Assembly (NCBI GenBank): GCA_964427855.1
Contig: CAYRVH010000001.1
Span: 21,649 to 85,648, forward strand
Direction of reading: 5' to 3'
Source of the DNA: an uncultured Syntrophaceae bacterium
GTDB lineage: Bacteria > Desulfobacterota > Desulfomonilia > Desulfomonilales > Desulfomonilaceae
DNA length: 64,000 bases
Shown here: one piece after another, positions 1-64,000 of the stretch
Layout: each line of letters opens with the position of its first letter
How positions within the stretch are numbered: position 1 is the stretch's first letter
The notes under the pieces: generated by a model
Database searches by the model: none
What the model was told of the DNA's origin: nothing
The model's input: the letters and a program-made list of their open reading frames with translations, nothing else
Translations under genes and position numbers: made by a program

Positions 1-75
1 CCCAGTCACAGTCGTTTGGACGTTATTCACGAACTGGATGATAAGGATTTTACTCCGAAGAAATTCCGGGGATAA
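1..75 (+). CDS. 3' end of an unidentified CDS entering from the left edge (partial)
   Basis: Frame 1 is open from base 1 (PSHSRLDVIHELDDKDFTPKKFRG) and stops at TAA 73-75. Too short to assign. Confidence 0.2.
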   Translation, partial: PSHSRLDVIHELDDKDFTPKKFRG

Positions 76-152
76 ATGTAGAGGTAATCATTTTCGACTT
101 CAATCATGGTATATTCTAGGCGAGTTACGAATGAGCTCATCGAGAAGGGGCT

Positions 153-1172
153 ATGCCGACCGGAAAAGACAACACAACGGATAATCAGAGGCCCGTTGCA
201 ACAGGGCCCACATCAGTGCACTTATTTGCCAGCCAACTGAAGCCAGGGGATAAACTAAGTCAGTTTTTCCAAATTCAAGCGGTAGAGATTCGCAAGACTC
301 GGACTGGCTCCGATTATCTCGACATGGTTGTGCGAGATGCGACAGGGGCTATCGCAGCGCGACTGTGGGCTGAAACGATTCGGCGGTACGGGGCCGATTT
401 CGCGCCTGGGGACGTCGTAAAAATAAACGGTCATGTCGGCGCCTATAGAGATCGCAATCAAATCATTGTTGAGCGGATACGAAAAGCGACCCCTGAGGAA
501 CTCGAACACCTTGGGACGTTCCAGCGCCGCAGCCAGGAAAGGGCTGAGGCCCTGTTCGAGGAATTGATGTGCTACGCGCAAGATTTGCGTCCTCCCTCTC
601 TTTCGGATCTCGTGGTCGGCCTTCTCATCCAGCATGAAAAGGCGATAAAGACTTGTCCTGCGGCGAAGATGGTACATCATGCGTACGAAGGAGGTCTCGT
701 CGAGCATCTTGTTGGGGTGACAAGAAAGGCGGCTTGTCTTGTGGAGAAAGATGCCAGCATAAACAAAGATCTGGCGATCGCTGGAGCTATCGTGCACGAC
801 ATTGGAAAGACTCAGGAACTAAAGCCAGGCGGCCAAGCCAGAACAATCGAGGGCAGACTTGTCGGTCATGTCATCCTGGGCTTTGAAATGCTCGATAGAA
901 TAGGATATGAAAAACAATGCACAGGCGAACCATGGTTTTTGGAGCTTCAGCACATCATTTTATCGCATCATGGTCAGGCTGATTTTGGAGCGCCTGTTCG
1001 GCCGGCCACGAGAGAAGCCATTCTCATTCATTATATCGATATGCTGGACTCTCGCTTGAAGATACTTGACCAAGCGCTTGAATCAAAGGATGTCGATGGC
1101 TTTTCTCCGTATAATAAATGGCTTGAGGGCCGCGGCTATGCGGGATATCATCCCTCGAGCAGGGAGGATTGA
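153..1172 (+). CDS. OB-fold + HD-domain phosphohydrolase (YhaM-like 3'-5' exoribonuclease family)
   Basis: 339-aa ORF. The N-terminal OB-fold-like segment (VEIRKTRTGSDYLDMVVRDATG...VVKINGHV) is followed by HD-domain motifs (HHAYEGGLVEH, VHDIGK, SHHG). GAAGGGG lies upstream of the ATG. Confidence 0.8.
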   Translation: MPTGKDNTTDNQRPVATGPTSVHLFASQLKPGDKLSQFFQIQAVEIRKTRTGSDYLDMVVRDATGAIAARLWAETIRRYGADFAPGDVVKINGHVGAYRDRNQIIVERIRKATPEELEHLGTFQRRSQERAEALFEELMCYAQDLRPPSLSDLVVGLLIQHEKAIKTCPAAKMVHHAYEGGLVEHLVGVTRKAACLVEKDASINKDLAIAGAIVHDIGKTQELKPGGQARTIEGRLVGHVILGFEMLDRIGYEKQCTGEPWFLELQHIILSHHGQADFGAPVRPATREAILIHYIDMLDSRLKILDQALESKDVDGFSPYNKWLEGRGYAGYHPSSRED

Positions 1173-1173
1173 A

Positions 1174-2290
1174 ATGTTGGACTTGCAAGACAGATTGACT
1201 CAACTTCGATCAAAAGCATCTGAACTCAGAGGTTATCTTTGACCTCGATGCCAAGATTGCACGTTTGAAGGAACTTGAGAAGAAACACGAGGACGCCGAA
1301 TTTTGGAACAATCCTGAGGGGGCAAAAGCCCTCTTGAAAGAGGAGAAGCAACTTGTGAGGCTCATAGATCATTTTCAGTCTGTTGAACAGGAAATCGAAG
1401 ATGCCCATGTATTATTGAGCCTCGCGGTCGAAGAAGCAGATGATGCTGAATTAGTGGAAGTAGAAACGAAAATTAAGGAGCTCGAGGACGTCCTCAGCGG
1501 ATTGGAAATCCAGCGCCTTTTTTCTCAGCCCGAAGATCGTGGGGATGCCATAGTGGAAATCCATGCGGGCGCGGGCGGCACCGAAGCCCAGGATTGGGCA
1601 GAGATGCTCATGCGCATGTATCTTCGATGGGCGGAGCGCGAAGGCTATAAAACGGAGATTTTGGATACATTGCCCGGTGAAGAAGCGGGCATCAAATCTG
1701 TGACCTTCTCCTTAGAGGGGGAATTTGCTTACGGGCGACTGAAGGCTGAGGTCGGCATTCACCGCCTGGTTCGGATTTCGCCTTTCGACGCCAATGCTCG
1801 GCGTCATACCTCGTTTGCCGCGCTATTCGTGTATCCGAGCGCTGACGATGATGTGGATATTCAGATTAACGAGACCGATCTCAAGATTGACACCTACCGA
1901 TCATCTGGCGCAGGCGGCCAACATGTCAATACCACGGACTCGGCTGTACGCATCACCCATCTTCCCACCGGCATCGTGGTGCAATGTCAAAATGAAAGAT
2001 CTCAGCATAAGAACCGCGCCATGGCGATGAAGATCCTCAAATCGAGACTGTATGATCTGGAACTCGAGAAAAAACGGGAAGAAAAGGATTCCATGCACAA
2101 AACCAAGAAGGAGATTGCGTGGGGGTCTCAGATCAGATCGTATGTCCTGCAACCTTATCAGATGGTGAAGGACCACAGGACCAATCTTGAAGTCGGAAAC
2201 GTCGCGGCGGTGCTCGACGGAGACATTAACCGTTTTATCCAGGAATATTTATTCCAGGAATCACGCAACAGAGCCTTCTCGGCGGGTTAA
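1174..2290 (+). CDS. prfB: Peptide chain release factor 2, requires programmed +1 frameshift at 1237-1243
   Basis: Frame-0 ORF ATG 1174...CTT TGA (1240-1242) encodes MLDLQDRLTQLRSKASELRGYL. The +1 frame (GAC 1241...) joins exactly the frame of the 1265-2290 ORF, which carries RF2 hallmarks SPF (RISPFDA) and GGQ (SGAGGQHVN). Confidence 0.95.
1228..1243 (+). promoter_or_regulatory. RF2 autoregulatory +1 frameshift site (AGAGGT TAT CTT TGA C)
   Basis: SD-like AGAGG lies 3 nt before the slippery CTT followed by in-frame TGA C. Compare E. coli AGGGGG TAT CTT TGA C. Confidence 0.9.
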
Positions 2291-2345
2291 CATGTTGGCC
2301 CGGCTTGAGGGCAAAGGCAGCAGGGTCGCCCGCTTGAGAAAAAAT

Positions 2346-2594
2346 TTACACCCCCAGTTTTTGTGCAAGCTCTTCGTTTGATGGCTCGACAAGGGTCGAG
2401 CCGTCTTCGAAGAGAATAGTAGGGATAATCACTGTCCCGTTATTCACCTTTTTGACATAGTCTTTGGCTGCGGGATCCTCATCGATGTCAATCCATTCGT
2501 AGGCGATCCCTTTCTCGTCAAGAAATTTTCGCGATCGACGTGCGTCGGGACACCACGTGGCCCCGTACATCACGAGTTTTTTCCCATCGCTCAT
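2346..2594 (-). CDS. Glutaredoxin/NrdH-like thioredoxin-fold protein with single-Cys CPDA site
   Basis: MSDGKKLVMYGATWCPDARRSRKFLDEKGIAYEWIDIDEDP. GGAGG lies 8 nt before the ATG at 2594. The longer ORF to 2612 lacks an RBS. Confidence 0.75.
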   Translation of the reverse strand: MSDGKKLVMYGATWCPDARRSRKFLDEKGIAYEWIDIDEDPAAKDYVKKVNNGTVIIPTILFEDGSTLVEPSNEELAQKLGV

Positions 2595-2833
2595 GTGTGA
2601 TACCTCCATCATGCGGGTTGGCGTTAAGCATTTCTGGAAGATAACCGCTCATTCAATATCGGCCTCACTGCGCCATTGAGGTGCGTTGAAATAGCTTTGC
2701 CTCATGCCCCTCGCGATGATAAAAATGGCAGTCGATACGTCACTGCGGGCGGCTGTGAGGACACCCGGCGCTCGCTCATCTCGTGAGACTCGTCGGAACG
2801 CCGATGCACAGCAATGCGCAGTCATTGCGTGTG

Positions 2834-3196
2834 CTATCCTTTTGTTTCCGGCGCTTCCTCGACTACCTCGGCGATGGCATCGATCCAGGGTTTCACCTTT
2901 GTATTCTCATGGAGGACGCGTCGAGCCTCTCTGTGTTGATAGACGGTGCCCATGACAATCATATCCGTGATCGTCCCCTCAACCTCATAATAGGCATTGC
3001 TACTGATAGCAGCCTCCGCGCCTATTTCGTTATAGGCCCTTTTGATGATTTTAGCCGTGTCACCCGGCACTTGCTTGAGGAACACATTTATGTGTACCGC
3101 CCTGGTGGCCATTAGTTCGCTATTGTTGGAGCCGAGACCGTCGATGGCCTCCACGGCTCGGGATACCGTCGGGAAAACCGCTTTGGTAGCCTTCAT
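2834..3196 (-). CDS. Hypothetical 120-aa cytoplasmic protein, translationally coupled to upstream MFP gene
   Basis: The ORF start ATG overlaps the MFP stop (ATGA at 3193-3196). No family recognised from sequence. Confidence 0.5.
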   Translation of the reverse strand: MKATKAVFPTVSRAVEAIDGLGSNNSELMATRAVHINVFLKQVPGDTAKIIKRAYNEIGAEAAISSNAYYEVEGTITDMIVMGTVYQHREARRVLHENTKVKPWIDAIAEVVEEAPETKG

Positions 3197-4242
3197 GGCA
3201 CTACCACCTCTTCGCCTGGCTTCAAGCCAGATATGACTTCCACTCTCTCGTTAGACAAAGAGCGCCCTGTCTTCACGTGCCGAACTTTGACTTGCCCATC
3301 GTCAAAAACATTGACTGATTCCAATTGGCCGATGATTCGGATGGCTGCACGCGGCACCGCTATAGCCTCAGAAGCATGGGTGTCAAAGGTCATGGTTCCG
3401 TACAACCCAGGCGTCAGCCCTGTTGTTTGGTTCAAGGGGATCTTCACTGTGACGGTTCGTGTTTTCTCGTCGCGCTGGGGCACGACCTCTCGGATCTTCG
3501 ATGTCTCTTTAAGGCCGACAGAGGGGACATCGACCTTCACAGAAGTCCCCTCTTTGAGAAATGGCGCATACTGTTCCCCGGCGGATGCCACCAACTCAAG
3601 CGAATCAGGGCGATACACGCTCATAAGAAAGCGTCCTGGACTGGCCAAGTCCCCAGTATTTACACCCCTCTCGCCTATCACGCCTGAAAATGGCGCAGTG
3701 ACAGTACCGTAGGAAAGATTTGTCTTCGCCTCATCCAAGGCAGCTTTGGCCCTGTTTTCAGCAGCCTGGGCCATCTCGTACTTTGCCAGCGCGTCGTCGT
3801 AATCTTTTTTGGCCACCGACTGCTTTTCGTAAAGGACTTTGAATCGTTCAAAGTCGTTCTTGGCCTTGATGAGATCCGCCCGGGCGCTCTCCAGAGTAGC
3901 CGCCGCCTGAGCCTCCTTCTCCGCCAAATCCTTGGTATCGATTTTGAGGAGGACATCGCCTCGCTTCACATGGTGCCCCGCATCGACATTGATCTCGATG
4001 ATATATCCATTTATGCGACTGGACACGCGTGCAACGTCTCGCGCTATTACCGTTCCGGAGACCGTGACTTCTCCCTGAACGGTAATTTTCTCAGCCTGGA
4101 CAGTTTTCGGCGGCGACGCCGGCGCGGTTGGAGTCGCCCGCCCGCCGGAGATTTTGTGGTGGAAGCCTCCCTGCATCCATATAAGACTCACCACCAGTAC
4201 TGCGAAGGCAACAATAGCGAGCAGCAACGTTTTTTTGTTCAT
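3193..4242 (-). CDS. Efflux-pump periplasmic adaptor (HlyD/MFP family)
   Basis: 349 aa: N-terminal TM anchor, lipoyl-like hairpin (SRINGYIIEINVDAGHHVKRGDVLLKID), long coiled-coil (AEKEAQAAATLESARADLIKAK...), and beta-barrel C-terminus (VEVISGLKPGEEVV). Confidence 0.85.
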   Translation of the reverse strand: MNKKTLLLAIVAFAVLVVSLIWMQGGFHHKISGGRATPTAPASPPKTVQAEKITVQGEVTVSGTVIARDVARVSSRINGYIIEINVDAGHHVKRGDVLLKIDTKDLAEKEAQAAATLESARADLIKAKNDFERFKVLYEKQSVAKKDYDDALAKYEMAQAAENRAKAALDEAKTNLSYGTVTAPFSGVIGERGVNTGDLASPGRFLMSVYRPDSLELVASAGEQYAPFLKEGTSVKVDVPSVGLKETSKIREVVPQRDEKTRTVTVKIPLNQTTGLTPGLYGTMTFDTHASEAIAVPRAAIRIIGQLESVNVFDDGQVKVRHVKTGRSLSNERVEVISGLKPGEEVVVP

Positions 4243-4296
4243 GACGACCTGACTCCGGTCATAAACAACCTTATACGCGTCAAACGCAGGGGAAAA

Positions 4297-4752
4297 TTAG
4301 TTTTCTGTCATGATAAAGTTGTCATACTCGATCTCGAATCTGAGTTTGTGCTTGGCCTCTTCTTGTGCCAAGGCCAGAAAGGTCTGCTCGAGCCCTTCAT
4401 CATCCGTAGAGGCCGCCAAGTCAGTGTACATCTTAAAAGCCTTCTTCTCCTTCTTCATGGCGAGTACAAGAGCCTTCTGATAATCCATGCCCGCTTCAGG
4501 CTCCACATCCACCAGATAGTCTGAGATCTTAAGGTCCAACACTTTTTTCTCGGACGATAGCAGCCTCTTGCCACCCTTCACGTCGAGGAGCTTGCGTTTA
4601 TGCCCCAACTCCTCTTGGGCAAAATCCCGGAAGATTTTGCTCATCCATGGTCTGTCCATACGATCAGCCAAATCTGTATAAAACTTATGCGCTTGTTCTT
4701 CCTGCCCTATGGCGTAATCCAAAACTTCGTCCACTGACGTCCATTGATTCAT
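4297..4752 (-). CDS. Ferritin-like diiron protein (rubrerythrin/erythrin family, no rubredoxin domain)
   Basis: Repeated E..E/ExxH motifs (GQEEQAHKFY, AQEELGHKRK, AQEEAKHKLRFE). GGAGG RBS. Confidence 0.75.
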   Translation of the reverse strand: MNQWTSVDEVLDYAIGQEEQAHKFYTDLADRMDRPWMSKIFRDFAQEELGHKRKLLDVKGGKRLLSSEKKVLDLKISDYLVDVEPEAGMDYQKALVLAMKKEKKAFKMYTDLAASTDDEGLEQTFLALAQEEAKHKLRFEIEYDNFIMTEN

Positions 4753-4941
4753 TCGTTTTCCTCCTCGTCGCCTTCCATCTTGCTGGTAATGCAGCCTCGA
4801 ATCTTCATCCCTCGACGCAATGATTGCTGATTACATAATGTCAAAAAGGATGAAAGCTTGCCTGCGAAACCGTGGTTCCTGGCAGGCAAGATTCCGCTTT
4901 CTCTTTTGAGACTGGCCATCGCCGGCCGCGGCTGCTCGTCT

Positions 4942-5454
4942 CTACGCGAATTTCTTCACCGCCTCAATGACTGCGTCATAATTCGGTTCGTCAGCTATTT
5001 CATTCACTATTTGCACATACCGTATTATCCCCGCCTGGTCAACGACAAACACAGCCCTTGCAAGAAGTCGCAAGTCCTTTAAGAGCACCCCGTACGATAA
5101 GCCAAAGGACGCGTCACGGTGATCCGACAGCGTTTGAACCCGAGTAATGCCCGCCGCGCCGCACCAGCGGGCCTGGGCGAAAGGCAAGTCCATACTTATA
5201 GTCAAGATCACCACGTTTTCTCCCAACTGCGACGCCTCTTCGTTGAAGCGTCTCGTGGACGTGTCACACACGGGGGTATCCAGAGACGGCACGCTCGAAA
5301 CTATGCATACCTTCCCTTTGAATGAAGAAAATTTCACGGGAGTCAAATCATTGGCAATTGCAGTGAAATCAGGCGCGGCGTCGCCGACTTTCACCTCTTG
5401 TCCCAAGAGCACCAAAGGATTTCCTTTCATGGTAACTATGCCAGCTCGTTCCAT
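4942..5454 (-). CDS. tpx: Thiol peroxidase
   Basis: 170 aa with the Tpx signature SVPSLDTPVCDTSTRRFNEEA. AGGAGG RBS upstream of ATG 5454. Confidence 0.9.
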   Translation of the reverse strand: MERAGIVTMKGNPLVLLGQEVKVGDAAPDFTAIANDLTPVKFSSFKGKVCIVSSVPSLDTPVCDTSTRRFNEEASQLGENVVILTISMDLPFAQARWCGAAGITRVQTLSDHRDASFGLSYGVLLKDLRLLARAVFVVDQAGIIRYVQIVNEIADEPNYDAVIEAVKKFA

Positions 5455-5466
5455 TTGTTCTACCTC

Positions 5467-6489
5467 CTAATACGATTCCTCTGACGCAAGATACGCCTCA
5501 GTCACTTTGTCGCGGAACATATGATACGCCCATGCTTGATAAATGATGACAATCGGGACAAAGATCAGGGCCACCACGAGCATGATCTTCAGCGTAAGAG
5601 GGCTTGATGCGGCATTAAAGGCGCTCAAGCTGAGCGAGGCATCCAGCCGCGAGGGGTAGAGGTTTGGATAAAGCCCCACAACGCCAAAGAGCACCGCAAA
5701 AACAATGGTGGCGCATGACGAAAACCATGCCTTCCACCATTCTTGCTTCCCGATATAAAACTTGATGCAAAGAAGAGCGAGCACTGCCAGCAACGGCACT
5801 ACGAACAGCAGGGGGCGCGTGAGATAGTTTCCGTAAAGCGGAGTGGCAAACCATGAGAAAACCAAGAAGACCACCGCCACAATAAGGACAAGCACCCACA
5901 ACCCGGACGCCGCTGCCCCTGCTCTTTGGTGCAAGGCTCCTTCTGACTTGATGGCGAGCCATAGGCTGCCATGCAGGAGAAACAGCGACACGAAGAGCAC
6001 CCCCCCGGCGATGCCATAAGGATTCAAAAGGGTGAACAAGTTGCCTTGAAACGTGTACTTGGCGTCAAAAGGAATGCCTTGAAAAATGTTGGCAAAAGCC
6101 ACGCCAAACAACAGCGCGGGGATGAAGCTCCCTACAAAAAGGCAGAAATCCCACACTTTTTTCCATCCGCCGCCCATGGCGCCTCGAAACTCGAAGGACA
6201 CGGCCCGTATAATCAAGGCAAACAAGATGATCAACAAAGGTGCATATAAGGTGCTAAACATGACCGCGTAAGCGGTGGGAAACGCCGCAAAGGTAACCCC
6301 CCCTGCAGTTATCAGCCATACCTCGTTGCCGTCCCAGAAAGGCCCCATGGCATTGTAAATCACGCGTCGATCGCGATCGGTGTGAGAAATGAAAGGCATA
6401 AGGGTGCCGAGTCCAAGATCAAAGCCGTCCAGCATAAAATAGATGGCCCACAGTAAGCCCCAGAGCAAAAACCATATTGTTTCTAACAT
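5467..6489 (-). CDS. cydB: Cytochrome bd oxidase subunit II
   Basis: MLETIWFLLWGLLWAIYFMLDGFDLGLG is a typical CydB N-terminus, and the protein is polytopic. ATG 6489 has AAAGGTGGG upstream. The track ORF begins at GTG 6501. Confidence 0.9.
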   Translation of the reverse strand: MLETIWFLLWGLLWAIYFMLDGFDLGLGTLMPFISHTDRDRRVIYNAMGPFWDGNEVWLITAGGVTFAAFPTAYAVMFSTLYAPLLIILFALIIRAVSFEFRGAMGGGWKKVWDFCLFVGSFIPALLFGVAFANIFQGIPFDAKYTFQGNLFTLLNPYGIAGGVLFVSLFLLHGSLWLAIKSEGALHQRAGAAASGLWVLVLIVAVVFLVFSWFATPLYGNYLTRPLLFVVPLLAVLALLCIKFYIGKQEWWKAWFSSCATIVFAVLFGVVGLYPNLYPSRLDASLSLSAFNAASSPLTLKIMLVVALIFVPIVIIYQAWAYHMFRDKVTEAYLASEESY

Positions 6490-6647
6490 CTTTTCGCCCA
6501 CCTTTCTTCCGATAAGTCGTCCCGGGCAAACCGGAGAATTTTGTCGCGTTTACTTGTGTGATGCATTCACGAGGTGACGCTCCAAGGTTCCGCCAACGTT
6601 GCGGCGTTGAGCAAAGCGCATGACAAACCAGTATCTGCTCTCTTGTC

Positions 6648-7952
6648 CTACGCCTCCACCGGTCCTTTGCGTGCGTGTTTGACCATGATGACAAACGCAG
6701 CCAACCCAAGGAGGGTGTAGAGCACAATGAAGGCGATGAGCGACATAGCGACTTGAGAACCCACCAAGGGAGAATGGCCGTCCGCCGTCTTCATCACGTT
6801 ATAGACCAGCCAAGGTTGTCTCCCCACCTCGGTGACGACCCAGCCAAGAAGACCTGCGAGATACGGTAGGGGGAGCGCATACATCATGATTTTCAAGTAA
6901 GCGGGGCTGGACTCCCACCGGTTCCATTTAATCACCCCGATGAGCGTAAGCAGGACGAACAAGAAACCGAGTCCCACCATGATGCGAAAGGAGGCGAATA
7001 CGAGGGTGACCGGCGGTCTATCTTCAGGCGGCCAGGCTTTGAGTCCTTTCACCTCCGCGTCCCAGTCTCCATACACTAATCGGCTAAGAAATTTGGGGAT
7101 TTTGAAAGCTTCCACGCTGTTGGTCTCCCGGGCTTCGTCGGGTATCAGCAGCAGGGCAAAAGGAGCGCCCTTTTGAGTTTCCCAGACCGACTCCACGGCA
7201 GCGAGCTTTGCTGGTTGAGCATGCGCCATCTCCCTGCCGTGAAGGTCTCCCACCAACACCTCCAGCACAGAAAAGACAAAAGCAAAGATCAGCCCAAGTC
7301 GAAACGACTTGGTAAAAAATGAAACTTTGTTCTTTCTTAGCAGATGGTATGCGCTAAAGCTCATCACGAAGAATCCGGCGACTATATAACCGGCAAATGT
7401 GGTATGGAAGAAAGTGAGAATTGCAAAAGGTTGCGAGATCACCGCCCAGAAGTCCGTAAGCTCCGCGCGGCCGTTCCTTATGGTGAATCCCACTGGATGC
7501 TGCATCCACGAATTGGCTACAAGGATCCAATAGGCCGATACATTGGAAGCAATGGCAACCAGCCATATACAGGCCGCGTGAAACTTTGGAGAGAGCCTCT
7601 TCCATCCGAAGGCCCATACCGCAACAAAGGTGGATTCGAGGAAAAAGGCCACCGTGGCCTCAATTGCGAGCAACGAACCGAATATGTCGCCCACATAACT
7701 AGAATAGCCTGACCAATTGGTGCCAAATTGAAACTCAAGGGTGATGCCTGTCACGACGCCCACGACAAAATTGATGAGAAAGATCTTCCCCCAAAATTTT
7801 GCCATGGATCTGTATTCTTCGTTGCCGGTTCTCACATAGATGGTTTCCATAATGGCAACCAGAATGGAAAGACCGAGAGTGAGCGGCACGAAAATGAAGT
7901 GGAAAAGGGTTGCGACTGCAAACTGAAGCCGCGACAACATGATGACATCCAT
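6648..7952 (-). CDS. cydA: Cytochrome bd oxidase subunit I
   Basis: MDVIMLSRLQFAVATLFHFIFVPLTLGL is a typical CydA start. GGGAGG RBS at about 7960-7966. The 39 extra N-terminal codons of the track ORF are unlikely to be translated. Confidence 0.9.
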   Translation of the reverse strand: MDVIMLSRLQFAVATLFHFIFVPLTLGLSILVAIMETIYVRTGNEEYRSMAKFWGKIFLINFVVGVVTGITLEFQFGTNWSGYSSYVGDIFGSLLAIEATVAFFLESTFVAVWAFGWKRLSPKFHAACIWLVAIASNVSAYWILVANSWMQHPVGFTIRNGRAELTDFWAVISQPFAILTFFHTTFAGYIVAGFFVMSFSAYHLLRKNKVSFFTKSFRLGLIFAFVFSVLEVLVGDLHGREMAHAQPAKLAAVESVWETQKGAPFALLLIPDEARETNSVEAFKIPKFLSRLVYGDWDAEVKGLKAWPPEDRPPVTLVFASFRIMVGLGFLFVLLTLIGVIKWNRWESSPAYLKIMMYALPLPYLAGLLGWVVTEVGRQPWLVYNVMKTADGHSPLVGSQVAMSLIAFIVLYTLLGLAAFVIMVKHARKGPVEA

Positions 7953-8043
7953 GACACTACCTCCCAAGTTGTTTGACGCTTGCCCTGCGACGCTGCTCAG
8001 AGGCGAGGCTCCGCAGGTTGTGGCAAGCCCGCAATGCACGTCG

Positions 8044-8787
8044 TTATTGTTGTGAACCAATATCTCCAAGCTTATCTATAGCGTTTTCAGCCGCATCCTT
8101 CATTTTCAACCTGATGATTTTTTCGGAATCGAATGTTTCGAACTCCGTTTCGTCGGCCAGCAAAGCCTTTAAGGCGGGTTTGGCGTCGGCCAGCCGTAGG
8201 TTTCCTATCGCCATCACCGCATGTCCTCGTACCGCAGGGTCTTTGGACTGAAGATATTTGGCGAGATGGGATCCCCAGCTGTGAAGCGCCTCTGGCCTTG
8301 CTTCCGAGAGTCGCGCCCACGCCCACAGCAAGCCGCGTTGCAGAGGCTCATGCTCCAAAAAATTACCCGCTTCGTCTGCATACGACCCGAGAATGGAGGC
8401 ATATTCCTTAGCCAGAAGCTCGCTTTGGGCCATAGCCTCTGCCATCACCTCTGGCGCGCCCCATCCGATGCCACCGGATTCGTCGTTAAGACTCCACATG
8501 AGTCGCCGCATGACGACCCGAGCCCCCTCGATGTCAACTTGAGCAAGGCGCGCCAGAACTGTTCCCATGGCCCTCACCGCGCGCCATTTGATTAAGGGAT
8601 CTTGATGACAGAGCAGGGAAAAGAGCGCATTGATCACTTGTGCCGCCGGCATGTTTAGTAAAACCGAGAGGCGTTCCTCAAAAGAACTTGTGTGAAGAAG
8701 ACCCAACAGTTCTTTTTTCCTCGACCTTGTCCCGACGTCACTCATTTTGCCCGCCTCCAGCGCAGTCTCGACCGCATTGCGTGTCAT
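8044..8787 (-). CDS. HEAT-repeat-like helical protein (function unknown), upstream of cydAB
   Basis: 247-aa all-helical repeat-like sequence (DPLIKWRAVRAMG..., DPAVRGHAVMAIGNL...). Alternative start at 8745 (GGAGG upstream). Confidence 0.6.
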   Translation of the reverse strand: MTRNAVETALEAGKMSDVGTRSRKKELLGLLHTSSFEERLSVLLNMPAAQVINALFSLLCHQDPLIKWRAVRAMGTVLARLAQVDIEGARVVMRRLMWSLNDESGGIGWGAPEVMAEAMAQSELLAKEYASILGSYADEAGNFLEHEPLQRGLLWAWARLSEARPEALHSWGSHLAKYLQSKDPAVRGHAVMAIGNLRLADAKPALKALLADETEFETFDSEKIIRLKMKDAAENAIDKLGDIGSQQ

Positions 8788-8994
8788 TCAATTTCCACAA
8801 CGGCCCCTGGTTGTGTGCAGCCGGCATACATGTTGACTTGATGCTCGCATAACATATTAACATCATTAAGTAAGTTGTTGCCAAGCTTTTAGACACACCC
8901 CTTTATTTTGGCCCAGCGCGCTCCTCTCCTTCTCACGCACTTTGGCCATCTTTCCTGAATATTGTTTTATTTATGGGATCAGGGATCCTCTCGT

Positions 8995-10200
8995 CTATGT
9001 CGTCTCTTCCTTCATGGCCTTGGCTATGTGTCTCCCCAGATCAACGCACAGTTTCAGACCGGCATGATCCGGGACAAACTGAAGGCTCACACCCGGGTGC
9101 ACGACTTTCACTTTCATTTCTTCAAGTGATTTCGTGAGGAGTTTCACAGACTCTCCGCTCCATCCGTATGATCCAAAGGCCGCCCCGATCTTTCCCAGGG
9201 GTCTCAGCCCTTTCATGTAACAGAGCAGATCAGCCATACGAGGGAGTATTCCATTATTAAGCGTTGGGGACCCTACTATGACCGCCTTGGCGTCCAAGAG
9301 CTCGGTGATCACGTCGCTGCGGTGATTCACTGCCAAATCCAGGAGCTTGATACTCACGCCGTGCTCCGCAAGCCCATCGGCTATGGCCTTGGCCATCATC
9401 TCGGTGCTGTGCCACATAGTGTCATAAATAATCAGCGCTTTTTGGCGAGAAACCTGCCTGCTCCACTGATCGTAGGCCTGGATAATTTGCAGAGGATTCT
9501 GACGCCATATGAGGCCATGGTCAGGCGCAATCATAGAGATGTTCAGGTCCATTTTTTGGACATCGGCAATCAATTTTTGGATCAAGGCTGAATACGGGAG
9601 TAAAATGTTTGCGTAATATTTCGCCGCATGGGCCATCAACTCAGACTGATCAACCTCATCGTTGAATCGCTCGCTCGTCGCCCAGTGCTGACCGAACGCA
9701 TCGCTGGAAATCAGGAGTCCGTCCTCTTTGATATACGAGAACATGCTGTCCGGCCAATGGAGCATTCGCGTCTCGATAAATTGTACGGAGCGTTGTCCGA
9801 GACTGATTTCCTGACCCGTCTCCACCACTTCATAAGGCCAGTCTTCCCGGTGATAATGATCGAGAAGGGCCTTTTTGCCCCTGGAACTGCAAAATATTTT
9901 TTCTGGCTGAATCAGGTCCACGATCTCAGACACAGCCCCAGAATGATCTGGTTCCACATGATTAACGACGAGATAATCGATTTTTTTGGGGTCAATGACT
10001 TTATGGAGGTTATGGATCAGGTCCATTTTGAAGGGTTTCTTGACCGTGTCAAAGAGGGTTACCTTCTCGTCCAGCACGAGGAAGGAGTTGTAGGTGGTGC
10101 CTTTGTATGTTGAATAGCCGTGAAAATCTCTGACCGTCCAATCCACCGCTCCAACCCAGTTAATGCCTTTTTTTATTTCAGTAATGGTCCGCAATGTCAT
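8995..10200 (-). CDS. roo: A-type flavodiiron protein (rubredoxin:oxygen oxidoreductase / FprA)
   Basis: Metallo-beta-lactamase-like diiron domain (VVNHVEPDHSG) plus C-terminal flavodoxin domain (KALIIYDTMWHSTEMMA...). GGAGG directly upstream of ATG 10200. Confidence 0.9.
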   Translation of the reverse strand: MTLRTITEIKKGINWVGAVDWTVRDFHGYSTYKGTTYNSFLVLDEKVTLFDTVKKPFKMDLIHNLHKVIDPKKIDYLVVNHVEPDHSGAVSEIVDLIQPEKIFCSSRGKKALLDHYHREDWPYEVVETGQEISLGQRSVQFIETRMLHWPDSMFSYIKEDGLLISSDAFGQHWATSERFNDEVDQSELMAHAAKYYANILLPYSALIQKLIADVQKMDLNISMIAPDHGLIWRQNPLQIIQAYDQWSRQVSRQKALIIYDTMWHSTEMMAKAIADGLAEHGVSIKLLDLAVNHRSDVITELLDAKAVIVGSPTLNNGILPRMADLLCYMKGLRPLGKIGAAFGSYGWSGESVKLLTKSLEEMKVKVVHPGVSLQFVPDHAGLKLCVDLGRHIAKAMKEETT

Positions 10201-10352
10201 CCTCCAGCACAAGTGTGACCTTTGACATCCAGTACATTCTCATCGAACAAGCGACTCCCGTTGCCTCGGGTGGCGCTCTCCAGGAAAAGAATCGTCATTT
10301 CCTCGAGAGCGCGTACGCCGAATTCCTCGATTAAGACAAGGACGGGATGCAC
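10197..10352 (-). CDS. Possible 51-aa small protein between rubredoxin and roo
   Basis: GTG 10352 (AAGAGG 9 nt upstream)...TGA overlapping the roo ATG as ATGA (10197-10200). Peptide (M)HPVLVLIEEFGVRALEEMTILFLESATRGNGSRLFDENVLDVKGHTCAGG. No family recognised. Confidence 0.25.
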   Translation of the reverse strand: MHPVLVLIEEFGVRALEEMTILFLESATRGNGSRLFDENVLDVKGHTCAGG

Positions 10353-10365
10353 GCCGTCTCGCCTC

Positions 10366-10524
10366 TTATTCAGGTGAAAAAGAATCTTTGTCAGCCCCAC
10401 ATACCGGGCAGACCCAATCCTCTGGCAAATCGGCAAAAGCCGTGCCCGGCTTCACGCCATTGTCCGGATCCCCAAGGGCCGGATCATAGACATAACCACA
10501 CACCTGACACACGTACTTCGTCAT
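10366..10524 (-). CDS. rub: Rubredoxin (canonical CxxC...CxxC)
   Basis: [60 protein letters not shown] before ATG 10524. Confidence 0.9.
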
Positions 10525-10641
10525 AGGTCCTCCACGCCTTATGTATTCGCTACACCCTTGAGCGGGCGCAGCACTGAGACACATTCAGTTGCTCAATACG
10601 ATTTTTGGGGTTGCTCCTCGGTCGGGATACAACGACCCATG

Positions 10642-11082
10642 CTATTTACCGGTTATTTTTTTTCCTATTTCTCGGCCGTAATCTTGGGCCATCTGCAAAC
10701 CGCCCTGCAAAGCAGCCGTCTTGAGCCTCAATGGGCTGCCCACCATATCCATCTTGAAGATGTTCTGCATGGTATCATAAATGCGGTCCACCGCCTCGCC
10801 GCTCCAACCGAAAGCCCCGAATGAGCCGCCGACCTTCCCTTCAAGATTCGCTTTAGCCGCCAAAAACAACATGGTCTTCATTGTCTGTATCATGTCGCCA
10901 TGATACGTGGCGGATCCGAAGACATAGGCATCATAGCCTTCGAGGTCGGCTTGCGAAGTGATTGCCGTGGCCTTGACGACTTTTGCTTCCGCGCCCGTGA
11001 ATCGTATCCCTTCTGCAATGAGCTCTGCAATATTTTCGGTTTGGCCTGATCTTGAAGCGTGTACCACCAGCGCTTTCGCCAT
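10642..11082 (-). CDS. Flavodoxin-domain protein
   Basis: MAKALVVHASRSGQTENIAELIAEG...GGSFGAFGWSGEA. AGGAGG RBS before ATG 11082. Confidence 0.8.
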   Translation of the reverse strand: MAKALVVHASRSGQTENIAELIAEGIRFTGAEAKVVKATAITSQADLEGYDAYVFGSATYHGDMIQTMKTMLFLAAKANLEGKVGGSFGAFGWSGEAVDRIYDTMQNIFKMDMVGSPLRLKTAALQGGLQMAQDYGREIGKKITGK

Positions 11083-11225
11083 GTTGCCTCCTTGATCTTT
11101 CATTTACATGGTTATGGGGTGGAAGCGATTGCCCTGACAGACTCTTGGGTCGTTTGACCCGCTCCCGGCCCTTTTTAATAGGGGCTCACCGCCCCAGGAC
11201 TGTGTTCCTCACAAATTGGATCATG

Positions 11226-11810
11226 TCATGGCCCGTCACGAACAATCCGTGAACCAAGCTCCCGGGCCTCCTGAAGGTACTCCAGGCGCTGTGACACCTC
11301 GCCTTTTCCCTCCACCGACCTGATCTGGATGCCTCCCTTGTACGCTTTGCCGACGGCGTCGTAAAAATACCGGGCGACGAGCTGCACGCCGTCAAACAAG
11401 TTTTTCCCCTTTGTGGCTCCGACGCAGATCAAATAACCACCACCTTTGTAATCCCCCGCGCCCGGAATCCCTGATTCCTTCTGCAACCTGCGCCGACAAT
11501 ACAGGGCTTGGCAGCGATCAATGAGGGCTTTTGCTTGGGCAGGGATGCTGTAAAAAAAGATGGGCGACGCCAGTATAATGACCTCCGAGTCCAATAGCTT
11601 TGGATAGACAAGACTCATGTCGTCTTCCACCACACAGACTCCGGTTTCGTCGCATCCGCCGCATTCGATGCATCCCTGAATGTTGAGGTCGCAAACCCTC
11701 AACGTAGATACGGTCGCTCCGGCCTTCTCGGCGGCGTCCAGGGCTTCTTGCAACAGAATGTCTGAGTTACCGCCCTTGCGAGGGCTTCCAAAGATTCCTA
11801 AGATATTCAT
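11226..11810 (-). CDS. Iron-sulfur flavoprotein (Isf-like NADPH-dependent FMN reductase family)
   Basis: MNILGIFGSPRKGGNS flavodoxin-like start and compact Cys motif CIECGGCDETGVC (Cx2Cx2Cx5C), as in Isf proteins. Confidence 0.75.
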   Translation of the reverse strand: MNILGIFGSPRKGGNSDILLQEALDAAEKAGATVSTLRVCDLNIQGCIECGGCDETGVCVVEDDMSLVYPKLLDSEVIILASPIFFYSIPAQAKALIDRCQALYCRRRLQKESGIPGAGDYKGGGYLICVGATKGKNLFDGVQLVARYFYDAVGKAYKGGIQIRSVEGKGEVSQRLEYLQEARELGSRIVRDGP

Positions 11811-11852
11811 GTCATTTCCCGATAGCTTGGCAATTTCCGTCTGGCGCAACCG

Positions 11853-12200
11853 TTAGAAGGTTATGACCAGGTATCCTTCGTCTATATATTTCGCCAGACT
11901 GGGATGCCCTGACATGTCGTCGCCAAGCGGCAACCGCTCGGCCGCTACCTTATCCAATACGTTCATCTTGGCAGAGCATGCCTTGCAGACGGCGCTGATC
12001 AAACCGGCCTCCCTCACTTTTTTGAAGAGGCTCGCAAGCGGACTCGCTCCGGAGGCAAGGTCAGGCACCAGCGCAGTCGCCGCACCTTCAATGACCAGCT
12101 TCACGTCGTAGCCGCGACTTGTCATATCCAGGGCGTTCAAAAGCACATGCACAAAACAAACAGGATCCCCGTTGAAAGCGACGAGCACAGTTTTTTTCAT
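11853..12200 (-). CDS. Small DsrE/DsrF-like-fold protein (tentative)
   Basis: 115 aa MKKTVLVAFNGDPVCFVHVLLNALDM...CKACSAKM...GYLVITF. GGAG RBS. Family assignment is from memory and tentative. Confidence 0.55.
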   Translation of the reverse strand: MKKTVLVAFNGDPVCFVHVLLNALDMTSRGYDVKLVIEGAATALVPDLASGASPLASLFKKVREAGLISAVCKACSAKMNVLDKVAAERLPLGDDMSGHPSLAKYIDEGYLVITF

Positions 12201-12235
12201 CGCTGATTCTCCATCGTCATCGCGCAACTATGACT

Positions 12236-12406
12236 TCATCCCAACCGAGGATCTTGGCCCGTCATTCCGCATTCCGGGATGTAGCAGGTGACGTTGACAA
12301 ATTGGCACTTCTCCTTGCACTGGGCGCACGTTTCCGGCGGGGCATCTGATGCGGGCGCCTCAAAAGTATATCCGCATTTGGGACATTTCCATGTAATGTT
12401 TTCCAT
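12236..12406 (-). CDS. Unlisted 56-aa Cys-rich rubredoxin-like/zinc-ribbon protein
   Basis: Own translation: [56 protein letters not shown]. Two CxxC knuckles plus 3 more Cys. AAGGAG RBS 7-8 nt upstream. Below the 60-aa cut-off of the ORF track. Confidence 0.6.
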
Positions 12407-12445
12407 CTTCCATCACTCCTTTTCTGCTTCATTCACAAATTTTTC

Positions 12446-13987
12446 TCAATGAGCTCTGTTGGACTTCTGCAACCGCAGGCAGCCAATCTTGTCCAGGATA
12501 TCTCTTATGTTTTTGGACATGAACCATCGACCGTTCGCAAAAACACCGTAATCCGCTCCCATCATCGCCGAAGCGAAACGGGTCGAGTTTGCATAAAAAA
12601 GCCACTGTTCAACCCATAGCCGTTCGACAGCCTCGTCAAAAGGATTGGATGGATCGAGGAGCTTCTCTTTCCAGGCGGTTTCAAGGAGTTTTGTGGCGGC
12701 GAGGGTCATCTTGTCCGTGGTGGAGAGCGAAGCTTCAAACCTGACCCAGTGGCCGTCAACCCAGTTCTGCGCGTGACAGCCTTTACACACTTTCTGGAGC
12801 GACGCCTTTCTGGCTTCCATTTCTTCCGTTGAAATGAGAAATTCCCCTGCAAGGCTGCCGTCCAAACTCGTAGGCAGGGGCTGTCCGTCCTTATTCCTTA
12901 TAATTGAGGTGTCTGGCGACTTAGGGTGAGGATGGGAATAAATGAGTCCAAATATGCGCCACGGGAGTCGGTCGTTCATTTGATGGGTTCTTGTGGCTAT
13001 GACTTCTCCATCTGCACTGGTTAAGAGACTGGCATGACACGTCGCGCACGTCGGCCCAGAGATATCCCTGCCCAAAACCCACGGCACGCTATCCATCTTC
13101 CAATCCTTACACATCGATGCGTGAAGGTTACCGTGCTTTGACACCGAATACGCTTGATACGCCGGAACATCCGGTCCTTTGTGGCATTGCGAGCAGGTGT
13201 AGGGTTTGCGAGCCATGCTTATGGAGAATTCGTGCGTCGTGTGGCACGAGGCGCAGGAGCCCTTACTGCCATCGGGATTTAGCCTCCCAACTCCCTGGTT
13301 TGGCCAGCCTTTGATAGTGACGAATTCCATATCGCCAAAACTAGTATCTCGAGTGTTTTTCCCCAGCACTTCCAGCGCAGTTCCGTGGCAGGAATAGCAG
13401 GAATCCGACATGGTCAAGTCGTCAGGGGGAGCGATAGCGATCTTGTCATCTTTTGCCACAGATTGGACTCCATTGACCGACGTCATCATGGTTCCATAAA
13501 GCTGATTTTTCGCGAGATTCCCGTGAGCGTGGGACATGATGTTCTTTTCGTATTGAACCGCCTCCTGGGGGTGGCATGCCCGACAATCGTGGGGCGTCAC
13601 AGTAAGGTGGACTTTTTCGTCATTATGGTCAAACACGTCTTGGTGGGCCTCGGCATTCATGCGATGGCATTCGGCGCACCCCACCACTGACGAGGCAAGC
13701 GCGTCGGGTACTCGCTCGGCGGACACCCTTCTTTCCAAGACTTTTTTCTTCAAGGCTTCCCCAGGGGTTATCGAGGAATGCCTACTCCTTTTCCAATTCT
13801 CCACTATGGCCGGCGTTGCCACGGAATGACAATCGATGCATTGTTGACTCGCCTCGCTGATTTTGTCTGCTGCCAGCGCCAAATCACCATTCAAACAGAG
13901 CATGCCTATTCCAGCGGTGTACAACAACACGGCTATCTTACAATTAATCCAGGTTCGCGGCTGTCTGCGGTGTTGCGGCGCGGTCAT
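12446..13987 (-). CDS. Exported octahaem c-type cytochrome (hydroxylamine-oxidoreductase-like family)
   Basis: Eight CxxCH motifs (CIDCH, CAECH, CRACH, CYSCH, CASCH, CSQCH, CATCH, CKGCH) and an N-terminal hydrophobic signal/anchor. The start overlaps the upstream stop (ATGA 13984-13987). Confidence 0.85.
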   Translation of the reverse strand: MTAPQHRRQPRTWINCKIAVLLYTAGIGMLCLNGDLALAADKISEASQQCIDCHSVATPAIVENWKRSRHSSITPGEALKKKVLERRVSAERVPDALASSVVGCAECHRMNAEAHQDVFDHNDEKVHLTVTPHDCRACHPQEAVQYEKNIMSHAHGNLAKNQLYGTMMTSVNGVQSVAKDDKIAIAPPDDLTMSDSCYSCHGTALEVLGKNTRDTSFGDMEFVTIKGWPNQGVGRLNPDGSKGSCASCHTTHEFSISMARKPYTCSQCHKGPDVPAYQAYSVSKHGNLHASMCKDWKMDSVPWVLGRDISGPTCATCHASLLTSADGEVIATRTHQMNDRLPWRIFGLIYSHPHPKSPDTSIIRNKDGQPLPTSLDGSLAGEFLISTEEMEARKASLQKVCKGCHAQNWVDGHWVRFEASLSTTDKMTLAATKLLETAWKEKLLDPSNPFDEAVERLWVEQWLFYANSTRFASAMMGADYGVFANGRWFMSKNIRDILDKIGCLRLQKSNRAH

Positions 13988-14580
13988 TTTTCAATGTTCT
14001 CCAATTCGCGGATCAGCGTTTCTAGACGGGGCATGTCGTTGATGTCGTGCACGTCTATATAGCGAAGTTTCCCTTGCTTATCGACGACGAAAAGGGCTCT
14101 TTCCGAAGTACCATTGCTGCGGAGCACGCCGTACTTTTCAGCCACCGCGCCGTGAGGCCAAAAATCCGACAACACCGGGAACCATAATTCCCCCATTTGA
14201 TTGGTCCACGCATACAGGGTAGGGATGTTGTCAACGCTGATTCCTAAGACGATGGCGTCATAACGGTCAAATAAGTCTTTGGCAATGTTATAGCCGGGCC
14301 ACTGCTGAGAACAGACCGGCGTCCAAGCTGCCGGCACAAATGACAAGACCACATTCTTCTTGCCCCGGAATTGACCCAGAGAAACCAGGCCGCCGTGAAT
14401 ACCTGGCAGCGAAAAATCAGGCGCCAGGTCGCCGGGTTTCAGAGATGTGGCGCTGTCAATAGGTTTCAGTTGTCCAGGATTAAACACAGTGCGTACTTCT
14501 GAGACCGCTGTTTGAACAGCTACAAGCACGAGCATTGTCGCTATGGCGAGGAACATGATAAATTTACTCGTATGAATCAT
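13984..14580 (-). CDS. Exported peroxiredoxin (AhpC/TSA-redoxin family)
   Basis: Signal peptide MIHTSKFIMFLAIATMLVLVAVQTAVSE and universal Prx motif PxxxTxxC (PAAWTPVC). Confidence 0.8.
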   Translation of the reverse strand: MIHTSKFIMFLAIATMLVLVAVQTAVSEVRTVFNPGQLKPIDSATSLKPGDLAPDFSLPGIHGGLVSLGQFRGKKNVVLSFVPAAWTPVCSQQWPGYNIAKDLFDRYDAIVLGISVDNIPTLYAWTNQMGELWFPVLSDFWPHGAVAEKYGVLRSNGTSERALFVVDKQGKLRYIDVHDINDMPRLETLIRELENIEK

Positions 14581-14585
14581 AGGCG

Positions 14586-15164
14586 CTACTTCCCCTTGAC
14601 GGCTTTCACCACTGCATCGACATAAAGCTGAGGTTCTTTCATTTGCCCTACATGCTTGAATAACACCGACAGACGCCCTTGTTCGTCAACTCGAACCAAT
14701 ATAAAAGTAGGAGTTCTAATTTCCTCGGAATAGGCTTTTCGAAACGTCATCTTGTCGTCTGGGACAAGTGGAAATGGTACCTGGTATTTTTTGCGGTACA
14801 CGTCAACCTCGAAGGGCGTGTTGCCTGCTCCTATGCCGAGCATTCGCACGGTGGAGGCGAGTTCTGGTTTTTCGTTCAAGAGCGAGAAGACGCTGTTTAC
14901 AACCGGGGCCTCCGCCTGACAGATGGGGCAGTACATGCTAAATAATTCCAGCAAGATAAACTTACCTTTGAGGTCGACGAGTCGAAACAGCGGCTTGTTG
15001 TTCAGTCCGAGATAGAAGCGATCCTGTGGACTATCTGGAGCTTGAAATTCCAAGGAGCTTAATATCGCTGTATTTACTCCAGATTCCGACGCATACCCCA
15101 TGGATGAGCCCATAACGACGGACATCAGGGTCGCGACAAGTGTCAAGTTTAGACTGTACTTCAT
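14586..15164 (-). CDS. Exported TlpA/ResA-like thiol:disulfide oxidoreductase
   Basis: Signal peptide MKYSLNLTLVATLMSVVMGSSMGYASE and CxxC active site (FSMYCPICQAE). AGGTGG RBS before ATG 15164. The track ORF starts at GTG 15173. Confidence 0.75.
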   Translation of the reverse strand: MKYSLNLTLVATLMSVVMGSSMGYASESGVNTAILSSLEFQAPDSPQDRFYLGLNNKPLFRLVDLKGKFILLELFSMYCPICQAEAPVVNSVFSLLNEKPELASTVRMLGIGAGNTPFEVDVYRKKYQVPFPLVPDDKMTFRKAYSEEIRTPTFILVRVDEQGRLSVLFKHVGQMKEPQLYVDAVVKAVKGK

Positions 15165-15280
15165 CTGAACCACCTATCCCATAGGGAGAAGCGCGCTGGC
15201 GTTGTCAAATGCTCACCATTAAGTCTGTCGGTGACCGCATCGTCAGACGGCCACTTGGCGGCCATCCCCCGACGTGTTGA

Positions 15281-15475
15281 TCAGGCCTGACCAGGAATCG
15301 CAACTGGTTTGAAAAACCGCTTGCCAGCCCCACAGATAGGGCATTTCCAGTCGTCGGGCAGATCTTCGAACGCTGTACGCTTAGCAATCTTGCCTTTTCT
15401 ATCCCCCCGTAAGGGGTCATAGATGTATCCACAGTTAACGGTCTGACATTGATACATGGTCGCGCTGATCGTCAT
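15281..15475 (-). CDS. Type-2 rubredoxin with Cx4C first knuckle
   Basis: ...[19 protein letters not shown]...[12 protein letters not shown]. The first metal knuckle is C-QTVN-C rather than CxxC. GAAAGGGA lies upstream of ATG 15475. Confidence 0.85.
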
Positions 15476-15600
15476 GATTTCCCTTTCATGTCAAGTGAAT
15501 CCCTTCACGGCGCGGCGACGATTCTGCTGGGAGGACATGCGTCCTCCCTCTCGCCACCTTGCGTCCAACGTTCTGTTGAGACGTCTTCAGCGTAAAGAGA

Positions 15601-15972
15601 TCAGGCCTTCCATAGGCCGTGCAAATTGCAATATTCCCTTGCGGTAAACTCACCCTCAACAGGAAAAAAGGCCTCTGGAGCCTGTCCAGGCTCCAAAAAC
15701 TGTCTGTAAGCTTTTCCTCCCTGTATGATCTCGATCCATTCGATGTAGTGCTTCTCCTCCATGGGGTGAGCCACGCTCCCTACTTTCACCTTGAAGCCGC
15801 CGTCAGCCTTTTCTTTCACTGGAACGTGTTTCTCACGGGCTGCGTCAACGGTATTCTCAACGAACAGCTTCATGGGTTGACCACAACATACCAGCGCTCC
15901 CTTGCCTGCATGGAGCATCTCCACGATGTTACCGCAGACATCGCACTTATAGACTTGCAATTTCTCGGTCAT
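15601..15972 (-). CDS. dfx: Desulfoferrodoxin (2Fe superoxide reductase)
   Basis: [34 protein letters not shown] (desulforedoxin-like centre I) plus the neelaredoxin domain. AGGAGG RBS. Confidence 0.92.
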
Positions 15973-16109
15973 ATTTGTCTCCTCCTTTGAATGTCCTTCT
16001 CTTTGTACAACGAATTATGCAAGTATTGTGAGCGAAAAACATTACGAGCGTTTCCTCGCCGTAGGTCTTTGTTCGACGGCCTTATTATCCCCTCGCGGCG
16101 AGGACTATG

Positions 16110-16685
16110 TTACCAGTTCTCCGCAAGAATTTCGAAATATCCTTTCGGATGCGCGCACGATGGACAGGATTCCGGCGCCTCCAAACCCTCATGCAGGTAT
16201 CCGCAGTTGATACAGCGCCATACCACCGGACTGTCTTTGCGAAAGACTTTACCTGATTCCACGTTCTTCAGAAGTCCAAGATAGCGTTTTTCATGCTGCT
16301 TCTCAGCATTGCTTACCGCCTCCCAAATCTTCGCAGCCGTTTCAAACCCCTCTTGACGCGCTATCTTCGCAAATCCAGGATATAATTCGGTCCATTCATA
16401 ATGCTCACCGGCCGCCGCAGCCTTGAGATTTTCTGCTGTTCCTGCAATCACACCCGCCGGAAAGCCAGCCTCAATAATCAAGTCGCCGCCTTCGAGCTGC
16501 GAAAAGAATCTCTTCGCGTGCTCCTTTTCCTGGTTGGCAGTCTCTTCAAAGATGCCGGCTATCTGAATAAGCCCTTCCTTACGAGCCTTCGACGCGAAAT
16601 ACGTGTATCGATTACGCGCCTGCGACTCGCCTGCAAATGATTTTAGTAGATTTTTCTCAGTCTCTGATCCTTTTATGCTTGCCAT
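16110..16685 (-). CDS. rbr: Rubrerythrin
   Basis: [31 protein letters not shown]...EKEHAKRF...EKQHEKRY plus C-terminal rubredoxin knuckles (WRCINCGY...CPSCAHP). GGAGGG RBS before ATG 16685. Confidence 0.92.
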
Positions 16686-16696
16686 GATACCCTCCT

Positions 16697-17122
16697 TTAA
16701 TGATGGTCTATGGTGTTCTCCCTGACCGCCTCTCGGCGGCAACGAGGGCAGATTCCTACAAACTCGAGGCGATGCCATAAGATCTCGTAATCACTGGCGG
16801 ATGAAATAGCCTCATTGATGGCGCCAAGAGGCGCCACGTGAACGTCATCTACGCGTCCACACACCATACAACGCACGTGATAGTGGTTTTCTGTGATGCC
16901 ATCGAATCTCTTCTGCTTTCCGGCCATTTCGAGTTTCTGAATCAAGCCGGATTCGGAAAGGAGTTCCAGATTTCGATACACGGTCCCCAGGCTAATTTTA
17001 GGCAGTTTCTTCCGGACGCGCTCATAGACCTCGATGGCCGTGGGGTGCGTTCTGAGCGATCGCAACTCGTCAAGGATGACCTTGCGTTGTTTTGTGGTTC
17101 GCAGCGTTTTGAGATGTTCCAT
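16697..17122 (-). CDS. perR: Fur-family peroxide-responsive regulator (PerR-like)
   Basis: [20 protein letters not shown]...HPTAIEVYE...[11 protein letters not shown]...[12 protein letters not shown]...CPRC. Sits 11 nt upstream of rbr. Confidence 0.85.
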
Positions 17123-17153
17123 GTTTGTTTCTGTATTGGTAACTATTACTGAT

Positions 17154-17182
17154 AAGTTAACGCACCCTTGCGCGCCTGTCAA
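17154..17182 (-). promoter_or_regulatory. Candidate sigma70 promoter of perR-rbr (TTGACA-17-TAACTT) with adjacent AT-rich operator-like sequence
   Basis: rc of 17177-17182 is TTGACA. A 17-nt spacer follows, and rc of 17154-17159 is TAACTT. GTTAACTTATCAGTAATAGTTACC overlaps the -10/TSS. Confidence 0.4.
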
Positions 17183-17296
17183 GACTCCCGTGAGCGGCTC
17201 ATAAAAAAACAATGCGAGGAAGCCTTTTATCCAAATATTCTTAAGAGTTAATTACAAATTCAAAGACGCTGCCGTCGTATTGAGCATGGAGAGACA

Positions 17297-17755
17297 TCTT
17301 GGCCCGAAGGAGAGGATTTCTCAGTGGCCGCATGCCGCTTTGTGAGGCGCTGTTTCCTTGGAAATGACAACATAGGACCTGTCCTGGCGTTGCGCTCGAG
17401 TTCTATAACAGTTCTCGAAAGTGCTCACGAATTGAACGAGCTGGTCGTCATTATGGCCACTTTCCTCTTTGTCATTTCGAGCGAGGCGAAAAACCTTTGC
17501 GCGTCAAGAAGATTTCTCAGTCGCAAGGCTCCTTCGAAATGACATGGATGTCTCTGCGTTTCACGTTCGTTGGAGCCTGGCTCGTTCGAAATGATAAGAT
17601 TTCGGCTCTCCTGGCCACATAGCGGCTTTCGAAAGTACTCAATAACTCGATGATGCTGACCTCATTCCGACGGGAATTTCGAAAACCGCTCTGAAGTACT
17701 CACGAATCGACTATGTGCGTGTCATTCCCACAGAAGCTTCGAAAATCTGTAGATA
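17297..17755 (+). repeat. Family-A composite hairpin repeat, copy A1
   Basis: Contains GTCATTTCGAGCGAGGCG...AGATTTCTCAGTCGCAAGGCTCCTTCGAAATGAC (17471-17543) and downstream modules about 88% identical to copy A3. Pseudo-ORFs end in RFLSRKAPSK. Confidence 0.8.
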
Positions 17756-17772
17756 TTCTCCTTGTCTCAGAA

Positions 17773-19479
17773 TCAGAGAAACAGCGAGAGATAGCTAAAA
17801 TTTACTGAATCGAACAGTCCGCGGTCGGTGATTTTTATTTCCGGAATCGGCGTGAGCGCCATGAAAGAAAGGGTCGCAAAGGGGTGTTCCAAGGTGCAAC
17901 CAAGAGTTTTGGCTGCGGATACGAGCCCGTCCAAACCATTCCTGACGTCGTGAATGGGGCGGTCGGACATGAGGCCGGCAATCGGTAGAGGAAGACTGGC
18001 CAAAATTTCGCCATTCGCGGCTACCGCCATCCCGCCGCCTCGTCGCGCGATCTCGTGGGCGGCTAAAAGCATGTCTTTTTCCTCAACGCCAACGACTACA
18101 ATATTATGGGAATCATGGGCAACGGACGAAGCCAGCGCGCCGGTTTTGAGGCCAAAACCCCGGATCAACGCAATCGCATGGTTCCCCGTTCCTCTGTGCC
18201 GTTCAATCACTGCGATCTTCAGAGTATCGCTGTTGATATCACTCTTGAGGTATCCATCGACCACTCGGGCGCGATCAACGATTTTCCTGGTAATGATCTG
18301 ATCTGGAACAACTCCTATAATGTGGACGTGCTCGCGTTCGGCTTTTACCTCCAGGGAACCGACGTTGTCCCAGAGGATGTTAAATGAGCCCAAGGTCTTG
18401 TGATCTAAACTCGTGCTCAACGAGTTCAATAGAGTCCCTTGCTCGGCTATTTTTTTTCCGTTTGCGTACACCTCTACAATTGACATGTCTTCCAGCCTAT
18501 CCATCACAATGAAGTCTGCGTGGTATCCGGGCAGGATCGCTCCCAGGTCGCTGAGCCGAAAATACGATGCAGTGTTGATGGTGGCCATTTGAATGGCTTT
18601 TACGGGATGAACGCCGAGACTTATGGCTTTTTTCACGAGGCTGTTTATGTGGCCTTTTTCCTGTATGTCATGGGGATCAAGATCGTCCGTCACGAAAAAG
18701 CAGTTTCTTGAATCGTTTTCTTGAAGCAACGGCAGCAACGTTTCCATATTTTTTGCTGCGGAGCCCTCCCGAATCATAATCCGCATACCTTTGCGGAGCT
18801 TCTCCTGGGCTTCCTCAAGGGTCGTACATTCGTGATCAGATCCGATGCCGGCTATGATGTACGCGCAGAGCTGTTTTCCGGAGAGGCCCGGCGCGTGCCC
18901 GTCTTTTGGTTTGTCTCGAAAGACACAAATCTTCTCAAGCACTTCTTGATCACTTAGGAGAACCCCTGGATAATTCATCATCTCAGCCAGACCGAGCACG
19001 CGTTCATGGTCTTTGAAGAGTTCCATATCAAGATGCGTCAGTTCTGCGCCGGAGGTTTCAAAGGAGGTCGCAGGAACGCATGAAGGGAACATGACAAAGA
19101 CTCGGAGAGGAAGGCCCTCGCTCGAATCGAGGATGTATCGTATGCCGTTGACTCCGAGTACGTTGGCTATCTCGTGAGGATCGGTCACCACGGCCAGCGT
19201 TCCCAAAGGCAGCACATTGCGCGCAAATTCAGGAATATCCAGCATGCTGGATTCCAGGTGCACGTGGCCATCTATAAGTCCGGGGGCAACGTAACGACCC
19301 TTGAGATCCAGGGTCTTTTTCGCTGGATAGTCTCCAAAACCAATAAAAATGCCCTGATGTACGGCTATGTCGGTTTCATGAATGCTGCCGGAAAACACGT
19401 TTACGAGATGTGCATTTTTTAAAAGGAGATCTGCTGGCTCATTCCCCAAGGCAACTCGAATCTTCTCTGACAACTCCAT
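17773..19479 (-). CDS. ade: Adenine deaminase
   Basis: 568 aa with N-terminal ...VAPGLIDGHVHLESSML and overall amidohydrolase pattern. AAGGAG RBS. Confidence 0.9.
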   Translation of the reverse strand: MELSEKIRVALGNEPADLLLKNAHLVNVFSGSIHETDIAVHQGIFIGFGDYPAKKTLDLKGRYVAPGLIDGHVHLESSMLDIPEFARNVLPLGTLAVVTDPHEIANVLGVNGIRYILDSSEGLPLRVFVMFPSCVPATSFETSGAELTHLDMELFKDHERVLGLAEMMNYPGVLLSDQEVLEKICVFRDKPKDGHAPGLSGKQLCAYIIAGIGSDHECTTLEEAQEKLRKGMRIMIREGSAAKNMETLLPLLQENDSRNCFFVTDDLDPHDIQEKGHINSLVKKAISLGVHPVKAIQMATINTASYFRLSDLGAILPGYHADFIVMDRLEDMSIVEVYANGKKIAEQGTLLNSLSTSLDHKTLGSFNILWDNVGSLEVKAEREHVHIIGVVPDQIITRKIVDRARVVDGYLKSDINSDTLKIAVIERHRGTGNHAIALIRGFGLKTGALASSVAHDSHNIVVVGVEEKDMLLAAHEIARRGGGMAVAANGEILASLPLPIAGLMSDRPIHDVRNGLDGLVSAAKTLGCTLEHPFATLSFMALTPIPEIKITDRGLFDSVNFSYLSLFL

Positions 19480-19730
19480 GATGTGCTCCTTTGTTCAAAA
19501 ATATGTCGAAGTGTTTAGGGAAGGACTCGTATAGAGAATACACATTGAAAAATACCTTGTCGACGTAGAAACAACCCCGAGTTTCTTTAAAAAATATGCA
19601 CCAAAGAGCAGTAGTTGGGGAAACAGCCCTGCTTTTTGGTGTGTAGTGCGCTGTAAGCCTTGTTCTGTCCTGCCAAGGATTGCCTTGACGCCCTCTGCGA
19701 TGACAAACAGGTTTTTTCGGAAGTCCTTCC

Positions 19731-20008
19731 GAATTCGACGTCGTGGTCGTCATTTCGACCGCTTTTTCTCTGCCATGTTGAGCCGTCCTTTTCTTTTATT
19801 TCGAGCGACGCGAGAATTCTTGACCAGAGACGAAGATTTCTCAGTCGCAAGGCTCCTTGAAATGACATGTCCTCGAGCCCTCTCACTCTCGTTTGCGCCT
19901 CGCTCCTTCGAACTGACTAGATGTCGACACTTGCGGCTCCATGCGGGTTCCGAACGTACTCGTTCACTCAATGAGGCGGACCCCATTCCGAAGCACATTT
20001 CAAGGACC
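19731..20008 (+). repeat. Family-A composite hairpin repeat, copy A2 (more diverged)
   Basis: Starts GAATTCGACGTCGTGGTCGTCATTTCGACC (compare A3 GAATTCGATATCGTGGTCGTCATTTGGACC). Core ...AGATTTCTCAGTCGCAAGGCTCCTTGAAATGAC at 19834-19866. Confidence 0.7.
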
Positions 20009-20172
20009 GATATAAATCGTCCGTCTTTTTTATTTTCAAAATAATACCTTGGGAGGTGCATCTCACCTTTACAAGCAATTTTCCGCTTGTCATATCAGAA
20101 AAACCACCAGCCACCGTCACCTCATAAATCAACGACCACCAATTATGGGGGAATGTCCATTTTTTAAGAGGC

Positions 20173-20201
20173 TTGACGAGGACCTTTTTCGATGTTACTA
20201 A
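20173..20201 (+). promoter_or_regulatory. Candidate sigma70 promoter (TTGACG-17-TACTAA with TGn extended -10)
   Basis: TTGACG 20173-20178, 17-nt spacer ending TGT, TACTAA 20196-20201. Faces the gene-ambiguous 20.2-20.85 kb stretch. Confidence 0.4.
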
Positions 20202-20302
20202 CGAGGCGTCTGGGCGGCTAGCTTCCCTTGGCCGGCATTGACGGGAGAAGGGCGCGAGCCGAATGTAAGCGACCGGAGGCGACGACTGTCTCGTAGAGGA
20301 GG

Positions 20303-20800
20303 TTGACGACGCAAAGAGTGAACGGTTTGGTTATCCGAAGCGCCTTCGCTCATATTCTTATGATCCTGGCCATGACGTCTAACATCATGGCTGGCGCGAA
20401 AGTGTTTTGTAATGGTCACCAGTCCGTTGTTGCATCGAATCGCCAGGTTATCCCTTCTCTCTCCGCTGTTTGGGCTGACGATCTCAACGCCGTAACTCAG
20501 CCGACGGAAATGGTCGTCACTTTGCAGAACAGCGCTTCGGCGCCGCGTTGCTCCTGCCAAAAACCAAAAAGCTGCATGCCGGTTTTGCGACTCATGCTCA
20601 CAGGGAACCCTCTCCAGCGGTTCAATGAAGAGCAGCGAATCGCTCGGTCAGTGTCCATTGACGTAAACGATTCACTTGATCCGATCGACTGGTCTTGGCA
20701 GGGGTGTTGCGGTCCCCCGCAATCGGTGCTGAGCAAAAAATCACTCACATACGCGCTTCATGACAACATATTATCTCTCGCCTGTGTACTTCTAATTTGA
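20303..20800 (+). CDS. Doubtful 165-aa ORF (TTG start) in otherwise ambiguous region
   Basis: Longest ORF here, but no ATG+RBS, no recognisable family, and two comparably long ORFs on the opposite strand. Could be non-coding. Confidence 0.25.
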   Translation: MTTQRVNGLVIRSAFAHILMILAMTSNIMAGAKVFCNGHQSVVASNRQVIPSLSAVWADDLNAVTQPTEMVVTLQNSASAPRCSCQKPKSCMPVLRLMLTGNPLQRFNEEQRIARSVSIDVNDSLDPIDWSWQGCCGPPQSVLSKKSLTYALHDNILSLACVLLI

Positions 20801-20986
20801 TCCGACCCTCGGAACATTTTTGTTTTCAAAAGCATAAAATTCCAGTGCTCATTGTTGAGTAAAAATAGCAAGACGCGCGCGGGTTTTGTGTACCCGCACG
20901 GTATGAAAACCACAGAGCCGGTAAAGGTGCATGGCTGGACGATGCATGTTGCCGAAGCCCTTCATTCAAAGATTTTTGGAGGTAAT

Positions 20987-21445
20987 ATGAAACAGAGAAT
21001 TTTTCAGAAAGTCACCTTAGCTCTCGTCGTTTTTTGTTGCGTATTCACAATAGACGCCGTGGGGATAGCAGCCGCTGAGCCCAAGATAAATTTGGATGTG
21101 CTGTTGGCCCAACGTGTACCCATTTTGCTCGAATTTGGGAAAGGTTGGTGCATCCCCTGCAAATACATGAAACCGATCCTCGATGACATGGCCAACCTCT
21201 ACAAGGGCAAGGCCATTGTGTTGGCAGTGGACATGGATGTAAACCGAGATTTGGTCCGTAAATTCAATATTCGGATCATGCCCACGCAGGTATTTCTGCT
21301 GCCTAATGGCAATGAATTTTTTAGGAATGAAGGTACGTTGGAACGAGAGCATATTGCCCAAGTATTCGCCAAGATGGGGCTGCCTACGCCTCCTCCGCTG
21401 GCCGGAAGAGCGCCTGGCGCGGTTACTCAGACGCCGGTCCGCTGA
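20987..21445 (+). CDS. Exported thioredoxin-domain protein (WCIPC)
   Basis: MKQRIFQKVTLALVVFCCVFTIDAVGIAAA signal, then LLEFGKGWCIPCKYMKPIL. GGAGG RBS before ATG 20987. Confidence 0.8.
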   Translation: MKQRIFQKVTLALVVFCCVFTIDAVGIAAAEPKINLDVLLAQRVPILLEFGKGWCIPCKYMKPILDDMANLYKGKAIVLAVDMDVNRDLVRKFNIRIMPTQVFLLPNGNEFFRNEGTLEREHIAQVFAKMGLPTPPPLAGRAPGAVTQTPVR

Positions 21446-21522
21446 GCGAATTGGCCCCTCGCAAGATGAGCCGTAACAGAACCTTAAGCTATTAATCAGT
21501 TTTCTGTAAGGAGTTTTAGCGT

Positions 21523-22233
21523 ATGGAATCGATGTTTGCCATGGTCGAGCAACTGGTGTCCTCTGGATCCATTTGGCTTGCCGCCTCCGGTTCGTTTGTG
21601 GGGGGCGCGCTGACCGCCATGAATCCGTGTGTCATCGTGATGGTTCCTTTGCTCATCGGATTTATCGGTGGTATTGACGAGGAAATGAGCGCAGGGAGGG
21701 CGTTTCTTTTCACGCTTGTGTTCATCCTGGGGTTTAGCATCGAGTTGGCCTTACTTTTCTCTGTGGGACTCGCGGCGGCGCCCTTTCTTCAGTCAGAGTA
21801 CATGGTGTACGTGGTTGCCGGCATCTGCGTTCTCCTGGGTCTCCATTTTATGGGCCTCGTTCACATTCCGTTGCCCATATCCCAAGATATGCTCCCCCGG
21901 TACACCGGCTTCTTGGGCGCGGGAATATTTGGATTCCTTTTCGGATTGGTCTCCCTCCCGTGCACCGGTCCGGCGCTCCTACTTATCGTGAGCATAATCC
22001 CCCTCAAAGGGCCGCTTTACGGAGGGATGATGATGTTATTTTATGGGATTGGTCACAGCCTACTTATCCTGGCAGTAGGCACGTCTGCAGGGGCTGCAAA
22101 GCGTCTGATTGGGTCGCGCAGAACTCACACGCTGAATAAGGTGGTCAAGGTGGCAGCCGGGGCTTTATTGGCAGGCGTTGGCGTGTACATCGGCGTCGGG
22201 GCGTTGCTCCCGAATCTTGGCATAGGCATATAA
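21523..22233 (+). CDS. ccdA: Cytochrome c biogenesis/thiol-disulfide transporter CcdA (DsbD core family)
   Basis: Six-TM protein with the two conserved Cys in PC contexts (MNPCVIVMVP, SLPCTGPAL). AAGGAG RBS. Confidence 0.85.
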   Translation: MESMFAMVEQLVSSGSIWLAASGSFVGGALTAMNPCVIVMVPLLIGFIGGIDEEMSAGRAFLFTLVFILGFSIELALLFSVGLAAAPFLQSEYMVYVVAGICVLLGLHFMGLVHIPLPISQDMLPRYTGFLGAGIFGFLFGLVSLPCTGPALLLIVSIIPLKGPLYGGMMMLFYGIGHSLLILAVGTSAGAAKRLIGSRRTHTLNKVVKVAAGALLAGVGVYIGVGALLPNLGIGI

Positions 22234-22312
22234 ATTAAGTATAGTTTTCAATAATCGAGGAGGCGGCGTAGATAACACGATTTGCCTCTTTTTGTGAGGC
22301 CCACGTCGAGCA

Positions 22313-22795
22313 ATGGATCACTCTCGTAAAATATACATACTCTTGATCTGCCGGCTTTTTATTGGGGTCTTGTTTGTAGCTGCAAGCATCCATAAGATCG
22401 TGGATCCGGCGGAATTTGCGGTGTCTGTGAGAAATTACATGATCGTCCCTTCGTCTTGGAGCAACCTCATAGCCTTGACGCTCCCGTGGGTGGAGCTCCT
22501 CGCCGGAGCGCTGTTGATTATCGGCATCCAGACAAAGCCTGCCGCTTTGTTGACGACTCTGATGCTGGCTGTATTCCTGGGCGCCGTGATCTATGCGTAT
22601 GCGATAGGCCTCGATATAGACTGCGGTTGTTTCAGCTCGAGCAGCTCTTCTGAAGGCAGGGTTGGCGTGTATCACATCGTGCGCGACGCGGTATTGCTCC
22701 TCATTTCCGCGGCGGTGTTGTTCCTTGATCTCGGTAAAAACAGTGTGGTAAATTTTGTTATGGCCCGGCGTGAGGTTCGGTCTCGAACCGCATGA
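22313..22795 (+). CDS. MauE/DoxX-family membrane protein
   Basis: Four predicted TM helices and a CGCF motif (LDIDCGCFSSS), typical of MauE-like proteins. Confidence 0.75.
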   Translation: MDHSRKIYILLICRLFIGVLFVAASIHKIVDPAEFAVSVRNYMIVPSSWSNLIALTLPWVELLAGALLIIGIQTKPAALLTTLMLAVFLGAVIYAYAIGLDIDCGCFSSSSSSEGRVGVYHIVRDAVLLLISAAVLFLDLGKNSVVNFVMARREVRSRTA

Positions 22796-22924
22796 GATGA
22801 GGAAATTTGGTAGTATTTCACGAAATGAAAAAAAGCGCGGCCGGCGCTTCAGTTCACATGAAAGACTATACCGTAGGCGGCACGCCCCAGGCCGCTCCCA
22901 TGAGCCATAGAAAGGAGATCGACA

Positions 22925-23347
22925 ATGTCTAATGACTGCTGCGGCAGCGGAAATCAAATCATGCTTCTGCCTTGTTCCGGCGCATCGAATCTCGGACAGC
23001 TTGCCAACCAGGCTGCCGTGGAATTGACGAGGGAGGGGTATGGAAAGATGTTCTGTTTGGCGGCTATCGGCGCAGGCCTGCCGAACTTCGTCAAATCGGC
23101 CCAGACTGTGCCGACATTAGTAGCCATCGACGGTTGCCAGGTGGCGTGCACAAAGCATCTGCTGAATAAGGCAGACGTACCTATAGGATCTTACGTTGTT
23201 GTCCAAGAGCTCGGCATCGAAAAAAATATGAATACCATTTTAGATCCCGCACAAGTGGAAAAGGTAAAAGAGGCGGTAAAAAGTCTCGGCGCGCAGCCAT
23301 GCTGCAGCGCCTCTGAACAGGCCGCCAACTCGACATGTTGCGGCTGA
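22925..23347 (+). CDS. DGC-domain putative zinc-binding protein
   Basis: MSNDCCGSGNQIMLLPCSGASNLGQLANQAA...AIDGCQVAC...; Cys-rich termini. AAGGAG RBS. Confidence 0.7.
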   Translation: MSNDCCGSGNQIMLLPCSGASNLGQLANQAAVELTREGYGKMFCLAAIGAGLPNFVKSAQTVPTLVAIDGCQVACTKHLLNKADVPIGSYVVVQELGIEKNMNTILDPAQVEKVKEAVKSLGAQPCCSASEQAANSTCCG

Positions 23348-23383
23348 GGTCTCCCCTGATAGTTTGCCACAGGAAGGTTACAC

Positions 23384-23908
23384 ATGCTTCTCGAGAGCTA
23401 CCGAAAAGAAATGTTTCGGCCGAAATGCAATCCGAGCTTCCAGTCTGTACATTGCGTGGCGCATTTGGATCAGGACATATCTGAAGTGCTGCCGTATCTC
23501 AATACCACGTTAGGCGGAGACAGCTATGCGAAGGATCCGCCGGCTCTGACCTTGAGGGTCCATGGGAAACTCATCAGCCTTCACGCAAAGGACATCTTCA
23601 TCAACGCCCTCTCTGACGATGAAGAGGCGGAGAAGATACTGTCATGGCTCAAAAAAGAGATCAACGAAACGTGGGAAAAGCGATCGGAAATTCAGCCCAC
23701 CTTTTCGACCCCAGAAACCCCGAAGATGATAGAAATCCTCAAGCTACTTCCTAAAACCAACTGCAGGAAGTGCAATGAGCCAACATGTATGGTATTTGCC
23801 GTGCAGGCAGCTCAGGGTCTGAAGACTGCTGAAGACTGCCCCGAAATGGATGCCGAACAGCGTGTGAGGCTCAGCGACTACTTGTCTAGATTTCATTTCG
23901 ATGTGTAA
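23384..23908 (+). CDS. Protein with C-terminal putative Fe-S cluster domain (CxxCx4-5C...C)
   Basis: ...LLPKTNCRKCNEPTCMVFAVQAAQGLKTAEDCPEM resembles the 'FeS' domain found in RnfB/CODH-associated proteins. The N-terminal domain is unassigned. Confidence 0.65.
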   Translation: MLLESYRKEMFRPKCNPSFQSVHCVAHLDQDISEVLPYLNTTLGGDSYAKDPPALTLRVHGKLISLHAKDIFINALSDDEEAEKILSWLKKEINETWEKRSEIQPTFSTPETPKMIEILKLLPKTNCRKCNEPTCMVFAVQAAQGLKTAEDCPEMDAEQRVRLSDYLSRFHFDV

Positions 23909-24007
23909 TCGGCCGTTGCAACGCGCGTTCGTGCAATGCAGGGTGGAGCGCGTGGAAATACGCGCATACGCATGGCTGCCTACAAAAAAACGTTACTATA
24001 GCGCCAC

Positions 24008-25852
24008 ATGGGTTGCGCTGCGAGCGGTGAGGTGATGACAGAAAGTGACATACAACAAAGCAGTTCCACTGAAGCAGGATCCGGCGGCAGGAACAACAGC
24101 GCGGTTGTACGCATGCTGAAAAGAGTAGGTCGAGCGCTGTGGTTTTTGTGCCGCAAGAGCGCGTACGTCGCATTTCTCATCGCCGCGGTGGTGATCCTTC
24201 TGATAGCACTGAATAAAGCAGCGGAGATCGCTCTCTGGAAGTCTCCCATGTCGTATGTCTATCCCGACAATCTGGAGATGACCAAAAAAGATCTGACAAA
24301 ACCGGTGTCTCAATACGACTATGACCTCAACCCGCGTGTATGCCTTATCTACAACCAAGAGAAGGGAAATAGATATGAATACGCCAACAATGCGGGATTC
24401 AGAGATCCGAGAGACATCCCCTCGCCAAAACCTGACGATGAATATCGCATCTTTCTGACGGGGGGATCCACGGCCTTTGGGCTTGGCGCGGCAGGTCAGG
24501 CCGCAGCCCTCACGAATCATTACTACCTCGAACATCGTGAGACCATAGCCTATTTACTTGAAAAGATACTTAACGCCACCGCGCCAATACCGGGCAAGAC
24601 AATCCGGGTATATAATACTGCGGTATGGGGTTATGCGTATCAGCACCTTTTACTGAGGTATGTGGCAAAACTCAGGCATTACAGGCCCGATATGGTGGTG
24701 TCTCTGGACGGGGCGAATGAAATCCATCCCGTAAGCATCCCCGAGCGAGATTGGAATTATTTTAATCAGGGGCAGTTCCACGGTATTCTGAAAGAAATCC
24801 TGGCGTACACGCCGGATGGTCTCGGCGCGTACATGACTTTATGGCTTAAAAACAATACTTTCCTCATGGCGTTCATCTGGCGGGGGTTAGATCCCTTCTT
24901 CTCTATGGAGACAGGGTTGCGGTTGCACCAGGGCGAGGCGCTGGCACCAGATCCGACCGGCAAAGTCCTCGGGATGACCCCAGAACAACGCTCCAAGATG
25001 GTGACGGACAATGTGAGTACGGTGGTTCGCGTGGTGGAGGACTACCACGCGGTGTTGGAAAACGACGGCATCCCCCACATTTTTGCCTTGCAGCCAATGC
25101 TTTATTGCAGCAAGAAGCCTCAACATGAGATGGAGCAAAAGGTTGCCCAATTGGAAGAGCACCGCCAATACTACGACGTTCCTACTGACGGCATTTACGA
25201 ATATATCTGCGAACGGATTAGAGACAGCGCTCGACAAAAGCCTTATTCCATAATCGATTTCAGCCATTATTTCGACGATACATCTCAATGGGTCTTTACG
25301 GATTGGTGCCATGTGACAGCAGGCGCCAACTACCTTATGGCCAAGGAATACGCCAACGTCATCAAGCAGTACTTCTTCAACAAACCATTGACCGACGGCG
25401 ACCTCATCGATTCCAAAGACAGCTTTTTTGCCATGCCTGCCACAGGCGCCAAGATTGTGTATGCGCCAGAGCCCATCGACTGGCAGCATGTCCCTCAAAA
25501 CATGCTGAGGGGCTACCCTGGGCGTGCGTCCTACACGTCCAAAGATGTGGCGCGGGAAGGAAAATTAGAGGTCATCCTGGACTTGAATGCAGTTTACAAA
25601 TTGAGCCGACTCAGGTTGGTTTGGAATGACGAGTCTTCGGTTCCTGCCGAATGGGCGGTGGACATATCGCCCGACGGAAATGAGTGGACGGTATGGGTTG
25701 AGGGCGCCAACAAAGAGCTGGACAATTACTCCTGGTGGCCGGGTTATGAGTATTTTGGGAGCGCGCCCGTGCAGGCGCGGTTTTTGCGGTACCGGCCGGT
25801 GAAATCAGAGCATCGAGCGATAGGTCTGAAATCCTTCAACGTGTATCGGTAG
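24008..25852 (+). CDS. Membrane-anchored SGNH/GDSL-like protein with C-terminal discoidin (F5/8 type C)-like domain
   Basis: TM helix (VAFLIAAVVILLIAL). SGNH-like blocks are IFLTGGSTAFG, SLDGANEIHP and FTDWCHVT. The C-terminus is LSRLRLVWNDESSVPAEWAVDISPDGNEW...ARFLRYRP. Exact start uncertain. Confidence 0.65.
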   Translation: MGCAASGEVMTESDIQQSSSTEAGSGGRNNSAVVRMLKRVGRALWFLCRKSAYVAFLIAAVVILLIALNKAAEIALWKSPMSYVYPDNLEMTKKDLTKPVSQYDYDLNPRVCLIYNQEKGNRYEYANNAGFRDPRDIPSPKPDDEYRIFLTGGSTAFGLGAAGQAAALTNHYYLEHRETIAYLLEKILNATAPIPGKTIRVYNTAVWGYAYQHLLLRYVAKLRHYRPDMVVSLDGANEIHPVSIPERDWNYFNQGQFHGILKEILAYTPDGLGAYMTLWLKNNTFLMAFIWRGLDPFFSMETGLRLHQGEALAPDPTGKVLGMTPEQRSKMVTDNVSTVVRVVEDYHAVLENDGIPHIFALQPMLYCSKKPQHEMEQKVAQLEEHRQYYDVPTDGIYEYICERIRDSARQKPYSIIDFSHYFDDTSQWVFTDWCHVTAGANYLMAKEYANVIKQYFFNKPLTDGDLIDSKDSFFAMPATGAKIVYAPEPIDWQHVPQNMLRGYPGRASYTSKDVAREGKLEVILDLNAVYKLSRLRLVWNDESSVPAEWAVDISPDGNEWTVWVEGANKELDNYSWWPGYEYFGSAPVQARFLRYRPVKSEHRAIGLKSFNVYR

Positions 25853-25949
25853 AGCCCCTAGGCATCCGGCCGTTCGCTTTCAGCTTCTCGGAATCTCTGT
25901 TCGGGGCGAGGTTCGCATGTTTTGTGCACATGAGCCTGTGTCATACCTT

Positions 25950-27179
25950 TTATTCGTAGATCTTTTCCTCCTCTGCAAAGGCCTCCTTTGCATCCAATTC
26001 TGATTCTCTCAGCTCAGGATCTTTCTTTTGAAGTTCACGATAGTATTCATGCTGAATAATGAGGTTCATGATTTCATTTGTGCCGGTCCAGATCATCATG
26101 AGCCGCAGGTCTCTGAGCAGCCGTTCTACTGGATACACATTGGTGTATCCGATACCTCCAAGAACTTGCATCGCATCATTGATGACCTCCCACGCAGAGT
26201 CTGATGAAAACTTTTTCGACTGAGAGACGAGTCTCCTTGTGTAGCCTGTGCTGCCGAGGCGATCCACCGATGCGGCCGCCACGTGGGTCATGGCCCGGGC
26301 CGCGTCCAATTTTGTAATGGAATTGGCTATTTTGAAATTTACCCCTTCAAATTCTCTGATCTTCTGTCCGAAGGCTTTTCGCCGATCGCTGTACCGGGCG
26401 GCTATTTCCAGGGCCACTCGAGCCGACCCTATGGCCCCCGCTGCGCTGGTCATGCGTTCGGGAATCATCATTTGGTGAAACACCTCGGCCCCGCGATTCT
26501 CGCCAAAAATGATGTTTTCAGTCGGGACTTTCACATCTCTGAATACGAGTCGTCCGGCGCCGCCTCCCCTTGTTCCCATGAGCCCATACACATACTTCAC
26601 ATCAACCCCCATGTCTCTTTCGACTATGAAGGCGCTGATGGATTTTGCCTGGCCGGCTTCGCCGGTTCTTGCATACACGAGGAATATGTCCGCTCCTTCT
26701 GCTCCGACGACGAACCTTTTCTGACCGTTAAGGATGTAATAATTTCCCTCCCTTCGGGCTGTGGTGGTAGCCCCGAAGAAGTCGGAACCGCCTCTGGGCT
26801 CCGTCAGCGCTTCTGCACAAAACAATTTGCCTTTGAGGACGGGCTCCAAGTACTTTCTTTTTTGCGCTTCTGTGCCGAAGAAATGGATGGCCTCGCCGAC
26901 GTTCGTCACAAGTGAATAAAGGCACGCGAGAGACGCGCCGAGCACGCCGATCTCCTCCAGAGCGATTATTTCATCAACCCAGAGCAGACCTCTTCCCCCA
27001 TATTCCTTAGGAAAACGAAGGCCCAGGAGATTGAGTCGAGCTGCTTCTACAAGATACTCGCGCGGAAATAACACCTTTTCTGCGTCCATATCGAGCAAAA
27101 GCTGTCGCGGCACTTGTCGAACAAAGCTCCGTACTTCGTTCCTCAACTTTTTTTGGTCAGCAGTGAGAAGGGCCTCCAT
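25950..27179 (-). CDS. Acyl-CoA dehydrogenase
   Basis: About 409 aa with ACAD pattern ([11 protein letters not shown], ...[21 protein letters not shown], ...IWTGTNEI). GGAGGAG RBS before ATG 27179. Confidence 0.9.
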
Positions 27180-27319
27180 GATATTCTCCTCCACGCGTTC
27201 CTGAATGTGACTTTATCAAAACAGATAGCATGTTTCTCGAGGAGATGATAGCCCCTCTCCGCAACAATTCCTGCGAGGCGCTTTGATGTCTCATACCACA
27301 TTGGAGATGAGGAGAGGGG

Positions 27320-27661
27320 TCAAGAGCCCTTGAGAAAGGCGGCGAGGATGTGTTTCATTCTGGTGAGTCCAAAGAAGATGCCGCTGAGCCATCCTGATAC
27401 ATTTCCAAGGAGGAATATGTGGGGATTTTCTATTCTGGACGCCACGATTTTGTAATAGAGGAACGCGTCGACGAGAAGAAACGAACAAATTGCCGCTGCA
27501 AGGAATACTCTCCTGAAATACCGTCTGTGCAGGCGCAAAGTTGTTCCCAGTACGGAGAAGGCGAGCATCAAAGCGCCCACGCAAAGCGCAAAACCGCTGA
27601 AGGCTGATTTGAGAAGATACAGTAAGTCCATGCTAATTCGGGTGGTGTGGGTCTTGTTCAC
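27320..27661 (-). CDS. Small hypothetical membrane protein
   Basis: 113-aa ORF with 3-4 hydrophobic helices. GTG start. No family recognised. Confidence 0.45.
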   Translation of the reverse strand: MNKTHTTRISMDLLYLLKSAFSGFALCVGALMLAFSVLGTTLRLHRRYFRRVFLAAAICSFLLVDAFLYYKIVASRIENPHIFLLGNVSGWLSGIFFGLTRMKHILAAFLKGS

Positions 27662-27695
27662 GCCCCGTGGCAGCTTGGGGCCAATCCCTTCCTTG

Positions 27696-27739
27696 ACAAA
27701 GAAAGAGAAGCAGCCTCCTGCATCTCGTACAGGAGGCTG
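27696..27739 (-). terminator. Intrinsic terminator after nfnB
   Basis: Perfect 10-bp stem CAGCCTCCTG/CAGGAGGCTG (27711-27720 / 27730-27739), followed on the minus strand by CUUCUCUUUCUUUG. Confidence 0.6.
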
Positions 27740-27753
27740 ACACGTACGTGAGA

Positions 27754-29181
27754 TTAACTAATTCCAAATGTCTGAAGCATCGAGAGGGCGGCCTTGCGCC
27801 CTGCACCCATGGCGAGGATCACAGTGGCGGCTCCTGTCACGATGTCGCCTCCGGCCCAAATTCGATCGCGAGACGTTTTTCCGGTTTCCAGGTCAGCGAC
27901 GATATTTCCCCATTTGTTTGTTTCGAGATTTTTTGTGGTGGTGGGTACAAGAGGGTTGGCGGCGTTGCCTATGGCCACAATGGCGGTGTCGCATTCCAAA
28001 TCGAAATAAGCCCCTTCAACAGGGACCGGACGTCTGCGTCCTGAAGCGTCTGGCTCGCCGAGTGTCATCTGCTGGCACTTGACGCCCACGGCCCAACCGC
28101 CTTCGTTGCCGATTATTTCTACTGGCGCAGTGAGCAGTTTAAACTTTACGCCCTCTTCCACCGCGTGATGCACTTCTTCAGCCCGGGCCGGAAGCTCTTC
28201 CATGGTGCGGCGGTACACGATGGTTACCTCTTCTGCGCCAAGCCTCAGCGCGGTCCTGGCAGAGTCCATAGCGACATTGCCGCCTCCAAAAACGATCACC
28301 TTCTTCCCTTTCGCGGTGGGCGTGTCAGTGTCGGGAAAGAGATACGCCTTCATCAGATTGGCGCGTGTCAAAAACTCGTTGGCGGAATACACCCCGTTAA
28401 GATTCTCTCCGGGTATTTTAAGGAACAAAGGCGCGCCGGCGCCCGTCCCTATAAACACTGCGTCGAACTTTTTCTTTTCCAGTAAATCATCGACCGTCTC
28501 GATCCTTCCGACAACCCAATTCGTCTTGAATTCAACTCCCAGGCGTCTCAATTCATCGACTTCTTGGCGCACGATTTCTTTTGGGAGTCGAAATTCAGGG
28601 ATGCCATACACGAGCACGCCACCCAGCTCATGCAGCGCCTCAAATACTGTGACGGCAACCCCTTTCTTGATCAGGGCGCCAGAGAGGGTCAAACCCGCAG
28701 GCCCAGAGCCCACGACCGCGACCTTGAAGCCGGTTGGTTTAGGGAGTTCCGGCATTTTGCCTTCGCCGTGGATGGCAGCCCAGTCCGCCACATATCGCTC
28801 TAAACGCCCGATGGCGCATGGTTCGCCTTTTCCCTTTTTTCCCAACACGCATTTCGATTCGCATTGCGTTTCTTGGGGACAGACCCTCCCGGCAATACGC
28901 GGGAGGCTGTTTTTTTCTTTCAATTTCCAGGATGCGCCGAGGATGTCGCCTGCTTTCACCATGGCGATAAAATCGGGTATGTCAACTTCCACAGGACAGC
29001 CCGTCTTGCAGTAGGGCTTCTTGCAATTGAGGCACCTGCTGGCCTCCAAGAGTGCAAGATCATTGTCATAGCCCAGGGCGACCTCATAAAAATTGTGAGC
29101 TCGCTCTATGGGATCTTGTTCAGGCATTTTCTGCCTAGGAATTTTTGGCTTTTTTGTTTCGGTCTTTTCTTGATCTGTCAT
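27754..29181 (-). CDS. nfnB: NfnB / GltD-like NADPH-dependent oxidoreductase large subunit (2x[4Fe-4S], FAD)
   Basis: MTDQEK...CLNCKKPYCKTGCPV...VAVVGSGPAGL...VFGGGNVAMD. The start overlaps the nfnA stop (ATGA at 29179-29183). Confidence 0.85.
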   Translation of the reverse strand: MTDQEKTETKKPKIPRQKMPEQDPIERAHNFYEVALGYDNDLALLEASRCLNCKKPYCKTGCPVEVDIPDFIAMVKAGDILGASWKLKEKNSLPRIAGRVCPQETQCESKCVLGKKGKGEPCAIGRLERYVADWAAIHGEGKMPELPKPTGFKVAVVGSGPAGLTLSGALIKKGVAVTVFEALHELGGVLVYGIPEFRLPKEIVRQEVDELRRLGVEFKTNWVVGRIETVDDLLEKKKFDAVFIGTGAGAPLFLKIPGENLNGVYSANEFLTRANLMKAYLFPDTDTPTAKGKKVIVFGGGNVAMDSARTALRLGAEEVTIVYRRTMEELPARAEEVHHAVEEGVKFKLLTAPVEIIGNEGGWAVGVKCQQMTLGEPDASGRRRPVPVEGAYFDLECDTAIVAIGNAANPLVPTTTKNLETNKWGNIVADLETGKTSRDRIWAGGDIVTGAATVILAMGAGRKAALSMLQTFGIS

Positions 29182-30041
29182 TATGCACCCCCGGGAAACG
29201 TGCACTGACAACCACGCGGGGTTTCTCTGAACTTGTTCAGTGCAATTAATTCGGGTCCTTTGTACATCGCCAGCCTTTTGGACAACAAATCGAAGTCCAC
29301 TTGGAACCCGTCAAATTCAGGTCCGTCGACGCAGCCGAACATGGTTTTTCCACCGACTTCCACGCGGCAGGCGCCGCACATACCAGTGCCGTCCACCATG
29401 ATAGGATTGAGGCTCACTACAGTGGGCAGGTTGGCCTTTTTGGTGACATTCACCGTGGCCTTCATCATTGGGACTGGGCCGATAGCCACCACGAGGTCGA
29501 TCTTCACGCCTTTGTCTATGAGGCTCTGAAGCACCTGCGTGACAAATCCATGGATGCCGAAGGAGCCGTCATCAGTGGCTATGAGCGTCTCATGACTGAC
29601 CTTCTTTATATCTTCCGTCATGATGAGCAGACCCTTCGTACGAGCTCCTATAATGGAAATAACATGATTGCCCGCCTCGAACATGCCCTTCGTGATGGGA
29701 TAGAGCGGGGCAACGCCGATGCCGCCCCCCACTCCTACCACTGTACCGAATTTTTCGATGTGGGTCGGTTTCCCCAGCGGCCCGCACAGGTCTTGGAGCC
29801 GCTCACCCACGCACATGGTTCCGAGATAATACGTAGTGACCCCTACTTCCTGCCACACCAGTGTGATGGTGCCCTTTTCCGCGTCCTTGTCCGCGACGGT
29901 GAGGGGGATCCTCTCGCCCTTTTCATGGGTCCTCAGTATAATGAATTGCCCTGGGCGATGGGCCTGAGCTATGGCAGGAGCAGAAATGACGGCCCGATTT
30001 ACTCCAGGCCCGATTCGCTCCTTTTCAAGGATCTCGAACAT
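29181..30041 (-). CDS. nfnA: NfnA / SudB-like ferredoxin-NADP reductase-type small subunit (FAD, [2Fe-2S])
   Basis: MFEILEKERIGPGVNRAVISAP...QFIILR...GGGIGVAPL...CGACRV. GGAGG RBS. Confidence 0.85.
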   Translation of the reverse strand: MFEILEKERIGPGVNRAVISAPAIAQAHRPGQFIILRTHEKGERIPLTVADKDAEKGTITLVWQEVGVTTYYLGTMCVGERLQDLCGPLGKPTHIEKFGTVVGVGGGIGVAPLYPITKGMFEAGNHVISIIGARTKGLLIMTEDIKKVSHETLIATDDGSFGIHGFVTQVLQSLIDKGVKIDLVVAIGPVPMMKATVNVTKKANLPTVVSLNPIMVDGTGMCGACRVEVGGKTMFGCVDGPEFDGFQVDFDLLSKRLAMYKGPELIALNKFRETPRGCQCTFPGGA

Positions 30042-30169
30042 CTATCGAACCTCCAAAGTAGTAAAAACCTAGTGATTTTTATGCGCTGATCGATGGGAAT
30101 TTTGTCAGGTCTAGCAAAATCACAATCTGATACACTACCATATATTTGTACTTTTCTTCAAATAATTTT

Positions 30170-32398
30170 TCAAGGCTGGATTCGATCCAGCACCTTGCGA
30201 AACCGCAAGTCGTTCCGGATGGACTCAAAAATAGGGTCAGAGGCCATATTTCGATAATTCGAGTACCCGAGATCGACTGCTCGGTTCAAACTTTGGATTG
30301 CCCGGTCCGACGAACCGGCCAACGCATACATACCGGCGAGGTTGTACCAACTCTTGGGGTTGCCTGGCTCTGCATCCACAGCCTTTTGCATCCATGGGAT
30401 CGCGTCCCGGGGCCGCCCCATAACGGCTTGGACAAGCGCATAAGGACTGAACAACGTCGTGCAGTCTTTGCACCGGTTCATGCCGTCCTGAAGCGTGCGC
30501 CACGCCTCATCCAGCAGTCCCTGTTGTAGGTAGATGGTCCCCAAATTGGCATAGACTTCGGGCTGGTCGGTCCCTGCACCGAGTATCTGCTCGTACGTTT
30601 CTCGCGCTTTCTGAATGTGGCCGCTATTGTACAAGGCGACGGCAAGGGCAAATTTCATGTCAGGATCGTTTTCCGCAAGCGCAACGGCTCTTTTGTAGGA
30701 CTCGATGGCTGCTTCGAAATCCCCCTCTTCTAAGGCGAAACTTCCGAGCATTTTGTGCACTTCCGGGTTGTCAGCCATCAGGGGCGCCACTCTCATGAGA
30801 GCGGCTTTGGCTTCCTGCTTCTTTCCTGCCCACCGCAGGGTTTTGGCAAGATTCAGGTCTCGCAACGCCATGAATTGTGAATCCATCCCGGCCATGGCTT
30901 TTGTGTAGAGCCCCTTCTTTTCTTCTCGCGACAAAACCCTTCCTGGGGCGATGACGCCGCTAACTTCCATGGCGCTCATCAGCTCTTCTGCAAGCAGTTG
31001 ATGGAGCTCTACGGTCGGATGGACATGGTCTAAGAAGCTCTCGTTTCCGGGGATGCCCGATGGGTCCCCCGCGCCTTTCACGCGGCTGCACACGATATCG
31101 ACAAAAGGAACCAGCGGTACGTGGTTTTGGGCTGCCGTCTCCCTGATGCGATTCGTGATGGGCGTGATTACCCGCAGCGGACACACGTCCAGGTCGCGCG
31201 CCTTCACAAAATATGTCTCAGCTTCGTCAAATGCCTTCAGCCCATATTTTGCCTTGCCCATAAGGAAGTAGGTCTCCGCATAGAGTGGGTCTTGGTGGAT
31301 CAATGCCTCAAGCTCAGCCGACGCTGCTTCAAATTCTCCTTTGTCTATTTTCTCTCGAGCCTGCGCTAAACTCTCGCCATAGGTCTTCTGCTGTGCAACA
31401 GTGAGTGTGGGATCGTGTTCCGATTTGAAGGGGGAAAAGTCCTTCAGATTGCAGGGCGGGTCCACGAGAATCACTGGGACGCCCTGCGCTTGGCACAGCT
31501 GGATCATGGCTCCCAGGTTGAAGGCGAAGTGGTGCACTACTCGGTCTGAAAATTCTTCATCCCGGTGGTACAGCTCCAGACCTGCGCTCCTGTCCAGCAA
31601 CGCCGATACCTCCGGTTGAAGCATCGTTTTGCCATTTTTTGCCTCTTTGGGTCCGTCCTGTTGTGGGGCAACACCGTCGGCAGGAGGGACGAAGGTTTTG
31701 ATCCCTCGTTCCAACGCGCGATATACACGCAGACGTTCCAGCATGGCCTTGATGCGCAACGTGGTGGAACCGGCGTCAATAATGTGTGAATAGGTCCGCC
31801 TTTCCAGAAATTCGTTGTGACCAGTATAAATGATCATGAGGTCAGGTTGATATTGAAGAGTCTCTTTGATGAGGGGTACAATACGGTATGACGCATATGA
31901 GATCCCTCCGACATTGATCACTTCAAACTTCTTGTCTGAATGAGAAGCGGACAGCAGTTCCTGAAGCCAGCGAGAAAAGCTCGTGCGTTGATCGAATGGA
32001 TGACCATACGTCGTCGAGCCGCCGAAGCAAAAAATCCGCATCGTGCCAGGAGGCTTGACCACAGAGAAAGACGATTCGTTGAAGTATCGGAGTTTCTGTT
32101 TCGAGACCGTAGCGACGCCGTCTTTGACTTCAAACAGTGGGATAATTCCGGAAAAGCCCACGTAGGGGTCTTCGCCGATTTCTGGGGGAAACAGGCCAAG
32201 CGCCCTTAAAGAGAGCTCAGAGACGGTAAAGAAGGCAATGCAGACGAATACTCCAATTGTTGCGTCGCGCAAAACGTATTTGTAGCCTGTTTTTTTACCC
32301 TTTGGTTGGGGCGGGTTGTATTGGGCTTGCCTGACCGCGACGTAATCCTTTTTCGTATTTTTTTTATTCTTGTTCTTGTGGCGACCCATGTCGGGCAC
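30170..32398 (-). CDS. Membrane-anchored SGNH/GDSL-like protein with C-terminal TPR repeats
   Basis: Lys-rich tail, TM helix (IGVFVCIAFFTV). SGNH-like blocks are MRIFCFGGSTTYG, IIYTGHNEF and FLDHVHPT. Then at least 8 TPR-like repeats (...YFLMGKAKYGLKAFDEAETYFVKA...). Confidence 0.7.
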   Translation of the reverse strand: MPDMGRHKNKNKKNTKKDYVAVRQAQYNPPQPKGKKTGYKYVLRDATIGVFVCIAFFTVSELSLRALGLFPPEIGEDPYVGFSGIIPLFEVKDGVATVSKQKLRYFNESSFSVVKPPGTMRIFCFGGSTTYGHPFDQRTSFSRWLQELLSASHSDKKFEVINVGGISYASYRIVPLIKETLQYQPDLMIIYTGHNEFLERRTYSHIIDAGSTTLRIKAMLERLRVYRALERGIKTFVPPADGVAPQQDGPKEAKNGKTMLQPEVSALLDRSAGLELYHRDEEFSDRVVHHFAFNLGAMIQLCQAQGVPVILVDPPCNLKDFSPFKSEHDPTLTVAQQKTYGESLAQAREKIDKGEFEAASAELEALIHQDPLYAETYFLMGKAKYGLKAFDEAETYFVKARDLDVCPLRVITPITNRIRETAAQNHVPLVPFVDIVCSRVKGAGDPSGIPGNESFLDHVHPTVELHQLLAEELMSAMEVSGVIAPGRVLSREEKKGLYTKAMAGMDSQFMALRDLNLAKTLRWAGKKQEAKAALMRVAPLMADNPEVHKMLGSFALEEGDFEAAIESYKRAVALAENDPDMKFALAVALYNSGHIQKARETYEQILGAGTDQPEVYANLGTIYLQQGLLDEAWRTLQDGMNRCKDCTTLFSPYALVQAVMGRPRDAIPWMQKAVDAEPGNPKSWYNLAGMYALAGSSDRAIQSLNRAVDLGYSNYRNMASDPIFESIRNDLRFRKVLDRIQP

Positions 32399-32896
32399 TA
32401 TAGCCCGAGCGTGGATATATTTCCAGAGAGGGGGTGCCGCCCGTTTTGCGTCGTTATTTCAATAATGCCCCGTGCTGCTTGTGGAGGTGTGAGATCCAAC
32501 GGTATGCCTAAGGCATCCATCAAGTCCGCGCTGGCGCATTTCCTGGACACCGATCGATTACCGTGCTTCGCGACCTTGACGCCTGCCCCTGCGACCACAA
32601 ACGCTGCGGTAGTCGAAATGTTGAAGGAGTTTGCACAGTCGCCACCCTTTCCACAGGCCGCCACAAGAGGTTTGTCGGCATTCCATTCATGGGGGATCGC
32701 GACGCGTTTCGACCCCATAAGTTCCCCTGCCTCAGTAATTTCATCGATGCTTTGGCCCTTCATTCTCAATCATACCAAGAATGCTGCCATTTGTGCTTGC
32801 GCAGCCCTGCTTGATTATCTCTTCTATGTCCTCCATCATTTCTTTTTCAGAGAGACTCTCGCCAGAAACACTTTTTTCTATAGCTTCTCGAACCAT
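32398..32896 (-). pseudogene. trpD: Anthranilate phosphoribosyltransferase relic (frameshifted, C-terminally truncated)
   Basis: 5' piece MVREAIEKSVSGESLSEKEMMEDIEEIIKQGCASTNGSILGMIE (ATG 32896) stops after a frame change near 32760-32770. The next frame continues RMKGQSIDEITEAG...GKGGDCANSFNISTTAAFVVAGAGVKVAKHGNRSVS..., then ends after about 170 of an expected about 340 residues. Confidence 0.7.
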
Positions 32897-32928
32897 GACT
32901 CTTCCTTTCCAGTTTCAGGTGATGCGTT

Positions 32929-32976
32929 GCAAAAAATAAAAGCCGTGGATCTGCAGCTATCGGGATTCACGGCTTT
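32929..32976 (-). terminator. Intrinsic terminator after tyrA
   Basis: Arms AAAGCCGTG/CACGGCTTT (32938-32946 / 32968-32976), extendable by GTGGATC/GATTCAC. Followed on the minus strand by UAUUUUUU. Confidence 0.65.
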
Positions 32977-33052
32977 ATTATCCTGGGGTTGTGTCTTGTG
33001 GAGCACGTTACTCAGGGCCAGCGCGCCGAGAATTACGTCTTCATTTCCACCA

Positions 33053-33916
33053 CTAGCCGCAAAGAGGAAAAAGTTCATTAGTACTCACATTACAAGACTG
33101 AGCGGCGTCATCCATAGCCTTGATCAGGACGTCTCTATCCCTCGCTGTGATGGAATCGACGAGAGCATTGAGGGAGGCTTGAAAGACCCTTAATGTTTCG
33201 TACGAATGGGGATTTTCGAGGGCTATGTCGGCGTATAGCTCAGGAGGTTGCAGGGCCTGATGGCGCAACATAGTCATGAGTTGATGAAACCATTCTCCCA
33301 TGATGTCACCGTGGGACGTCTCGTGGTATCCGAGTTTGGCTACCGTTTGGCCGAGTGCGGCAAGCATGACATGCCGCAAGGTTTGACAGCACGCCATGAG
33401 TCTGTCGTGTTGTTCCGGGTCAATCTCCACAAGCCTGGCTCCAAGGTTTTCGAGAAATTTCCTTAAGGGGCCCAACCACTTTTTTGTTCTCGCGGGACAG
33501 AGGAATAATATTTGATCTGAAATAGATTCCACCGATGGACCGAACAGGGGGTGGGCGCCGACAACCTCCGAGGGAGAATACTTTACCATAAAATGGAGAG
33601 GCTTCTGTTTTACAGAGCATATATCCATCAGAAGCGCGTCGGGTCGCAAAAAACGTCCGATCGTTTCCATGATACCCTCGATGGCGGAAGTAGGCGCGGC
33701 TAATACAACCACATCCCAAGACGCCACAGCCTCTTGAGGCGGCGGAAACTCTCCCAGATCAGATATGATGGGCTTGAGTCCGGCTCGGCGAAACAAGGCG
33801 TCAAACCAACGACCCATTCGACCCTTCCCTCCGATAATGCACAGCGCGCTGCGTGAAAAATCAGGTTCCTCCATAGGCTGCAGTTCAGCTCCTCGCTGCT
33901 CGGCCGGCGATCTCAC
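33053..33916 (-). CDS. tyrA: Prephenate dehydrogenase
   Basis: ...LCIIGGKGRMGRWF... Rossmann start, ...VGAHPLFGP.... GTG 33916 overlaps the pheA stop (GTGA), with GGAGGG 6 nt upstream. Confidence 0.85.
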   Translation of the reverse strand: MRSPAEQRGAELQPMEEPDFSRSALCIIGGKGRMGRWFDALFRRAGLKPIISDLGEFPPPQEAVASWDVVVLAAPTSAIEGIMETIGRFLRPDALLMDICSVKQKPLHFMVKYSPSEVVGAHPLFGPSVESISDQILFLCPARTKKWLGPLRKFLENLGARLVEIDPEQHDRLMACCQTLRHVMLAALGQTVAKLGYHETSHGDIMGEWFHQLMTMLRHQALQPPELYADIALENPHSYETLRVFQASLNALVDSITARDRDVLIKAMDDAAQSCNVSTNELFPLCG

Positions 33917-34989
33917 GAATTCCCTCCGTCGGTTGGATAGGACCCAAGTATTTTGAGAAATGTGACTTCTGCACGAAGCCCTTCTATTGCGTCCCTCATC
34001 TCGGGCTTTTCTTTGTGTCCTTCTACGTCAAGGAAAAAATAATACTCCCAGTTCCTATTCCTGGTGGGCCGTGATTCAATTTTGGTAAGGTTCAATGACC
34101 GTTTCGCAAAATGCCCAAGGGCGCGGTAGAGAGAGCCAGGGGTATGCGTCGTAGCAAATATCAAGGAAGTCTTGTCAGACCCGGTCGGCGCGCTCTCTCG
34201 TTTTCCAATGAGCAGAAATCGAGTGGCATTAGAAGGATTATCCTGAATATCCTCAGCCAGGATTGACAGGCCGAAGTGCGCGGCCGCTTGTTCGTGGGCA
34301 ATAGCGGCCGCATGCGGGATGGCAACAATTCGTCGAGCTGCTTCAGCCGTACTGGATTCGGGAATCAAAGAAGCTGTGGGCAGATTCATGCGCAGCCATT
34401 TCCGGCACTGCCCCAATGCCTGCGGATGTGAATGAACAGTAGCGACAGCCGAAAGATCGCGTTCCTTGGACAACAGGCAATGTCGGACGCGCGCGTAGAC
34501 TTCTCCGAATATGGTCAGATTCGCATCCACAAATTGGTCCAGCGTTTCTGCCACCATGCCATCCAACGAATTTTCCACCGGCGTGATCCCCACGTCTGCT
34601 TCATCACTATCTACGGCATGGAAAATGTCTTCGATGGTGCTTTGCGGGGCATACAATGTTGACCTTCCGAATCGTTTCAAAGCAGCTAAATGGCTAAAGG
34701 TCCCCTCGGGCCCGAGGAACGCGACACGCAAAGGACGCCTCGCGTTGCGACAGGCCGAAATAATCTCGGAAAAGACGCTAATTACGGCGGACTGCGAGAG
34801 CGGCCCAGGGTTGTGCGAAGCAAGTTTTTTCAGAATGGCGATCTCTCGCTCAGGGGAGAAATTGGTTGTGTGTTCGTTTGTTCGCAACTCAGCGATAGCA
34901 CGCGCGTGCAGCGCTCGTTCGTTTATAAGTCGCAATAATTCCTTGTCAATCTGATCTATCTGTTTTCTTATCGTGTCAATAGAGGCCAT
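33913..34989 (-). CDS. pheA: Bifunctional chorismate mutase / prephenate dehydratase (P-protein)
   Basis: CM region (IRKQIDQIDKELLRLINERA), PDT (RVAFLGPEGTFSH), ACT (TSLIFATTHTPGSLYRAL...LTKIESRPT). Confidence 0.92.
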   Translation of the reverse strand: MASIDTIRKQIDQIDKELLRLINERALHARAIAELRTNEHTTNFSPEREIAILKKLASHNPGPLSQSAVISVFSEIISACRNARRPLRVAFLGPEGTFSHLAALKRFGRSTLYAPQSTIEDIFHAVDSDEADVGITPVENSLDGMVAETLDQFVDANLTIFGEVYARVRHCLLSKERDLSAVATVHSHPQALGQCRKWLRMNLPTASLIPESSTAEAARRIVAIPHAAAIAHEQAAAHFGLSILAEDIQDNPSNATRFLLIGKRESAPTGSDKTSLIFATTHTPGSLYRALGHFAKRSLNLTKIESRPTRNRNWEYYFFLDVEGHKEKPEMRDAIEGLRAEVTFLKILGSYPTDGGNS

Positions 34990-35091
34990 GTGGTGCTGCG
35001 TTTACCTATTCTGTCACTTATCACAAGCGGTTTAGCGTGGTCCTGCTGTAACCTGTCTCAAAAGAAGGCGCGCAATGGGCATCCATCAGAT

Positions 35092-35192
35092 TGCCATTCC
35101 CTTGAAAATAAGAATCCAGCTAACCCGCTATGGATCCCCACTTTCTTGAGGATGACATAGCGGCGACACGCGCCCAATGCGTGATTAGTTTG
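35092..35192 (+). repeat. Family-B hairpin repeat, copy B1 (between aroF and pheA)
   Basis: GCCATTCCCTTGAAAATAAGAATCCAG...TGGATCCCCACTTTCTTGAGGATGACATAGCGG... aligns with copies at 50404 and 51553. Confidence 0.7.
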
Positions 35193-35230
35193 TAAATCTC
35201 TGGACACCCAACTTTCTGGTTCCCATCAGT

Positions 35231-36124
35231 TCAGACGAGGAGCGCTTTTGTCTGAGACATGACGCTCACCTTTTTCATGAGCTGGGCAAAGTCTTCCGGA
35301 GACAAGGACTGTTGACCATCGCACAGCGCGGTTTCCGGCGAGCAATGGACTTCTACCATCAGACCGTCAGCCCCCACAGCGATAGCAGCCAGGGATAACG
35401 GCTCGACGTACCGCCGTATTCCCACCGCATGACTGGGATCTACAATCACGGGCAAATGGGTTTTTTCTTTCAAAACGCACACGGCGCTGAGGTCGAGTGT
35501 GTTTCTCGTGGCGGTTTCAAACGTGCGTATGCCCCTTTCGCAGAGGATGACCTGGGAGTTGCCCCCAGCCAGGATGTACTCCGCTGAATAGAGAAACTCG
35601 TCTATGGTCGTCATCAACCCTCTCTTCAAAAGGACTGGTTTTGGACTTTTGCCCACTCGCTTGAGCAACGTAAAATTTTGGACATTTCTTGCCCCGATCT
35701 GCAGGATGTCTGCACATTCTTCAACTCCGCCGACCTGGGTTGTATCCATCACCTCCGTGACGACAGGCATGGCGGTCAATTCTTTCGCAAGGCTCAAGAG
35801 CTTCAGTCCTTCCTCCCCCAATCCTTGGAAGCTGTAGGGGCTGGTCCTGGGCTTAAACGCACCGCCTCGCAAGACGCTTGCGCCGGCTTCTTTGACTGCC
35901 AACGCGGTGTGAACGAGCTGCTGAAGCGATTCAACGGAACAAGGCCCCGCTATGACGGTGAAAGTCCCGCCGCCTATGATGGCGTCCCCGACCCGAATCA
36001 CCGTGTCGTACCGCTGATATTCACGACTGACAAATCCTTGACGAGGAGGGGCGGATGCGCGATCGCGCACCGTAATCGGTACCGGATGATCACCTTCTGT
36101 CTTTGAGATGGTCGGTTCCCTCAT
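35231..36124 (-). CDS. aroF: 3-deoxy-7-phosphoheptulonate (DAHP) synthase, type I-beta
   Basis: MREPTISK...[12 protein letters not shown]...[19 protein letters not shown]...IGARNVQNF...VDPSH. ATG 36124 with GGGAG upstream. The track ORF's 28 extra codons overlap a terminator. Confidence 0.9.
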
Positions 36125-36180
36125 TGGAGATGCTCCCTTTACACAAAATGGGCCTTGGGTTGCGTCGCGCCCAAGGCCCA

Positions 36181-36226
36181 GAAACAAAAAAGGCCACGGG
36201 CGCTTCACCGATCGCCCATGGCCTTT
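36181..36226 (-). terminator. Intrinsic terminator / candidate attenuator about 56 nt upstream of aroF
   Basis: Minus strand reads AAAGGCCAUGGGCG-loop-CGCCCGUGGCCUUU followed by UUUUGUUUC (arms 36213-36226 / 36188-36201). Confidence 0.65.
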
Positions 36227-36253
36227 GTACTTACTTCACGTATTTCTTACGCT

Positions 36254-36340
36254 TTACAACCCTCCGGTCATGGGCTGGCCGCCGAACGAATAGATCCTTC
36301 GAAAGTAATAATATGACTTGTGTATGACGCTGCGTTTCAT
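36254..36340 (-). CDS. Candidate 28-aa aromatic-rich leader peptide
   Basis: Own translation: MKRSVIHKSYYYFRRIYSFGGQPMTGGL*, with the YYYF run at 36302-36313. Lies between a good promoter and the terminator. No SD upstream. Confidence 0.4.
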   Translation of the reverse strand: MKRSVIHKSYYYFRRIYSFGGQPMTGGL

Positions 36341-36401
36341 TTTGGCGCTAAAGATTGTTTCTTGACCCACGACTTCTTTTCGTGCCCATCGTAGTGTGGA
36401 C

Positions 36402-36430
36402 TTTATACCGAATCGCTGGGGCCTTGTCAA
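36402..36430 (-). promoter_or_regulatory. Near-consensus sigma70 promoter (TTGACA-17-TATAAA) for the aroF leader
   Basis: rc of 36425-36430 is TTGACA. A 17-nt spacer follows, and rc of 36402-36407 is TATAAA. Confidence 0.55.
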
Positions 36431-36442
36431 TCGCTTTTTCGG

Positions 36443-36901
36443 CTATGCCTTGCCATTTGCTTCCTCTTCCCTATCGCAGTAGTGTGCAAACCAGAGCAGA
36501 GCGAGGCAGTACGATCGCCAGCCAAAGCCTGCGATGACCCCACGACAGACATCAGAGAGGAGCGAATGTCGCCGAAATTCCTCTCGACCGTGGGGATTCG
36601 TGAGGTGGACCTCGAGGACTGGTACGCCGCAGGCCGCTATCGCATCCCGTATTGCGATACTCGTATGGGTGTATGCCCCTGCATTCAATATTACCCCTCG
36701 GGCTTTGGTTCCGGCGGTCTGAATTATAGAGACGAGCTCTCCTTCGATATTCGATTGAAAAAAGTCGATATCGAGCTCGAGGCCTTTGGCCATTTCCGCC
36801 AGATCCGCCTCGATCTCAGGCAGAGTTTTCGTCCCATACAGCGCCGGCTCACGTGTGCCGAGCATGTTGAGGTTTGGTCCGTTGACGACAAATAACTTCA
36901 T
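36443..36901 (-). CDS. aroQ: 3-dehydroquinate dehydratase, type II
   Basis: MKLFVVNGPNLNMLGTREPALYG...NAGAYTHTSIAIRDA...EVHLTNPHGRE. ATG 36901 overlaps the aroC stop (ATGA). The 83 upstream codons in the track ORF are spurious. Confidence 0.9.
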   Translation of the reverse strand: MKLFVVNGPNLNMLGTREPALYGTKTLPEIEADLAEMAKGLELDIDFFQSNIEGELVSIIQTAGTKARGVILNAGAYTHTSIAIRDAIAACGVPVLEVHLTNPHGREEFRRHSLLSDVCRGVIAGFGWRSYCLALLWFAHYCDREEEANGKA

Positions 36902-37962
36902 CGGGATATTCCTACGGTTGCCTTGTGGGCAAGCCATGCATCCACAAGGGTAATGGCAGTCATGGCCTCGGCCACCGGCGCAATCCTCGGGCATAGACAA
37001 GGATCGTGCCGTCCTTTCACTGAGATGGCCGATGCACGGCCTCGGATGTCGATGGTCTTCTGAGGCTGTGAAATGGAGGCCGTCGGTTTGACGGCCAGTC
37101 TCATGACGATGGGTTGACCTGTGGAGATCCCGCCGAGAATGCCCCCGCAATGATTGGACAAGAAACCTGACTCTCCCATCTGGTCATTGTGTTCGGAACC
37201 TCTTTTCGTCGCAGAACCGAAGCCGTCGCCGAACTCGATGCCTTTGACGCCTCCTATGGAAAGCAGGGAGGCCGCCAGACTGGCATCGAGTTTCTCAAAA
37301 ACGGGGTCCCCAAGTCCTGCGGGCACACCCGCAGCGATTACTTCTATCACGCCACCTATGGAATCTCCGTCGGCGGCAACTCTCTTGACCTCGGTTTCCA
37401 TGGCCTGGGCGCACGCAGGGTCTGCGCAGCGAAGCGGGTGTTTCGCCGCGTAATCGGCATGAATTTCGTTTACCTTCACGCTCCCGATTTGTATCGTGTA
37501 CGCAGCGACGAGTGCTCCCAGATGTTCCTCAAGGATGCGTTTGGCGATGGCGCCGGCCGCTACTCTCCCCACGGTCTCCCTGCCGGAGGCGCGGCCTCCG
37601 CCCGGCTGCGGCGCTACCCCATATTTCTTGAAATAGGTGTAATCGGCATGTCCAGGGCGAAAAAGCTCGGCAATGTTGTTGTAATCCTCTGACCTTTGCC
37701 CTGTGTTTCGGACGATCATCGCGATGGGAGAGCCGAGAGTTTTTTCATTTACAACCCCGGAGAGGATTTCCACAGTATCGTCTTCCACGCGTGGTGACAC
37801 ATATTTGCTTAATCCGGGCCTGCGTTTGTCCAATTCGTCCTGAACATGCGTTGCCGAGACATGGATGCCTGAAGGGACGCCGTCCACAATTACCCCAACC
37901 GCAGGGCCATGTGATTCACCGAAGGTCGCTACACGAAAGAGTCGGCCGTACATGCTACCCAT
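36898..37962 (-). CDS. aroC: Chorismate synthase
   Basis: ...GRLFRVATFGESHGPAVG...GGRASGRETV...SISVKGRHDPC. Confidence 0.92.
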   Translation of the reverse strand: MGSMYGRLFRVATFGESHGPAVGVIVDGVPSGIHVSATHVQDELDKRRPGLSKYVSPRVEDDTVEILSGVVNEKTLGSPIAMIVRNTGQRSEDYNNIAELFRPGHADYTYFKKYGVAPQPGGGRASGRETVGRVAAGAIAKRILEEHLGALVAAYTIQIGSVKVNEIHADYAAKHPLRCADPACAQAMETEVKRVAADGDSIGGVIEVIAAGVPAGLGDPVFEKLDASLAASLLSIGGVKGIEFGDGFGSATKRGSEHNDQMGESGFLSNHCGGILGGISTGQPIVMRLAVKPTASISQPQKTIDIRGRASAISVKGRHDPCLCPRIAPVAEAMTAITLVDAWLAHKATVGISR

Positions 37963-39523
37963 GTGGCAACCTCTCTACTTCCTGTATCGCTTGTTCCAAC
38001 TCATCCGGCGTGACGTCATCTACAATAAGGGGATGGGCATCACCAGCGAGCAGGACGAATGTGATGTGACCGCCGGCGTTTTTCTTGTCGTTTCGCATGA
38101 TAGACCAAGCCTGGGGACCTCGAGGAAGCTCAACTCGTTGGGGTACGAAACACTCCAGGGTGGAGAGTACCTTGGTAGCTCGCGAAGGCCTCAAGAGGCC
38201 TCTTTGCAGCGAGAGCGATACGGCAACCATCATACCGAAAGCCACGGCCGCGCCGTGGCTCACTCGATAGCCATGTGCGCTTTCCACCGCATGCCCATAG
38301 GTATGTCCAAAATTCAAAATTCTCCTCAGCCCTGTGTCCTTGAAATCCTTTTTTACCACGCGGGCCTTGGCTGAGGCGGAGAGACGAATCACGTCAGTCA
38401 GCAGCAGCAAATCGCCTTTCAAGAGCTGATGCAACTCCTCTTCTACCAATGCGGCAAGCCCTGGTTCAGCGACGAGACCTGTTTTGTACGCCTCGACGAG
38501 CCCATCAATTATGTTTCTTGTCGGCAACGAGCTGATTGCACGCAAATCGAGGATCACAGCTTCAGGCGCGGTGAAACATCCGACCGCGTTCTTTACATCA
38601 TTGAGATTCACCGCAGCCTTGCCGCCAATCGCCGCGTCCACACATCCCACCAGCGAGGTTGATACCAGGATGAACGGGATGCCGCGTTTATACGTAGAAG
38701 CGACGAAAGCTCCCACGTCGGTGACGACGCCGCCGCCGATCGCTATCACGAAGCCCCCCCTCTCCAGATTGTATCTCAACATGGATTCATACAATCGCTT
38801 TACCGTTCCAAACGTCTTGCTGCGCTCTCCGGGCCGCAACGAAATGAGAGGGCAATTATCGAGTACGCCGTTCAACCGTGACCCGAGCGCCTTCTGAACC
38901 CGAGCGTCTGTTATCACAAACGCTTGTCCCTTGTGCATGTATGGGGAGAGCCTTTCTGAGAGTTTCCATGCGAGGACAAGATCGTGCCTCCGCCAGCCAA
39001 GCTGCACCGTTATGGATAATTCTGGCCGCATTGTTTCACAGATGCGCCACGCCGCATCATCGGGAGATGCCTTGCTCGTGTTCACTTGGACATCGTGATC
39101 AGCATACGCAGCAGCACGTCTTTCATAGAGAGCCCTTACCGCATTATTTTCCCTGCACAACGGGCGTGACGCCCCCGCGTCGTTTCTTACTCGTGCGAGG
39201 CACTCATCCAATGGCGTATGGAGGTACACGATCGCGCCTGACTTCCGCATGATGCGCCGATTTACGGCTCTTTCAGGGACGCCCCCGCCGGTGCTTATCA
39301 CCAGGCCGTTTTGACCGGCGAGACGCTCAAGGAGCCGCGTCTCCATATCTCGGAATTGATTCTCGCCTCGAGTTTCAAAAAATGAATGCACAGACATGCC
39401 TGATTCATTGGCGATCAATTCGTCCATGTCCACAAATGGGCGTCTCAATATATGCGCCAGACGGCTCCCCACGACGGTCTTTCCGGCGCCCATGAAACCA
39501 GTGATGTAAATGTTCCCTCTCAT
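37955..39523 (-). CDS. aroK/aroB: Fused shikimate kinase (N) / 3-dehydroquinate synthase (C)
   Basis: N-terminus MRGNIYITGFMGAGKTVVG (P-loop, AroK). C-terminus ...AIGGGVVTDVGAFVASTYKRGIPFILVSTSL...NFGHTYGHAVE (AroB). Confidence 0.9.
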   Translation of the reverse strand: MRGNIYITGFMGAGKTVVGSRLAHILRRPFVDMDELIANESGMSVHSFFETRGENQFRDMETRLLERLAGQNGLVISTGGGVPERAVNRRIMRKSGAIVYLHTPLDECLARVRNDAGASRPLCRENNAVRALYERRAAAYADHDVQVNTSKASPDDAAWRICETMRPELSITVQLGWRRHDLVLAWKLSERLSPYMHKGQAFVITDARVQKALGSRLNGVLDNCPLISLRPGERSKTFGTVKRLYESMLRYNLERGGFVIAIGGGVVTDVGAFVASTYKRGIPFILVSTSLVGCVDAAIGGKAAVNLNDVKNAVGCFTAPEAVILDLRAISSLPTRNIIDGLVEAYKTGLVAEPGLAALVEEELHQLLKGDLLLLTDVIRLSASAKARVVKKDFKDTGLRRILNFGHTYGHAVESAHGYRVSHGAAVAFGMMVAVSLSLQRGLLRPSRATKVLSTLECFVPQRVELPRGPQAWSIMRNDKKNAGGHITFVLLAGDAHPLIVDDVTPDELEQAIQEVERLPHG

Positions 39524-40341
39524 GATTTGAAACCTAATGGCTTGAGAAACAATCCTATATCGATCGTCTGGCCGGTCCAGACCAGAAAACTGCGTCTTGC
39601 CTGGGCTGCCAGCATGTACAGCCCGTCGACAAATCGGGCGTCATTCGATTGTGCGAGCTGGCGCCAAAAATTGCCCTTTCTCCCGTAATTGATATCTATC
39701 ACGGCGCGCAGTTGCTTAAAGCGGCCATGATCAGAAAATGGCTTCAGAAATTCCCGCGCTTGAGAGACGTCGGAAATGCTGGTGGTGTTTACCACAATTG
39801 TGCTCGCCTCGAGAGCCTTCATTGCGTCTTCAAACGGTACGGCCGTTCCCCCGAGTTGGGCGCAAAGTCCCAGGCTTTTCTGATACGTTCTATTAACCAC
39901 GATGATCGAGCTGCAGCCCCGGTCGATGAAACATTGAAGAACCGCCCGCGAGGCGCCGCCAGCGCCCAGGATACAAATATCAGCCTCCTCGAGCGAGAGC
40001 CCGTAATAATCAAGCAGATCGCTGAATCCTCCTCCGTCCGTATTGCAGCCTACGGCGCTCTCCTCATCAAACGTGATCGTGTTCACCGCCCCGATTTGAC
40101 TCGCGCATTCAGAGAGGTCGTCTAAGTAGGGGATAACGGCTTGCTTGTAAGGTACAGTGACGTTGACGCCTGCAAAAGAAGTCTGCTTCATGGCTTGTAT
40201 TGCTTTTTGCAAATCTGATCCGTCGATATTGAAGGCCAAGTACTTCGCGTCACTGCCAAGCGCCGCAAAAACCGATTCAAACATTACCGGCGACAGCGAT
40301 TTGTGGACCCTTTGGTCGCCAATCAACCCGTATGCCTTCAT
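39520..40341 (-). CDS. aroE: Shikimate dehydrogenase
   Basis: MKAYGLIGDQRVHKSLSPVMF...NVTVPYK...GAVNT...ILGAGGASRAV. ATG 40341 overlaps the aroA stop (ATGA). Confidence 0.88.
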   Translation of the reverse strand: MKAYGLIGDQRVHKSLSPVMFESVFAALGSDAKYLAFNIDGSDLQKAIQAMKQTSFAGVNVTVPYKQAVIPYLDDLSECASQIGAVNTITFDEESAVGCNTDGGGFSDLLDYYGLSLEEADICILGAGGASRAVLQCFIDRGCSSIIVVNRTYQKSLGLCAQLGGTAVPFEDAMKALEASTIVVNTTSISDVSQAREFLKPFSDHGRFKQLRAVIDINYGRKGNFWRQLAQSNDARFVDGLYMLAAQARRSFLVWTGQTIDIGLFLKPLGFKS

Positions 40342-41591
40342 GCCACAAGTCTCCTCAAGGTGTCCAAAAAGGTTGGGTATGAGATTGCCATGCATGATGT
40401 ATCATCTATGTTCAAAGGCGCGCCCGCCGCTACACACGCCACGGCCAATGTCATGGCTATTCGATGATCACCAAAACTTTGAAGACGTGCCGCTGGTTTC
40501 AGCGACACAGGGCCGCGCACAATCATGTCATTGCCAACAATTTCAATGTCAGCCCCCATTTTTCCCAGTTCGGAGGTAAGGGCGGCCGGTCTGTCGCTTT
40601 CTTTGATCCTCAGTTCGCGTATGTCTTTGAAGACTGACATGCCGTGAGCTTGCGTCGCCAGCAGGACGAGTAAAGGAATCTCGTCTATGAGAAGAGGCAT
40701 CTCTTCCTGGGTTACTGTTACAGGTTTTAGCCTGCCGTTGTATCGCACAGTGATATTTCCCCATGGTTCGGGGCTTTGGCCCGTGAGGTCCGCCTCCACG
40801 TGGATGCCCATGTCTTCAAATTTATCTAGGTACTTGATACGGGTTGGGTTCTGCACCACAGCCCTGGCTGTCACAATACTTTCGGGGACAAGCGCAGCAG
40901 CCCCGAGTAGAAAGGCGGCGGACGACGGGTCTCCTGGGACTCTGAACATGGGCGGAAGCGTCAACTCAGACTTCTCGATAAGCCAAGTCCCCGAACGCCT
41001 AAAGAGGCGCGCTCCACAAATTTCCAACAGCCGTTCCGTGTGGTCTCTGCTCTTCATTGGTTCGATGAGCTCGGTCTTGCCATCCGCTTGGGTTCCCGCT
41101 AAGAGGACGGCGCTCTTCAGCTGGGCGCTCGCTACAGGGAGCGTGTATTGGATGCCGTTCAACCGAGACCCGACAATCACCACCGGCGGAGCGCCCCTTG
41201 AGCTGCAAACGATACTGGCACCCATTTGTCTGAGCGGTTGGGCTGCCCGTTCCATAGGGCGTTTCATCAGAGATTCGTCCCCGTATAGCGTGAATGTTCC
41301 ATGCACGCCCGCGAGCATACCCATGAGCAGCCTGATAGTGGTACCGGAATTCCCGCAATCTACATCTACGCGATTCTTCAGCGAGCCCCCTGCGCCCTCT
41401 AGCATCACCTGTCCATCACTTAATGCCGTCTCAACCCCCAATGAACAGACTGCCCGCAATGAGGTAGTGCAATCCAAAGCTGTTGAAAAGTTCGTGACGA
41501 TGCACCGACCTTGGGCGAGGAGTGAAAAGAGAGCGATCCTATGGGATATGGATTTGTCTCCTGGTGGTTCAAAAGAGCCAAAAAGTCTCAT
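40338..41591 (-). CDS. aroA: 3-phosphoshikimate 1-carboxyvinyltransferase (EPSP synthase)
   Basis: MRLFGSFEPPGDKSISHRIALF...DCGNSGTTIRLL...DHRIAMT. GGAG lies 9 nt before ATG 41591. Confidence 0.92.
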   Translation of the reverse strand: MRLFGSFEPPGDKSISHRIALFSLLAQGRCIVTNFSTALDCTTSLRAVCSLGVETALSDGQVMLEGAGGSLKNRVDVDCGNSGTTIRLLMGMLAGVHGTFTLYGDESLMKRPMERAAQPLRQMGASIVCSSRGAPPVVIVGSRLNGIQYTLPVASAQLKSAVLLAGTQADGKTELIEPMKSRDHTERLLEICGARLFRRSGTWLIEKSELTLPPMFRVPGDPSSAAFLLGAAALVPESIVTARAVVQNPTRIKYLDKFEDMGIHVEADLTGQSPEPWGNITVRYNGRLKPVTVTQEEMPLLIDEIPLLVLLATQAHGMSVFKDIRELRIKESDRPAALTSELGKMGADIEIVGNDMIVRGPVSLKPAARLQSFGDHRIAMTLAVACVAAGAPLNIDDTSCMAISYPTFLDTLRRLVA

Positions 41592-41735
41592 GAACAACTA
41601 CTCCGTGTCATACAACAGTCTAAAAATTGCGAAAAATTTCAACGCCATGATTGGCCCCGACGGATTCAGGGCTAGACTGAACGCCCTCGATTCGTAATTC
41701 CGAGCTGCGCAATCCCATTTTGTCGCCTCTCCCTC

Positions 41736-41770
41736 AAAAAAACAAAAAGCCCACCGTGTCTGCGGTGGGC
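41736..41770 (-). terminator. Strong intrinsic terminator, about 830 nt downstream of the nearest same-strand gene
   Basis: Stem GCCCACCG/CGGTGGGC (41749-41756 / 41763-41770), followed on the minus strand by UUUUUGUUUUUUU. Confidence 0.6.
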
Positions 41771-42143
41771 CTCGTCGATCTCTCGTTCGCTCTATATGCT
41801 ACAACGCACCACACAACGCAGACCACACCGCCAGGGACAATTGGGCGCGCCAATAAAAATACCAGCTTGACGCGGCGGGGTTGTCTGTCATTGCTCTCTT
41901 CATTCTACCGTGTCCGTCCTGTGCTCATATCACCAGCTTCTTATTGTGTAGCATGCGATGGAGTGTACTGTCAATCCCCATGTTCACCAGGAGTTTCCCC
42001 GAAAAATTATGTAGCGAAGATGGGTAGTTGCAGAGCTGGCCCCGCTTTTGGCTTTGGTCAGGCCGTATGCCCTGTCCTGATCTGCCGAGGATGGCTTTGA
42101 TGCCGTATGCGAGGGCATATAGGGAGGCCTCTAAAATACTGAC

Positions 42144-42455
42144 GAATTCGATATCGTGGTCGTCATTTGGACCTCTTTCCTCCGTATCATTTCGAGCCGC
42201 CCCCCCTCTGTCGTTTCGAGCCGCCCCCTTCTGTCATTTCGAGCGAAGCGAGAAATCTTGGCCCAGCCAGAAAGATTTCTCAGTCGCAAGGCTCCTTCGA
42301 AACGACATGAATGTCGCGGCGTCTTCCTTTCAGTCGGGCTTCACTCCTTCGAAATGATAAGATTTCGGCACCCTGGCTCCATAGCGGCTTTCGAAAGTAC
42401 TTACTTACTCGATGATGCTGACCTCATTCCGACCGAAATTTCGACAACCGCTATA
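42144..42455 (+). repeat. Family-A composite hairpin repeat, copy A3
   Basis: Core 42233-42322 (GTCATTTCGAGCGAAGCGAGAAATCTTGGCCCAGCCAGAAAGATTTCTCAGTCGCAAGGCTCCTTCGAAACGAC...) is 90/91 identical to the reverse complement of 46849-46939. Confidence 0.8.
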
Positions 42456-42604
42456 ATTCTTGCGACACACCTATCTCGAAGACGACCAGAGCGTGCAGCA
42501 GGCGCATTCTGGAACCGTGGCCAGCAGAGGCGTGTACAAAATAAGCCGCATGAGATACCCAAGCCAGCGAAGGGGCGTCTCATGCGGCTTGGCGAGTTCG
42601 AGAC

Positions 42605-43396
42605 CTACTCCATGGGGTACGCATGCACCCAGAGCACGGCGCCAATCTCTACTTTTTTGTCTTTTCCTTGATACTGGATGGGCTTGTCTCCCTCGAGGAT
42701 TGCTGAAAAACCCCACCAGCCAGGCTTTGGCATGACAAATGAAAAGTATCCGTTGTCATTTGTCTTTACCACCTGGGCGACATGGGAATCAGTGGGCGCC
42801 TTTGTTTTTCCCTTGCCCCAAAATTCCACTTCAACTTCCACATCCGCAACAGGTTTCCCGTCTCTCTGCACCTGGCCGGTGAAGATGTTCCCGGCATAGA
42901 GACTGTATGGTCTTGTCAGCGGTACTATTTCAGCAGGCAAGCCAGCCTCTTTGGCAATGGGCTTGTCCCAGCCTTCTTCCGCTCCCAAACCGTCCACAAT
43001 GACCTTTGTGGCATGGACGATGAATTTGTCCTCAGCCGGTTCCCAGTAAGGCTGCGGCAGCATGAAGAAGATGTAGTCTGCCGGCCTTGTGATTTTGTAA
43101 TCGGCCTCCCACGTGGATTTCCCTTCCACCTTCTTTTCCTTTAATGTGTCGAGCAAATTCTGGACCTTGTCGCCCACCACCACGCCAAATTTTTCAGGTT
43201 TGTCGAGCTGCATTTGCGGCCCGCCCTCGAAGGGATGGGTGAACTGCAGCCAGAGGCCGATTTCTTTCTTATCATCCTTACCCACCACATCGTTGGACGG
43301 GATGATCATCCCAAAATGGGCCAAACTCATTTGAGCCGCAAGCATGACCAACAACGTGACGAGACTCAGTGTTCTGAACAAATAATGCGTCCACAT
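42605..43396 (-). CDS. DUF4198-type periplasmic metal (Ni/Co) uptake component (CbiK/COG5266-like)
   Basis: Signal peptide [34 protein letters not shown] start of the mature protein, and a beta-sandwich-like C-terminus (VEVEFW...NGYFSF). AGGAG RBS before ATG 43396. Confidence 0.7.
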
Positions 43397-43456
43397 GGTT
43401 ATTACTCCTTCTATTGTCAATCGTTGTGTTCAGCGTGAAGCGAAGGCCTGGCTCCC

Positions 43457-43873
43457 TCATCCATAATGCACCACATCCCAGAGCCGGTCAAAGCCCTCTT
43501 CTTCGTCTTTTTCTTGCTCTTCTTTTTCGCCCTCGTCCTCATCGTCTTCCCCTTTTTCCTCTCCGTTCCCATTGCCGTTCTTTTTCTGGACGGAAGAAGA
43601 TTTGGACCAGTCAACATATCTCAAATCGGGCTTGTCCGATTTGTCCCCGTTTCCTATTTTGCCCTTGTCTTTGTCGGCATCGCCGTTGCCTCTCGCCAGT
43701 CGAATGAACTGCGCATCTGAGCCGAGCTGACCAGTGAACATCGCCGCGGAAGAGACCTGGTGGTTCAGGATATGCGCCTGATGAGCGGCATTCGCGGTCA
43801 AGCCAGCTGAAAATTCTAAGGAAATAGCTATGCCAAGGGCCAGAAATATCATGAGAGCCTTACGTCTTTTCAT
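43457..43873 (-). CDS. Secreted low-complexity D/E/K/G-rich protein
   Basis: MKRRKALMIFLALGIAISLEFSAG... signal, then GNGDADKDKGKIGNGDKSDK...NGNGNGEEKGEDDEDEGEKEEQEKDEEEG. GGGAGGGAGG RBS. Confidence 0.5.
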   Translation of the reverse strand: MKRRKALMIFLALGIAISLEFSAGLTANAAHQAHILNHQVSSAAMFTGQLGSDAQFIRLARGNGDADKDKGKIGNGDKSDKPDLRYVDWSKSSSVQKKNGNGNGEEKGEDDEDEGEKEEQEKDEEEGFDRLWDVVHYG

Positions 43874-43919
43874 TCCGATTCCTCCCTCCCCTCTGTGAGG
43901 CAACAAAACGTGAGCGTGC

Positions 43920-45725
43920 TTAAAACTCAAATTTCATCGAAAATTCCCCGCCGATGATGGGATCGATGGTTCTATTCGGACGTGCACCGTTGTAAACAGT
44001 ATCGTTGTTCCAAGCTGTCACTGACCTGTCCACGCACGCATAATTAAACCACTTCCCGGGCGCCCAATAGCCCAGCACCATACCGCACTGCCAGCCTTCG
44101 AGGAACTGCCAGTCGAACCCGATGTTGATTTCATAACCAAGTTCTCGCTGAGGAATATTTGGAACTCCGGTGAGGTCTTGCTGATTGGGACTTGTATTCC
44201 CTGGTATGTTGAGAGGGCCCGGGCTCACGTGGTCGAAGTGTACATTACCATCCGCTCCATCCCCCCAGTGTGGATAGAGCACCCCCCACGGATAGCCATG
44301 GGATGTCCTTTGGGCCCAAAAGAGGGTTCCGAACATGTTCAAGTTTGATGCAATCGCGTAGTCAAGACGCCCGGCCAACACAAAGGCGTCTCTTAAAAAT
44401 CCATCCCCTGACAGATTATAGGCATTCAGACCGGACCCGTAATCATAGGAAAACAGGTAGCTGTAGGTCCGAAAGACGCTGAAGTTGCCGAGATGAGTGT
44501 CATAAGACGGATGCCACACAAAGGCGGCCGGCTGACGGTCGATGTATCTCCCGGCCCGTCTATCAGGCCCCGGAGACCACGCGGTAATGAAACTGACCTT
44601 CGCCGGACCGGCAAAGACCCCTGCCTCCAGCATGCCGCGCCACTGCTCGATGTAGCGGGTGTAGGGCATATACACACAGTCACTGTCAGCGTCCTGGTTC
44701 TGTCCTGGGAAGCCATTGCGCGGTTGGTACCGGTCGATCCAGTAAAGCCACGCCGCCTCTGTATTCAAGAAGACTCTCCCATTATTATATTTTAGAAATA
44801 TTGTCCCGTGGTTAAGCTGCGCGTCTAATCGGATCACGGGGGACGGATTGTCGTCTGCCACTAGGATAGCCTCAGGTCCAATGTGGTACCCGCCAAGTGA
44901 CGCCAGAGCCCCGAACTGCATTGGGCCATTTGAATAGCTCACAAACACCAGGAAATCTGTCGAAAACGATCCGCTTCGATCTGCCCTACTGAAGTATTGA
45001 CTAGGCGTCCTCATGTCATCGTTAGCTGAGTAATGATGGGGCAGATCATAAGGGTCGCCGTATGCGGCTTCCGCGGCCACCCTGTTTCTGATAAGGCGCT
45101 CTCTAAGAATACTTGAGCTGCCCACGAATCGGTACGGATAAAATCCAATCCCGAAATCAAAAGGTCCGTAGGGAACGGCGAGAACAATAGATTCGGTGGT
45201 AGCTGCGTCGGAACCGTCATATTGGAGCCCTGTACCGAACGTCCACGGCCGTTTGCCCACGCCGAACACGCCCCATGGCGTGTTGGCCGTGAGCCAAAAT
45301 TGCGTCCACTGTCCCTGGCTAAATGCGTTTTTGGTCCCAGGGGAATTCTGGGTGTGGTAGCTGGATGCCGCAGGATCTCCCAAGGTGCCCAAGCGATACA
45401 ATCCCCTCATCCGTATCGCTGGGTTGATCTTTATCTCGGGCTCGAACTCCACATTGAAATATGACCATCCGGAACTCGAGCCCGTGACAAAGTTCGTGTC
45501 GAATTGGCCCCCATTCCAGAAGTTGAGGTTTTGGGCCCTTGTGGCGACGCCGTTGTCCACGTTGTAGCGACCGAAAAATCCCTTTTCTCCCATCTGGTCG
45601 TACCATTCGTACGTCCAGTTGAACGACCCCTTCAAGCTGAATTCCCATGCGTTCGCGGTGTTCAGCATCCCGAAGCTCACCACGATGCTGAGAGCCAAGA
45701 ACGCAAAGCGTCGTTGGATATGCAT
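43920..45725 (-). CDS. Outer-membrane beta-barrel (porin-like) protein, family unknown
   Basis: Signal peptide MHIQRRFAFLALSIVVSFGMLNTANA, alternating aromatic/Gly-rich beta-strand pattern, and C-terminal ...GGEFSMKFEF (terminal Phe, an OMP signature). GGGAGG RBS. Confidence 0.65.
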   Translation of the reverse strand: MHIQRRFAFLALSIVVSFGMLNTANAWEFSLKGSFNWTYEWYDQMGEKGFFGRYNVDNGVATRAQNLNFWNGGQFDTNFVTGSSSGWSYFNVEFEPEIKINPAIRMRGLYRLGTLGDPAASSYHTQNSPGTKNAFSQGQWTQFWLTANTPWGVFGVGKRPWTFGTGLQYDGSDAATTESIVLAVPYGPFDFGIGFYPYRFVGSSSILRERLIRNRVAAEAAYGDPYDLPHHYSANDDMRTPSQYFSRADRSGSFSTDFLVFVSYSNGPMQFGALASLGGYHIGPEAILVADDNPSPVIRLDAQLNHGTIFLKYNNGRVFLNTEAAWLYWIDRYQPRNGFPGQNQDADSDCVYMPYTRYIEQWRGMLEAGVFAGPAKVSFITAWSPGPDRRAGRYIDRQPAAFVWHPSYDTHLGNFSVFRTYSYLFSYDYGSGLNAYNLSGDGFLRDAFVLAGRLDYAIASNLNMFGTLFWAQRTSHGYPWGVLYPHWGDGADGNVHFDHVSPGPLNIPGNTSPNQQDLTGVPNIPQRELGYEINIGFDWQFLEGWQCGMVLGYWAPGKWFNYACVDRSVTAWNNDTVYNGARPNRTIDPIIGGEFSMKFEF

Positions 45726-45901
45726 TCCATCCTCCCGAGTCAACCAAGCTGCATGTAACACGTATGCGTTAATCATAGCATTACGCCTCCCCCTGTCAAC
45801 TCATTTCTCGGCACAAAGGTCATTTTTTCTTTCCAAGGGCCTATCGCTTTTTCCCAAAAAAGTTTCAGACAACCGATTCGGGTGCATTCTTTTCTTTTTT
45901 T

Positions 45902-45929
45902 TGCTATGAGTGGGGCTTGACTCATAGCA
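45902..45929. promoter_or_regulatory. Perfect 28-bp palindrome (TGCTATGAGT-N8-ACTCATAGCA) overlapping the cbiM -35
   Basis: The 10-bp arms at 45902-45911 and 45920-45929 are exact reverse complements. Lies in the divergent OMP/cbiM intergenic region. Confidence 0.45.
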
Positions 45930-45945
45930 CGTTAGGCAATAATGT
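45917..45945 (+). promoter_or_regulatory. Candidate sigma70 promoter of cbiM (TTGACT-17-TAATGT)
   Basis: TTGACT 45917-45922, 17-nt spacer, TAATGT 45940-45945. About 125-nt leader to ATG 46075. Confidence 0.45.
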
Positions 45946-46074
45946 AACAATATCTCTGCGGCTCAGGCCTCAAGATGTGCGTCATGCATATCCGCCCGCG
46001 TCTCGACGCCGTGGCGCAACAAGGCTGTCGAGATGCAGCGTTCGTCGCATTTTTCAGGAGGAAGTGACGGGACC

Positions 46075-46677
46075 ATGCACATTTCAGAAGGGGTATTATC
46101 AGCGCCGGTACTCGGAGCAGGCGCAGCGCTCACCGTTGCAGGACTCGCCATCGGACTTCGAAAAATGGATTACGAGAAGCTCCCAGAAGTCGCGGTCTTG
46201 TCGGCGGTTTTTTTTGTTGCCTCGTTGATTCACGTCCCCGTGGGGCCCTCCGCGGCTCATCTCGTGATGAACGGGCTCTGCGGCATCTTGCTTGGCTGGC
46301 TCGCCTTTCCTGCCATCTTCGTGGGACTCGCATTGCAAGCCGTTCTTTTTGAATTCGGCGGGTTGACCACATTGGGAATCAATACGTTCAACATGGCCTT
46401 TCCCGCTGTCGCATTGGGTTTCGTATGCCGATATGTTGTGAAGAGTTCGTCTCCAGTAGCGCGGAGCATTGCAGAGTTTGCAGCCGGCGCAGGCGCGATA
46501 CTGCTGGCCGGTCTTCTTGTGGCAGCGTCGCTTGTCCTTGCCTTGGGCGAGTCTATGGATGCGGCGGCGAAACTCATTGTGGCAGCCCACATTCCCATTA
46601 TGATCATTGAGGGTTTCATCACCATATTTGTAGTGGAGTTCATCCGAAAGACGCGACCGGAGATGCTCACGGGGTAA
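46075..46677 (+). CDS. cbiM: ECF-type Co/Ni transporter substrate-capture component CbiM/NikM
   Basis: N-terminus MHISEGVLSAPVLGAG... (MHIxEG hallmark), 6-7 TM helices. GGAGG RBS before ATG 46075. Confidence 0.88.
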   Translation: MHISEGVLSAPVLGAGAALTVAGLAIGLRKMDYEKLPEVAVLSAVFFVASLIHVPVGPSAAHLVMNGLCGILLGWLAFPAIFVGLALQAVLFEFGGLTTLGINTFNMAFPAVALGFVCRYVVKSSSPVARSIAEFAAGAGAILLAGLLVAASLVLALGESMDAAAKLIVAAHIPIMIIEGFITIFVVEFIRKTRPEMLTG

Positions 46678-46721
46678 GAGCGACGAGGAGTCTAGCGGCG
46701 TAGCGAGAGATGTGGCGCATG

Positions 46722-47115
46722 GGTTCTCGAAATTTCTGTCGGATTGAGGTTCACATCATCGAGTTCGTGAGTATTTTCCAAAACCGCTATGGCGGTTAGC
46801 GAGGTGAACGCTTGTCATTTCGAAGGGGCAAGGCTCGAACGAGAGGGAGACGCCGCGACATTTATGTCGTTTCGAAGGAGCCTTGCGACTGAGAAATCTT
46901 TCTGGCTGGGCCAAGATTTCTCGCTTCGCTCGAAATGACAGACGGGGGACGGCTCGAAATGACAGGGAGCAAAGTACTCGAAATGAGAGAATGGGAAGCT
47001 GTGGGAAAGGATAAAACAGGAGGTTGCTCGAATTGATATGAGCCTTTCTACCATCGTAGGCGCCGGCGCCAAGTCTCGATACTTCGGTCGGAATGACAGG
47101 CGGGGCGTCGAATTC
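46722..47115 (-). repeat. Family-A composite hairpin repeat, copy A4 (inverted relative to A1-A3)
   Basis: 46849-46939 is the reverse complement of 42233-42322 with one mismatch. The flanks are homologous at about 75% and the far end is CGAATTC. Sits between cbiM and the next transporter gene. Confidence 0.8.
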
Positions 47116-47180
47116 GTGAGTACCTCGGAGAAGCGCAATAACTCACTGTTATCTAGAGCTGTGAAAGGAGATAGGAAATC

Positions 47181-47954
47181 GTGAGAGTAGCGGCGTTATC
47201 AGCGGCGAGAATCCTGCGCCTCGTGTCGGGGCTCATTGCGCTGGCAGTTTTGCTCAATGCGACCTTTGTGCCCCACGTCGAAGCCCACAAAGTCAACGTG
47301 TTTGCGTACGTTGAAGGCGACCAAGTCGTGGTGGAAGGGTATTTCAGCGGCAGTGTCAAGGCGCAGAATTGCCAGGTGGAAGTGTTTGACGTGACAGGCA
47401 GGAAGCTATTGGAAGGCAAGACAGATACCAAAGGGATTTTTTCTTTCAAGCTTAAGGAATTGCCGCCTTTCAAAGGCGGTTTGAAAATCGTCCTCAATGC
47501 CGAGATGGGGCATCGCGGAGAATATACGCTTCCTGAATCGGATATCCCTCGTGCGCCGAAAAAAGAATCGTCAGAACAGCCTAAGGGTGAACGCGCCACG
47601 GGCGTTGCAGAACCCGCTTCCACCGCGCAGCCCAGCGAGGCCGGGGCGCGGCCTGCCACGGCGCCGGGCGCGAAGGCCGTGGAGGCGCCGCTGGAGGCCG
47701 CGTCCAGGGAGACGGCTCAAGTTTCTGCTTCGCCCGTCATGGACGAAGCCGCGTTGCGCCGGAGTCTGGAAACCGTATTGGATCAGAAGCTTGCCCCCAT
47801 TGTTCGCATGCTTGGCAATCACGAGAAGATCATGCTGGAGGAAAAAATGAGGGGCCCGAAGATGACTGATATCATTGGCGGCATTGGATGGATATTCGGC
47901 ATAGTCGGGGTCTCGGCCTTCTTCTGGAGTAAGAAGCGTCCGGACAAGCCTTAG
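47181..47954 (+). CDS. Accessory Ni/Co transporter component in the CbiN/NikL position (signal peptide, periplasmic beta-rich domain, Ala/Pro linker, C-terminal TM)
   Basis: GTG start with GGAG upstream. HKVNVFAYVEGDQVVVEGYFSG...TDTKGIFSF, ...MTDIIGGIGWIFGIVGVSAFFW. Position between cbiM and cbiQ. Confidence 0.55.
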   Translation: MRVAALSAARILRLVSGLIALAVLLNATFVPHVEAHKVNVFAYVEGDQVVVEGYFSGSVKAQNCQVEVFDVTGRKLLEGKTDTKGIFSFKLKELPPFKGGLKIVLNAEMGHRGEYTLPESDIPRAPKKESSEQPKGERATGVAEPASTAQPSEAGARPATAPGAKAVEAPLEAASRETAQVSASPVMDEAALRRSLETVLDQKLAPIVRMLGNHEKIMLEEKMRGPKMTDIIGGIGWIFGIVGVSAFFWSKKRPDKP

Positions 47955-47969
47955 GAGACAGAAAGCGTT

Positions 47970-48719
47970 TTGCCAATGGAATTAGAAGAGTTTGCCCTTG
48001 GTAACACGTGGGTTCATCGCCTGGATCCGCGTATAAAGATAGTGATTGCCGTCGTCTTTTCCGTGTTGGTCGCGTTGAATAACAGTCTCAGCTCATCTTT
48101 GTTGAGCATTCTTCTTCCTCTTTTTCTTATCCTGGCGGCGCGCTTGGATCTCAGAGCCGTGTTCGTGCGTGTAGCAATCGTCAACGGCTTTATCCTTTTT
48201 ATATGGGTGTTTTTGCCGTTTACCACTCGAGGCGAGACGCTCTCTACCCTAGGGCCGCTAAGTATCCAGCGGGAGGGGATACTTCAAGCCCTTTTGATCA
48301 CGGTGAAATCGAATTCGATCATCCTCATGGGGCTTGGGCTCTTGGGTACGTCCCAGGTCTTCACGCTTGTACATGCCTTGAGTCACTTGGGGATGCCCGA
48401 TAAGCTGGTGCACCTTTTCTTTTTCTGTTTCAGGTACATCCATGTAATCCATGATGAGTATCATCGACTGGTCAACGCCATGAAGATGCGAGGCTTCAAG
48501 CCCAGAACCAATATTCACACGTATCGGTCATACGCGTATCTTGTGGGCATGCTGCTTATTCGAAGTTTCGATAGGTCGAAACGCATACTCAATGCCATGA
48601 GGTGTCGGGGGTTCAAAGGAAAGTTTTATATACTGCACCATTATGAGATGAAACGGCATGATTACGCGCTGGCTTTGTCGTCCCTCGCGTTCAGCTTAGC
48701 CCTTTTGGCAGTTCGCTAG
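47970..48719 (+). CDS. cbiQ: ECF transporter transmembrane (T) component CbiQ
   Basis: ...WVHRLDPRIKIVIAVVFSV..., ...AMKMRGF...RSFDRSKRILNAMRCRGF (the two conserved Arg-rich coupling helices). Start TTG 47970 or ATG 47976. Confidence 0.85.
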   Translation: MPMELEEFALGNTWVHRLDPRIKIVIAVVFSVLVALNNSLSSSLLSILLPLFLILAARLDLRAVFVRVAIVNGFILFIWVFLPFTTRGETLSTLGPLSIQREGILQALLITVKSNSIILMGLGLLGTSQVFTLVHALSHLGMPDKLVHLFFFCFRYIHVIHDEYHRLVNAMKMRGFKPRTNIHTYRSYAYLVGMLLIRSFDRSKRILNAMRCRGFKGKFYILHHYEMKRHDYALALSSLAFSLALLAVR

Positions 48720-48781
48720 ACCTGGGCTCGTCGGATCGCGCCGTTCAGAGTCTTTCGTTGCACAAGAGATTCTGGGAATAG

Positions 48782-49426
48782 ATGATGATACATCTGAAAG
48801 ACATAGTGTTTAGGTATGGTACGAAGATTGTTCTGAACGGTCTCAACCTCCACATAGGCCCTCGAGATCGAATCGCCCTGGTGGGATCTAATGGGAGCGG
48901 CAAGACAACACTTTGCCATATCATCATGGGCTTGTTGAGGCCGCAGTCTGGAGAGATCCACATGTTAGGCAAGAAAAGGGTTACTGAGGCGGATTTCGCC
49001 GAGATTCGCGGCAAGATAGGCTTTTTGTTTCAAGATTCCGACGATCAACTCTTTTGTCCGACGGTGATCGAGGATGTGGCATTCGGCCCGCTCAATCTCG
49101 GGCAGACGCCTGAACAGGCCCGGCGGACCGTGACAGAGACGCTGAATTCCCTGGATCTCGACGGGTTCGAAGAGCGGATCACCTATAAACTCTCCGGGGG
49201 GGAGAAAAGGCTTGTGTCGTTGGCCACGGTCCTGGCGATGCAACCCCAGTTCCTCATTCTCGACGAACCGACATCGGGACTGGACGAAAAAACCACCGCA
49301 CGGCTTGTTCAGATCCTCCTGCGGTCAGCGCTTGGATATTTGATCATTTCCCATGATCACGAGTTCGTCGCGCGCACGGCTCTCCAAGGTTATAAACTGA
49401 AAAACGGGCGCATAGAGCCTATGTAG
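48782..49426 (+). CDS. cbiO: ECF transporter ATPase CbiO (short form)
   Basis: Walker A GSNGSGKTT, signature LSGGEKRLV, Walker B FLILDEPTSGLD. Confidence 0.88.
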   Translation: MMIHLKDIVFRYGTKIVLNGLNLHIGPRDRIALVGSNGSGKTTLCHIIMGLLRPQSGEIHMLGKKRVTEADFAEIRGKIGFLFQDSDDQLFCPTVIEDVAFGPLNLGQTPEQARRTVTETLNSLDLDGFEERITYKLSGGEKRLVSLATVLAMQPQFLILDEPTSGLDEKTTARLVQILLRSALGYLIISHDHEFVARTALQGYKLKNGRIEPM

Positions 49427-49479
49427 AGCCCGGTTAGAGTTATTTGGCCACTTTTGCTGCCAACGGCCATGGCAAAAAC

Positions 49480-49980
49480 TCAGTATTTTGACGTACAACC
49501 AGGAAACGGACTCAAGCCCGATCCCCCTCCCTGACCGCCTCCCCCGCCGCCTTCTTGCGCGCCCACAGGAACGGGATCCTTTCCGCCGGACATGCGGAGC
49601 GTCCAACCTCGTACGCCTTGTTCTGTGCCCTGGGAAGTACTGGCAGTCACCGTTCCTTCCTTGTTGGCCAGTGTGACGCCGCATTTTGTGGTCGGTCCGG
49701 GGAACCCGTATTTCCCACTGGTATCCGCTAACACGGCGTCCACGGCACTACTCACATCCGCATCCGTGGTGGCCACCACAGATGAGGTGTTCATCAGGTC
49801 GTCAGTGAGCTTCTTGTGCACGGCGGCTTTGAGGTTATAGAGGTCGGCTAACGCGGCTTGATCACATGAGGTCTTTTTATAATGGGAGTAGTATGGAAGG
49901 GCAATGGCTAACAAGATGCCAATGATGGCAATGGCTACCATCAATTCAGCGATAGTAAATCCGTGTGTGCTCTTGTTCAT
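49480..49980 (-). CDS. Type IV pilin / pseudopilin with prepilin N-terminal methylation motif
   Basis: MNKSTHG|FTIAELMVAIAIIGILLAIALPYY. C-terminal Gly-rich tail (EGGGGGGQGGGSG). Confidence 0.8.
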   Translation of the reverse strand: MNKSTHGFTIAELMVAIAIIGILLAIALPYYSHYKKTSCDQAALADLYNLKAAVHKKLTDDLMNTSSVVATTDADVSSAVDAVLADTSGKYGFPGPTTKCGVTLANKEGTVTASTSQGTEQGVRGWTLRMSGGKDPVPVGAQEGGGGGGQGGGSGLSPFPGCTSKY

Positions 49981-50403
49981 ACGCTCCTTGAAAGCGCTTG
50001 CCATCGCGCTCATAGCCAATTGCGTCCGCAGCCGTTCCTGGGACGATTCTTCTCCTTTTGCTCTTTATCAAGAGCGTGATGCCAACGCCAGCCAGAGCCG
50101 CCGTGATATGAAAAAGAATCGCCTGATTACAGGGGCCGCGTTGCCTCTTTCTTGACTCATAGCACGCAGGGCCACGACGGGTATCAGGAGGTTTGCCCTG
50201 CGCCGAGATTCTTCATAGACGATTCTCAACACGTAACAGCGAATCTTATAGCACAAATCAAGCGGATCTGACAAATGAAAATAGCCAGGAGGTTCACCAA
50301 TAATTGATCGGCGGTATTTGATTCATGGAGTGATACAGAACGCTTGTCGTTTTTTGGAATCTACAACCGTTCTCAACAGAAATCACGAAATGGCTATACG
50401 CTG

Positions 50404-50494
50404 GTCATTCCCGTAAAAATGAGAATCCAGGAAACCCCCTATGGATCACCACTTTCGTAAGGATGACATAGCGGAGCCTCGGGCGCCATTCGTG
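50404..50494 (+). repeat. Family-B hairpin repeat, copy B2
   Basis: GTCATTCCCGTAAAAATGAGAATCCAGGAAACCCCCTATGGATCACCACTTTCGTAAGGATGACATAGCGG... Confidence 0.7.
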
Positions 50495-50566
50495 ATTTAT
50501 TTCGAGAGCTCCTAACACAGGGGAAAGTCTTGAAAACAGCAGCGCTGGGGCTTGGCTGCCGATGAG

Positions 50567-51340
50567 CTACCACGCGATAGTCGGCCCGACCTGATCTTGA
50601 AGGGCGCAGTAGATCGTCCCGCGCCTTGCGAGAAAGGCCTTTAAGGAATGTTTCGCCGACTCCATTGCCAGTTCGAGTCGATTATTCGTAGCCGAAATGT
50701 GCGCGAGGATAACCGCCTGCAGTTCGTCGGACGCAATGCGTTCGAGTATGCGTCCGGAGTCGACGTTCGAGAGGTGTCCCAAACGACCCTTCACTCTCTG
50801 TTTAAGTTCCCAAGGATATGGGCCGTCTCGAAGCATTTGCAGGTCATGGTTGCTCTCAAGCACCACGACTTGCAAATCCTGGAGCAGCGTAGTCACCAGG
50901 CTGGTTATGGAACCCAAGTCTGTTGCGATGCCGAGACGGGCCGGCCCGGCGCTTATTCTGAAGCCCACAGGTTCAGCGCTGTCATGAGGCACGGAAAAAG
51001 GATGGACTTTGAAACACGCCACCTGGAAGGCGCGACCAGTTTCAAACAACTCTAGGCTGTGTATCCTCCCGACGTAGTGCTGGATTTCTTCCCACGTCCC
51101 GCTGTTCATGTACAGTGGGAGCTTGTATTTGCGTGACAAGACGCCCACGCCCTTGACGTGGTCCGAGTGGCCATGGGAAACGAGAATAGCCCGCAGGGAC
51201 GAAGGATCTACGCCAATTTGATCCAGCCGTTCTGTAATCTGTTTGGCGGTCAGTCCGGCGTCCACCAGTATCGAGCAACCCTTATCCTGGACAAGAAACG
51301 AATTTCCCGAACTGCCGCTTGCTAAAGGAGTTATCTGCAC
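50567..51340 (-). CDS. MBL-fold metallo-hydrolase
   Basis: ...GSSGNSFLV...ILVDAG...LVSHGHSDHVKG.... GTG 51340 (AGGGG upstream) is preferred over TTG 51385. Confidence 0.8.
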   Translation of the reverse strand: MQITPLASGSSGNSFLVQDKGCSILVDAGLTAKQITERLDQIGVDPSSLRAILVSHGHSDHVKGVGVLSRKYKLPLYMNSGTWEEIQHYVGRIHSLELFETGRAFQVACFKVHPFSVPHDSAEPVGFRISAGPARLGIATDLGSITSLVTTLLQDLQVVVLESNHDLQMLRDGPYPWELKQRVKGRLGHLSNVDSGRILERIASDELQAVILAHISATNNRLELAMESAKHSLKAFLARRGTIYCALQDQVGPTIAW

Positions 51341-51552
51341 GGGCGTCAACCCCTGCGAAAAGGGTGTAGATTGTTGGGAGCGCAAAGTATCCCTTGTGGG
51401 AGGTCTGTGTCAAGAAGATTTGCCGGCTGCTGGCAACCTCTCTCTTGCGTGGTGAATGTGGAGGGGAGGAGGTTTTTTCTTGAGTGGCGAGGATTTTCCT
51501 TCCTGCTATAACCATTCTGAAAAGGAATTGCGAACTAATGACATGTCAAATT

Positions 51553-51654
51553 GTCATTCCCATGAAAATGGAAATCGAGAGAACTTGTTATGATCCCCAC
51601 TTTCGTGAGGATGACGTAATCATGGGGCACGCTCCTAATTAGTGATGAATTTGG
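51553..51654 (+). repeat. Family-B hairpin repeat, copy B3
   Basis: GTCATTCCCATGAAAATGGAAATCGAG...TGATCCCCACTTTCGTGAGGATGACGTAATC... Confidence 0.65.
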
Positions 51655-51663
51655 CGAATTCCT

Positions 51664-53271
51664 CTATGTCGGAATTAAAGATGAGCGCGCGTCGGCCTCT
51701 GCCTTTGCCAGTTCGGCCAATGTTGTGGGCAGTTCGGCGATGACGTCTCCTGCCACGACCGGCGAAGGGCCTCGTTTCAGAACGACATTATCAGCTGCGA
51801 GTCCATGGATATGGACCCCGAGGGGCAATGCGATATCCACCGGTATGTTTTGAACTAATAGCCCCCCGAGGATGCCGCTGAGTACATCCCCTTGTCCGCC
51901 GGACGCCATCCAAGAGCTACCCGTGGTGTTGATAAAGACGCGCCCTTGAGGAGAAGCCGTGATGGTTCGCGCGCCTTTGAGGATGACCCATGATTTTGAC
52001 TGATTCGCTGTGTCTCGTGCAGCTGATATTCTATTCTCCTGGACCTCACGCACCGACAGGCCGGTCAGCCTCGCCATCTCGCCGGGGTGAGGGGTGAGCA
52101 CGACCGTCGCCCTTGTTTTCTTGACAGCTTCCAAATTATGGGCCAGGGCATTGAGACCGTCTGCGTCAATCACGATCGAACCGCAATACTCTGCGAGGAC
52201 TCGTTCCAGAAGACTCAGCACCTCCTTCCTGTTCGACAGCCCCGGTCCCAGCACCACACAGCGTTTCCCTTGGCACAATTCCAGCACCCGCTGAGCGGAT
52301 TCCTCGCCGAGATATCCCGGCATCGCCGTCTCAGGGAGGGGCTCGGTCATCTCTTCGGTCAACTTGGTTTCGAGAATGGGATTGAGAGAAGCTGCAACCG
52401 CGACAGTCACGAGCCCAGCTCCAACGAGAGACCCAGCTCGTGCAGCCATTGTTGGGGCGCCGGTCTTCCCTGGAGAGCCTCCCACCACAAGCAGATGTCC
52501 GAAAGATCCTTTGTGGTTTTCAGGGTTGGAGCGGACTTTTAAGTAGGCGTGAAAGTCTGGGCCGTCGTACAATATCGCCTGCGGCGGGCGCTTCTCCACG
52601 GCAGGGCGCGGAATGGAAATATCCACCACATGGATGCGACCACAGTAGCTCACACCCGGGTATAGAGCCATTCCAACTTTCTGAAAACCGTATGTGACTG
52701 TGAGGTCGGCCTTCACCGCTGTACCGAGGACCTTGCCGGTATTTGCGTCGAGTCCCGAAGGTATGTCAATGGCTACCTTGAAGGCCTTGGTCTCATTGAT
52801 CAAGTCGATGGCTTCTCGGTACGGCGATCGGACGTCAGCGGCAAGGCCTGTACCCAAAATTGCATCCACAATGACGTCGCTTTCTAACCAGTGAGCGGCA
52901 GCCTCCTTCAACGCTGACAGGTCGCGTACCGCATAAATCTGATCAGTCATCTTTTCGAGGACGGAGAGGTTTATAAGGGCGTCGCCTTTGATCTTATCCC
53001 TGGGGGCTAAGAGATAGGTGCGCACCTCAGCCCCGTTGTTAAGCAAATATCTGGCGACCACGTAGCCGTCTCCCCCATTGTTCCCCGGACCAGCGACCAC
53101 CACTGCCTTCAATTCATGGATTGATTTGGCAAGCGTCCCGCACAAGATTTGGAACGTTGTCCGTCCCGCGTTCTCCATGAGGACGACGCCGGGAATGCCA
53201 TATTCGTTGATGGCAGCCGCGTCGAAGGCCCTTATCTCCTCCGAGGTAGCGAGATATTTCAGGGATTTCAT
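51664..53271 (-). CDS. nnr: Bifunctional NAD(P)H-hydrate epimerase / ADP-dependent dehydratase
   Basis: YjeF N-terminal domain (GPGNNGGDGYVVA) plus carbohydrate-kinase-like C-terminal domain (VVGGSPGKTGAPTMAA...GGQGDVLSG). Confidence 0.9.
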   Translation of the reverse strand: MKSLKYLATSEEIRAFDAAAINEYGIPGVVLMENAGRTTFQILCGTLAKSIHELKAVVVAGPGNNGGDGYVVARYLLNNGAEVRTYLLAPRDKIKGDALINLSVLEKMTDQIYAVRDLSALKEAAAHWLESDVIVDAILGTGLAADVRSPYREAIDLINETKAFKVAIDIPSGLDANTGKVLGTAVKADLTVTYGFQKVGMALYPGVSYCGRIHVVDISIPRPAVEKRPPQAILYDGPDFHAYLKVRSNPENHKGSFGHLLVVGGSPGKTGAPTMAARAGSLVGAGLVTVAVAASLNPILETKLTEEMTEPLPETAMPGYLGEESAQRVLELCQGKRCVVLGPGLSNRKEVLSLLERVLAEYCGSIVIDADGLNALAHNLEAVKKTRATVVLTPHPGEMARLTGLSVREVQENRISAARDTANQSKSWVILKGARTITASPQGRVFINTTGSSWMASGGQGDVLSGILGGLLVQNIPVDIALPLGVHIHGLAADNVVLKRGPSPVVAGDVIAELPTTLAELAKAEADARSSLIPT

Positions 53272-53324
53272 GCCCACGCGTCCTCCGACGACGTCACGTT
53301 GCGATGAACGAGTTTGGGAACAAC

Positions 53325-54512
53325 TCAGTAGAGATTTGAGGTCGGCTCCTGCTCCCTGATGATCACAGGATGATCCAACAGTTTATCGACGCTGGAAGGC
53401 TGATCTGGCTGAGGAGGGTGGAGTTTCGCCTCCATGGCCTGCAGTTTAAGCGAAAGCTCCCAAACCTTTGTTCTCAAGTCTTGGGCTTCCTGTTTCGCGC
53501 GGTCAGTTTCGACCCGAAACTGCACAATCTCGTCTCTCGCCCTATTGGACTCTGCGCGAAATTGCTCTGCTTCTTGTTTCGATCGCTCATTCTCGGCCTT
53601 GTATTTTTCAGCTTGCTCGGCATAGCCCTGGGCGACGGCTTTCATTTGTTCTATCTCTTGCTGAGCTCGCTGGGTTTCCTGCTGCCAGGTCTGTACCTCC
53701 TGAGCCAAGCGCTGAATTTCCTGCTGCGATTGCGCCAGTCGGTTTTGATTTGCGGCAAGTTCTTGTTGCTGTTGGGCTGCGAGGGCCTGCGTATCCTCCA
53801 ACTGCTTGGTCACCCCAGCGAGTTGGTCGGTAAGTCTCGCGATTTCCGCTTCAGCGTTTGTCTTAAGTTTTGATGCATCGGCCACTGCGGTTTTCAGAGC
53901 GGCCAACAGTTCGTTCTTCTCGTCCAGGTCCTTCTTGAATTGCTCTGCCGCCGTGGTTCGTTCTTGGAGGTCTCGAGATATCTGCTCGAGTCGGGCCGTG
54001 AGTTCCTGCGTCCTCGTTTTTTCAGCTACCTGCATTTCCTCGATGGCCTTACGCAAACGCTGCACCTCTTCATCCTTCTGACGGGCATTTTGCCTTATGG
54101 TCTCCAACTCCTTCTCTTTGGCATCGAGGTCTTGGCTCAACTCATCCAAACGACGTCGAAATTGTTCCGCACGGAACTCGGCGAGGGCCTTCGCGCCCAT
54201 GAGTTCGATTCTCTTGCGCTCGGCTTCGGGCGAAGTGTCTGACGCTTCTCCCTTTTGGAGGCTGCTGAATCGCTTTTCGGCCTCTGTCAACGCCTCCAAG
54301 AGCGACTGAACGCGTTGCATCAACTGCGCGTTGCGCTCCTTTTCCTTCTCGAGGTTTTCCCGCGCTTGCGCTATGGTGTCCTGGAGATCCGACACCAATT
54401 TCTGGTTTGCCGCAGGTTCGGAGGAAGGTTTCTGCGGGATTTCGGTCGTGCACGCGCACAATCCGAGGAAGATCGCTGTCACGATAAGCGAAAAGAGAAG
54501 GCATTTCTTCAT
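53325..54512 (-). CDS. Coiled-coil lipoprotein (function unknown)
   Basis: MKKCLLFSLIVTAIFLGLCAC lipobox, then about 350 residues of Q/E/K/R-rich heptad-like sequence. AAGGGA RBS. Confidence 0.6.
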   Translation of the reverse strand: MKKCLLFSLIVTAIFLGLCACTTEIPQKPSSEPAANQKLVSDLQDTIAQARENLEKEKERNAQLMQRVQSLLEALTEAEKRFSSLQKGEASDTSPEAERKRIELMGAKALAEFRAEQFRRRLDELSQDLDAKEKELETIRQNARQKDEEVQRLRKAIEEMQVAEKTRTQELTARLEQISRDLQERTTAAEQFKKDLDEKNELLAALKTAVADASKLKTNAEAEIARLTDQLAGVTKQLEDTQALAAQQQQELAANQNRLAQSQQEIQRLAQEVQTWQQETQRAQQEIEQMKAVAQGYAEQAEKYKAENERSKQEAEQFRAESNRARDEIVQFRVETDRAKQEAQDLRTKVWELSLKLQAMEAKLHPPQPDQPSSVDKLLDHPVIIREQEPTSNLY

Positions 54513-54580
54513 GGGAACATCCCTTGCGGTCAGGCGACGCATTCGGGGGCAAGCCCGAGAGTACAAGATACTATGCTGTA

Positions 54581-54609
54581 ATTATAATCTGATAGCACTG
54601 TTATGTCAA
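54581..54609 (-). promoter_or_regulatory. Perfect-consensus sigma70 promoter (TTGACA-17-TATAAT) for the lipoprotein gene
   Basis: rc of 54604-54609 is TTGACA, the spacer is exactly 17 nt, and rc of 54581-54586 is TATAAT. About 60-70 nt upstream of ATG 54512. Confidence 0.6.
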
Positions 54610-54711
54610 CAAAACCTTCCAGAAACAGGATAAGGGATTATGACATCAATGGCCTTTTGTATTTGTTGCGCTGATGCTTTCGGAAGCGCTCCAGATCAAC
54701 GGTCTCAAGAA

Positions 54712-57249
54712 TCAGGTTTCCTCACCGGTCAGCGCCTCGATGGTTTGAAAAAGTTCTTGGGTATTAATTGGTTTTGAGACGTATCCATCCATGCCGGCTG
54801 CCAAACATTTTTCTTTGTCAGATTCCATTGCATAGGCAGTCATGGCGAAAATGGGGACGTGTTTTTGCGTGGCTTTCTCCCTCTGCCGGATGGAGCGGGT
54901 TGCCTGGATGCCATCCATTTCAGGCATCTGGACGTCCATGAGAATAAGATCGAAATCTTGAGTTGCAGAGGTTTCGACGGCTTCCTTGCCATTGTTACAG
55001 ACGCGGACTTCGTGTCCCCATTTCTCAAGAAGCCTCTGGGCAAGGACCTGGTTTATCTTGTTATCCTCCGCGAGTAATATTTTAAGGGTCTTCTTGCTTT
55101 CTCGTAGAGAATGGCGAGTGATAAGGGGGAGCTGACCATTCCCTGTGGTGGCTTGTCTTCTTGCGTGCAGCACTGCGTCGAGGAGTTCAAATTCATTGAC
55201 GGGCTTATGCAGATACGCTGAAATGCCTGCTTGCACGCATTTTGCTGCGTCGCCTCGGGTCCCCATTGAGGTGAGGAGTAATATCTTGAGATTAGTGTTG
55301 TCGGGTTGTTCTTGGGTAAGGGCCTTGGCCAAATCAAACCCATCCATTTCTGGCATGGCCAGATCGGTGATGACGAAATCGTACGGCAATCCTGCAGCGG
55401 CTGCTTGTCGAACAGCCTGCAAGGCGTCCCTGGCCCCTGGGGCGGTTGAGGGCCTCATGCCCCAGTTGAGTAACATGCGTTCGAGGAGAGCTCTATTGTT
55501 TGCATTGTCATCCACAATGAGGACTCGCAGGTCTCTAAGGCTGGCGGGGCCCATTACGGCGGCTGCGGAGACATCGCGCTGAAGCCCAAGCACCACGGTA
55601 AAATGAAATTTGCTGCCTTTTCCAGGTTCGCTCTCGACCCAAATTTTGCCATCCATCATGTGGACGAGCTGATTAGATATGGCCAGCCCCAACCCTGTGC
55701 CGCCGTATTTGCGGGTTGTAGAAGAATCCAACTGCTCAAAGCGTTCAAAAATCCGTGCTGTTTGCTCGGGAGGGATGCCAATTCCGGTATCAGCGACGAC
55801 AAAGTGGAGAACCGCCTGCTCATTGGTTGCTTTTTCGAGCAGGACCTCGATGCAGACCCCTCCTTGATCAGTGAACTTTATAGCATTGCCGAGAAGGTTC
55901 ATCAGAATTTGCCTCAACGCGCCTGGGTCTCCCAAGAGGAAATCGGGGACCTCCGGAGCGACCTGCGAGCTGAGAAGAAGTCCTTTAGCTCTTGCCTGCA
56001 CATTCAAGGTGGTAACAACCCGATTGAGGAATTCCCGCAGACGGAAGTCCACGAACGCGAGTTCAAACTTTCCCGCTTCGATTTTGGACAAATCGAGGAT
56101 GTCGTTGATGAGAGTAAGCAAAGCTTCAGCGGATTCTTTGACAGCCAAGAGGTATTCTCTTTGTTCATTATCGAGATTTGTTTGTAATGCCAGGTCTGTC
56201 ATACCGATGATGCCATTCATGGGGGTCCGAATCTCATGGCTCATGGTTGCGAGGAAATCACTCTTGGCCTTGCTTGCCTGCTCCATTTTGTTGCGTGCTT
56301 CGACCAGGTCAGTCACATCGACGATATTGAATATGACCCCTCTGTAGGAACGACTGTCGAAGATCGGTTGAACGCGAAAAGACACCTCTTTTCCAAACAG
56401 CGTAAGAGTACGGATGAGCGGATCTCGTGTAGTGCTGGATTTGAACGCGTTGATGCGATTCTTCAACATGGAATTTATATGAGATTGATCAAAAAATTCC
56501 CAAAGTTCCTTGCCAATGATGTCCTTGCGAGTGACGCCGACCTGCTGAATGAACCACTCGTTGGCTTCGGTGATGACATCGTTTGTGTCTGCAAAGACGA
56601 CTCCTTCGTCCATGGCCTCGATGAGGGCGCGGAGTTTGCGAGCCTCGGCTTCAGCTGTTTCTGTCGCCTTGGCGAGTTCCCAATTAGCGTTTTCCAACTC
56701 CCGAAATTGTTCGACCGCTGCTTCGTAGGAAGAAAGTAACAGATCGATGATCTGAATGCGGTCTGCGGCAAGGAAATGTTTTTTCCCTGCGAAAAAGATC
56801 TCGATCCCCATTTCAGTGGGGAATTTGCTCCGCAACTCCCTGTTGATCAGGATGTATTGAATACGAGAGATGAGAAATCGTTCTTGGTACGGCTTGGTGA
56901 TAAAGTTGTCTGCACCGCTTTCCAACCCTTTTATGATGTCGCTGGGGTCTGAGAGCGCAGTGAGCAGTATGACGGGGATGTCTTTGAGTTTCTCGTCCTG
57001 CTTGATCTTGGAGCACAGTGCGTATCCGTCCATCTCCGGCATCACGACATCGCTGACGACCAGTGTGGGGTGGTTGCTTTTCAAATATTCGAGTGCGGCT
57101 TTGCCGTTGGGTTTCCACGAGACCTTGAAGCCGTGTTCTTCCAGAATAAATTGGAGTCTTGCGGCCTGAGTCGGGCTATCCTCGACGATCAATATTTCCT
57201 GCTCATCGTGCGTCGAGTCTAGGTTTTGCGAGGAAAGCTGAGAGTTCAT
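54712..57249 (-). CDS. Hybrid sensor histidine kinase (REC-PAS-HisKA-HATPase-REC-REC)
   Basis: N-terminal REC ([10 protein letters not shown]...[12 protein letters not shown]), H-box [14 protein letters not shown], HATPase (GTGLGLAI), and two C-terminal REC domains. The start overlaps the cheB stop (ATGA). Confidence 0.9.
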
Positions 57250-58301
57250 GTGAGATGTCTCCGATGAGCAAGGGAAGCGAGCATAATGGCAATCTTTTCC
57301 GGCGGGAGAACGAACGAAGCGCCGCCCAATTTGATGGCTTCGCCAGGCATTCCGTGGACGATCGAGCTTTCCTTGTCTTGGGCTATGGTCGTCGCCCCAA
57401 GGTGTTTCATCAGCCGCAATTCTTCCGCGCCATCACGTCCCATACCAGTCAGCAGGATTCCCAACGCCCTGCTGCCATATACATGGGCTACTGATCGGAA
57501 TAGATACGATACTGACGGCCGCAAACCGTTTTCCGGTTCATCGCTGGTTAGAGAAATCCTCCCAGAGCGTTCAACCCTCATATGGCGTTGGTCAGGACTT
57601 ACATATACGCAGCCAGGCAGCATTCTCTCTCCGTGAAATGCTAATTTGACTTTCAAGGGGCTTGCTTGATCGAGCCATTCTACGAAACTTTTTGAAAAAT
57701 TTGGAGCGATGTGTTGCACCAATACTATAGGAACAGGCAAAGACTCAGGAAGCGGCGAAAGTATCGTTTTGACGGCAGGGGGACCACCTGTCGATGCGCC
57801 TATGGCAACGATGTCAATGTCCCGCCCAGTGAGATTGTCGTGATTTTCTGGGACTGCCCTTCTTGGCGCAGTGTCAGGCTTTTTTGGCCACCGCCTCACC
57901 ACCTTGACTTCGGACATCAGTTTGACCGTTTGGATCAGATTCTTGACCTCAGGGCTGTGATCGATGTCCCCGACGAACAAGGGTTTTTCAAGGGCATGGA
58001 CGGCTCCCGCTTCCATCGCCTTCCAAGTTTTGGTTACGTCATGAGGATCCCAGCTTGCCGTCAAAATAATTATGGGCACAGGGTTGCTCTCCATAATTTT
58101 TCGTGTGGCTTCGAATCCCCCCATCTTTGGCATGTCTATATCCATGGTGATCACGTCAGGGCGCATTTTGGTCACAAAATCAACGGCTTCCAACCCGTTG
58201 GTTACCGCGCCGACGACTTGAATATCAGGGTCCGACCCAAAGATATGCCGGAGCACCTCCCGAACTACTGCCGAGTCATCTACAATAAGTAACTTGATCA
58301 T
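57246..58301 (-). CDS. cheB: Chemotaxis response regulator protein-glutamate methylesterase
   Basis: REC ([15 protein letters not shown]...DIDMPKMGG) plus methylesterase domain (IGASTGGP...HGMPG). Confidence 0.9.
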
Positions 58302-58316
58302 CCCACACAACGGCCT

Positions 58317-60689
58317 TTAGACCAAACGGCCGACTACTTCCAGAAGGTTGCTTTGATCAAAACTGCTCTTGACTATATAGGCGCTGGCGCCCACTTCTAT
58401 TCCTCGTTCTCTATCTTCTGGGGACTCCAAAGATGTTACAAGAACAACCGGTAGTTCCGCCAGCTTTTTATCCGCTCGAATTTTTTCCGTCAGCTCGAAA
58501 CCATCCATTTTGGGCATCTGCACATCAGACACAAGAAGGTCAAAATTCCGCGTTCGCAAGATTTGCCAGGCTTCCAAGCCATCCACTGCGGTTTCAACCT
58601 CATAGCCCGCTGACTCGAGTATGTTCCTCAAAAGGGTGCGCGAGGTAATCGAATCTTCAGCCACGATAATGCGGGAGCGTTTTTTTTTCGCGTCCGCCCT
58701 TTTAGGCGCGACTTTGGGAGCAACAGGGCGATGACTCAACGCCGACTTGACCAGGTCTGATACGTTAAGGATGGGCACGACCTCGCCGGAAGACAATACA
58801 GTGGCGCCCGCCACGTTCTTCACCCTTGCAAGCTGCTTGCCCAACCCTTTGACGATGACCTCTTGTTCGCTCACAATTCTGTCAATGCCGAAGGCCACAG
58901 CCCTTTGTCCTGCGTTCAACACCACAGCCGAAATAAACTCATCGTCGTTGTGATCTCTCCCGTTCGATATATTGAGCACCGCTGCCAACCAGACGAAGAG
59001 CAGGACGCGGCCCCGTATGACGACGGTGTCGCGGTTTTCCACCTTCCGCACAGAGTCTTTCTTTATGCGAACGACCCGCTGTACGCTTGAAGTTGGTATC
59101 ACGAACAATTGCTGATTGCATTCTGCCAGTATGCCTCGAAACGTCGCCAGAGTAACTGGCAAGATGATCCTGAACGAGGCGCCTTCAGGAGGATTGGACT
59201 CGACGGAGATGTGCCCCCCTAACTTATCCACTTTTTCCTGTACGATTGCCAGCCCTAATCCTCTGCCTGACAGGTCGGTTATGATGTCACTCGTAGAGAC
59301 GTCGGACCGAAATATGAGGCCGAGCGCCTCCTGGTCGGTAAGCCCGTCCAATTCTTTTTCTGACACGACTTTTCGCGCCACCGCGGCTTTCTTGACCTTG
59401 GCGAGGTCAATACCCGCTCCGTCGTCGGAGACAAGTATTTCTATCTTGTTTGAACTTTGTTGAGACACCTGGATCCGCAGGGTGCCTTGCGGGGGCTTGC
59501 GGTGGCGAATTCTTACCTCAGGCTTTTCGATGCCGTGATCGAGAGAGTTTCTCACCAAATGAATGAGCGGGTCTTTCATTTCTTCGAGGATGCGGCGGTC
59601 TATCTCGACTTCTTGACCTTCCACGATAAGAAGCACATCTTTGCCTTGGTCGTGAGAAATATCCCGGACCAATTTTGGAAACGGTTCCAGGAGACTCGCG
59701 AACGGCATCATCAACAACGTTTTCATGTCGTCCATGAGTTCATTTATCATGCCGCCAATGGCGCGTGATTCATTCTCAGCGTTTTTGGACAAACGGTTCG
59801 TCTTGACAAGAGCGTCCTTGAGGAGGGTTTCGTGCTTTACAAGATAGTCGAGAAGCCGCAGGGTCTCGGATTCTAATCCCTTTTCTGGGATCTTTGCCTG
59901 CTGGGAGACCTCTTGAAATCGTCTCAAATCAGCGCGTACACGCTTCCAAGTTTTCTCCCAGGCCTCCAGTAGGCCTGCAAGGCCCCGCAATTCAGCAAGC
60001 CTCTCACTTGCGGCGATTTTAATTGATACCATCTCTTCGACTTGATAGAGGAGGGCATCCAGGCGGGACGTGGAAATTCTTATGGTGTCGCTCTGGGGAA
60101 GGCGTCTCTGTACAGCTCCCGCTATGTGCTTGGCTCCATCCTCTTCGCGCTGAGGTTTTCCGACAGGGGACTCGGGAGGCTTGACAGGCTCGGAGAGTTC
60201 TTCGGCCACGGGTGCCACTATTCCTTTGGATTCAGTGGCAGGCTGCGCGGGCTCAAGCACAGCAAGTTGTTCCTGTGTAGTTCCCCCAGGCTCCCCGCGG
60301 TCTCGCAGGAGGGACTCAAGATCCCTCAAAATGTCGCCGACAGGCACGGTCTCTTGTTCGTTCACCAATTGGTTCAACGCGTCCACCGTTTTGAGGGCCA
60401 CATCGAAAAACACTTGAGAGGGCGCGAGTTCCTGTTTTTTGATAGACGAGACAACGCTTTCCAAGGACTGACACACAGACTCAACGTCTCTCATTCCAAC
60501 GGCTCTTGCAGCGCCCTTGAGGCTGTGGGCTGCCCGATAAACAATTTCGATGGACGACGCAAGCTGCGCAAAGTCTCCTGAATTCTCGAGTGAAATAAGT
60601 TCACTCGACATGGAGGCCAGGTGCTCCTCAGCCTCTATCTTGAAGGTTGCGCGGAGCTTCTTAAGAAATTCCTTTTCTTTCCTGTCCAT
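58317..60689 (-). CDS. cheA: CheA-type histidine kinase with C-terminal receiver (Hpt-dimerisation-HATPase-CheW-REC)
   Basis: Hpt (AAHSLKGAARAVG), N-box HLVRNSLDHGIE, G-box GRGLGLAIV, CheW-like domain, REC (IIVAEDSITSR...SDVQMPKMDG). Confidence 0.9.
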   Translation of the reverse strand: MDRKEKEFLKKLRATFKIEAEEHLASMSSELISLENSGDFAQLASSIEIVYRAAHSLKGAARAVGMRDVESVCQSLESVVSSIKKQELAPSQVFFDVALKTVDALNQLVNEQETVPVGDILRDLESLLRDRGEPGGTTQEQLAVLEPAQPATESKGIVAPVAEELSEPVKPPESPVGKPQREEDGAKHIAGAVQRRLPQSDTIRISTSRLDALLYQVEEMVSIKIAASERLAELRGLAGLLEAWEKTWKRVRADLRRFQEVSQQAKIPEKGLESETLRLLDYLVKHETLLKDALVKTNRLSKNAENESRAIGGMINELMDDMKTLLMMPFASLLEPFPKLVRDISHDQGKDVLLIVEGQEVEIDRRILEEMKDPLIHLVRNSLDHGIEKPEVRIRHRKPPQGTLRIQVSQQSSNKIEILVSDDGAGIDLAKVKKAAVARKVVSEKELDGLTDQEALGLIFRSDVSTSDIITDLSGRGLGLAIVQEKVDKLGGHISVESNPPEGASFRIILPVTLATFRGILAECNQQLFVIPTSSVQRVVRIKKDSVRKVENRDTVVIRGRVLLFVWLAAVLNISNGRDHNDDEFISAVVLNAGQRAVAFGIDRIVSEQEVIVKGLGKQLARVKNVAGATVLSSGEVVPILNVSDLVKSALSHRPVAPKVAPKRADAKKKRSRIIVAEDSITSRTLLRNILESAGYEVETAVDGLEAWQILRTRNFDLLVSDVQMPKMDGFELTEKIRADKKLAELPVVLVTSLESPEDRERGIEVGASAYIVKSSFDQSNLLEVVGRLV

Positions 60690-60704
60690 CAGATTCCGCC
60701 TGCA

Positions 60705-62765
60705 TCATACTTTGTATCGTTCCACCATTATCTTGAGCTTCCGGCCGAGTTCTTCGAGGTCTCGAGCGGAGGCTTCCAATTGTCTTGTTGACTCCACATT
60801 TTGCTGCATGGCCCGGTCTATGTTGTCCATGGCCATGGCCACCTGGTCGATGCCCACGGACTGTTGTTCGTTCGATGCGACGATGACAGTGAGGGACTGA
60901 GACGCATCGCGGACGCTGGATGTGACCGTTTCGATCGCCTTGCCCGCATGGATGGATTGTTGCGTCCCTTGGATTACTGCCTTGCTGCCTCTCTCAGTGG
61001 CCATGACGACGCCGCTGATGGAGTTTCGTATGTCGTCGAGTATGTTTTTGATCTGGTCAGTGGACTTCTTGGATTGATCTGCAAGACTTTTTATCTCTTC
61101 TGCGACGACGGCAAATCCCTTTCCCTGTTCACCGGCTCTTGCCGCCTCTATGGCAGCATTGACTGCCAGAAGATTCGACTGTTCTGCCAAGTCTTTCACC
61201 GCAGAAATGATCTCTTCAATAGACTGACTTTGCTCACTCAAACGAATCACCGTCTCCCCAATGGATTCCATTTGCGCCTTAATAAGGTTCATGCCTTCGA
61301 TTACTTCATCAGTCGCCTTCTTCCCTGTCTGCGCGGTCTCAGCCGACTTTTTCGCTTCCTCAGAGATGTTTTTGGCCTTATCGCTGGCAAGGCGGCCGGT
61401 CTGCCGAAGTTCTTCAAGCGTGGCAGTGGTTTCGGTGACGGCCGATGAAGTTTCAGAGCTGCTTGCGGCTACCTGTGACACTGTGGACGATATCTGGGTG
61501 GAGGCGGAGGCCAATACGGAAACCCCTTCAAGTATCTGCCTTGTTTGCTCTCGCAGCTTGTTCACCATTTCCTGAAATGACGTCATGAGAGCGCCTATTT
61601 CGTCTTTTCTGGGAACGACTGACACTTCTATGTTGAGGTTGCCTTCGCTAATTTGGGCTGCATCGTGAGAAAGTCTCGATATGGGTTCAGAGATGCTCTT
61701 TGCCAGACGAAATGCCAGTGCGAACGCAAGAATTGCAATGCACACGGTAATGATGATGATGCGGTACCACAAGTCACTGATAGACTCGAATGCTTCGCTG
61801 ACATCGACGTCAGTGAGGATCGCCCAATCGAAATCTGCGTTCAGGGTCTTATTCTCATTCAAGCCCAAATGGGAATAGGAGATCAGCGATTCGACGCCTA
61901 CCTGATCGGGCATGACGTCTGTGCCGGATTTGTGTTCGAATGCTCTCTGCACTGCAGGGATGTCAATGCGTTTGACAAGGACAGATGGAGTAGAAGCAAA
62001 TCTATCTTGGGAGCGCATCAGGTAATCCTGGCCGACGAGATAACTTTGACACGTTCGGCCCATGGCGCTCACCGGCAACATAATAGAGTTGATGCGACGG
62101 ACATCAAGATAAAGGGCCAGGACTCCCTTCAGCTCGCCCTTTGGATTGACTATAGGAGCTCCGACAAAGCCTATGGGCTTATCGGCAGGCGGATACATTG
62201 TATAATCCACCATGGCGTTTTTTCCAGTCCGCACAACGAGATTGTGCACCTTGGCGAGACCGCTGTCCTTGAGAGGGGGCTGGGAGAGACTCGCAAGATT
62301 GTCTTTTCTTTTCTTGACAGTGAATATCACGTCTCCTGTTTGGGCTTTGATCACGGCAATGTCATCATATCCGTATGCGTCTGTGCCATATTGATCTATG
62401 AATTTTTTCAGCCGATCTTCGACAATGGATTTCAATTGTTGTACGTCTTCTTGTCCGTCCGTCTGCGCCTGCTCCTTTTGTGCAGCAGGGGTTTTGGAGG
62501 CTGTGGAGACCATGTCCATGTATTCTGACAATGCCCTGCCGTGTGACAAATAGAGGGCGTCTTCCGTGGCTCGCAGGAAAAACGAGACAAGCTGCTTCTC
62601 TTTTAAGTTGCGTTCTGCAGTCAGTTCGCTAAAAACGGCTTTTTTCAGCGCAGAGCGGCTTGCATAAAAGACCAGGTATCCGAGCAAAATACACGGTAGG
62701 AGAGAGGCGAGAAGAAACAAGCTAAGGAGTTTTGCAAAGAGACTCCGAGAGATGAGGTTTAACAT
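60705..62765 (-). CDS. Methyl-accepting chemotaxis protein (periplasmic Cache-like domain, HAMP, signalling domain)
   Basis: Two TM helices, HAMP (PISRL...[14 protein letters not shown]) and the highly conserved hairpin ([28 protein letters not shown]). Confidence 0.9.
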
Positions 62766-62856
62766 GGGGAACGCTCCTCCGTTTCAGCGGCAGCGAGAGA
62801 ATGCAGACTGTCCCTGTGTTCGAGCATTTTTGTGTCGTACCTGGTCATGTGGTTTT

Positions 62857-64000
62857 TCATCGGCCTTGCACGAGATCGGCAAGCTTTTGTCCGAGATCCT
62901 TGAGATTCTGAGCGGCTGACTCCAATTGTCTTGTCCCATCCACGTTCTGCCTCATTGCTTGATCAATGCTGTCCATAGCCGAAGCGACCTGATCGATTCC
63001 CACCGCCTGTTGCTCGGCGGAGGCTACGATGACGGTCAATGCCTGTGAAGCTTCTTGCACGCTTTTGGTCACTGCTTGGATGGCGTGACCGGCTTCTTCT
63101 GACTGACTTACTCCGGACTCAACGGCCTTGCCGCCTTTTTCTGTGGCCATGACGACGCTGCTAATGGAATTCCGGATATCTTCGAGGATCGTCCGAACTT
63201 GGGTGGTAGCCTTTTTGGATTGGTCGGCAAAACTTTTGATCTCGTCAGCCACAACCGCAAAACCTTTGCCCTGCTCACCGGCGCGTGCTGCCTCGATGGA
63301 TGCATTGACGGCCAACAAATTCGATTGATCTGCCAGGTCCTTTACTGCATCTATGATGTCTTCTGTGGAGCGGCTTTGTTCGCTCAATTTGATTACCGTA
63401 TCTCCTATGGTTTGCATCTGAGATTTGATGAGGTCCATACCGCGGATAATTTCGTCAGTCGCCTGCTTGCCAGTGTGAGCTACCTGAAGGGATTTCCGAG
63501 AATCCTCAGACACTGCTCTCGCCTTTTCACTGGAGAGTTGTCCCGACTGACGAAGCTCTTCCAGCGTTGTGGTAGTCTGGCTCACCGCAGAAAGGGTCTG
63601 AGCGCTGCTCGAGGCAAGTTGCGAGACGGTCGCGGAGATTTGAGTTGCTGCCGAGGCCAAGACGTTGACGCCACCCATCAACGGATTCGATATGGCGCGA
63701 GCGGAAAAGTATGCTACCAGGATAGCGATGATTGCGAGTAAACCTCCAATGAGTATGATGCGATAACGCAACAGTGTGACCGATGCCAACACATCAGAAA
63801 CTTCAGCATCTCCCACAATCGTCCAATCAAATTCTGCCCCCAGTAAGGCGGTTTCATTCAAACCGACATGGGTGTATGAGATGAGAGACAACTCGCCTTT
63901 TTCGTCCGGCATGATGCCCGTTCCTGATTCGTGTCTGAGACTGGCCCGCGTGGCCTCGAAATCCATCTTCTTTTTTAATATCGTCGGGGTTGCTTCTCCC
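62857..64000 (-). CDS. Methyl-accepting chemotaxis protein, paralogue of the previous one, HAMP-less (5' end beyond window)
   Basis: The frame stays open to base 64000 ([19 protein letters not shown] aligns with [19 protein letters not shown] of the neighbour). Signalling hairpin [28 protein letters not shown]. Confidence 0.88.

Follow-up and report, generated by a model that had tools for sequence, protein, structure and literature searches.

Three genes within a conserved island

The window, that is the whole stretch of 64,000 nucleotides that was analysed, contains three consecutive open reading frames on the minus strand, which encode a TlpA-like protein, a peroxiredoxin (Prx) and an octahaem cytochrome, in this order. 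The first (14586..15173) specifies a TlpA/ResA-like thioredoxin-fold protein of 195 residues with a CPIC motif, and the second (13984..14580) a 1-Cys AhpE-like peroxiredoxin of 198 residues with the motif PAAWTPVC and a conserved arginine; both are predicted to be exported. The third (12446..13987) specifies a 513-residue octahaem cytochrome c from the IhOCC clade of the HAO family, with eight CxxCH motifs and an N-terminal signal or anchor. Direct reading of both junctions gave a 5-nt gap between the TlpA-like and Prx genes (aagTAGcgcctATG) and an ATGA overlap at 13984-13987 between the Prx and cytochrome genes (gaaaaATGAcc). The tight packing described in the original prediction, and the motifs listed there (PxxxTxxC in the Prx, CPIC, eight CxxCH), are all present.

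Inspection of the three N-termini revealed positive n-regions, hydrophobic h-regions (Kyte-Doolittle maxima over 15 residues of 1.8-2.95) and AxA-like cleavage sites. Signal features of this kind also occur in 13 Prx orthologues and in most of 13 TlpA orthologues, in agreement with the earlier assignment of a signal or anchor sequence to each protein, and export of all three is predicted. The tight spacing of the Prx and cytochrome genes is not conserved. At 29 related loci that share this gene order, the median gap was 49 nt, with values from about -1 to 171 nt; the two genes overlapped or lay within 10 nt of each other in only 2 loci. The ATGA overlap is therefore a local trait.

The triad lies inside a conserved single-strand island, PerR-Rbr-Dfx-Rd-[TlpA-Prx-OCC]-DsrE-Isf-Fld-Rd-FDP-HEAT-CydAB-Tpx, which is kept as a whole in about 30 Desulfomonilaceae/Syntrophales-type MAGs. 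At its head is a Fur-family, PerR-like regulator (16697..17212, minus strand; Pfam FUR, 110.9 bits), whose start is probably the ATG at 17122. An inverted repeat, GTTAACT-N10-AGTTACC, at 17138-17161 is a candidate operator. The context favours PerR over Fur or Zur as the identity of the regulator. As in the window, the cluster begins with a Fur-family gene in 30 of 50 full-flank loci, meaning cytochrome loci flanked by 3 kb or more of sequence on each side.

The other genes of the island are also on the minus strand. Between the regulator and the triad are genes for a rubrerythrin (16110..16778; Pfam Rubrerythrin, 104 bits, and RUBY_RBDX), a desulfoferrodoxin, or superoxide reductase (Dfx, 15601..15972; Pfam Desulfoferrod_N and Desulfoferrodox), and, between dfx and the TlpA-like gene, a rubredoxin-like ORF of 64 codons (15281..15475), homologues of which were found at the same place in related loci (query Rd64). 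Just 3' of the cytochrome gene is a Cys-rich zinc-ribbon or rubredoxin-like ORF of 56 codons (12236..12406), with a weak RUBY_RBDX match below the cut-off (E=9e-5). It is followed by genes for a DsrE-like protein (11853..12227; Pfam DsrE, 31.9 bits), present in many, not all, related clusters, an Isf-like FMN reductase of the iron-sulfur flavoprotein type (11226..11849; Pfam FMN_red, 76 bits; Cys cluster CIECGGCDETGVC), a flavodoxin (10642..11103; Pfam Flavodoxin families) and a flavodiiron protein of the Roo/NorV O2/NO reductase type (FDP, 8995..10212; Pfam ODP and Flavodoxin_1). Pfam matches further identified a HEAT-repeat protein (8044-8787), CydA (6648-8069), CydB (5467-6501), Tpx (4942-5454) and an erythrin-like protein (4297-4752). 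The host is an anaerobic Desulfomonile-like bacterium.

The cytochrome, its clade and its neighbours

The eight haem-binding motifs of the cytochrome (CIDCH, CAECH, CRACH, CYSCH, CASCH, CSQCH, CATCH and CKGCH) and homology across the core are those of an HAO-family octahaem protein. The sequence scored 58.9 bits against Pfam Multi-haem_cyto (PF13447, cut-off 21.9) and aligned to AOB HAO with hhalign probabilities of 99.7-99.9, while its score for the hydrazine dehydrogenase equivalog NF052343 was 54.5 bits against a cut-off of 900. The match to IhOCC (Igni_0955 of Ignicoccus hospitalis, PDB 4QO5) had E=4e-105, or 5e-144 with a profile, versus about 4e-17 for HAO, with ~47% identity over the aligned parts. 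In the tree, in which P0124, a protein with an IhOCC-like C-terminus, stood in for IhOCC itself, the IhOCC clade had 100/100 support. By these comparisons, the cytochrome belongs to the IhOCC clade and not to the oxidative HAOs. The HMM search and the phylogenetic placement proposed at the outset bear out the HAO/epsilon-Hao label at the family level; within the family, the IhOCC clade is separate from the Asp-His, NrfH-partnered one. The second HAO paralogue of the genome (contig C58) falls into the Asp-His clade and has NrfH-like and FeS partners.

IhOCC, which was reportedly described by Parey et al. in 2016, resembles the window cytochrome in its eight haems, its N-terminal anchor or signal, its distal Asp-Val pair, the Phe at the position of HAO Tyr334 and the absence of P460 (for the window protein, according to the alignment). 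It differs in being archaeal and in having a Trp where the bacterial window protein, encoded within a ROS-defence island, has a Tyr (position 480). Epsilon-Hao and HAOr (Kustc0458, PDB 6H5L; Haase et al. 2017; PMC8042395) also have the HAO fold without the cross-linking Tyr and are expected to be reductases acting on nitrite, NH2OH or NO, and HAOs without the cross-link are reductases (PMC8042395). HAOr and the sampled Asp-His clade keep a distal Asp-His, whereas the window cytochrome has Asp-Val, and no gene for a dedicated redox partner was seen beside its own. The oxidative HAO/HDH enzymes (N. europaea HAO, 1FGJ; Kuenenia HOX/HDH) share the octahaem layout, and the region of haems 5-7 can be aligned (E about 1e-17), but they form a separate clade on a very long branch.

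IhOCC-clade cytochromes are recurrently encoded beside dfx, rbr, perR, FDP, tpx or ferritin genes. A ROS gene was found in 44 of the 50 full-flank loci, and Dfx adjoined the cytochrome homologue in 38 of them, on either side; the genomes behind these counts are related, which makes the counts non-independent. In other lineages, the gene immediately upstream of the cytochrome gene encodes a cytoplasmic Tpx, and at two further IhOCC-clade loci it encodes ferritin. In an evenly drawn sample, ROS genes were present at 10 of 20 IhOCC-clade loci versus 2 of 20 Asp-His clade loci; with the queries used, no ROS neighbour was found at the remaining 10 IhOCC-clade loci. NrfH-like and FeS partners were seen at 7 of the 20 Asp-His clade loci. 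Homologues of the NrfH-like and FeS genes of contig C58 were found neither in the 20 IhOCC-clade loci nor among the examined neighbours in the window. Our literature search found no paper on IhOCC-clade cytochromes neighbouring ROS-defence genes, and the gene neighbourhood suggests a so far undescribed role of these cytochromes in stress defence.

The cytochrome could instead be an ordinary nitrite/hydroxylamine ammonification enzyme of respiration or assimilation that lies in the stress island incidentally. Such genes are annotated as hao and assigned to the N cycle in genome papers (PMC10116758), the in-vitro activities of relatives are with N-oxides, and half of the evenly sampled loci had no ROS neighbours. 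We nevertheless regard this reading as unlikely. An NrfH or quinol-dehydrogenase partner was seen at 0 of 20 IhOCC-clade loci, although the other HAO paralogue of the genome has one; the examined neighbours of the window cytochrome likewise include no NrfH-like partner of the kind that marks a respiratory Hao of the reverse-HURM type. There are no nap, nar or nrf genes among the examined cytochrome neighbours in the window, and adjacency to Dfx is far more frequent than chance would predict for a single-copy gene.

The relationship between the cytochrome and the Prx was surveyed in a 301-genome sample of the phylum, 69 members of which carry the Prx. The triad recurs in two gene orders and in at least four families. 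However, of the 28 genomes having both genes, only 12 have them side by side, and each often occurred alone (Prx without cytochrome in 41 genomes, cytochrome without Prx in 51). These counts do not support a specific functional fusion of the two, which appear to be co-regulated modules rather than an obligate pair. The same counts weigh against a functional coupling in which the AhpE-like Prx converts periplasmic peroxynitrite to nitrite and the cytochrome then converts nitrite (or NO, NH2OH) to ammonium. The chemistry has precedents, as AhpE of M. tuberculosis reacts with peroxynitrite (PMC8113037, Table 6) and IhOCC is cited as a nitrite reductase in PMC9250108. The recurrence of the triad and the ATGA overlap in the window also fit such a coupling, but given the frequent separation of the two genes and their variable spacing, we consider it improbable.

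The peroxiredoxin and its TlpA-like partner

The Prx scored 112 bits against Pfam AhpC-TSA (PF00578, cut-off 26). It has the PxxxTxxC motif, the conserved arginine (in SERALFVVD) and a single cysteine in the whole protein, with no CxxC. Its best PDB match was M. tuberculosis AhpE (E=1.9e-25), to which all of the top seven PDB matches belong. The orthologues have the complete Pro/Thr/Cys/Arg site and one cysteine in the mature part, additional cysteines being confined to the signal peptide. Closest to AhpE and apparently without a resolving cysteine, the protein is classified from its sequence as a 1-Cys member of the AhpE subfamily. It shares the LSDFWPHGAV block with AhpE (Rv2238c), its best structural relative. 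AhpE, however, is cytoplasmic and recycled by mycothiol/mycoredoxin, whereas the window Prx has a predicted N-terminal export extension of about 45 residues and a CxxC partner.

The TlpA-like protein matched Pfam Redoxin (PF08534) with 32.8 bits (cut-off 26.6) and, among PDB structures, best matched ResA of B. subtilis (E=1.5e-7). Its CPIC motif, the Thr-Pro in RTPTF and the predicted export are those of a TlpA/ResA-type exported oxidoreductase, and orthologues keep both CP[IVYHF]C and the signal peptide. The scores for the NCBIfam families were far below their cut-offs (46.2 against 170 bits for the ResA equivalog NF002854, 15.8 against 230 bits for TlpA NF047696), and the protein therefore appears to represent a related but distinct family.

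The tight conserved unit of the locus is formed by the TlpA-like and Prx genes. The former lies directly upstream of, or adjoins, the latter in 61 of the 69 Prx-bearing genomes, and the median gap at related loci is 12 nt in both gene orders, so that the two behave as a dedicated two-gene unit. We propose the TlpA-like protein as the reductant of the Prx sulfenate. The pair looks like a variant of the ScsB-TlpA-PprX envelope peroxide pathway of Caulobacter crescentus, for which it was proven experimentally that TlpA, fed by ScsB/DsbD, reduces the exported peroxiredoxin PprX (Cho et al. 2012, PMC3322552). An exported Prx with a TlpA has thus been characterised already, and this half of the system is not new. 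In both cases an exported Prx with PxxxTxxC and Arg is paired with an exported TlpA-type protein, which in the window would be its reductant. PprX is of the PrxQ/BCP type and has a resolving cysteine, while the window Prx is AhpE-like and 1-Cys. Moreover, the partner gene of the window Prx adjoins it at close spacing, and the pair is part of a PerR island in a strictly anaerobic host. The known TlpA receives electrons from a membrane transporter of the DsbD superfamily; in the host genome (89% complete) the only such transporter that tblastn found was CcdA, not ScsB.

Sulfide could also be the main reductant of the Prx, with the TlpA-like protein serving another envelope client. H2S reduces the AhpE sulfenate fast enough for sustained catalysis (PMC8113037), and relatives indicate that the host belongs to a sulfide-producing group. 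Yet the near-obligate and closely spaced adjacency of the two genes points to a protein partner and makes a predominantly sulfide-driven cycle very unlikely.

The ccdA gene (21523-22233, plus strand) lies outside the conserved cluster, next to a gene for an exported thioredoxin with a CIPC motif (20852-21445, plus strand; Pfam Thioredoxin). Together (20852..22233) they probably form an importer of reducing power for the envelope. The possibility raised in the original prediction, that CcdA feeds the TlpA-like protein, is plausible only by elimination, because tblastn found no other CcdA/DsbD-type gene in the 89%-complete genome. It is not mirrored in gene linkage: no conserved linkage to the cluster was seen, and in at least one relative CcdA is encoded on a different contig.

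Possible role in stress defence

We think it fairly probable that the three genes form the periplasmic branch of a PerR-type island for defence against oxygen, ROS and RNS, as two modules that are co-expressed and mechanistically independent. The peroxide/NOx detoxification unit of the original prediction survives in outline, in view of the TlpA-Prx adjacency, the PprX precedent and the PerR/Rbr/Dfx/FDP surroundings; a functional fusion of Prx and cytochrome is not supported. The analysis establishes the anatomy of the genes, the families and clade of their products and how far the neighbourhoods are conserved; we infer the export, the electron donors, the substrates and the control of the triad by PerR.

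The first module would be a thiol peroxidase pathway. The exported Prx would reduce H2O2, organic peroxide or peroxynitrite and be oxidized to Cys-SOH, the adjacent CPIC protein would resolve the sulfenate by a dithiol mechanism, and CcdA would re-reduce the CPIC protein across the membrane from cytoplasmic thioredoxin. The second would be a membrane-anchored or secreted octahaem enzyme, a reductase because it appears to be without the Tyr-haem cross-link. Low-potential electrons may reach it in the periplasm from hydrogenase or the cytochrome c3 pool; native hydrogenase reduced IhOCC (PMC4429474). Small reactive oxidants would be reduced at the five-coordinate haem 4, the candidates being nitrite, hydroxylamine or NO and possibly H2O2 or O2. 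In-vitro reduction of nitrite, hydroxylamine or NO is documented for IhOCC as well as for other HAOs without the cross-link (PMC8042395, PMC9250108). The distal dyad of N. europaea HAO (NeHAO Asp267/His268) corresponds to Asp273-Val274 in the window cytochrome; Asp-Val was present in all 88 close relatives in which the motif was found, and in IhOCC. With Asp-Val and Phe346, the pocket is without the His and Tyr of known N-oxide-converting HAOs, and its chemistry could therefore be unlike that in the relatives.

The cross-link site, an earlier point to be checked, was aligned with 54 diverse family members, the position of NeHAO Tyr467 being located in NeHAO-like ORFs. Val482 of the cytochrome fell on Tyr467, and Tyr480 on a family-wide aromatic residue (Trp465 in NeHAO, Trp491 in IhOCC). 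By this best alignment the cross-linking Tyr is absent, with residual doubt: the loop is divergent, hhalign gave no confident alignment there, and the predicted model has a pLDDT of 58. A gapless register would instead place Tyr480 on Tyr467, matching Ile+14 and Asp+16 as well, and the enzyme could then be oxidative and of the P460 type, with a cross-link between Tyr480 and haem 4 of the adjacent subunit. Within the close family, conservation of Tyr480 reaches at least 90%. The residue sits in the inter-helix loop that holds Tyr467 in NeHAO, and a separate His-to-Tyr transition has been reported within the Desulfobacterota (PMC12758564). However, the solved IhOCC, 47% identical, has Trp at this position and is without P460 (PMC9250108), one close relative has His there, and the distal His268 needed by oxidative HAOs is Val in the cytochrome. 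Taken with the 54-member alignment, this makes the oxidative enzyme highly improbable.

The alternative originally offered, that the TlpA-like protein and the Prx both act as apocytochrome CxxCH reductases dedicated to maturation of the octahaem protein, draws on the System II apocytochrome reductase ResA as best solved relative of the TlpA-like protein and on the use of System II by the host (ResB on contig C41), but we reject it as extremely improbable, since the only Cys of the Prx belongs to a full peroxidatic motif and no CxxC is present in that protein, 41 genomes have the pair without the cytochrome and 51 the reverse, ResB and the exported thioredoxin beside CcdA are encoded separately, and the TlpA-like protein scores far below the ResA and TlpA cut-offs.

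For the defence reading, NrfA of Wolinella succinogenes provides a parallel. This multihaem reductase of the periplasm belongs to the same superfamily and reportedly mediates stress defence against nitrite, NO, hydroxylamine and H2O2 (Kern et al. 2011, cited in PMC6682613). Unlike the window cytochrome, NrfA has five haems, one of them Lys-ligated, works with NrfH as its partner and is primarily respiratory. Tentatively, IhOCC-clade cytochromes may not be nitrogen-cycle enzymes at all, but PerR-controlled, multi-electron scavengers that serve stress defence in the periplasm of anaerobes, those of the Desulfomonile type acting in series with an exported AhpE-like Prx; we hold this wider claim to be possible rather than likely. 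If it were true, these cytochromes would be controlled by PerR along with dfx, rbr and FDP. They would remove NO, nitrite, hydroxylamine and perhaps H2O2 or O2, and in Desulfomonile-type lineages peroxynitrite would pass via nitrite to ammonium outside the cytoplasm, through the Prx and then the cytochrome. The electrons would come from the c3/hydrogenase pool; c3-type cytochromes are present in the host genome.

The three-gene unit and its surroundings

Three consecutive genes on the minus strand of the window encode a thioredoxin-fold protein of 195 aa with a CPIC motif (15173..14586), a peroxiredoxin (Prx) of 198 aa with the motif PAAWTPVC, a conserved arginine and a single cysteine (14580..13984), and an octahaem cytochrome of 513 aa with eight CxxCH motifs (13987..12446). 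A gap of 5 nt separates the first two genes, and the Prx and cytochrome genes share an ATGA overlap. Reading frames, motifs and spacings were all confirmed directly in the sequence and bear out the original prediction. The proteins exceed the curated Pfam cut-offs of Redoxin, AhpC-TSA and Multi-haem_cyto, respectively. All three are also predicted, as had been claimed, to start with a Sec signal peptide or anchor, a feature kept in the orthologues. A scan for promoters and terminators within the triad gave nothing decisive.

The triad is part of a larger same-strand cluster and not an isolated operon. Upstream are genes for a Fur-family PerR-like regulator, rubrerythrin, desulfoferrodoxin (Dfx) and a 64-aa rubredoxin. 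Downstream follow first a 56-aa Cys-rich ORF, a DsrE-like protein, an Isf-like FMN reductase and flavodoxin, and further on a flavodiiron protein (FDP), a HEAT-repeat protein, CydAB, Tpx and an erythrin-like protein.

Several members of the cluster have features of their own. An inverted repeat, GTTAACT-N10-AGTTACC (17138-17161), overlaps a putative -10 region and could be an operator for autoregulation; the likely start of the PerR gene (ATG at 17122) follows some 15 nt downstream. The 64-aa rubredoxin-like gene (15281-15475, minus strand) has a first knuckle of the form C-x4-C (CQTVNC) and a second reading CPIC; in related clusters, its homologues occupy the corresponding place, flanked by dfx and the TlpA-like gene. 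The 56-aa ORF (WKCPKCGY...CAQC; 12236-12406, minus strand), between the cytochrome and DsrE-like genes, weakly matches the rubredoxin-like domain of rubrerythrin (E=9e-5, below cut-off). HEAT-repeat proteins of about 230-250 aa, represented in the window between FDP and CydA (8044-8787, minus strand), recur in such clusters (also at loci L043 5062-5742, L073 5263-5955 and L185-L200), and in some other lineages the gene is directly upstream of the octahaem cytochrome.

Conservation was followed in the best 80 cytochrome loci of species-representative genomes, a set biased towards close relatives. The whole island was found in the same order in about 30 of these best 80 loci (MAGs labelled Desulfomonilaceae, Syntrophales-type and similar), and the order cytochrome-TlpA-Prx in four. 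In an evenly drawn phylum sample of 301 genomes, 79 had the cytochrome, 69 the Prx and 28 both. The conservation asked of the triad at the outset was found in part: it recurs in several families, but Prx and cytochrome genes are adjacent in only 12 of the 28 genomes holding both. Six of these cases, in the window's own family, have the order TlpA-Prx-cytochrome, and the other six, from three other families, the order cytochrome-TlpA-Prx. Because of this frequency and the two gene orders, we consider the linkage recurrent, re-formed or rearranged, and facultative.

The TlpA-like/peroxiredoxin pair and its proposed reductant

The closest solved relative of the Prx is M. tuberculosis AhpE, a 1-Cys peroxiredoxin (E about 2e-25). 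For the CPIC protein it is B. subtilis ResA (E about 1e-7), and this protein scores far under the NCBIfam ResA and TlpA cut-offs. A 1-Cys peroxiredoxin requires an external resolving thiol, and the TlpA-like protein, as an adjacent exported CxxC protein, is the obvious candidate. Orthologues of the Prx (52-68% identity) were found in the 69 genomes, and 61 of these genomes have a same-strand TlpA-like gene as its immediate upstream neighbour (counted by hand from coordinate tables). The spacing has a median of 12 nt (29 loci) and is still short where the pair is downstream of the cytochrome. Roughly one in four of the Desulfobacterota genomes sampled carries adjacent genes for an exported AhpE-like Prx and a TlpA-like protein. 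In other lineages, matches to a "distant Prx" that precede cytochrome homologues were rejected as orthologues of the exported Prx, since they are cytoplasmic Tpx.

An exported Prx with a TlpA partner is a system of known kind. In Caulobacter, the exported peroxiredoxin PprX is reduced by TlpA and TlpA by ScsB, which DsbD can replace (PMC3322552). The pair studied here resembles this pathway in combining an exported Prx with a TlpA-type partner, but departs from it in its Prx subfamily (AhpE-like), in gene adjacency and in having an anaerobic host. With it, the known envelope peroxide-reduction pathway reaches strict anaerobes and a further subfamily of Prx.

That CcdA might feed the TlpA-like protein, as originally suggested, is plausible by elimination: no other transporter of its superfamily turned up in the genome, which is 89% complete. 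The proximity of CcdA to the cluster was dropped as evidence, because no conserved linkage was seen in the relatives, and in at least one of them the two are on different contigs. The AhpE sulfenate can also be reduced by H2S (PMC8113037), and by analogy H2S might offer an alternative route of Prx recycling, relevant in a sulfide producer.

The octahaem cytochrome, its clade and its genomic company

The best solved relative of the cytochrome by far is the octahaem cytochrome of Ignicoccus hospitalis (IhOCC, PDB 4QO5; E=4e-105, or 5e-144 with a family profile), with N. europaea HAO (NeHAO) and Kuenenia HOX, HAOr and HDH reaching just 1e-11 to 1e-17. The NCBIfam HDH equivalog cut-off is missed by a wide margin. 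A maximum-likelihood tree was built from 58 sequences, comprising 50%-identity representatives from a search of 1.8 billion proteins, close relatives, the second HAO paralogue of the genome and AOB HAO. It placed the window cytochrome with IhOCC-like representatives in a clade with 100/100 support, separate from a large Asp-His clade and from AOB HAO. The original assignment to the HAO/epsilon-Hao type thus holds at the level of the HAO family, and by its sequence the protein is more exactly a new member of the IhOCC clade. The structure of IhOCC has been solved and activities have been seen in vitro, but it has no known physiological role.

For the P460 cross-link, NeHAO-like genes were drawn from metagenomes with a NeHAO fragment from a PDB search as query, which located NeHAO Tyr467 in ...HVNPGGWT[Y]TEGWGP.... 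In a MAFFT alignment of 54 diverse family members, NeHAO W465-T466-Y467 align with Y480-G481-V482 of the window cytochrome, and the Tyr467 column is often His in other members, in line with the report that reductive HAOs have His at the key site (PMC12758564). P460 is absent from IhOCC (PMC9250108). Since the alignment pairs it with W465, Tyr480 appears to occupy a family-wide aromatic position (Trp491 in IhOCC). The cross-linking tyrosine, which the original prediction had named as a point to check, is thus apparently replaced by Val482. We provisionally regard the cytochrome as free of a Tyr cross-link, with residual doubt because this C-terminal stretch is a divergent loop that hhalign, run with the family against AOB HAO, could not align with confidence, and because the AlphaFold2 model is unusable (mean pLDDT 58.5, 21-sequence alignment). 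PDB sequence searches with a C-terminal profile and with an HAOr peptide did not align to HAO either.

The distal dyad of HAO, D267/H268, corresponds to Asp273-Val274. Asp-Val is also present in IhOCC and in all 88 close relatives with a readable motif, and at least 27 more distant representatives retain Asp-His. HAO Tyr334 pairs with Phe346 in our reading of the hhalign alignment. Owing to the Asp-Val dyad and Phe346, the predicted distal pocket is more apolar than that of any characterised N-oxide-converting HAO.

IhOCC-clade genes keep company with ROS-defence genes. Among 50 loci flanked by 3 kb or more on both sides, 44 contain a homologue of one of the window's ROS genes; Dfx occurs in 38, lying upstream in 29 and downstream in 9. 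Syntrophobacterales-type loci have a cytoplasmic Tpx gene immediately upstream of the cytochrome and dfx immediately downstream. As a control for the bias towards close relatives, 20 loci of each clade were taken from evenly sampled genomes. ROS neighbours were present in 10/20 IhOCC-clade loci (6/16 outside the window's own family) and in 2/20 Asp-His-clade loci, the counts being descriptive, without tests, and kin not independent. An NrfH-like partner was found in none of the 20 IhOCC-clade loci.

The source genome also holds a member of the Asp-His type, a second HAO-family gene of 461 aa on another contig, C58 (locus L081:1154-2539, minus strand; partners at 515-1147 and 1-735). It is 27% identical to the window cytochrome, has the distal Asp-His dyad and is followed by genes for an NrfH-like tetrahaem protein and a Tat-signal FeS protein, a trio seen in 7/20 sampled loci of its clade. 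It is probably a respiratory-type enzyme.

Within the literature searched, we found no link of HAO-like cytochromes to PerR, rubrerythrin or SOR, and no description of the IhOCC clade within PerR/Dfx/Rbr/FDP clusters. What merits further work is this association. In genome papers on sulfate reducers and syntrophs, 'hao' genes of this kind are routinely taken as a sign of nitrogen-cycle potential. Should the IhOCC clade truly serve defence of anaerobes against oxygen and NO stress, such metabolic reconstructions would have to be corrected, and a periplasmic arm of the oxidative-stress defence of anaerobes could be tested in cultivable relatives.

Two further evenly sampled IhOCC-clade cytochromes, in loci with no other ROS neighbours, have ferritin directly upstream (L197:7521-8264, minus strand; L202:5454-5969, plus strand). 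At L047 140-1655, in a Desulfobacteraceae MAG, the three genes preceding the cytochrome resemble, by inspection, an erythrin-like protein, a small (132 aa) c-type cytochrome and a zinc-finger thioredoxin, a variant of the same theme.

Proposed periplasmic modules

We propose that two parallel periplasmic modules would be co-expressed with the cytoplasmic defences. In the first, an AhpE-like 1-Cys enzyme would work on the model of PprX, and the second would be a cross-link-free octahaem reductase. Cross-link-free octahaem enzymes reduce nitrite, hydroxylamine and NO in vitro (PMC8042395). IhOCC is cited as a nitrite reductase (PMC9250108) and accepted electrons from the native hydrogenase (PMC4429474). 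Genes for c3-type cytochromes are present in the genome. Wolinella NrfA is reported to mediate defence against nitrite, NO, hydroxylamine and H2O2 (Kern et al. 2011), and by analogy the window cytochrome may have a stress-defence role. An attractive but hypothetical link between the two modules would be the stepwise conversion of peroxynitrite to nitrite and then to ammonium.

The original reading of the triad as a periplasmic peroxide/NOx detoxification unit is favoured by the Prx/TlpA pairing (61/69 genomes) and the company of ROS genes, but weakened as a single unit by the facultative link between Prx and cytochrome. The competing reading, in which the TlpA-like protein and Prx are dedicated apocytochrome reductases that mature the CxxCH motifs of the adjacent octahaem protein, was rejected in view of the single-Cys peroxidatic site, the facultative linkage, a separate System II gene in the genome (CcmE was not found there) and the exported thioredoxin encoded beside CcdA, 6 kb from the triad on the opposite strand. 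Directly after CcdA, a gene for a MauE/DoxX-family membrane protein (22313-22795, plus strand) is followed by genes for small Cys-rich proteins, which together may form a further envelope thiol-redox module.

Follow-up and report, generated by a model that had tools for sequence, protein, structure and literature searches.

We argue that a ribosome-mediated (leader-peptide) transcription attenuator very probably gates the aroF-pheA-tyrA genes of this Desulfomonile-like host, opening them when aromatic amino acids are scarce. This reading holds because of comparative evidence and not because of the sequence of the window (the whole 64,000-nucleotide stretch analysed) alone. The parts exist and are conserved together with aroF in 32 loci, and the helices of both states are backed by pairing statistics; in the window by itself the two terminators are real, while the switch becomes apparent through comparison with relatives. 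The original prediction had proposed ribosome-mediated attenuation from the window, and the recurrence of ORF, terminator and complementary segment in the 32 loci, together with covariation, speaks in its favor.

The aroF leader and its parts

The aroQ stop codon (36445-36443) and the aroF ATG (36124), both on the minus strand, are separated by a gap of 318 nt. The features of this gap and of the genes behind it are as follows.

36402-36430, minus strand: candidate promoter of the leader transcript (TTGACA 36430-36425, a 17-nt spacer and TATAAA 36407-36402)
36254-36370, minus strand: leader ORF, 38 codons from GTG 36370 (MGQETIFSAKMKRSVIHKSYYYFRRIYSFGGQPMTGGL), with the stop codon UAA at 36256-36254
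36284-36313, minus strand: putative regulatory aromatic codons UAU UAU UAC UUU (36313-36302), UAU (36292-36290) and UUC (36286-36284)
36266-36275, minus strand: segment A, the predicted 5' strand of the antiterminator (GCCCAUGACC), pairing with the T1 5' arm at 36223-36214
36260-36265, minus strand: Shine-Dalgarno-like GGAGG(G) motif, 3 nt 5' of the leader stop, read by eye from alignment A1
36181-36226, minus strand: predicted terminator T1, a 14-bp stem with 5' arm 36226-36213, loop 36212-36203 and 3' arm 36202-36189
36141-36179, minus strand: predicted terminator T2, in which GGGCCUUGGG (36179-36170) pairs with CCCAAGGCCC (36159-36150), followed by AUUUUGUGU
33053-36139, minus strand: putative regulated genes aroF, pheA and tyrA
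36124-35231, minus strand: aroF, type I-beta DAHP synthase, with the Shine-Dalgarno sequence AAGGGAG at 36139-36133 and ATG 36124
34989-33913, minus strand: pheA, chorismate mutase/prephenate dehydratase (NCBIfam)
33916-33053, minus strand: tyrA, prephenate dehydrogenase (NCBIfam)

All minus-strand positions of the original prediction (the gap, the promoter, the ORF, its YYYF run, the hairpin, the pairing and an upstream mini-ORF) check out on re-reading, and its gene identities are supported by NCBIfam matches, which exceed the curated cut-offs for aroF and pheA and are strong yet under the cut-offs for tyrA. A longer aroF reading frame from GTG 36208 was rejected, as it would cross the T1 loop and the whole of T2; it is instead the ATG at 36124 behind AAGGGAG that is conserved, from residue 1, in the closest relative (L001). 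The TTGACA box, a spacer of 17-18 nt and a constant distance to the aromatic codons recur in 31 of 32 relatives, the other locus being cut by a contig end. A consensus promoter/terminator scanner detected neither the leader promoter nor T1. Its silence carries no weight in either case, because TATAAA is without the final T that the scanner requires and because the T1 loop is 10 nt long.

The leader ORF had originally been read from ATG 36340, which gives 28 codons (36340-36254, MKRSVIHKSYYYFRRIYSFGGQPMTGGL). That ORF is present and this ATG is an in-frame internal alternative, but a likelier start lies upstream, where the frame is open and where relatives begin with ATG-GGU behind an AAGGA Shine-Dalgarno sequence. 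GTG 36370 is homologous to this Shine-Dalgarno-preceded start of L002-L004, L081 and L082, and it yields a leader of 38 amino acids, equal in length to those of L002 and L003; we infer that it is the likely start of the window leader. The caveat that the leader has no Shine-Dalgarno sequence is accurate for ATG 36340 and is largely answered by the upstream start, though the sequence before GTG 36370 (GAAAAGAAG, with a 2-nt spacer) is weak. In most relatives AAGGA or GAGG precedes the leader ATG, and the ORF is probably translated. The leader is annotated as a gene in a single locus among those inspected. The 13-codon mini-ORF at 36389-36348, which was suspected of feeding ribosomes into the leader, is confirmed as a reading frame, yet that role finds no backing: it lies in another frame than the leader and is common only to the window and L001, being absent elsewhere in the family.

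The original prediction had a single terminator. As such T1 is real: its hairpin (36226-36189) folds at -26.1 kcal/mol with z = -4.8, equalled by 0 of 200 shuffles, and is followed by a U6-G-U3 tract that ends at 36181. What had been overlooked is T2, a hairpin at 36179-36150 with the U-tract UUUUGUGU reaching to 36141, thus between T1 and aroF, which folds at -23.1 kcal/mol (z = -3.9; no shuffle equal). Its 5' arm belongs to segment D (36179-36168), which is also complementary to segment C, the 3' arm of T1. In the 32 aligned sequences compensatory changes are seen at 7 of 15 pairs in T1 and 6 of 10 in T2, and the resulting total of 13 pairs changed on both sides was reached by 0 of 500 shuffles; the two stems together are 87.7% paired, versus 25-52% in slid registers. 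T2 is found in about 29 of the 32 relatives and is not evident in L010, L011 and L086. Both hairpins would be expected to end transcription.

Leader conservation across aroF loci

The family sample comprises 32 distinct loci of Thermodesulfobacteriota, each taken as the region upstream of aroF; among its listed matches, a metagenome scan added few very close relatives. They have a common layout, consisting of a TTGACA promoter, a leader ORF of 22-42 codons with 6-9 Phe, Tyr or Trp residues per 10-residue stretch, a segment at the 3' end of that ORF complementary to T1, T1 itself and usually T2. The gene order aroF-pheA-tyrA 3' of the leader is also that of Desulfomonilaceae- and Desulfarculaceae-type relatives. 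In relatives, trp genes lie 3' of tyrA; in the window only a trpD fragment of these remains. Aligning aroF upstream regions, a check put forward with the original prediction, gave a positive answer: the aromatic codons are conserved, the terminators show the 13 compensatory pairs, and in the antiterminator covariation is seen at 3 of the 11 positions (48/126, 50/124 and 55/119).

The aromatic stretch of the window contains 4 Tyr and 2 Phe per 10 codons and no Trp codon, where the homologous stretch in relatives has 7-9 aromatic residues per 10. Taken alone, the window value of 6 in 10 residues is also reached by 3.5% of control 600-nt segments. Upstream of aroF in general, however, at least 7 F/Y/W in 10 residues occur in 47 of 154 regions, versus 6 among 1078 control segments and none among 154 reverse complements, an enrichment of about 50-fold over background. 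The run is retained while the remaining peptide and nucleotides diverge (YYYFWRFYWF, YFYFWRFYYF, RFFYFSYYYF and NFGWWFYYYF are examples). At the level of the family, then, sequence comparison presents what characterizes an attenuator: an aromatic ORF, a terminator and a predicted antiterminator that excludes it.

An alternative, raised already with the original prediction, is that T1 and T2 are simply tandem terminators of the preceding aroA-aroE-aroKB-aroC-aroQ operon, that aroF is served by an unregulated promoter of its own or by read-through, and that the ORF is there by chance. The hairpins lie about 220-300 nt 3' of the aroQ stop codon and would end aroA...aroQ transcripts in any case, and the window's own aromatic content and antiterminator are not statistically compelling. 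Nevertheless, the candidate promoter is located upstream of both hairpins, which would therefore stop its transcripts too. Moreover, at least 15 loci without an upstream aroQ retain the ORF with its aromatic run, T1 and T2 in front of aroF: in L012, for example, the element is found 3' of a sigma-54 response regulator gene, in Syntrophales loci 3' of a sigma-54 regulator gene, and in L005 between trpG and aroF. An element that accompanies aroF even in loci lacking aroQ must be more than the terminator of the aroQ operon, and as a sole explanation this one fails. The 50-fold aromatic enrichment and the covariation of the ORF 3' end with the terminator arm point the same way. Hence we consider the alternative extremely improbable, and it appears largely refuted through conservation that is independent of synteny.

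Pairing in the proposed switch

The attenuator that we favor would operate as follows. Transcripts would begin at the TTGACA/TATAAA promoter (36430-36402), or arrive as read-through from aroA...aroQ, and would carry the 38-codon (or 28-codon) leader ORF with its central run of Tyr/Phe codons. First, with an ample supply of charged Tyr- and Phe-tRNA, the ribosome would reach the stop codon at 36256-36254 and mask segment A (36275-36266), whereupon the arms of T1 would pair and RNA polymerase would terminate at the U-tract ending at 36181; T2 would stop those transcripts that leak past T1. Second, if charged aromatic tRNA is scarce, the ribosome would stall on the YYYF codons (36313-36302) and leave segment A exposed, free to pair with the 5' arm of T1 (segment B) once this is made. 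T1 would thereby be blocked, its freed 3' arm could pair with the 5' arm of T2, T2 would be blocked in turn, and the polymerase would proceed into aroF. In this layout A:B competes with B:C, and C:D with D:E in a further step. We consider it probable that tRNA charging governs the stalling, and possible that a relay from T1 to T2 opens both terminators.

In the window, GCCCAUGACC (36275-36266) can pair with GGCCAUGGGC (36223-36214) at 9 of 10 positions, and an alternative register, UCGUUCGGCGGCC (36289-36277), likewise pairs with the T1 5' arm. The A:B duplex has an energy of -18.5 kcal/mol, which 10-19% of dinucleotide shuffles match, and local folds of the antiterminator region give z between 0 and -1.1. 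In alignment A1, the A:B columns (48-58 versus 116-126) are paired in 83.5% of cells, with GC 12, UA 5 and CG 3 at 50/124 and GC 19, AU 6 and GU 6 at 55/119. Cognate A:B duplexes average -25.0 kcal/mol as opposed to -20.6 with partners from other clades, the cognate one being better in 28 of 32. The covariation is modest, the number of covarying A:B plus C:D pairs not being above shuffles; both strands are, in addition, under other constraints, segment A because it encodes part of the leader and segment B because it is an arm of the terminator.

Full-length equilibrium folding was discarded as a test of the switch, being uninformative for a kinetic one, and staged folds were used instead. If segment A is left free and the transcript stops after B, the minimum free energy (MFE) structure is A:B in 30 of 32 loci; for a transcript that stops after D it is A:B plus C:D in 19 of 32; and masking of everything between the start of A and the end of the stop codon lets T1 form in 30 of 32. 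The full-length equilibrium folds favor T1 plus T2 in 22 of 32, and the model therefore relies on co-transcriptional kinetics. In the alignment of the 32 sequences RNAalifold yields no conserved pairs 5' of T1, and thus no conserved pause or 1:2 hairpin. Such a 1:2 pause/anti-antiterminator hairpin, a usual part of trp, phe and his leaders, is not required of every attenuator. It follows that, without translation, A:B would form and give read-through, unlike in the classical trp design.

The GGAGG(G) motif is present in about 27 of the 32 sequences of A1, as judged by eye. It falls in differing reading frames and must therefore be conserved at the RNA level, and RNAalifold assigns it no conserved pairing partner in the 32-sequence alignment. 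A local hairpin between segment A and GGAGG, considered as an anti-antiterminator, was rejected, as it forms 6 of 7 pairs in L014, is poor in the window and L006, and has no RNAalifold consensus. These observations bear on a second alternative, namely that the attenuator is controlled by a protein or ligand, in a T-box-like, TRAP-like or riboswitch manner, with the aromatic codons being incidental or secondary. Pairs of terminator and antiterminator are common to all such mechanisms, the conserved GGAGG without an assigned partner amounts to an RNA-level constraint beyond the leader-peptide model, and the 1:2 hairpin was not found. Against this, nowhere in the window does a T-box, a riboswitch or any other Rfam family score at or above its gathering threshold, and neither a T-box nor a riboswitch appears even in the permissive matches over 35900-36700 (the permissive hits to Phe_leader, mir-187, sot2652 and ACA64 had picked up the terminator hairpin and were dismissed as noise). 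Nor is there a conserved structured domain upstream of segment A. Finally, the F/Y/W class is kept in one reading frame together with a Shine-Dalgarno sequence and a start codon, which is the signature of a translated sensor. We thus regard control by such a factor as very improbable.

A third alternative accepts the family as genuine attenuators and holds that the window copy is degenerating, so that regulation is weak or lost and the hairpins serve chiefly as constitutive terminators or as leaky barriers. Indeed, the window leader is the weakest in the family and may be partly decayed. Measured against L001, both of its Trp codons and one Phe codon have been lost (UGG to CGA, UGG to UCG and UUU to AUC); its aromatic density is the lowest of its clade; it starts with GTG behind a weak Shine-Dalgarno sequence; its cognate A:B duplex ranks among the three weakest of 32; and the reduction of the trp genes 3' of tyrA to a trpD fragment means that the locus has been rearranged. 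On the other hand, the intergenic region is 89% identical to that of L001, and the near-invariance of T1, T2, segment A and the spacer between the two argues for purifying selection. Four Tyr and two Phe codons are left, YYYF included, the C:D duplex of the relay retains its strength at -25.5 kcal/mol, and the loss of Trp codons is to be expected if the operon stopped making tryptophan. On balance we judge degeneration unlikely, and a working attenuator remains our preferred reading for the window as well.

A second leader, and related systems

A scan of the 64-kb window for an aromatic mini-ORF with a downstream terminator returned two intergenic sites only, one before aroF and the other before aroA. 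Two further combinations of an aromatic frame with a terminator, at 19229 on the minus strand and 48174 on the plus strand, lie out of frame within long ORFs and were set aside as chance. The parts of the aroA element are as follows.

41736-41974, minus strand: predicted sibling attenuator upstream of aroA, with TTGACA at 41974-41969
41903-41799, minus strand: sibling leader of 34 codons (MKRAMTDNPAASSWYFYWRAQLSLAVWSALCGAL), with WYFYW at 41864-41850
41773-41746, minus strand: sibling terminator, with a U-tract to 41736

Its antiterminator duplex has an energy of -25.7 kcal/mol, versus -17.9 +/- 2.7 for shuffles, 0.5% of which are as good, and leader and terminator are conserved in L161-L165 with one compensatory change. 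This sibling was absent from the original account of the aroF attenuator. The two elements give a regulatory map of the aromatic supraoperon, in which one F/Y/W leader would precede (trpE-trpG-)aroA...aroQ and another aroF-pheA-tyrA(-trpD-trpC).

Mixed Phe/Tyr/Trp leaders stand before type I-beta DAHP synthase genes in about 40% of the sampled aroF loci, in Thermodesulfobacteriota, Desulfurellales and Clostridia. It is conceivable, with a chance that we would place somewhat below even, that they form an uncatalogued and widespread class of attenuators. In that event W-rich leaders would be found beside trp genes and leaders with Y/F only where trp genes have been lost, such that, through its codon mix, each copy of DAHP synthase or each operon is tuned to certain aromatic amino acids; in the Desulfomonile/Syntrophus lineage, the four-arm relay of A:B and C:D against B:C and D:E would let one stalled ribosome open both terminators; and the GGAGG before the leader stop may help to keep the terminating ribosome over the antiterminator strand. 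A two-terminator relay of this kind, if true, would be compact, combine low leak with full inducibility and be reusable in synthetic biology. The leaders are missing from Rfam, and a model of them would improve annotation. Desulfomonile, Syntrophus and their relatives are relevant to dehalogenation, syntrophy and sulfur cycling, and in the literature searched we found no account of the regulation of aromatic amino acid synthesis in these genera or in related uncultured anaerobes.

Leader-peptide attenuation as such is a textbook mechanism. The enterobacterial pheL-pheA (RF01859, Phe_leader), trpL and hisL systems resemble the window in three respects: the leader ORF is loaded with codons for the amino acid that the pathway makes, an intrinsic terminator stands ahead of the first structural gene, and the antiterminator, which excludes that terminator, is available or not according to the position of the ribosome; pheA, moreover, is regulated in the pheL-pheA system and belongs to the window operon. 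RF01859 nonetheless shows no homology in sequence or structure, its model scoring 17.1 bits where the gathering score is 55 (E = 5.1). Whereas the enterobacterial class uses one amino acid and has the 1:2 hairpin, the window family combines codons for Tyr, for Phe and, in relatives, for Trp, and places the 5' strand of the antiterminator inside the 3' end of the leader ORF; the window differs from the pheL-pheA class also in its two tandem terminators and in having a type I-beta DAHP synthase gene first.

Two bodies of predictions come nearer to the gene or the group. The motif uORFC-13-1 of Acholeplasma (Brewer et al. 2021, PMC8632094) is a computationally predicted uORF that has a promoter, an RBS and Phe codon(s), with an intrinsic terminator directly behind it; it has been found before the DAHP synthase gene aroF and nowhere else. 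According to its description, it is confined to Acholeplasma and unassigned environmental sequences and consists of a U-run encoding at least one Phe, as opposed to the long mixed aromatic run here. Song, Bonner and Jensen 2005 (PMC1173090, Table 7, from Merino's database) list putative attenuators before aromatic supraoperons, including that of Desulfovibrio vulgaris. These are structure-only predictions of terminators and antiterminators, describing no leader peptide or sensing mechanism; they comprise one delta-proteobacterium and, in other phyla, several type I-beta DAHP synthase genes. The D. vulgaris operon begins with aroA'/aroB' (the alternative dehydroquinate route) and not with DAHP synthase, and Table 7 is without Desulfomonile and Syntrophus relatives. 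Rodionov et al. 2004 was considered as a source for aromatic/trp leader attenuators in delta-proteobacteria and dropped, the paper making no mention of them.

The original prediction knew of no such leader for this operon in this kind of organism. As regards the group this stands, since in the literature searched we found no description of a leader-peptide attenuator for this gene there; leader control of a DAHP synthase gene, however, has a precedent. In Corynebacterium glutamicum, the account in PMC11802643 of the work of Neshat et al. 2014 presents leader-peptide attenuation of aroR-aroF as experimentally established: a short leader with Phe/Tyr codons (Phe-Tyr-Phe) precedes an operon that starts with the DAHP synthase gene, and transcription rises when ribosomes stall under Phe limitation, the same step and the same sensing principle as proposed here. 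C. glutamicum belongs to another phylum, the Actinomycetota, its aromatic motif as given there has 3 residues versus 6-9 in 10 in the present family, and that description of aroR-aroF includes no tandem terminator, unlike T1 plus T2. The likeness claimed here is one of functional analogy. The leaders reported here suggest that control of the committed step (DAHP synthase) by a leader peptide is a common feature of anaerobes and no peculiarity of Corynebacterium.

Elements in the aroQ-aroF gap

Every element that the original prediction placed between aroQ and aroF (promoter, small ORF, YYYF run, hairpin and 9/10 pairing) was recovered at its coordinates, and a second hairpin, absent from that prediction, is added here. 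The two terminators are designated T1 and T2.

Features of the aroF locus
From 41597, minus: aroA, first of aroA, aroE, aroK/aroB fusion, aroC, aroQ
36445-36443, minus: aroQ stop codon, 318-nt gap to aroF
36430-36402, minus: candidate promoter, TTGACA-17-TATAAA
36340-36254, minus: leader ORF as originally predicted, YYYF at 36313-36302
36260-36265, minus: Shine-Dalgarno-like motif GGAGG(G)
36226-36181, minus: T1, 14-bp hairpin with U-tract, -26.1 kcal/mol
36179-36150, minus: T2, hairpin, then AUUUUGUGU; -23.1 kcal/mol; just 5' of the aroF Shine-Dalgarno
ATG 36124, minus: aroF, type I-beta DAHP synthase, then pheA and tyrA
Between aroF and tyrA, minus: pheA, chorismate mutase/prephenate dehydratase

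The folding energies of T1 and T2 were each matched by no shuffle. We denote the 3' end of the leader ORF (36275-36266) as A, the 5' and 3' arms of T1 as B and C, and those of T2 as D and E; B:C with D:E makes up the terminated state and A:B with C:D the antiterminated one. Segment A is complementary to 36223-36214 at 9 of 10 positions, and the A:B duplex of the window (-18.5 kcal/mol) is equaled by 10-19% of dinucleotide shuffles. Window folds lacking the 3' arm of T1 are no better than those of shuffled sequence, and the aromatic density of the window leader, 6 residues in 10, is found in 3.5% of control segments. By itself the window displays two real terminators and no demonstrated switch, so that only related loci can decide the question. 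Rfam searches of the whole window gave no hit at threshold; Phe_leader scored 17 bits, where 55 are required. In the MFE structure, the ribosome-binding region of aroF, GGGAGCAUCUCC (36125-36139, minus), folds into a small hairpin that would partly sequester the Shine-Dalgarno; this region differs in L001, the closest related locus.

The leader family in relatives

Relatives were collected by an AroF search with one genome per species, and further loci came from a metagenome scan. In the AroF search the window falls among Desulfomonilaceae (Thermodesulfobacteriota), the best match being 90% identical. Every close relative carries the same series of elements 5' of aroF, namely a TTGACA promoter whose distance is conserved, a small ORF in which Phe/Tyr/Trp codons are densely clustered (e.g. 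YYYFWRFYWF, YFYFWRFYYF, RFFYFSYYYF, NFGWWFYYYF, FTNWYWFYYF) and whose 3' end is GC-rich, T1 and usually T2. Of 154 aroF upstream regions, 47 reach at least 7 aromatic residues in 10; none of the 154 reverse complements does, and 6 of 1078 control segments taken at these loci do. The leaders of close relatives start with ATG-GGU after an AAGGA Shine-Dalgarno, and the window counterpart of this start is an in-frame GTG at 36370, giving a leader of 38 aa, as long as those of L002 and L003. The original caveat that the leader lacks a Shine-Dalgarno is thus mostly removed, given this homology, although the window's own signal is still weak. The 13-codon mini-ORF, originally suggested as a possible feeder of ribosomes into the leader, is common to the window and L001 only and falls outside the leader family.

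It had also been conceded that the hairpin could simply be the terminator of the aroA...aroQ operon. Indeed, the order aroC-aroQ, leader, aroF-pheA-tyrA is conserved in Desulfomonilaceae- and Desulfarculaceae-type loci, and transcripts arriving from aroQ would also be stopped by the T1 and T2 hairpins. However, this cannot be the whole explanation, since at least 15 loci without aroQ upstream likewise have leader, T1 and T2 5' of aroF; in Syntrophales the upstream neighbour of the leader is a sigma-54 response regulator and its downstream neighbours are aroF-aroB-pheA, and in the related locus L005 it lies within a trp operon. That aroQ transcripts would stop there agrees with a supraoperon that has an attenuator inside it.

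The two states of the predicted attenuator were compared in A1, an alignment of 32 distinct sequences extending from the aromatic run through T2, in which RNAalifold recovers T1 and T2.

The two states in alignment A1
Terminated (T1 + T2): cells paired, 87.7%; slid registers, 25-52%; pairs changed on both sides, 13
Antiterminated (A:B + C:D): cells paired, 82.7%; slid registers, 28-48%; pairs changed on both sides, 5

On four of five measures none of 500 shuffles reaches the terminated state; for the antiterminated state, the covarying-pair count is not above that of 500 shuffles. A:B shows several pair types at three A1 positions, 50/124 (GC 12, UA 5, CG 3), 55/119 (GC 19, AU 6, GU 6) and 48/126. 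In this alignment, which the original prediction had proposed as a check, the aromatic run is kept and the terminator arms carry compensatory changes, and covariation appears to lend A:B modest support, modest because each strand is under a second constraint, A through its coding role and B through its place in the terminator stem. In a swap test, the leader 3' end bound its own terminator arm better than those of other clades in 28 of 32 sequences (mean -25.0 versus -20.6 kcal/mol), in agreement with the predicted A:B antiterminator.

Equilibrium folds of full-length transcripts give mostly T1 plus T2, as would be expected of a kinetically controlled device. Staged folds tell more. With A free, A:B is the MFE structure in 30/32 when the transcript ends after the T1 5' arm; when it ends after the T2 5' arm, A:B plus C:D is the MFE structure in 19/32, no terminator being possible. 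Masking A through the stop codon, which mimics a terminating ribosome, lets T1 form in 30/32. In the window, C:D (-25.5 kcal/mol, rivalling T1) forms spontaneously once A:B is imposed, and the resulting state lies 2.6 kcal/mol above the T1 state once D is transcribed. A ribosome whose A site holds the stop codon (36256-36254) would cover roughly 36274-36244, segment A included, and one stalled at YYYF would reach only to about 36289; this geometry fits the switch.

Counted by eye, most of the 32 relatives (about 27) have the GGAGG(G) motif (A1 columns about 66-72), 2-4 nt 5' of the stop codon of the leader. Its reading frame varies among them, so conservation acts on the RNA and not on the peptide. 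RNAalifold on A1 gave it no pairing partner, and no downstream start codon was found. In the Syntrophales locus L012, AroF bears an N-terminal ferredoxin-like regulatory domain (PF18152), and AroF of the other Syntrophales loci in the set L012-L021 is similarly extended at its N-terminus; the window AroF is 297 aa long and lacks this domain. Attenuation may be coupled to different allosteric control in the two lineages.

The window's copy, trp remnants and a probable second attenuator

The gap is 89% identical to that of L001. Neither Trp codon of the L001 leader survives in the window, where CGA and UCG replace UGG, and one Phe codon has been lost as well. In strength, the window antiterminator ranks within the bottom three of the 32.

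Further features of the window
32479-32805, minus: trpD fragment immediately 3' of tyrA, covering residues 32-140 at 64% identity to L005 TrpD
41623-41727, minus: trpG-like remnant, 35 residues, directly before aroA
41736-41974, minus: probable second aromatic leader-peptide attenuator, 5' of aroA (TTGACA, ORF, terminator)
41974-41969, minus: its TTGACA box
41903-41799, minus: its 34-codon leader ORF MKRAMTDNPAASSWYFYWRAQLSLAVWSALCGAL, with a Trp-Tyr-Phe-Tyr-Trp run
41773-41736, minus: its terminator

At the positions of the remnants, relatives carry intact trpD-trpC (after tyrA) and intact trpE-trpG (before aroA); it would thus seem that an ancestral aromatic supraoperon has shed its trp genes in this genome. 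The joint loss of leader Trp codons and trp genes, a single case, is suggestive; several relatives have Trp-free leaders with trpD-trpC still downstream. At 3480-4000 of L005 (a Desulfomonile sp. MAG), trpE-trpG is followed by leader-T1-T2 and then by aroF-trpD-trpC, an order suggestive of a DAHP synthase copy that serves tryptophan and has an internal attenuator to itself.

The aroA antiterminator (-25.7 kcal/mol versus -17.9 +/- 2.7 for shuffles, 0.5% of which are as good) is significant without the help of relatives. In relatives, found via AroA homologues, the leader ends in ...VWSAL and the terminator is of the GGCCCACCG type; one compensatory change sets leader GCGGUG/arm CACCGC (window, L162) against ACGGUG/CACCGU (L161, L163-L165). 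The element usually lies 5' of trpE-trpG-aroA; the window and the two relatives nearest to it have aroA itself directly 3' of the element. A whole-window scan for an aromatic mini-ORF followed by a terminator returned only the aroF and aroA leaders among intergenic sites; two other co-occurrences, out of frame within long genes, were rejected.

Breadth and known systems

Beyond the 32-sequence family, the survey covered only the aromatic ORF and a terminator-like hairpin. Of 28 loci there in which an aromatic-rich ORF precedes aroF (type I-beta DAHP synthase), 26 also have a hairpin with a U-run, starting 4-57 nt past the ORF stop. They include Clostridia, Desulfurellales and Desulfobacterales (L028, L033-L035, L042-L046, L049, L057, L058, L062, L066, L073, L107, L134, L136, L154 and others), with leaders ranging from F/Y only to Trp-dominated; those of Desulfobacterales are Trp-rich (KQKYYWRWWW) and adjoin divergent trpE-trpG. 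Leaders of this type are probably widespread.

The original prediction knew of no such leader for a DAHP synthase-pheA-tyrA operon in this kind of organism. For Desulfomonile, Syntrophus and relatives, searchable full text yielded no account of the aroF element; subscription literature lies largely outside it, such that an earlier description is possible. Rodionov 2004 deals with delta-proteobacterial regulons and leaves aromatic amino acids aside, and Song et al. 2005 (PMC1173090) gave structure-only putative attenuators before aromatic supraoperons, Desulfovibrio vulgaris included, with no leader peptide described. Attenuation of a DAHP synthase gene is, however, already known: according to PMC11802643, citing Neshat 2014, it was shown in Corynebacterium glutamicum, where the aroR leader with Phe-Tyr-Phe responds to Phe limitation. 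It is predicted in Acholeplasma (uORFC-13-1 motif; PMC8632094).

Taken together, aromatic enrichment, terminator covariation, the swap test and staged folds across the family support the original reading of ribosome-mediated attenuation, which we regard as very likely for the aroF leader family; we are somewhat less confident that the window's own copy is fully functional. The finding stands on firm ground and should help annotation, but mechanistically it is expected. Leader-peptide attenuation is a textbook mechanism of the trp, pheA and his operons and others related to them. The 1:2 hairpin of the textbook design was not found in the aroF leader family by RNAalifold on A1. The family departs from that design further: part of the leader ORF itself serves as the antiterminator strand, a C:D relay may couple the two terminators in tandem, and a GGAGG conserved at the nucleotide level precedes the leader stop codon.
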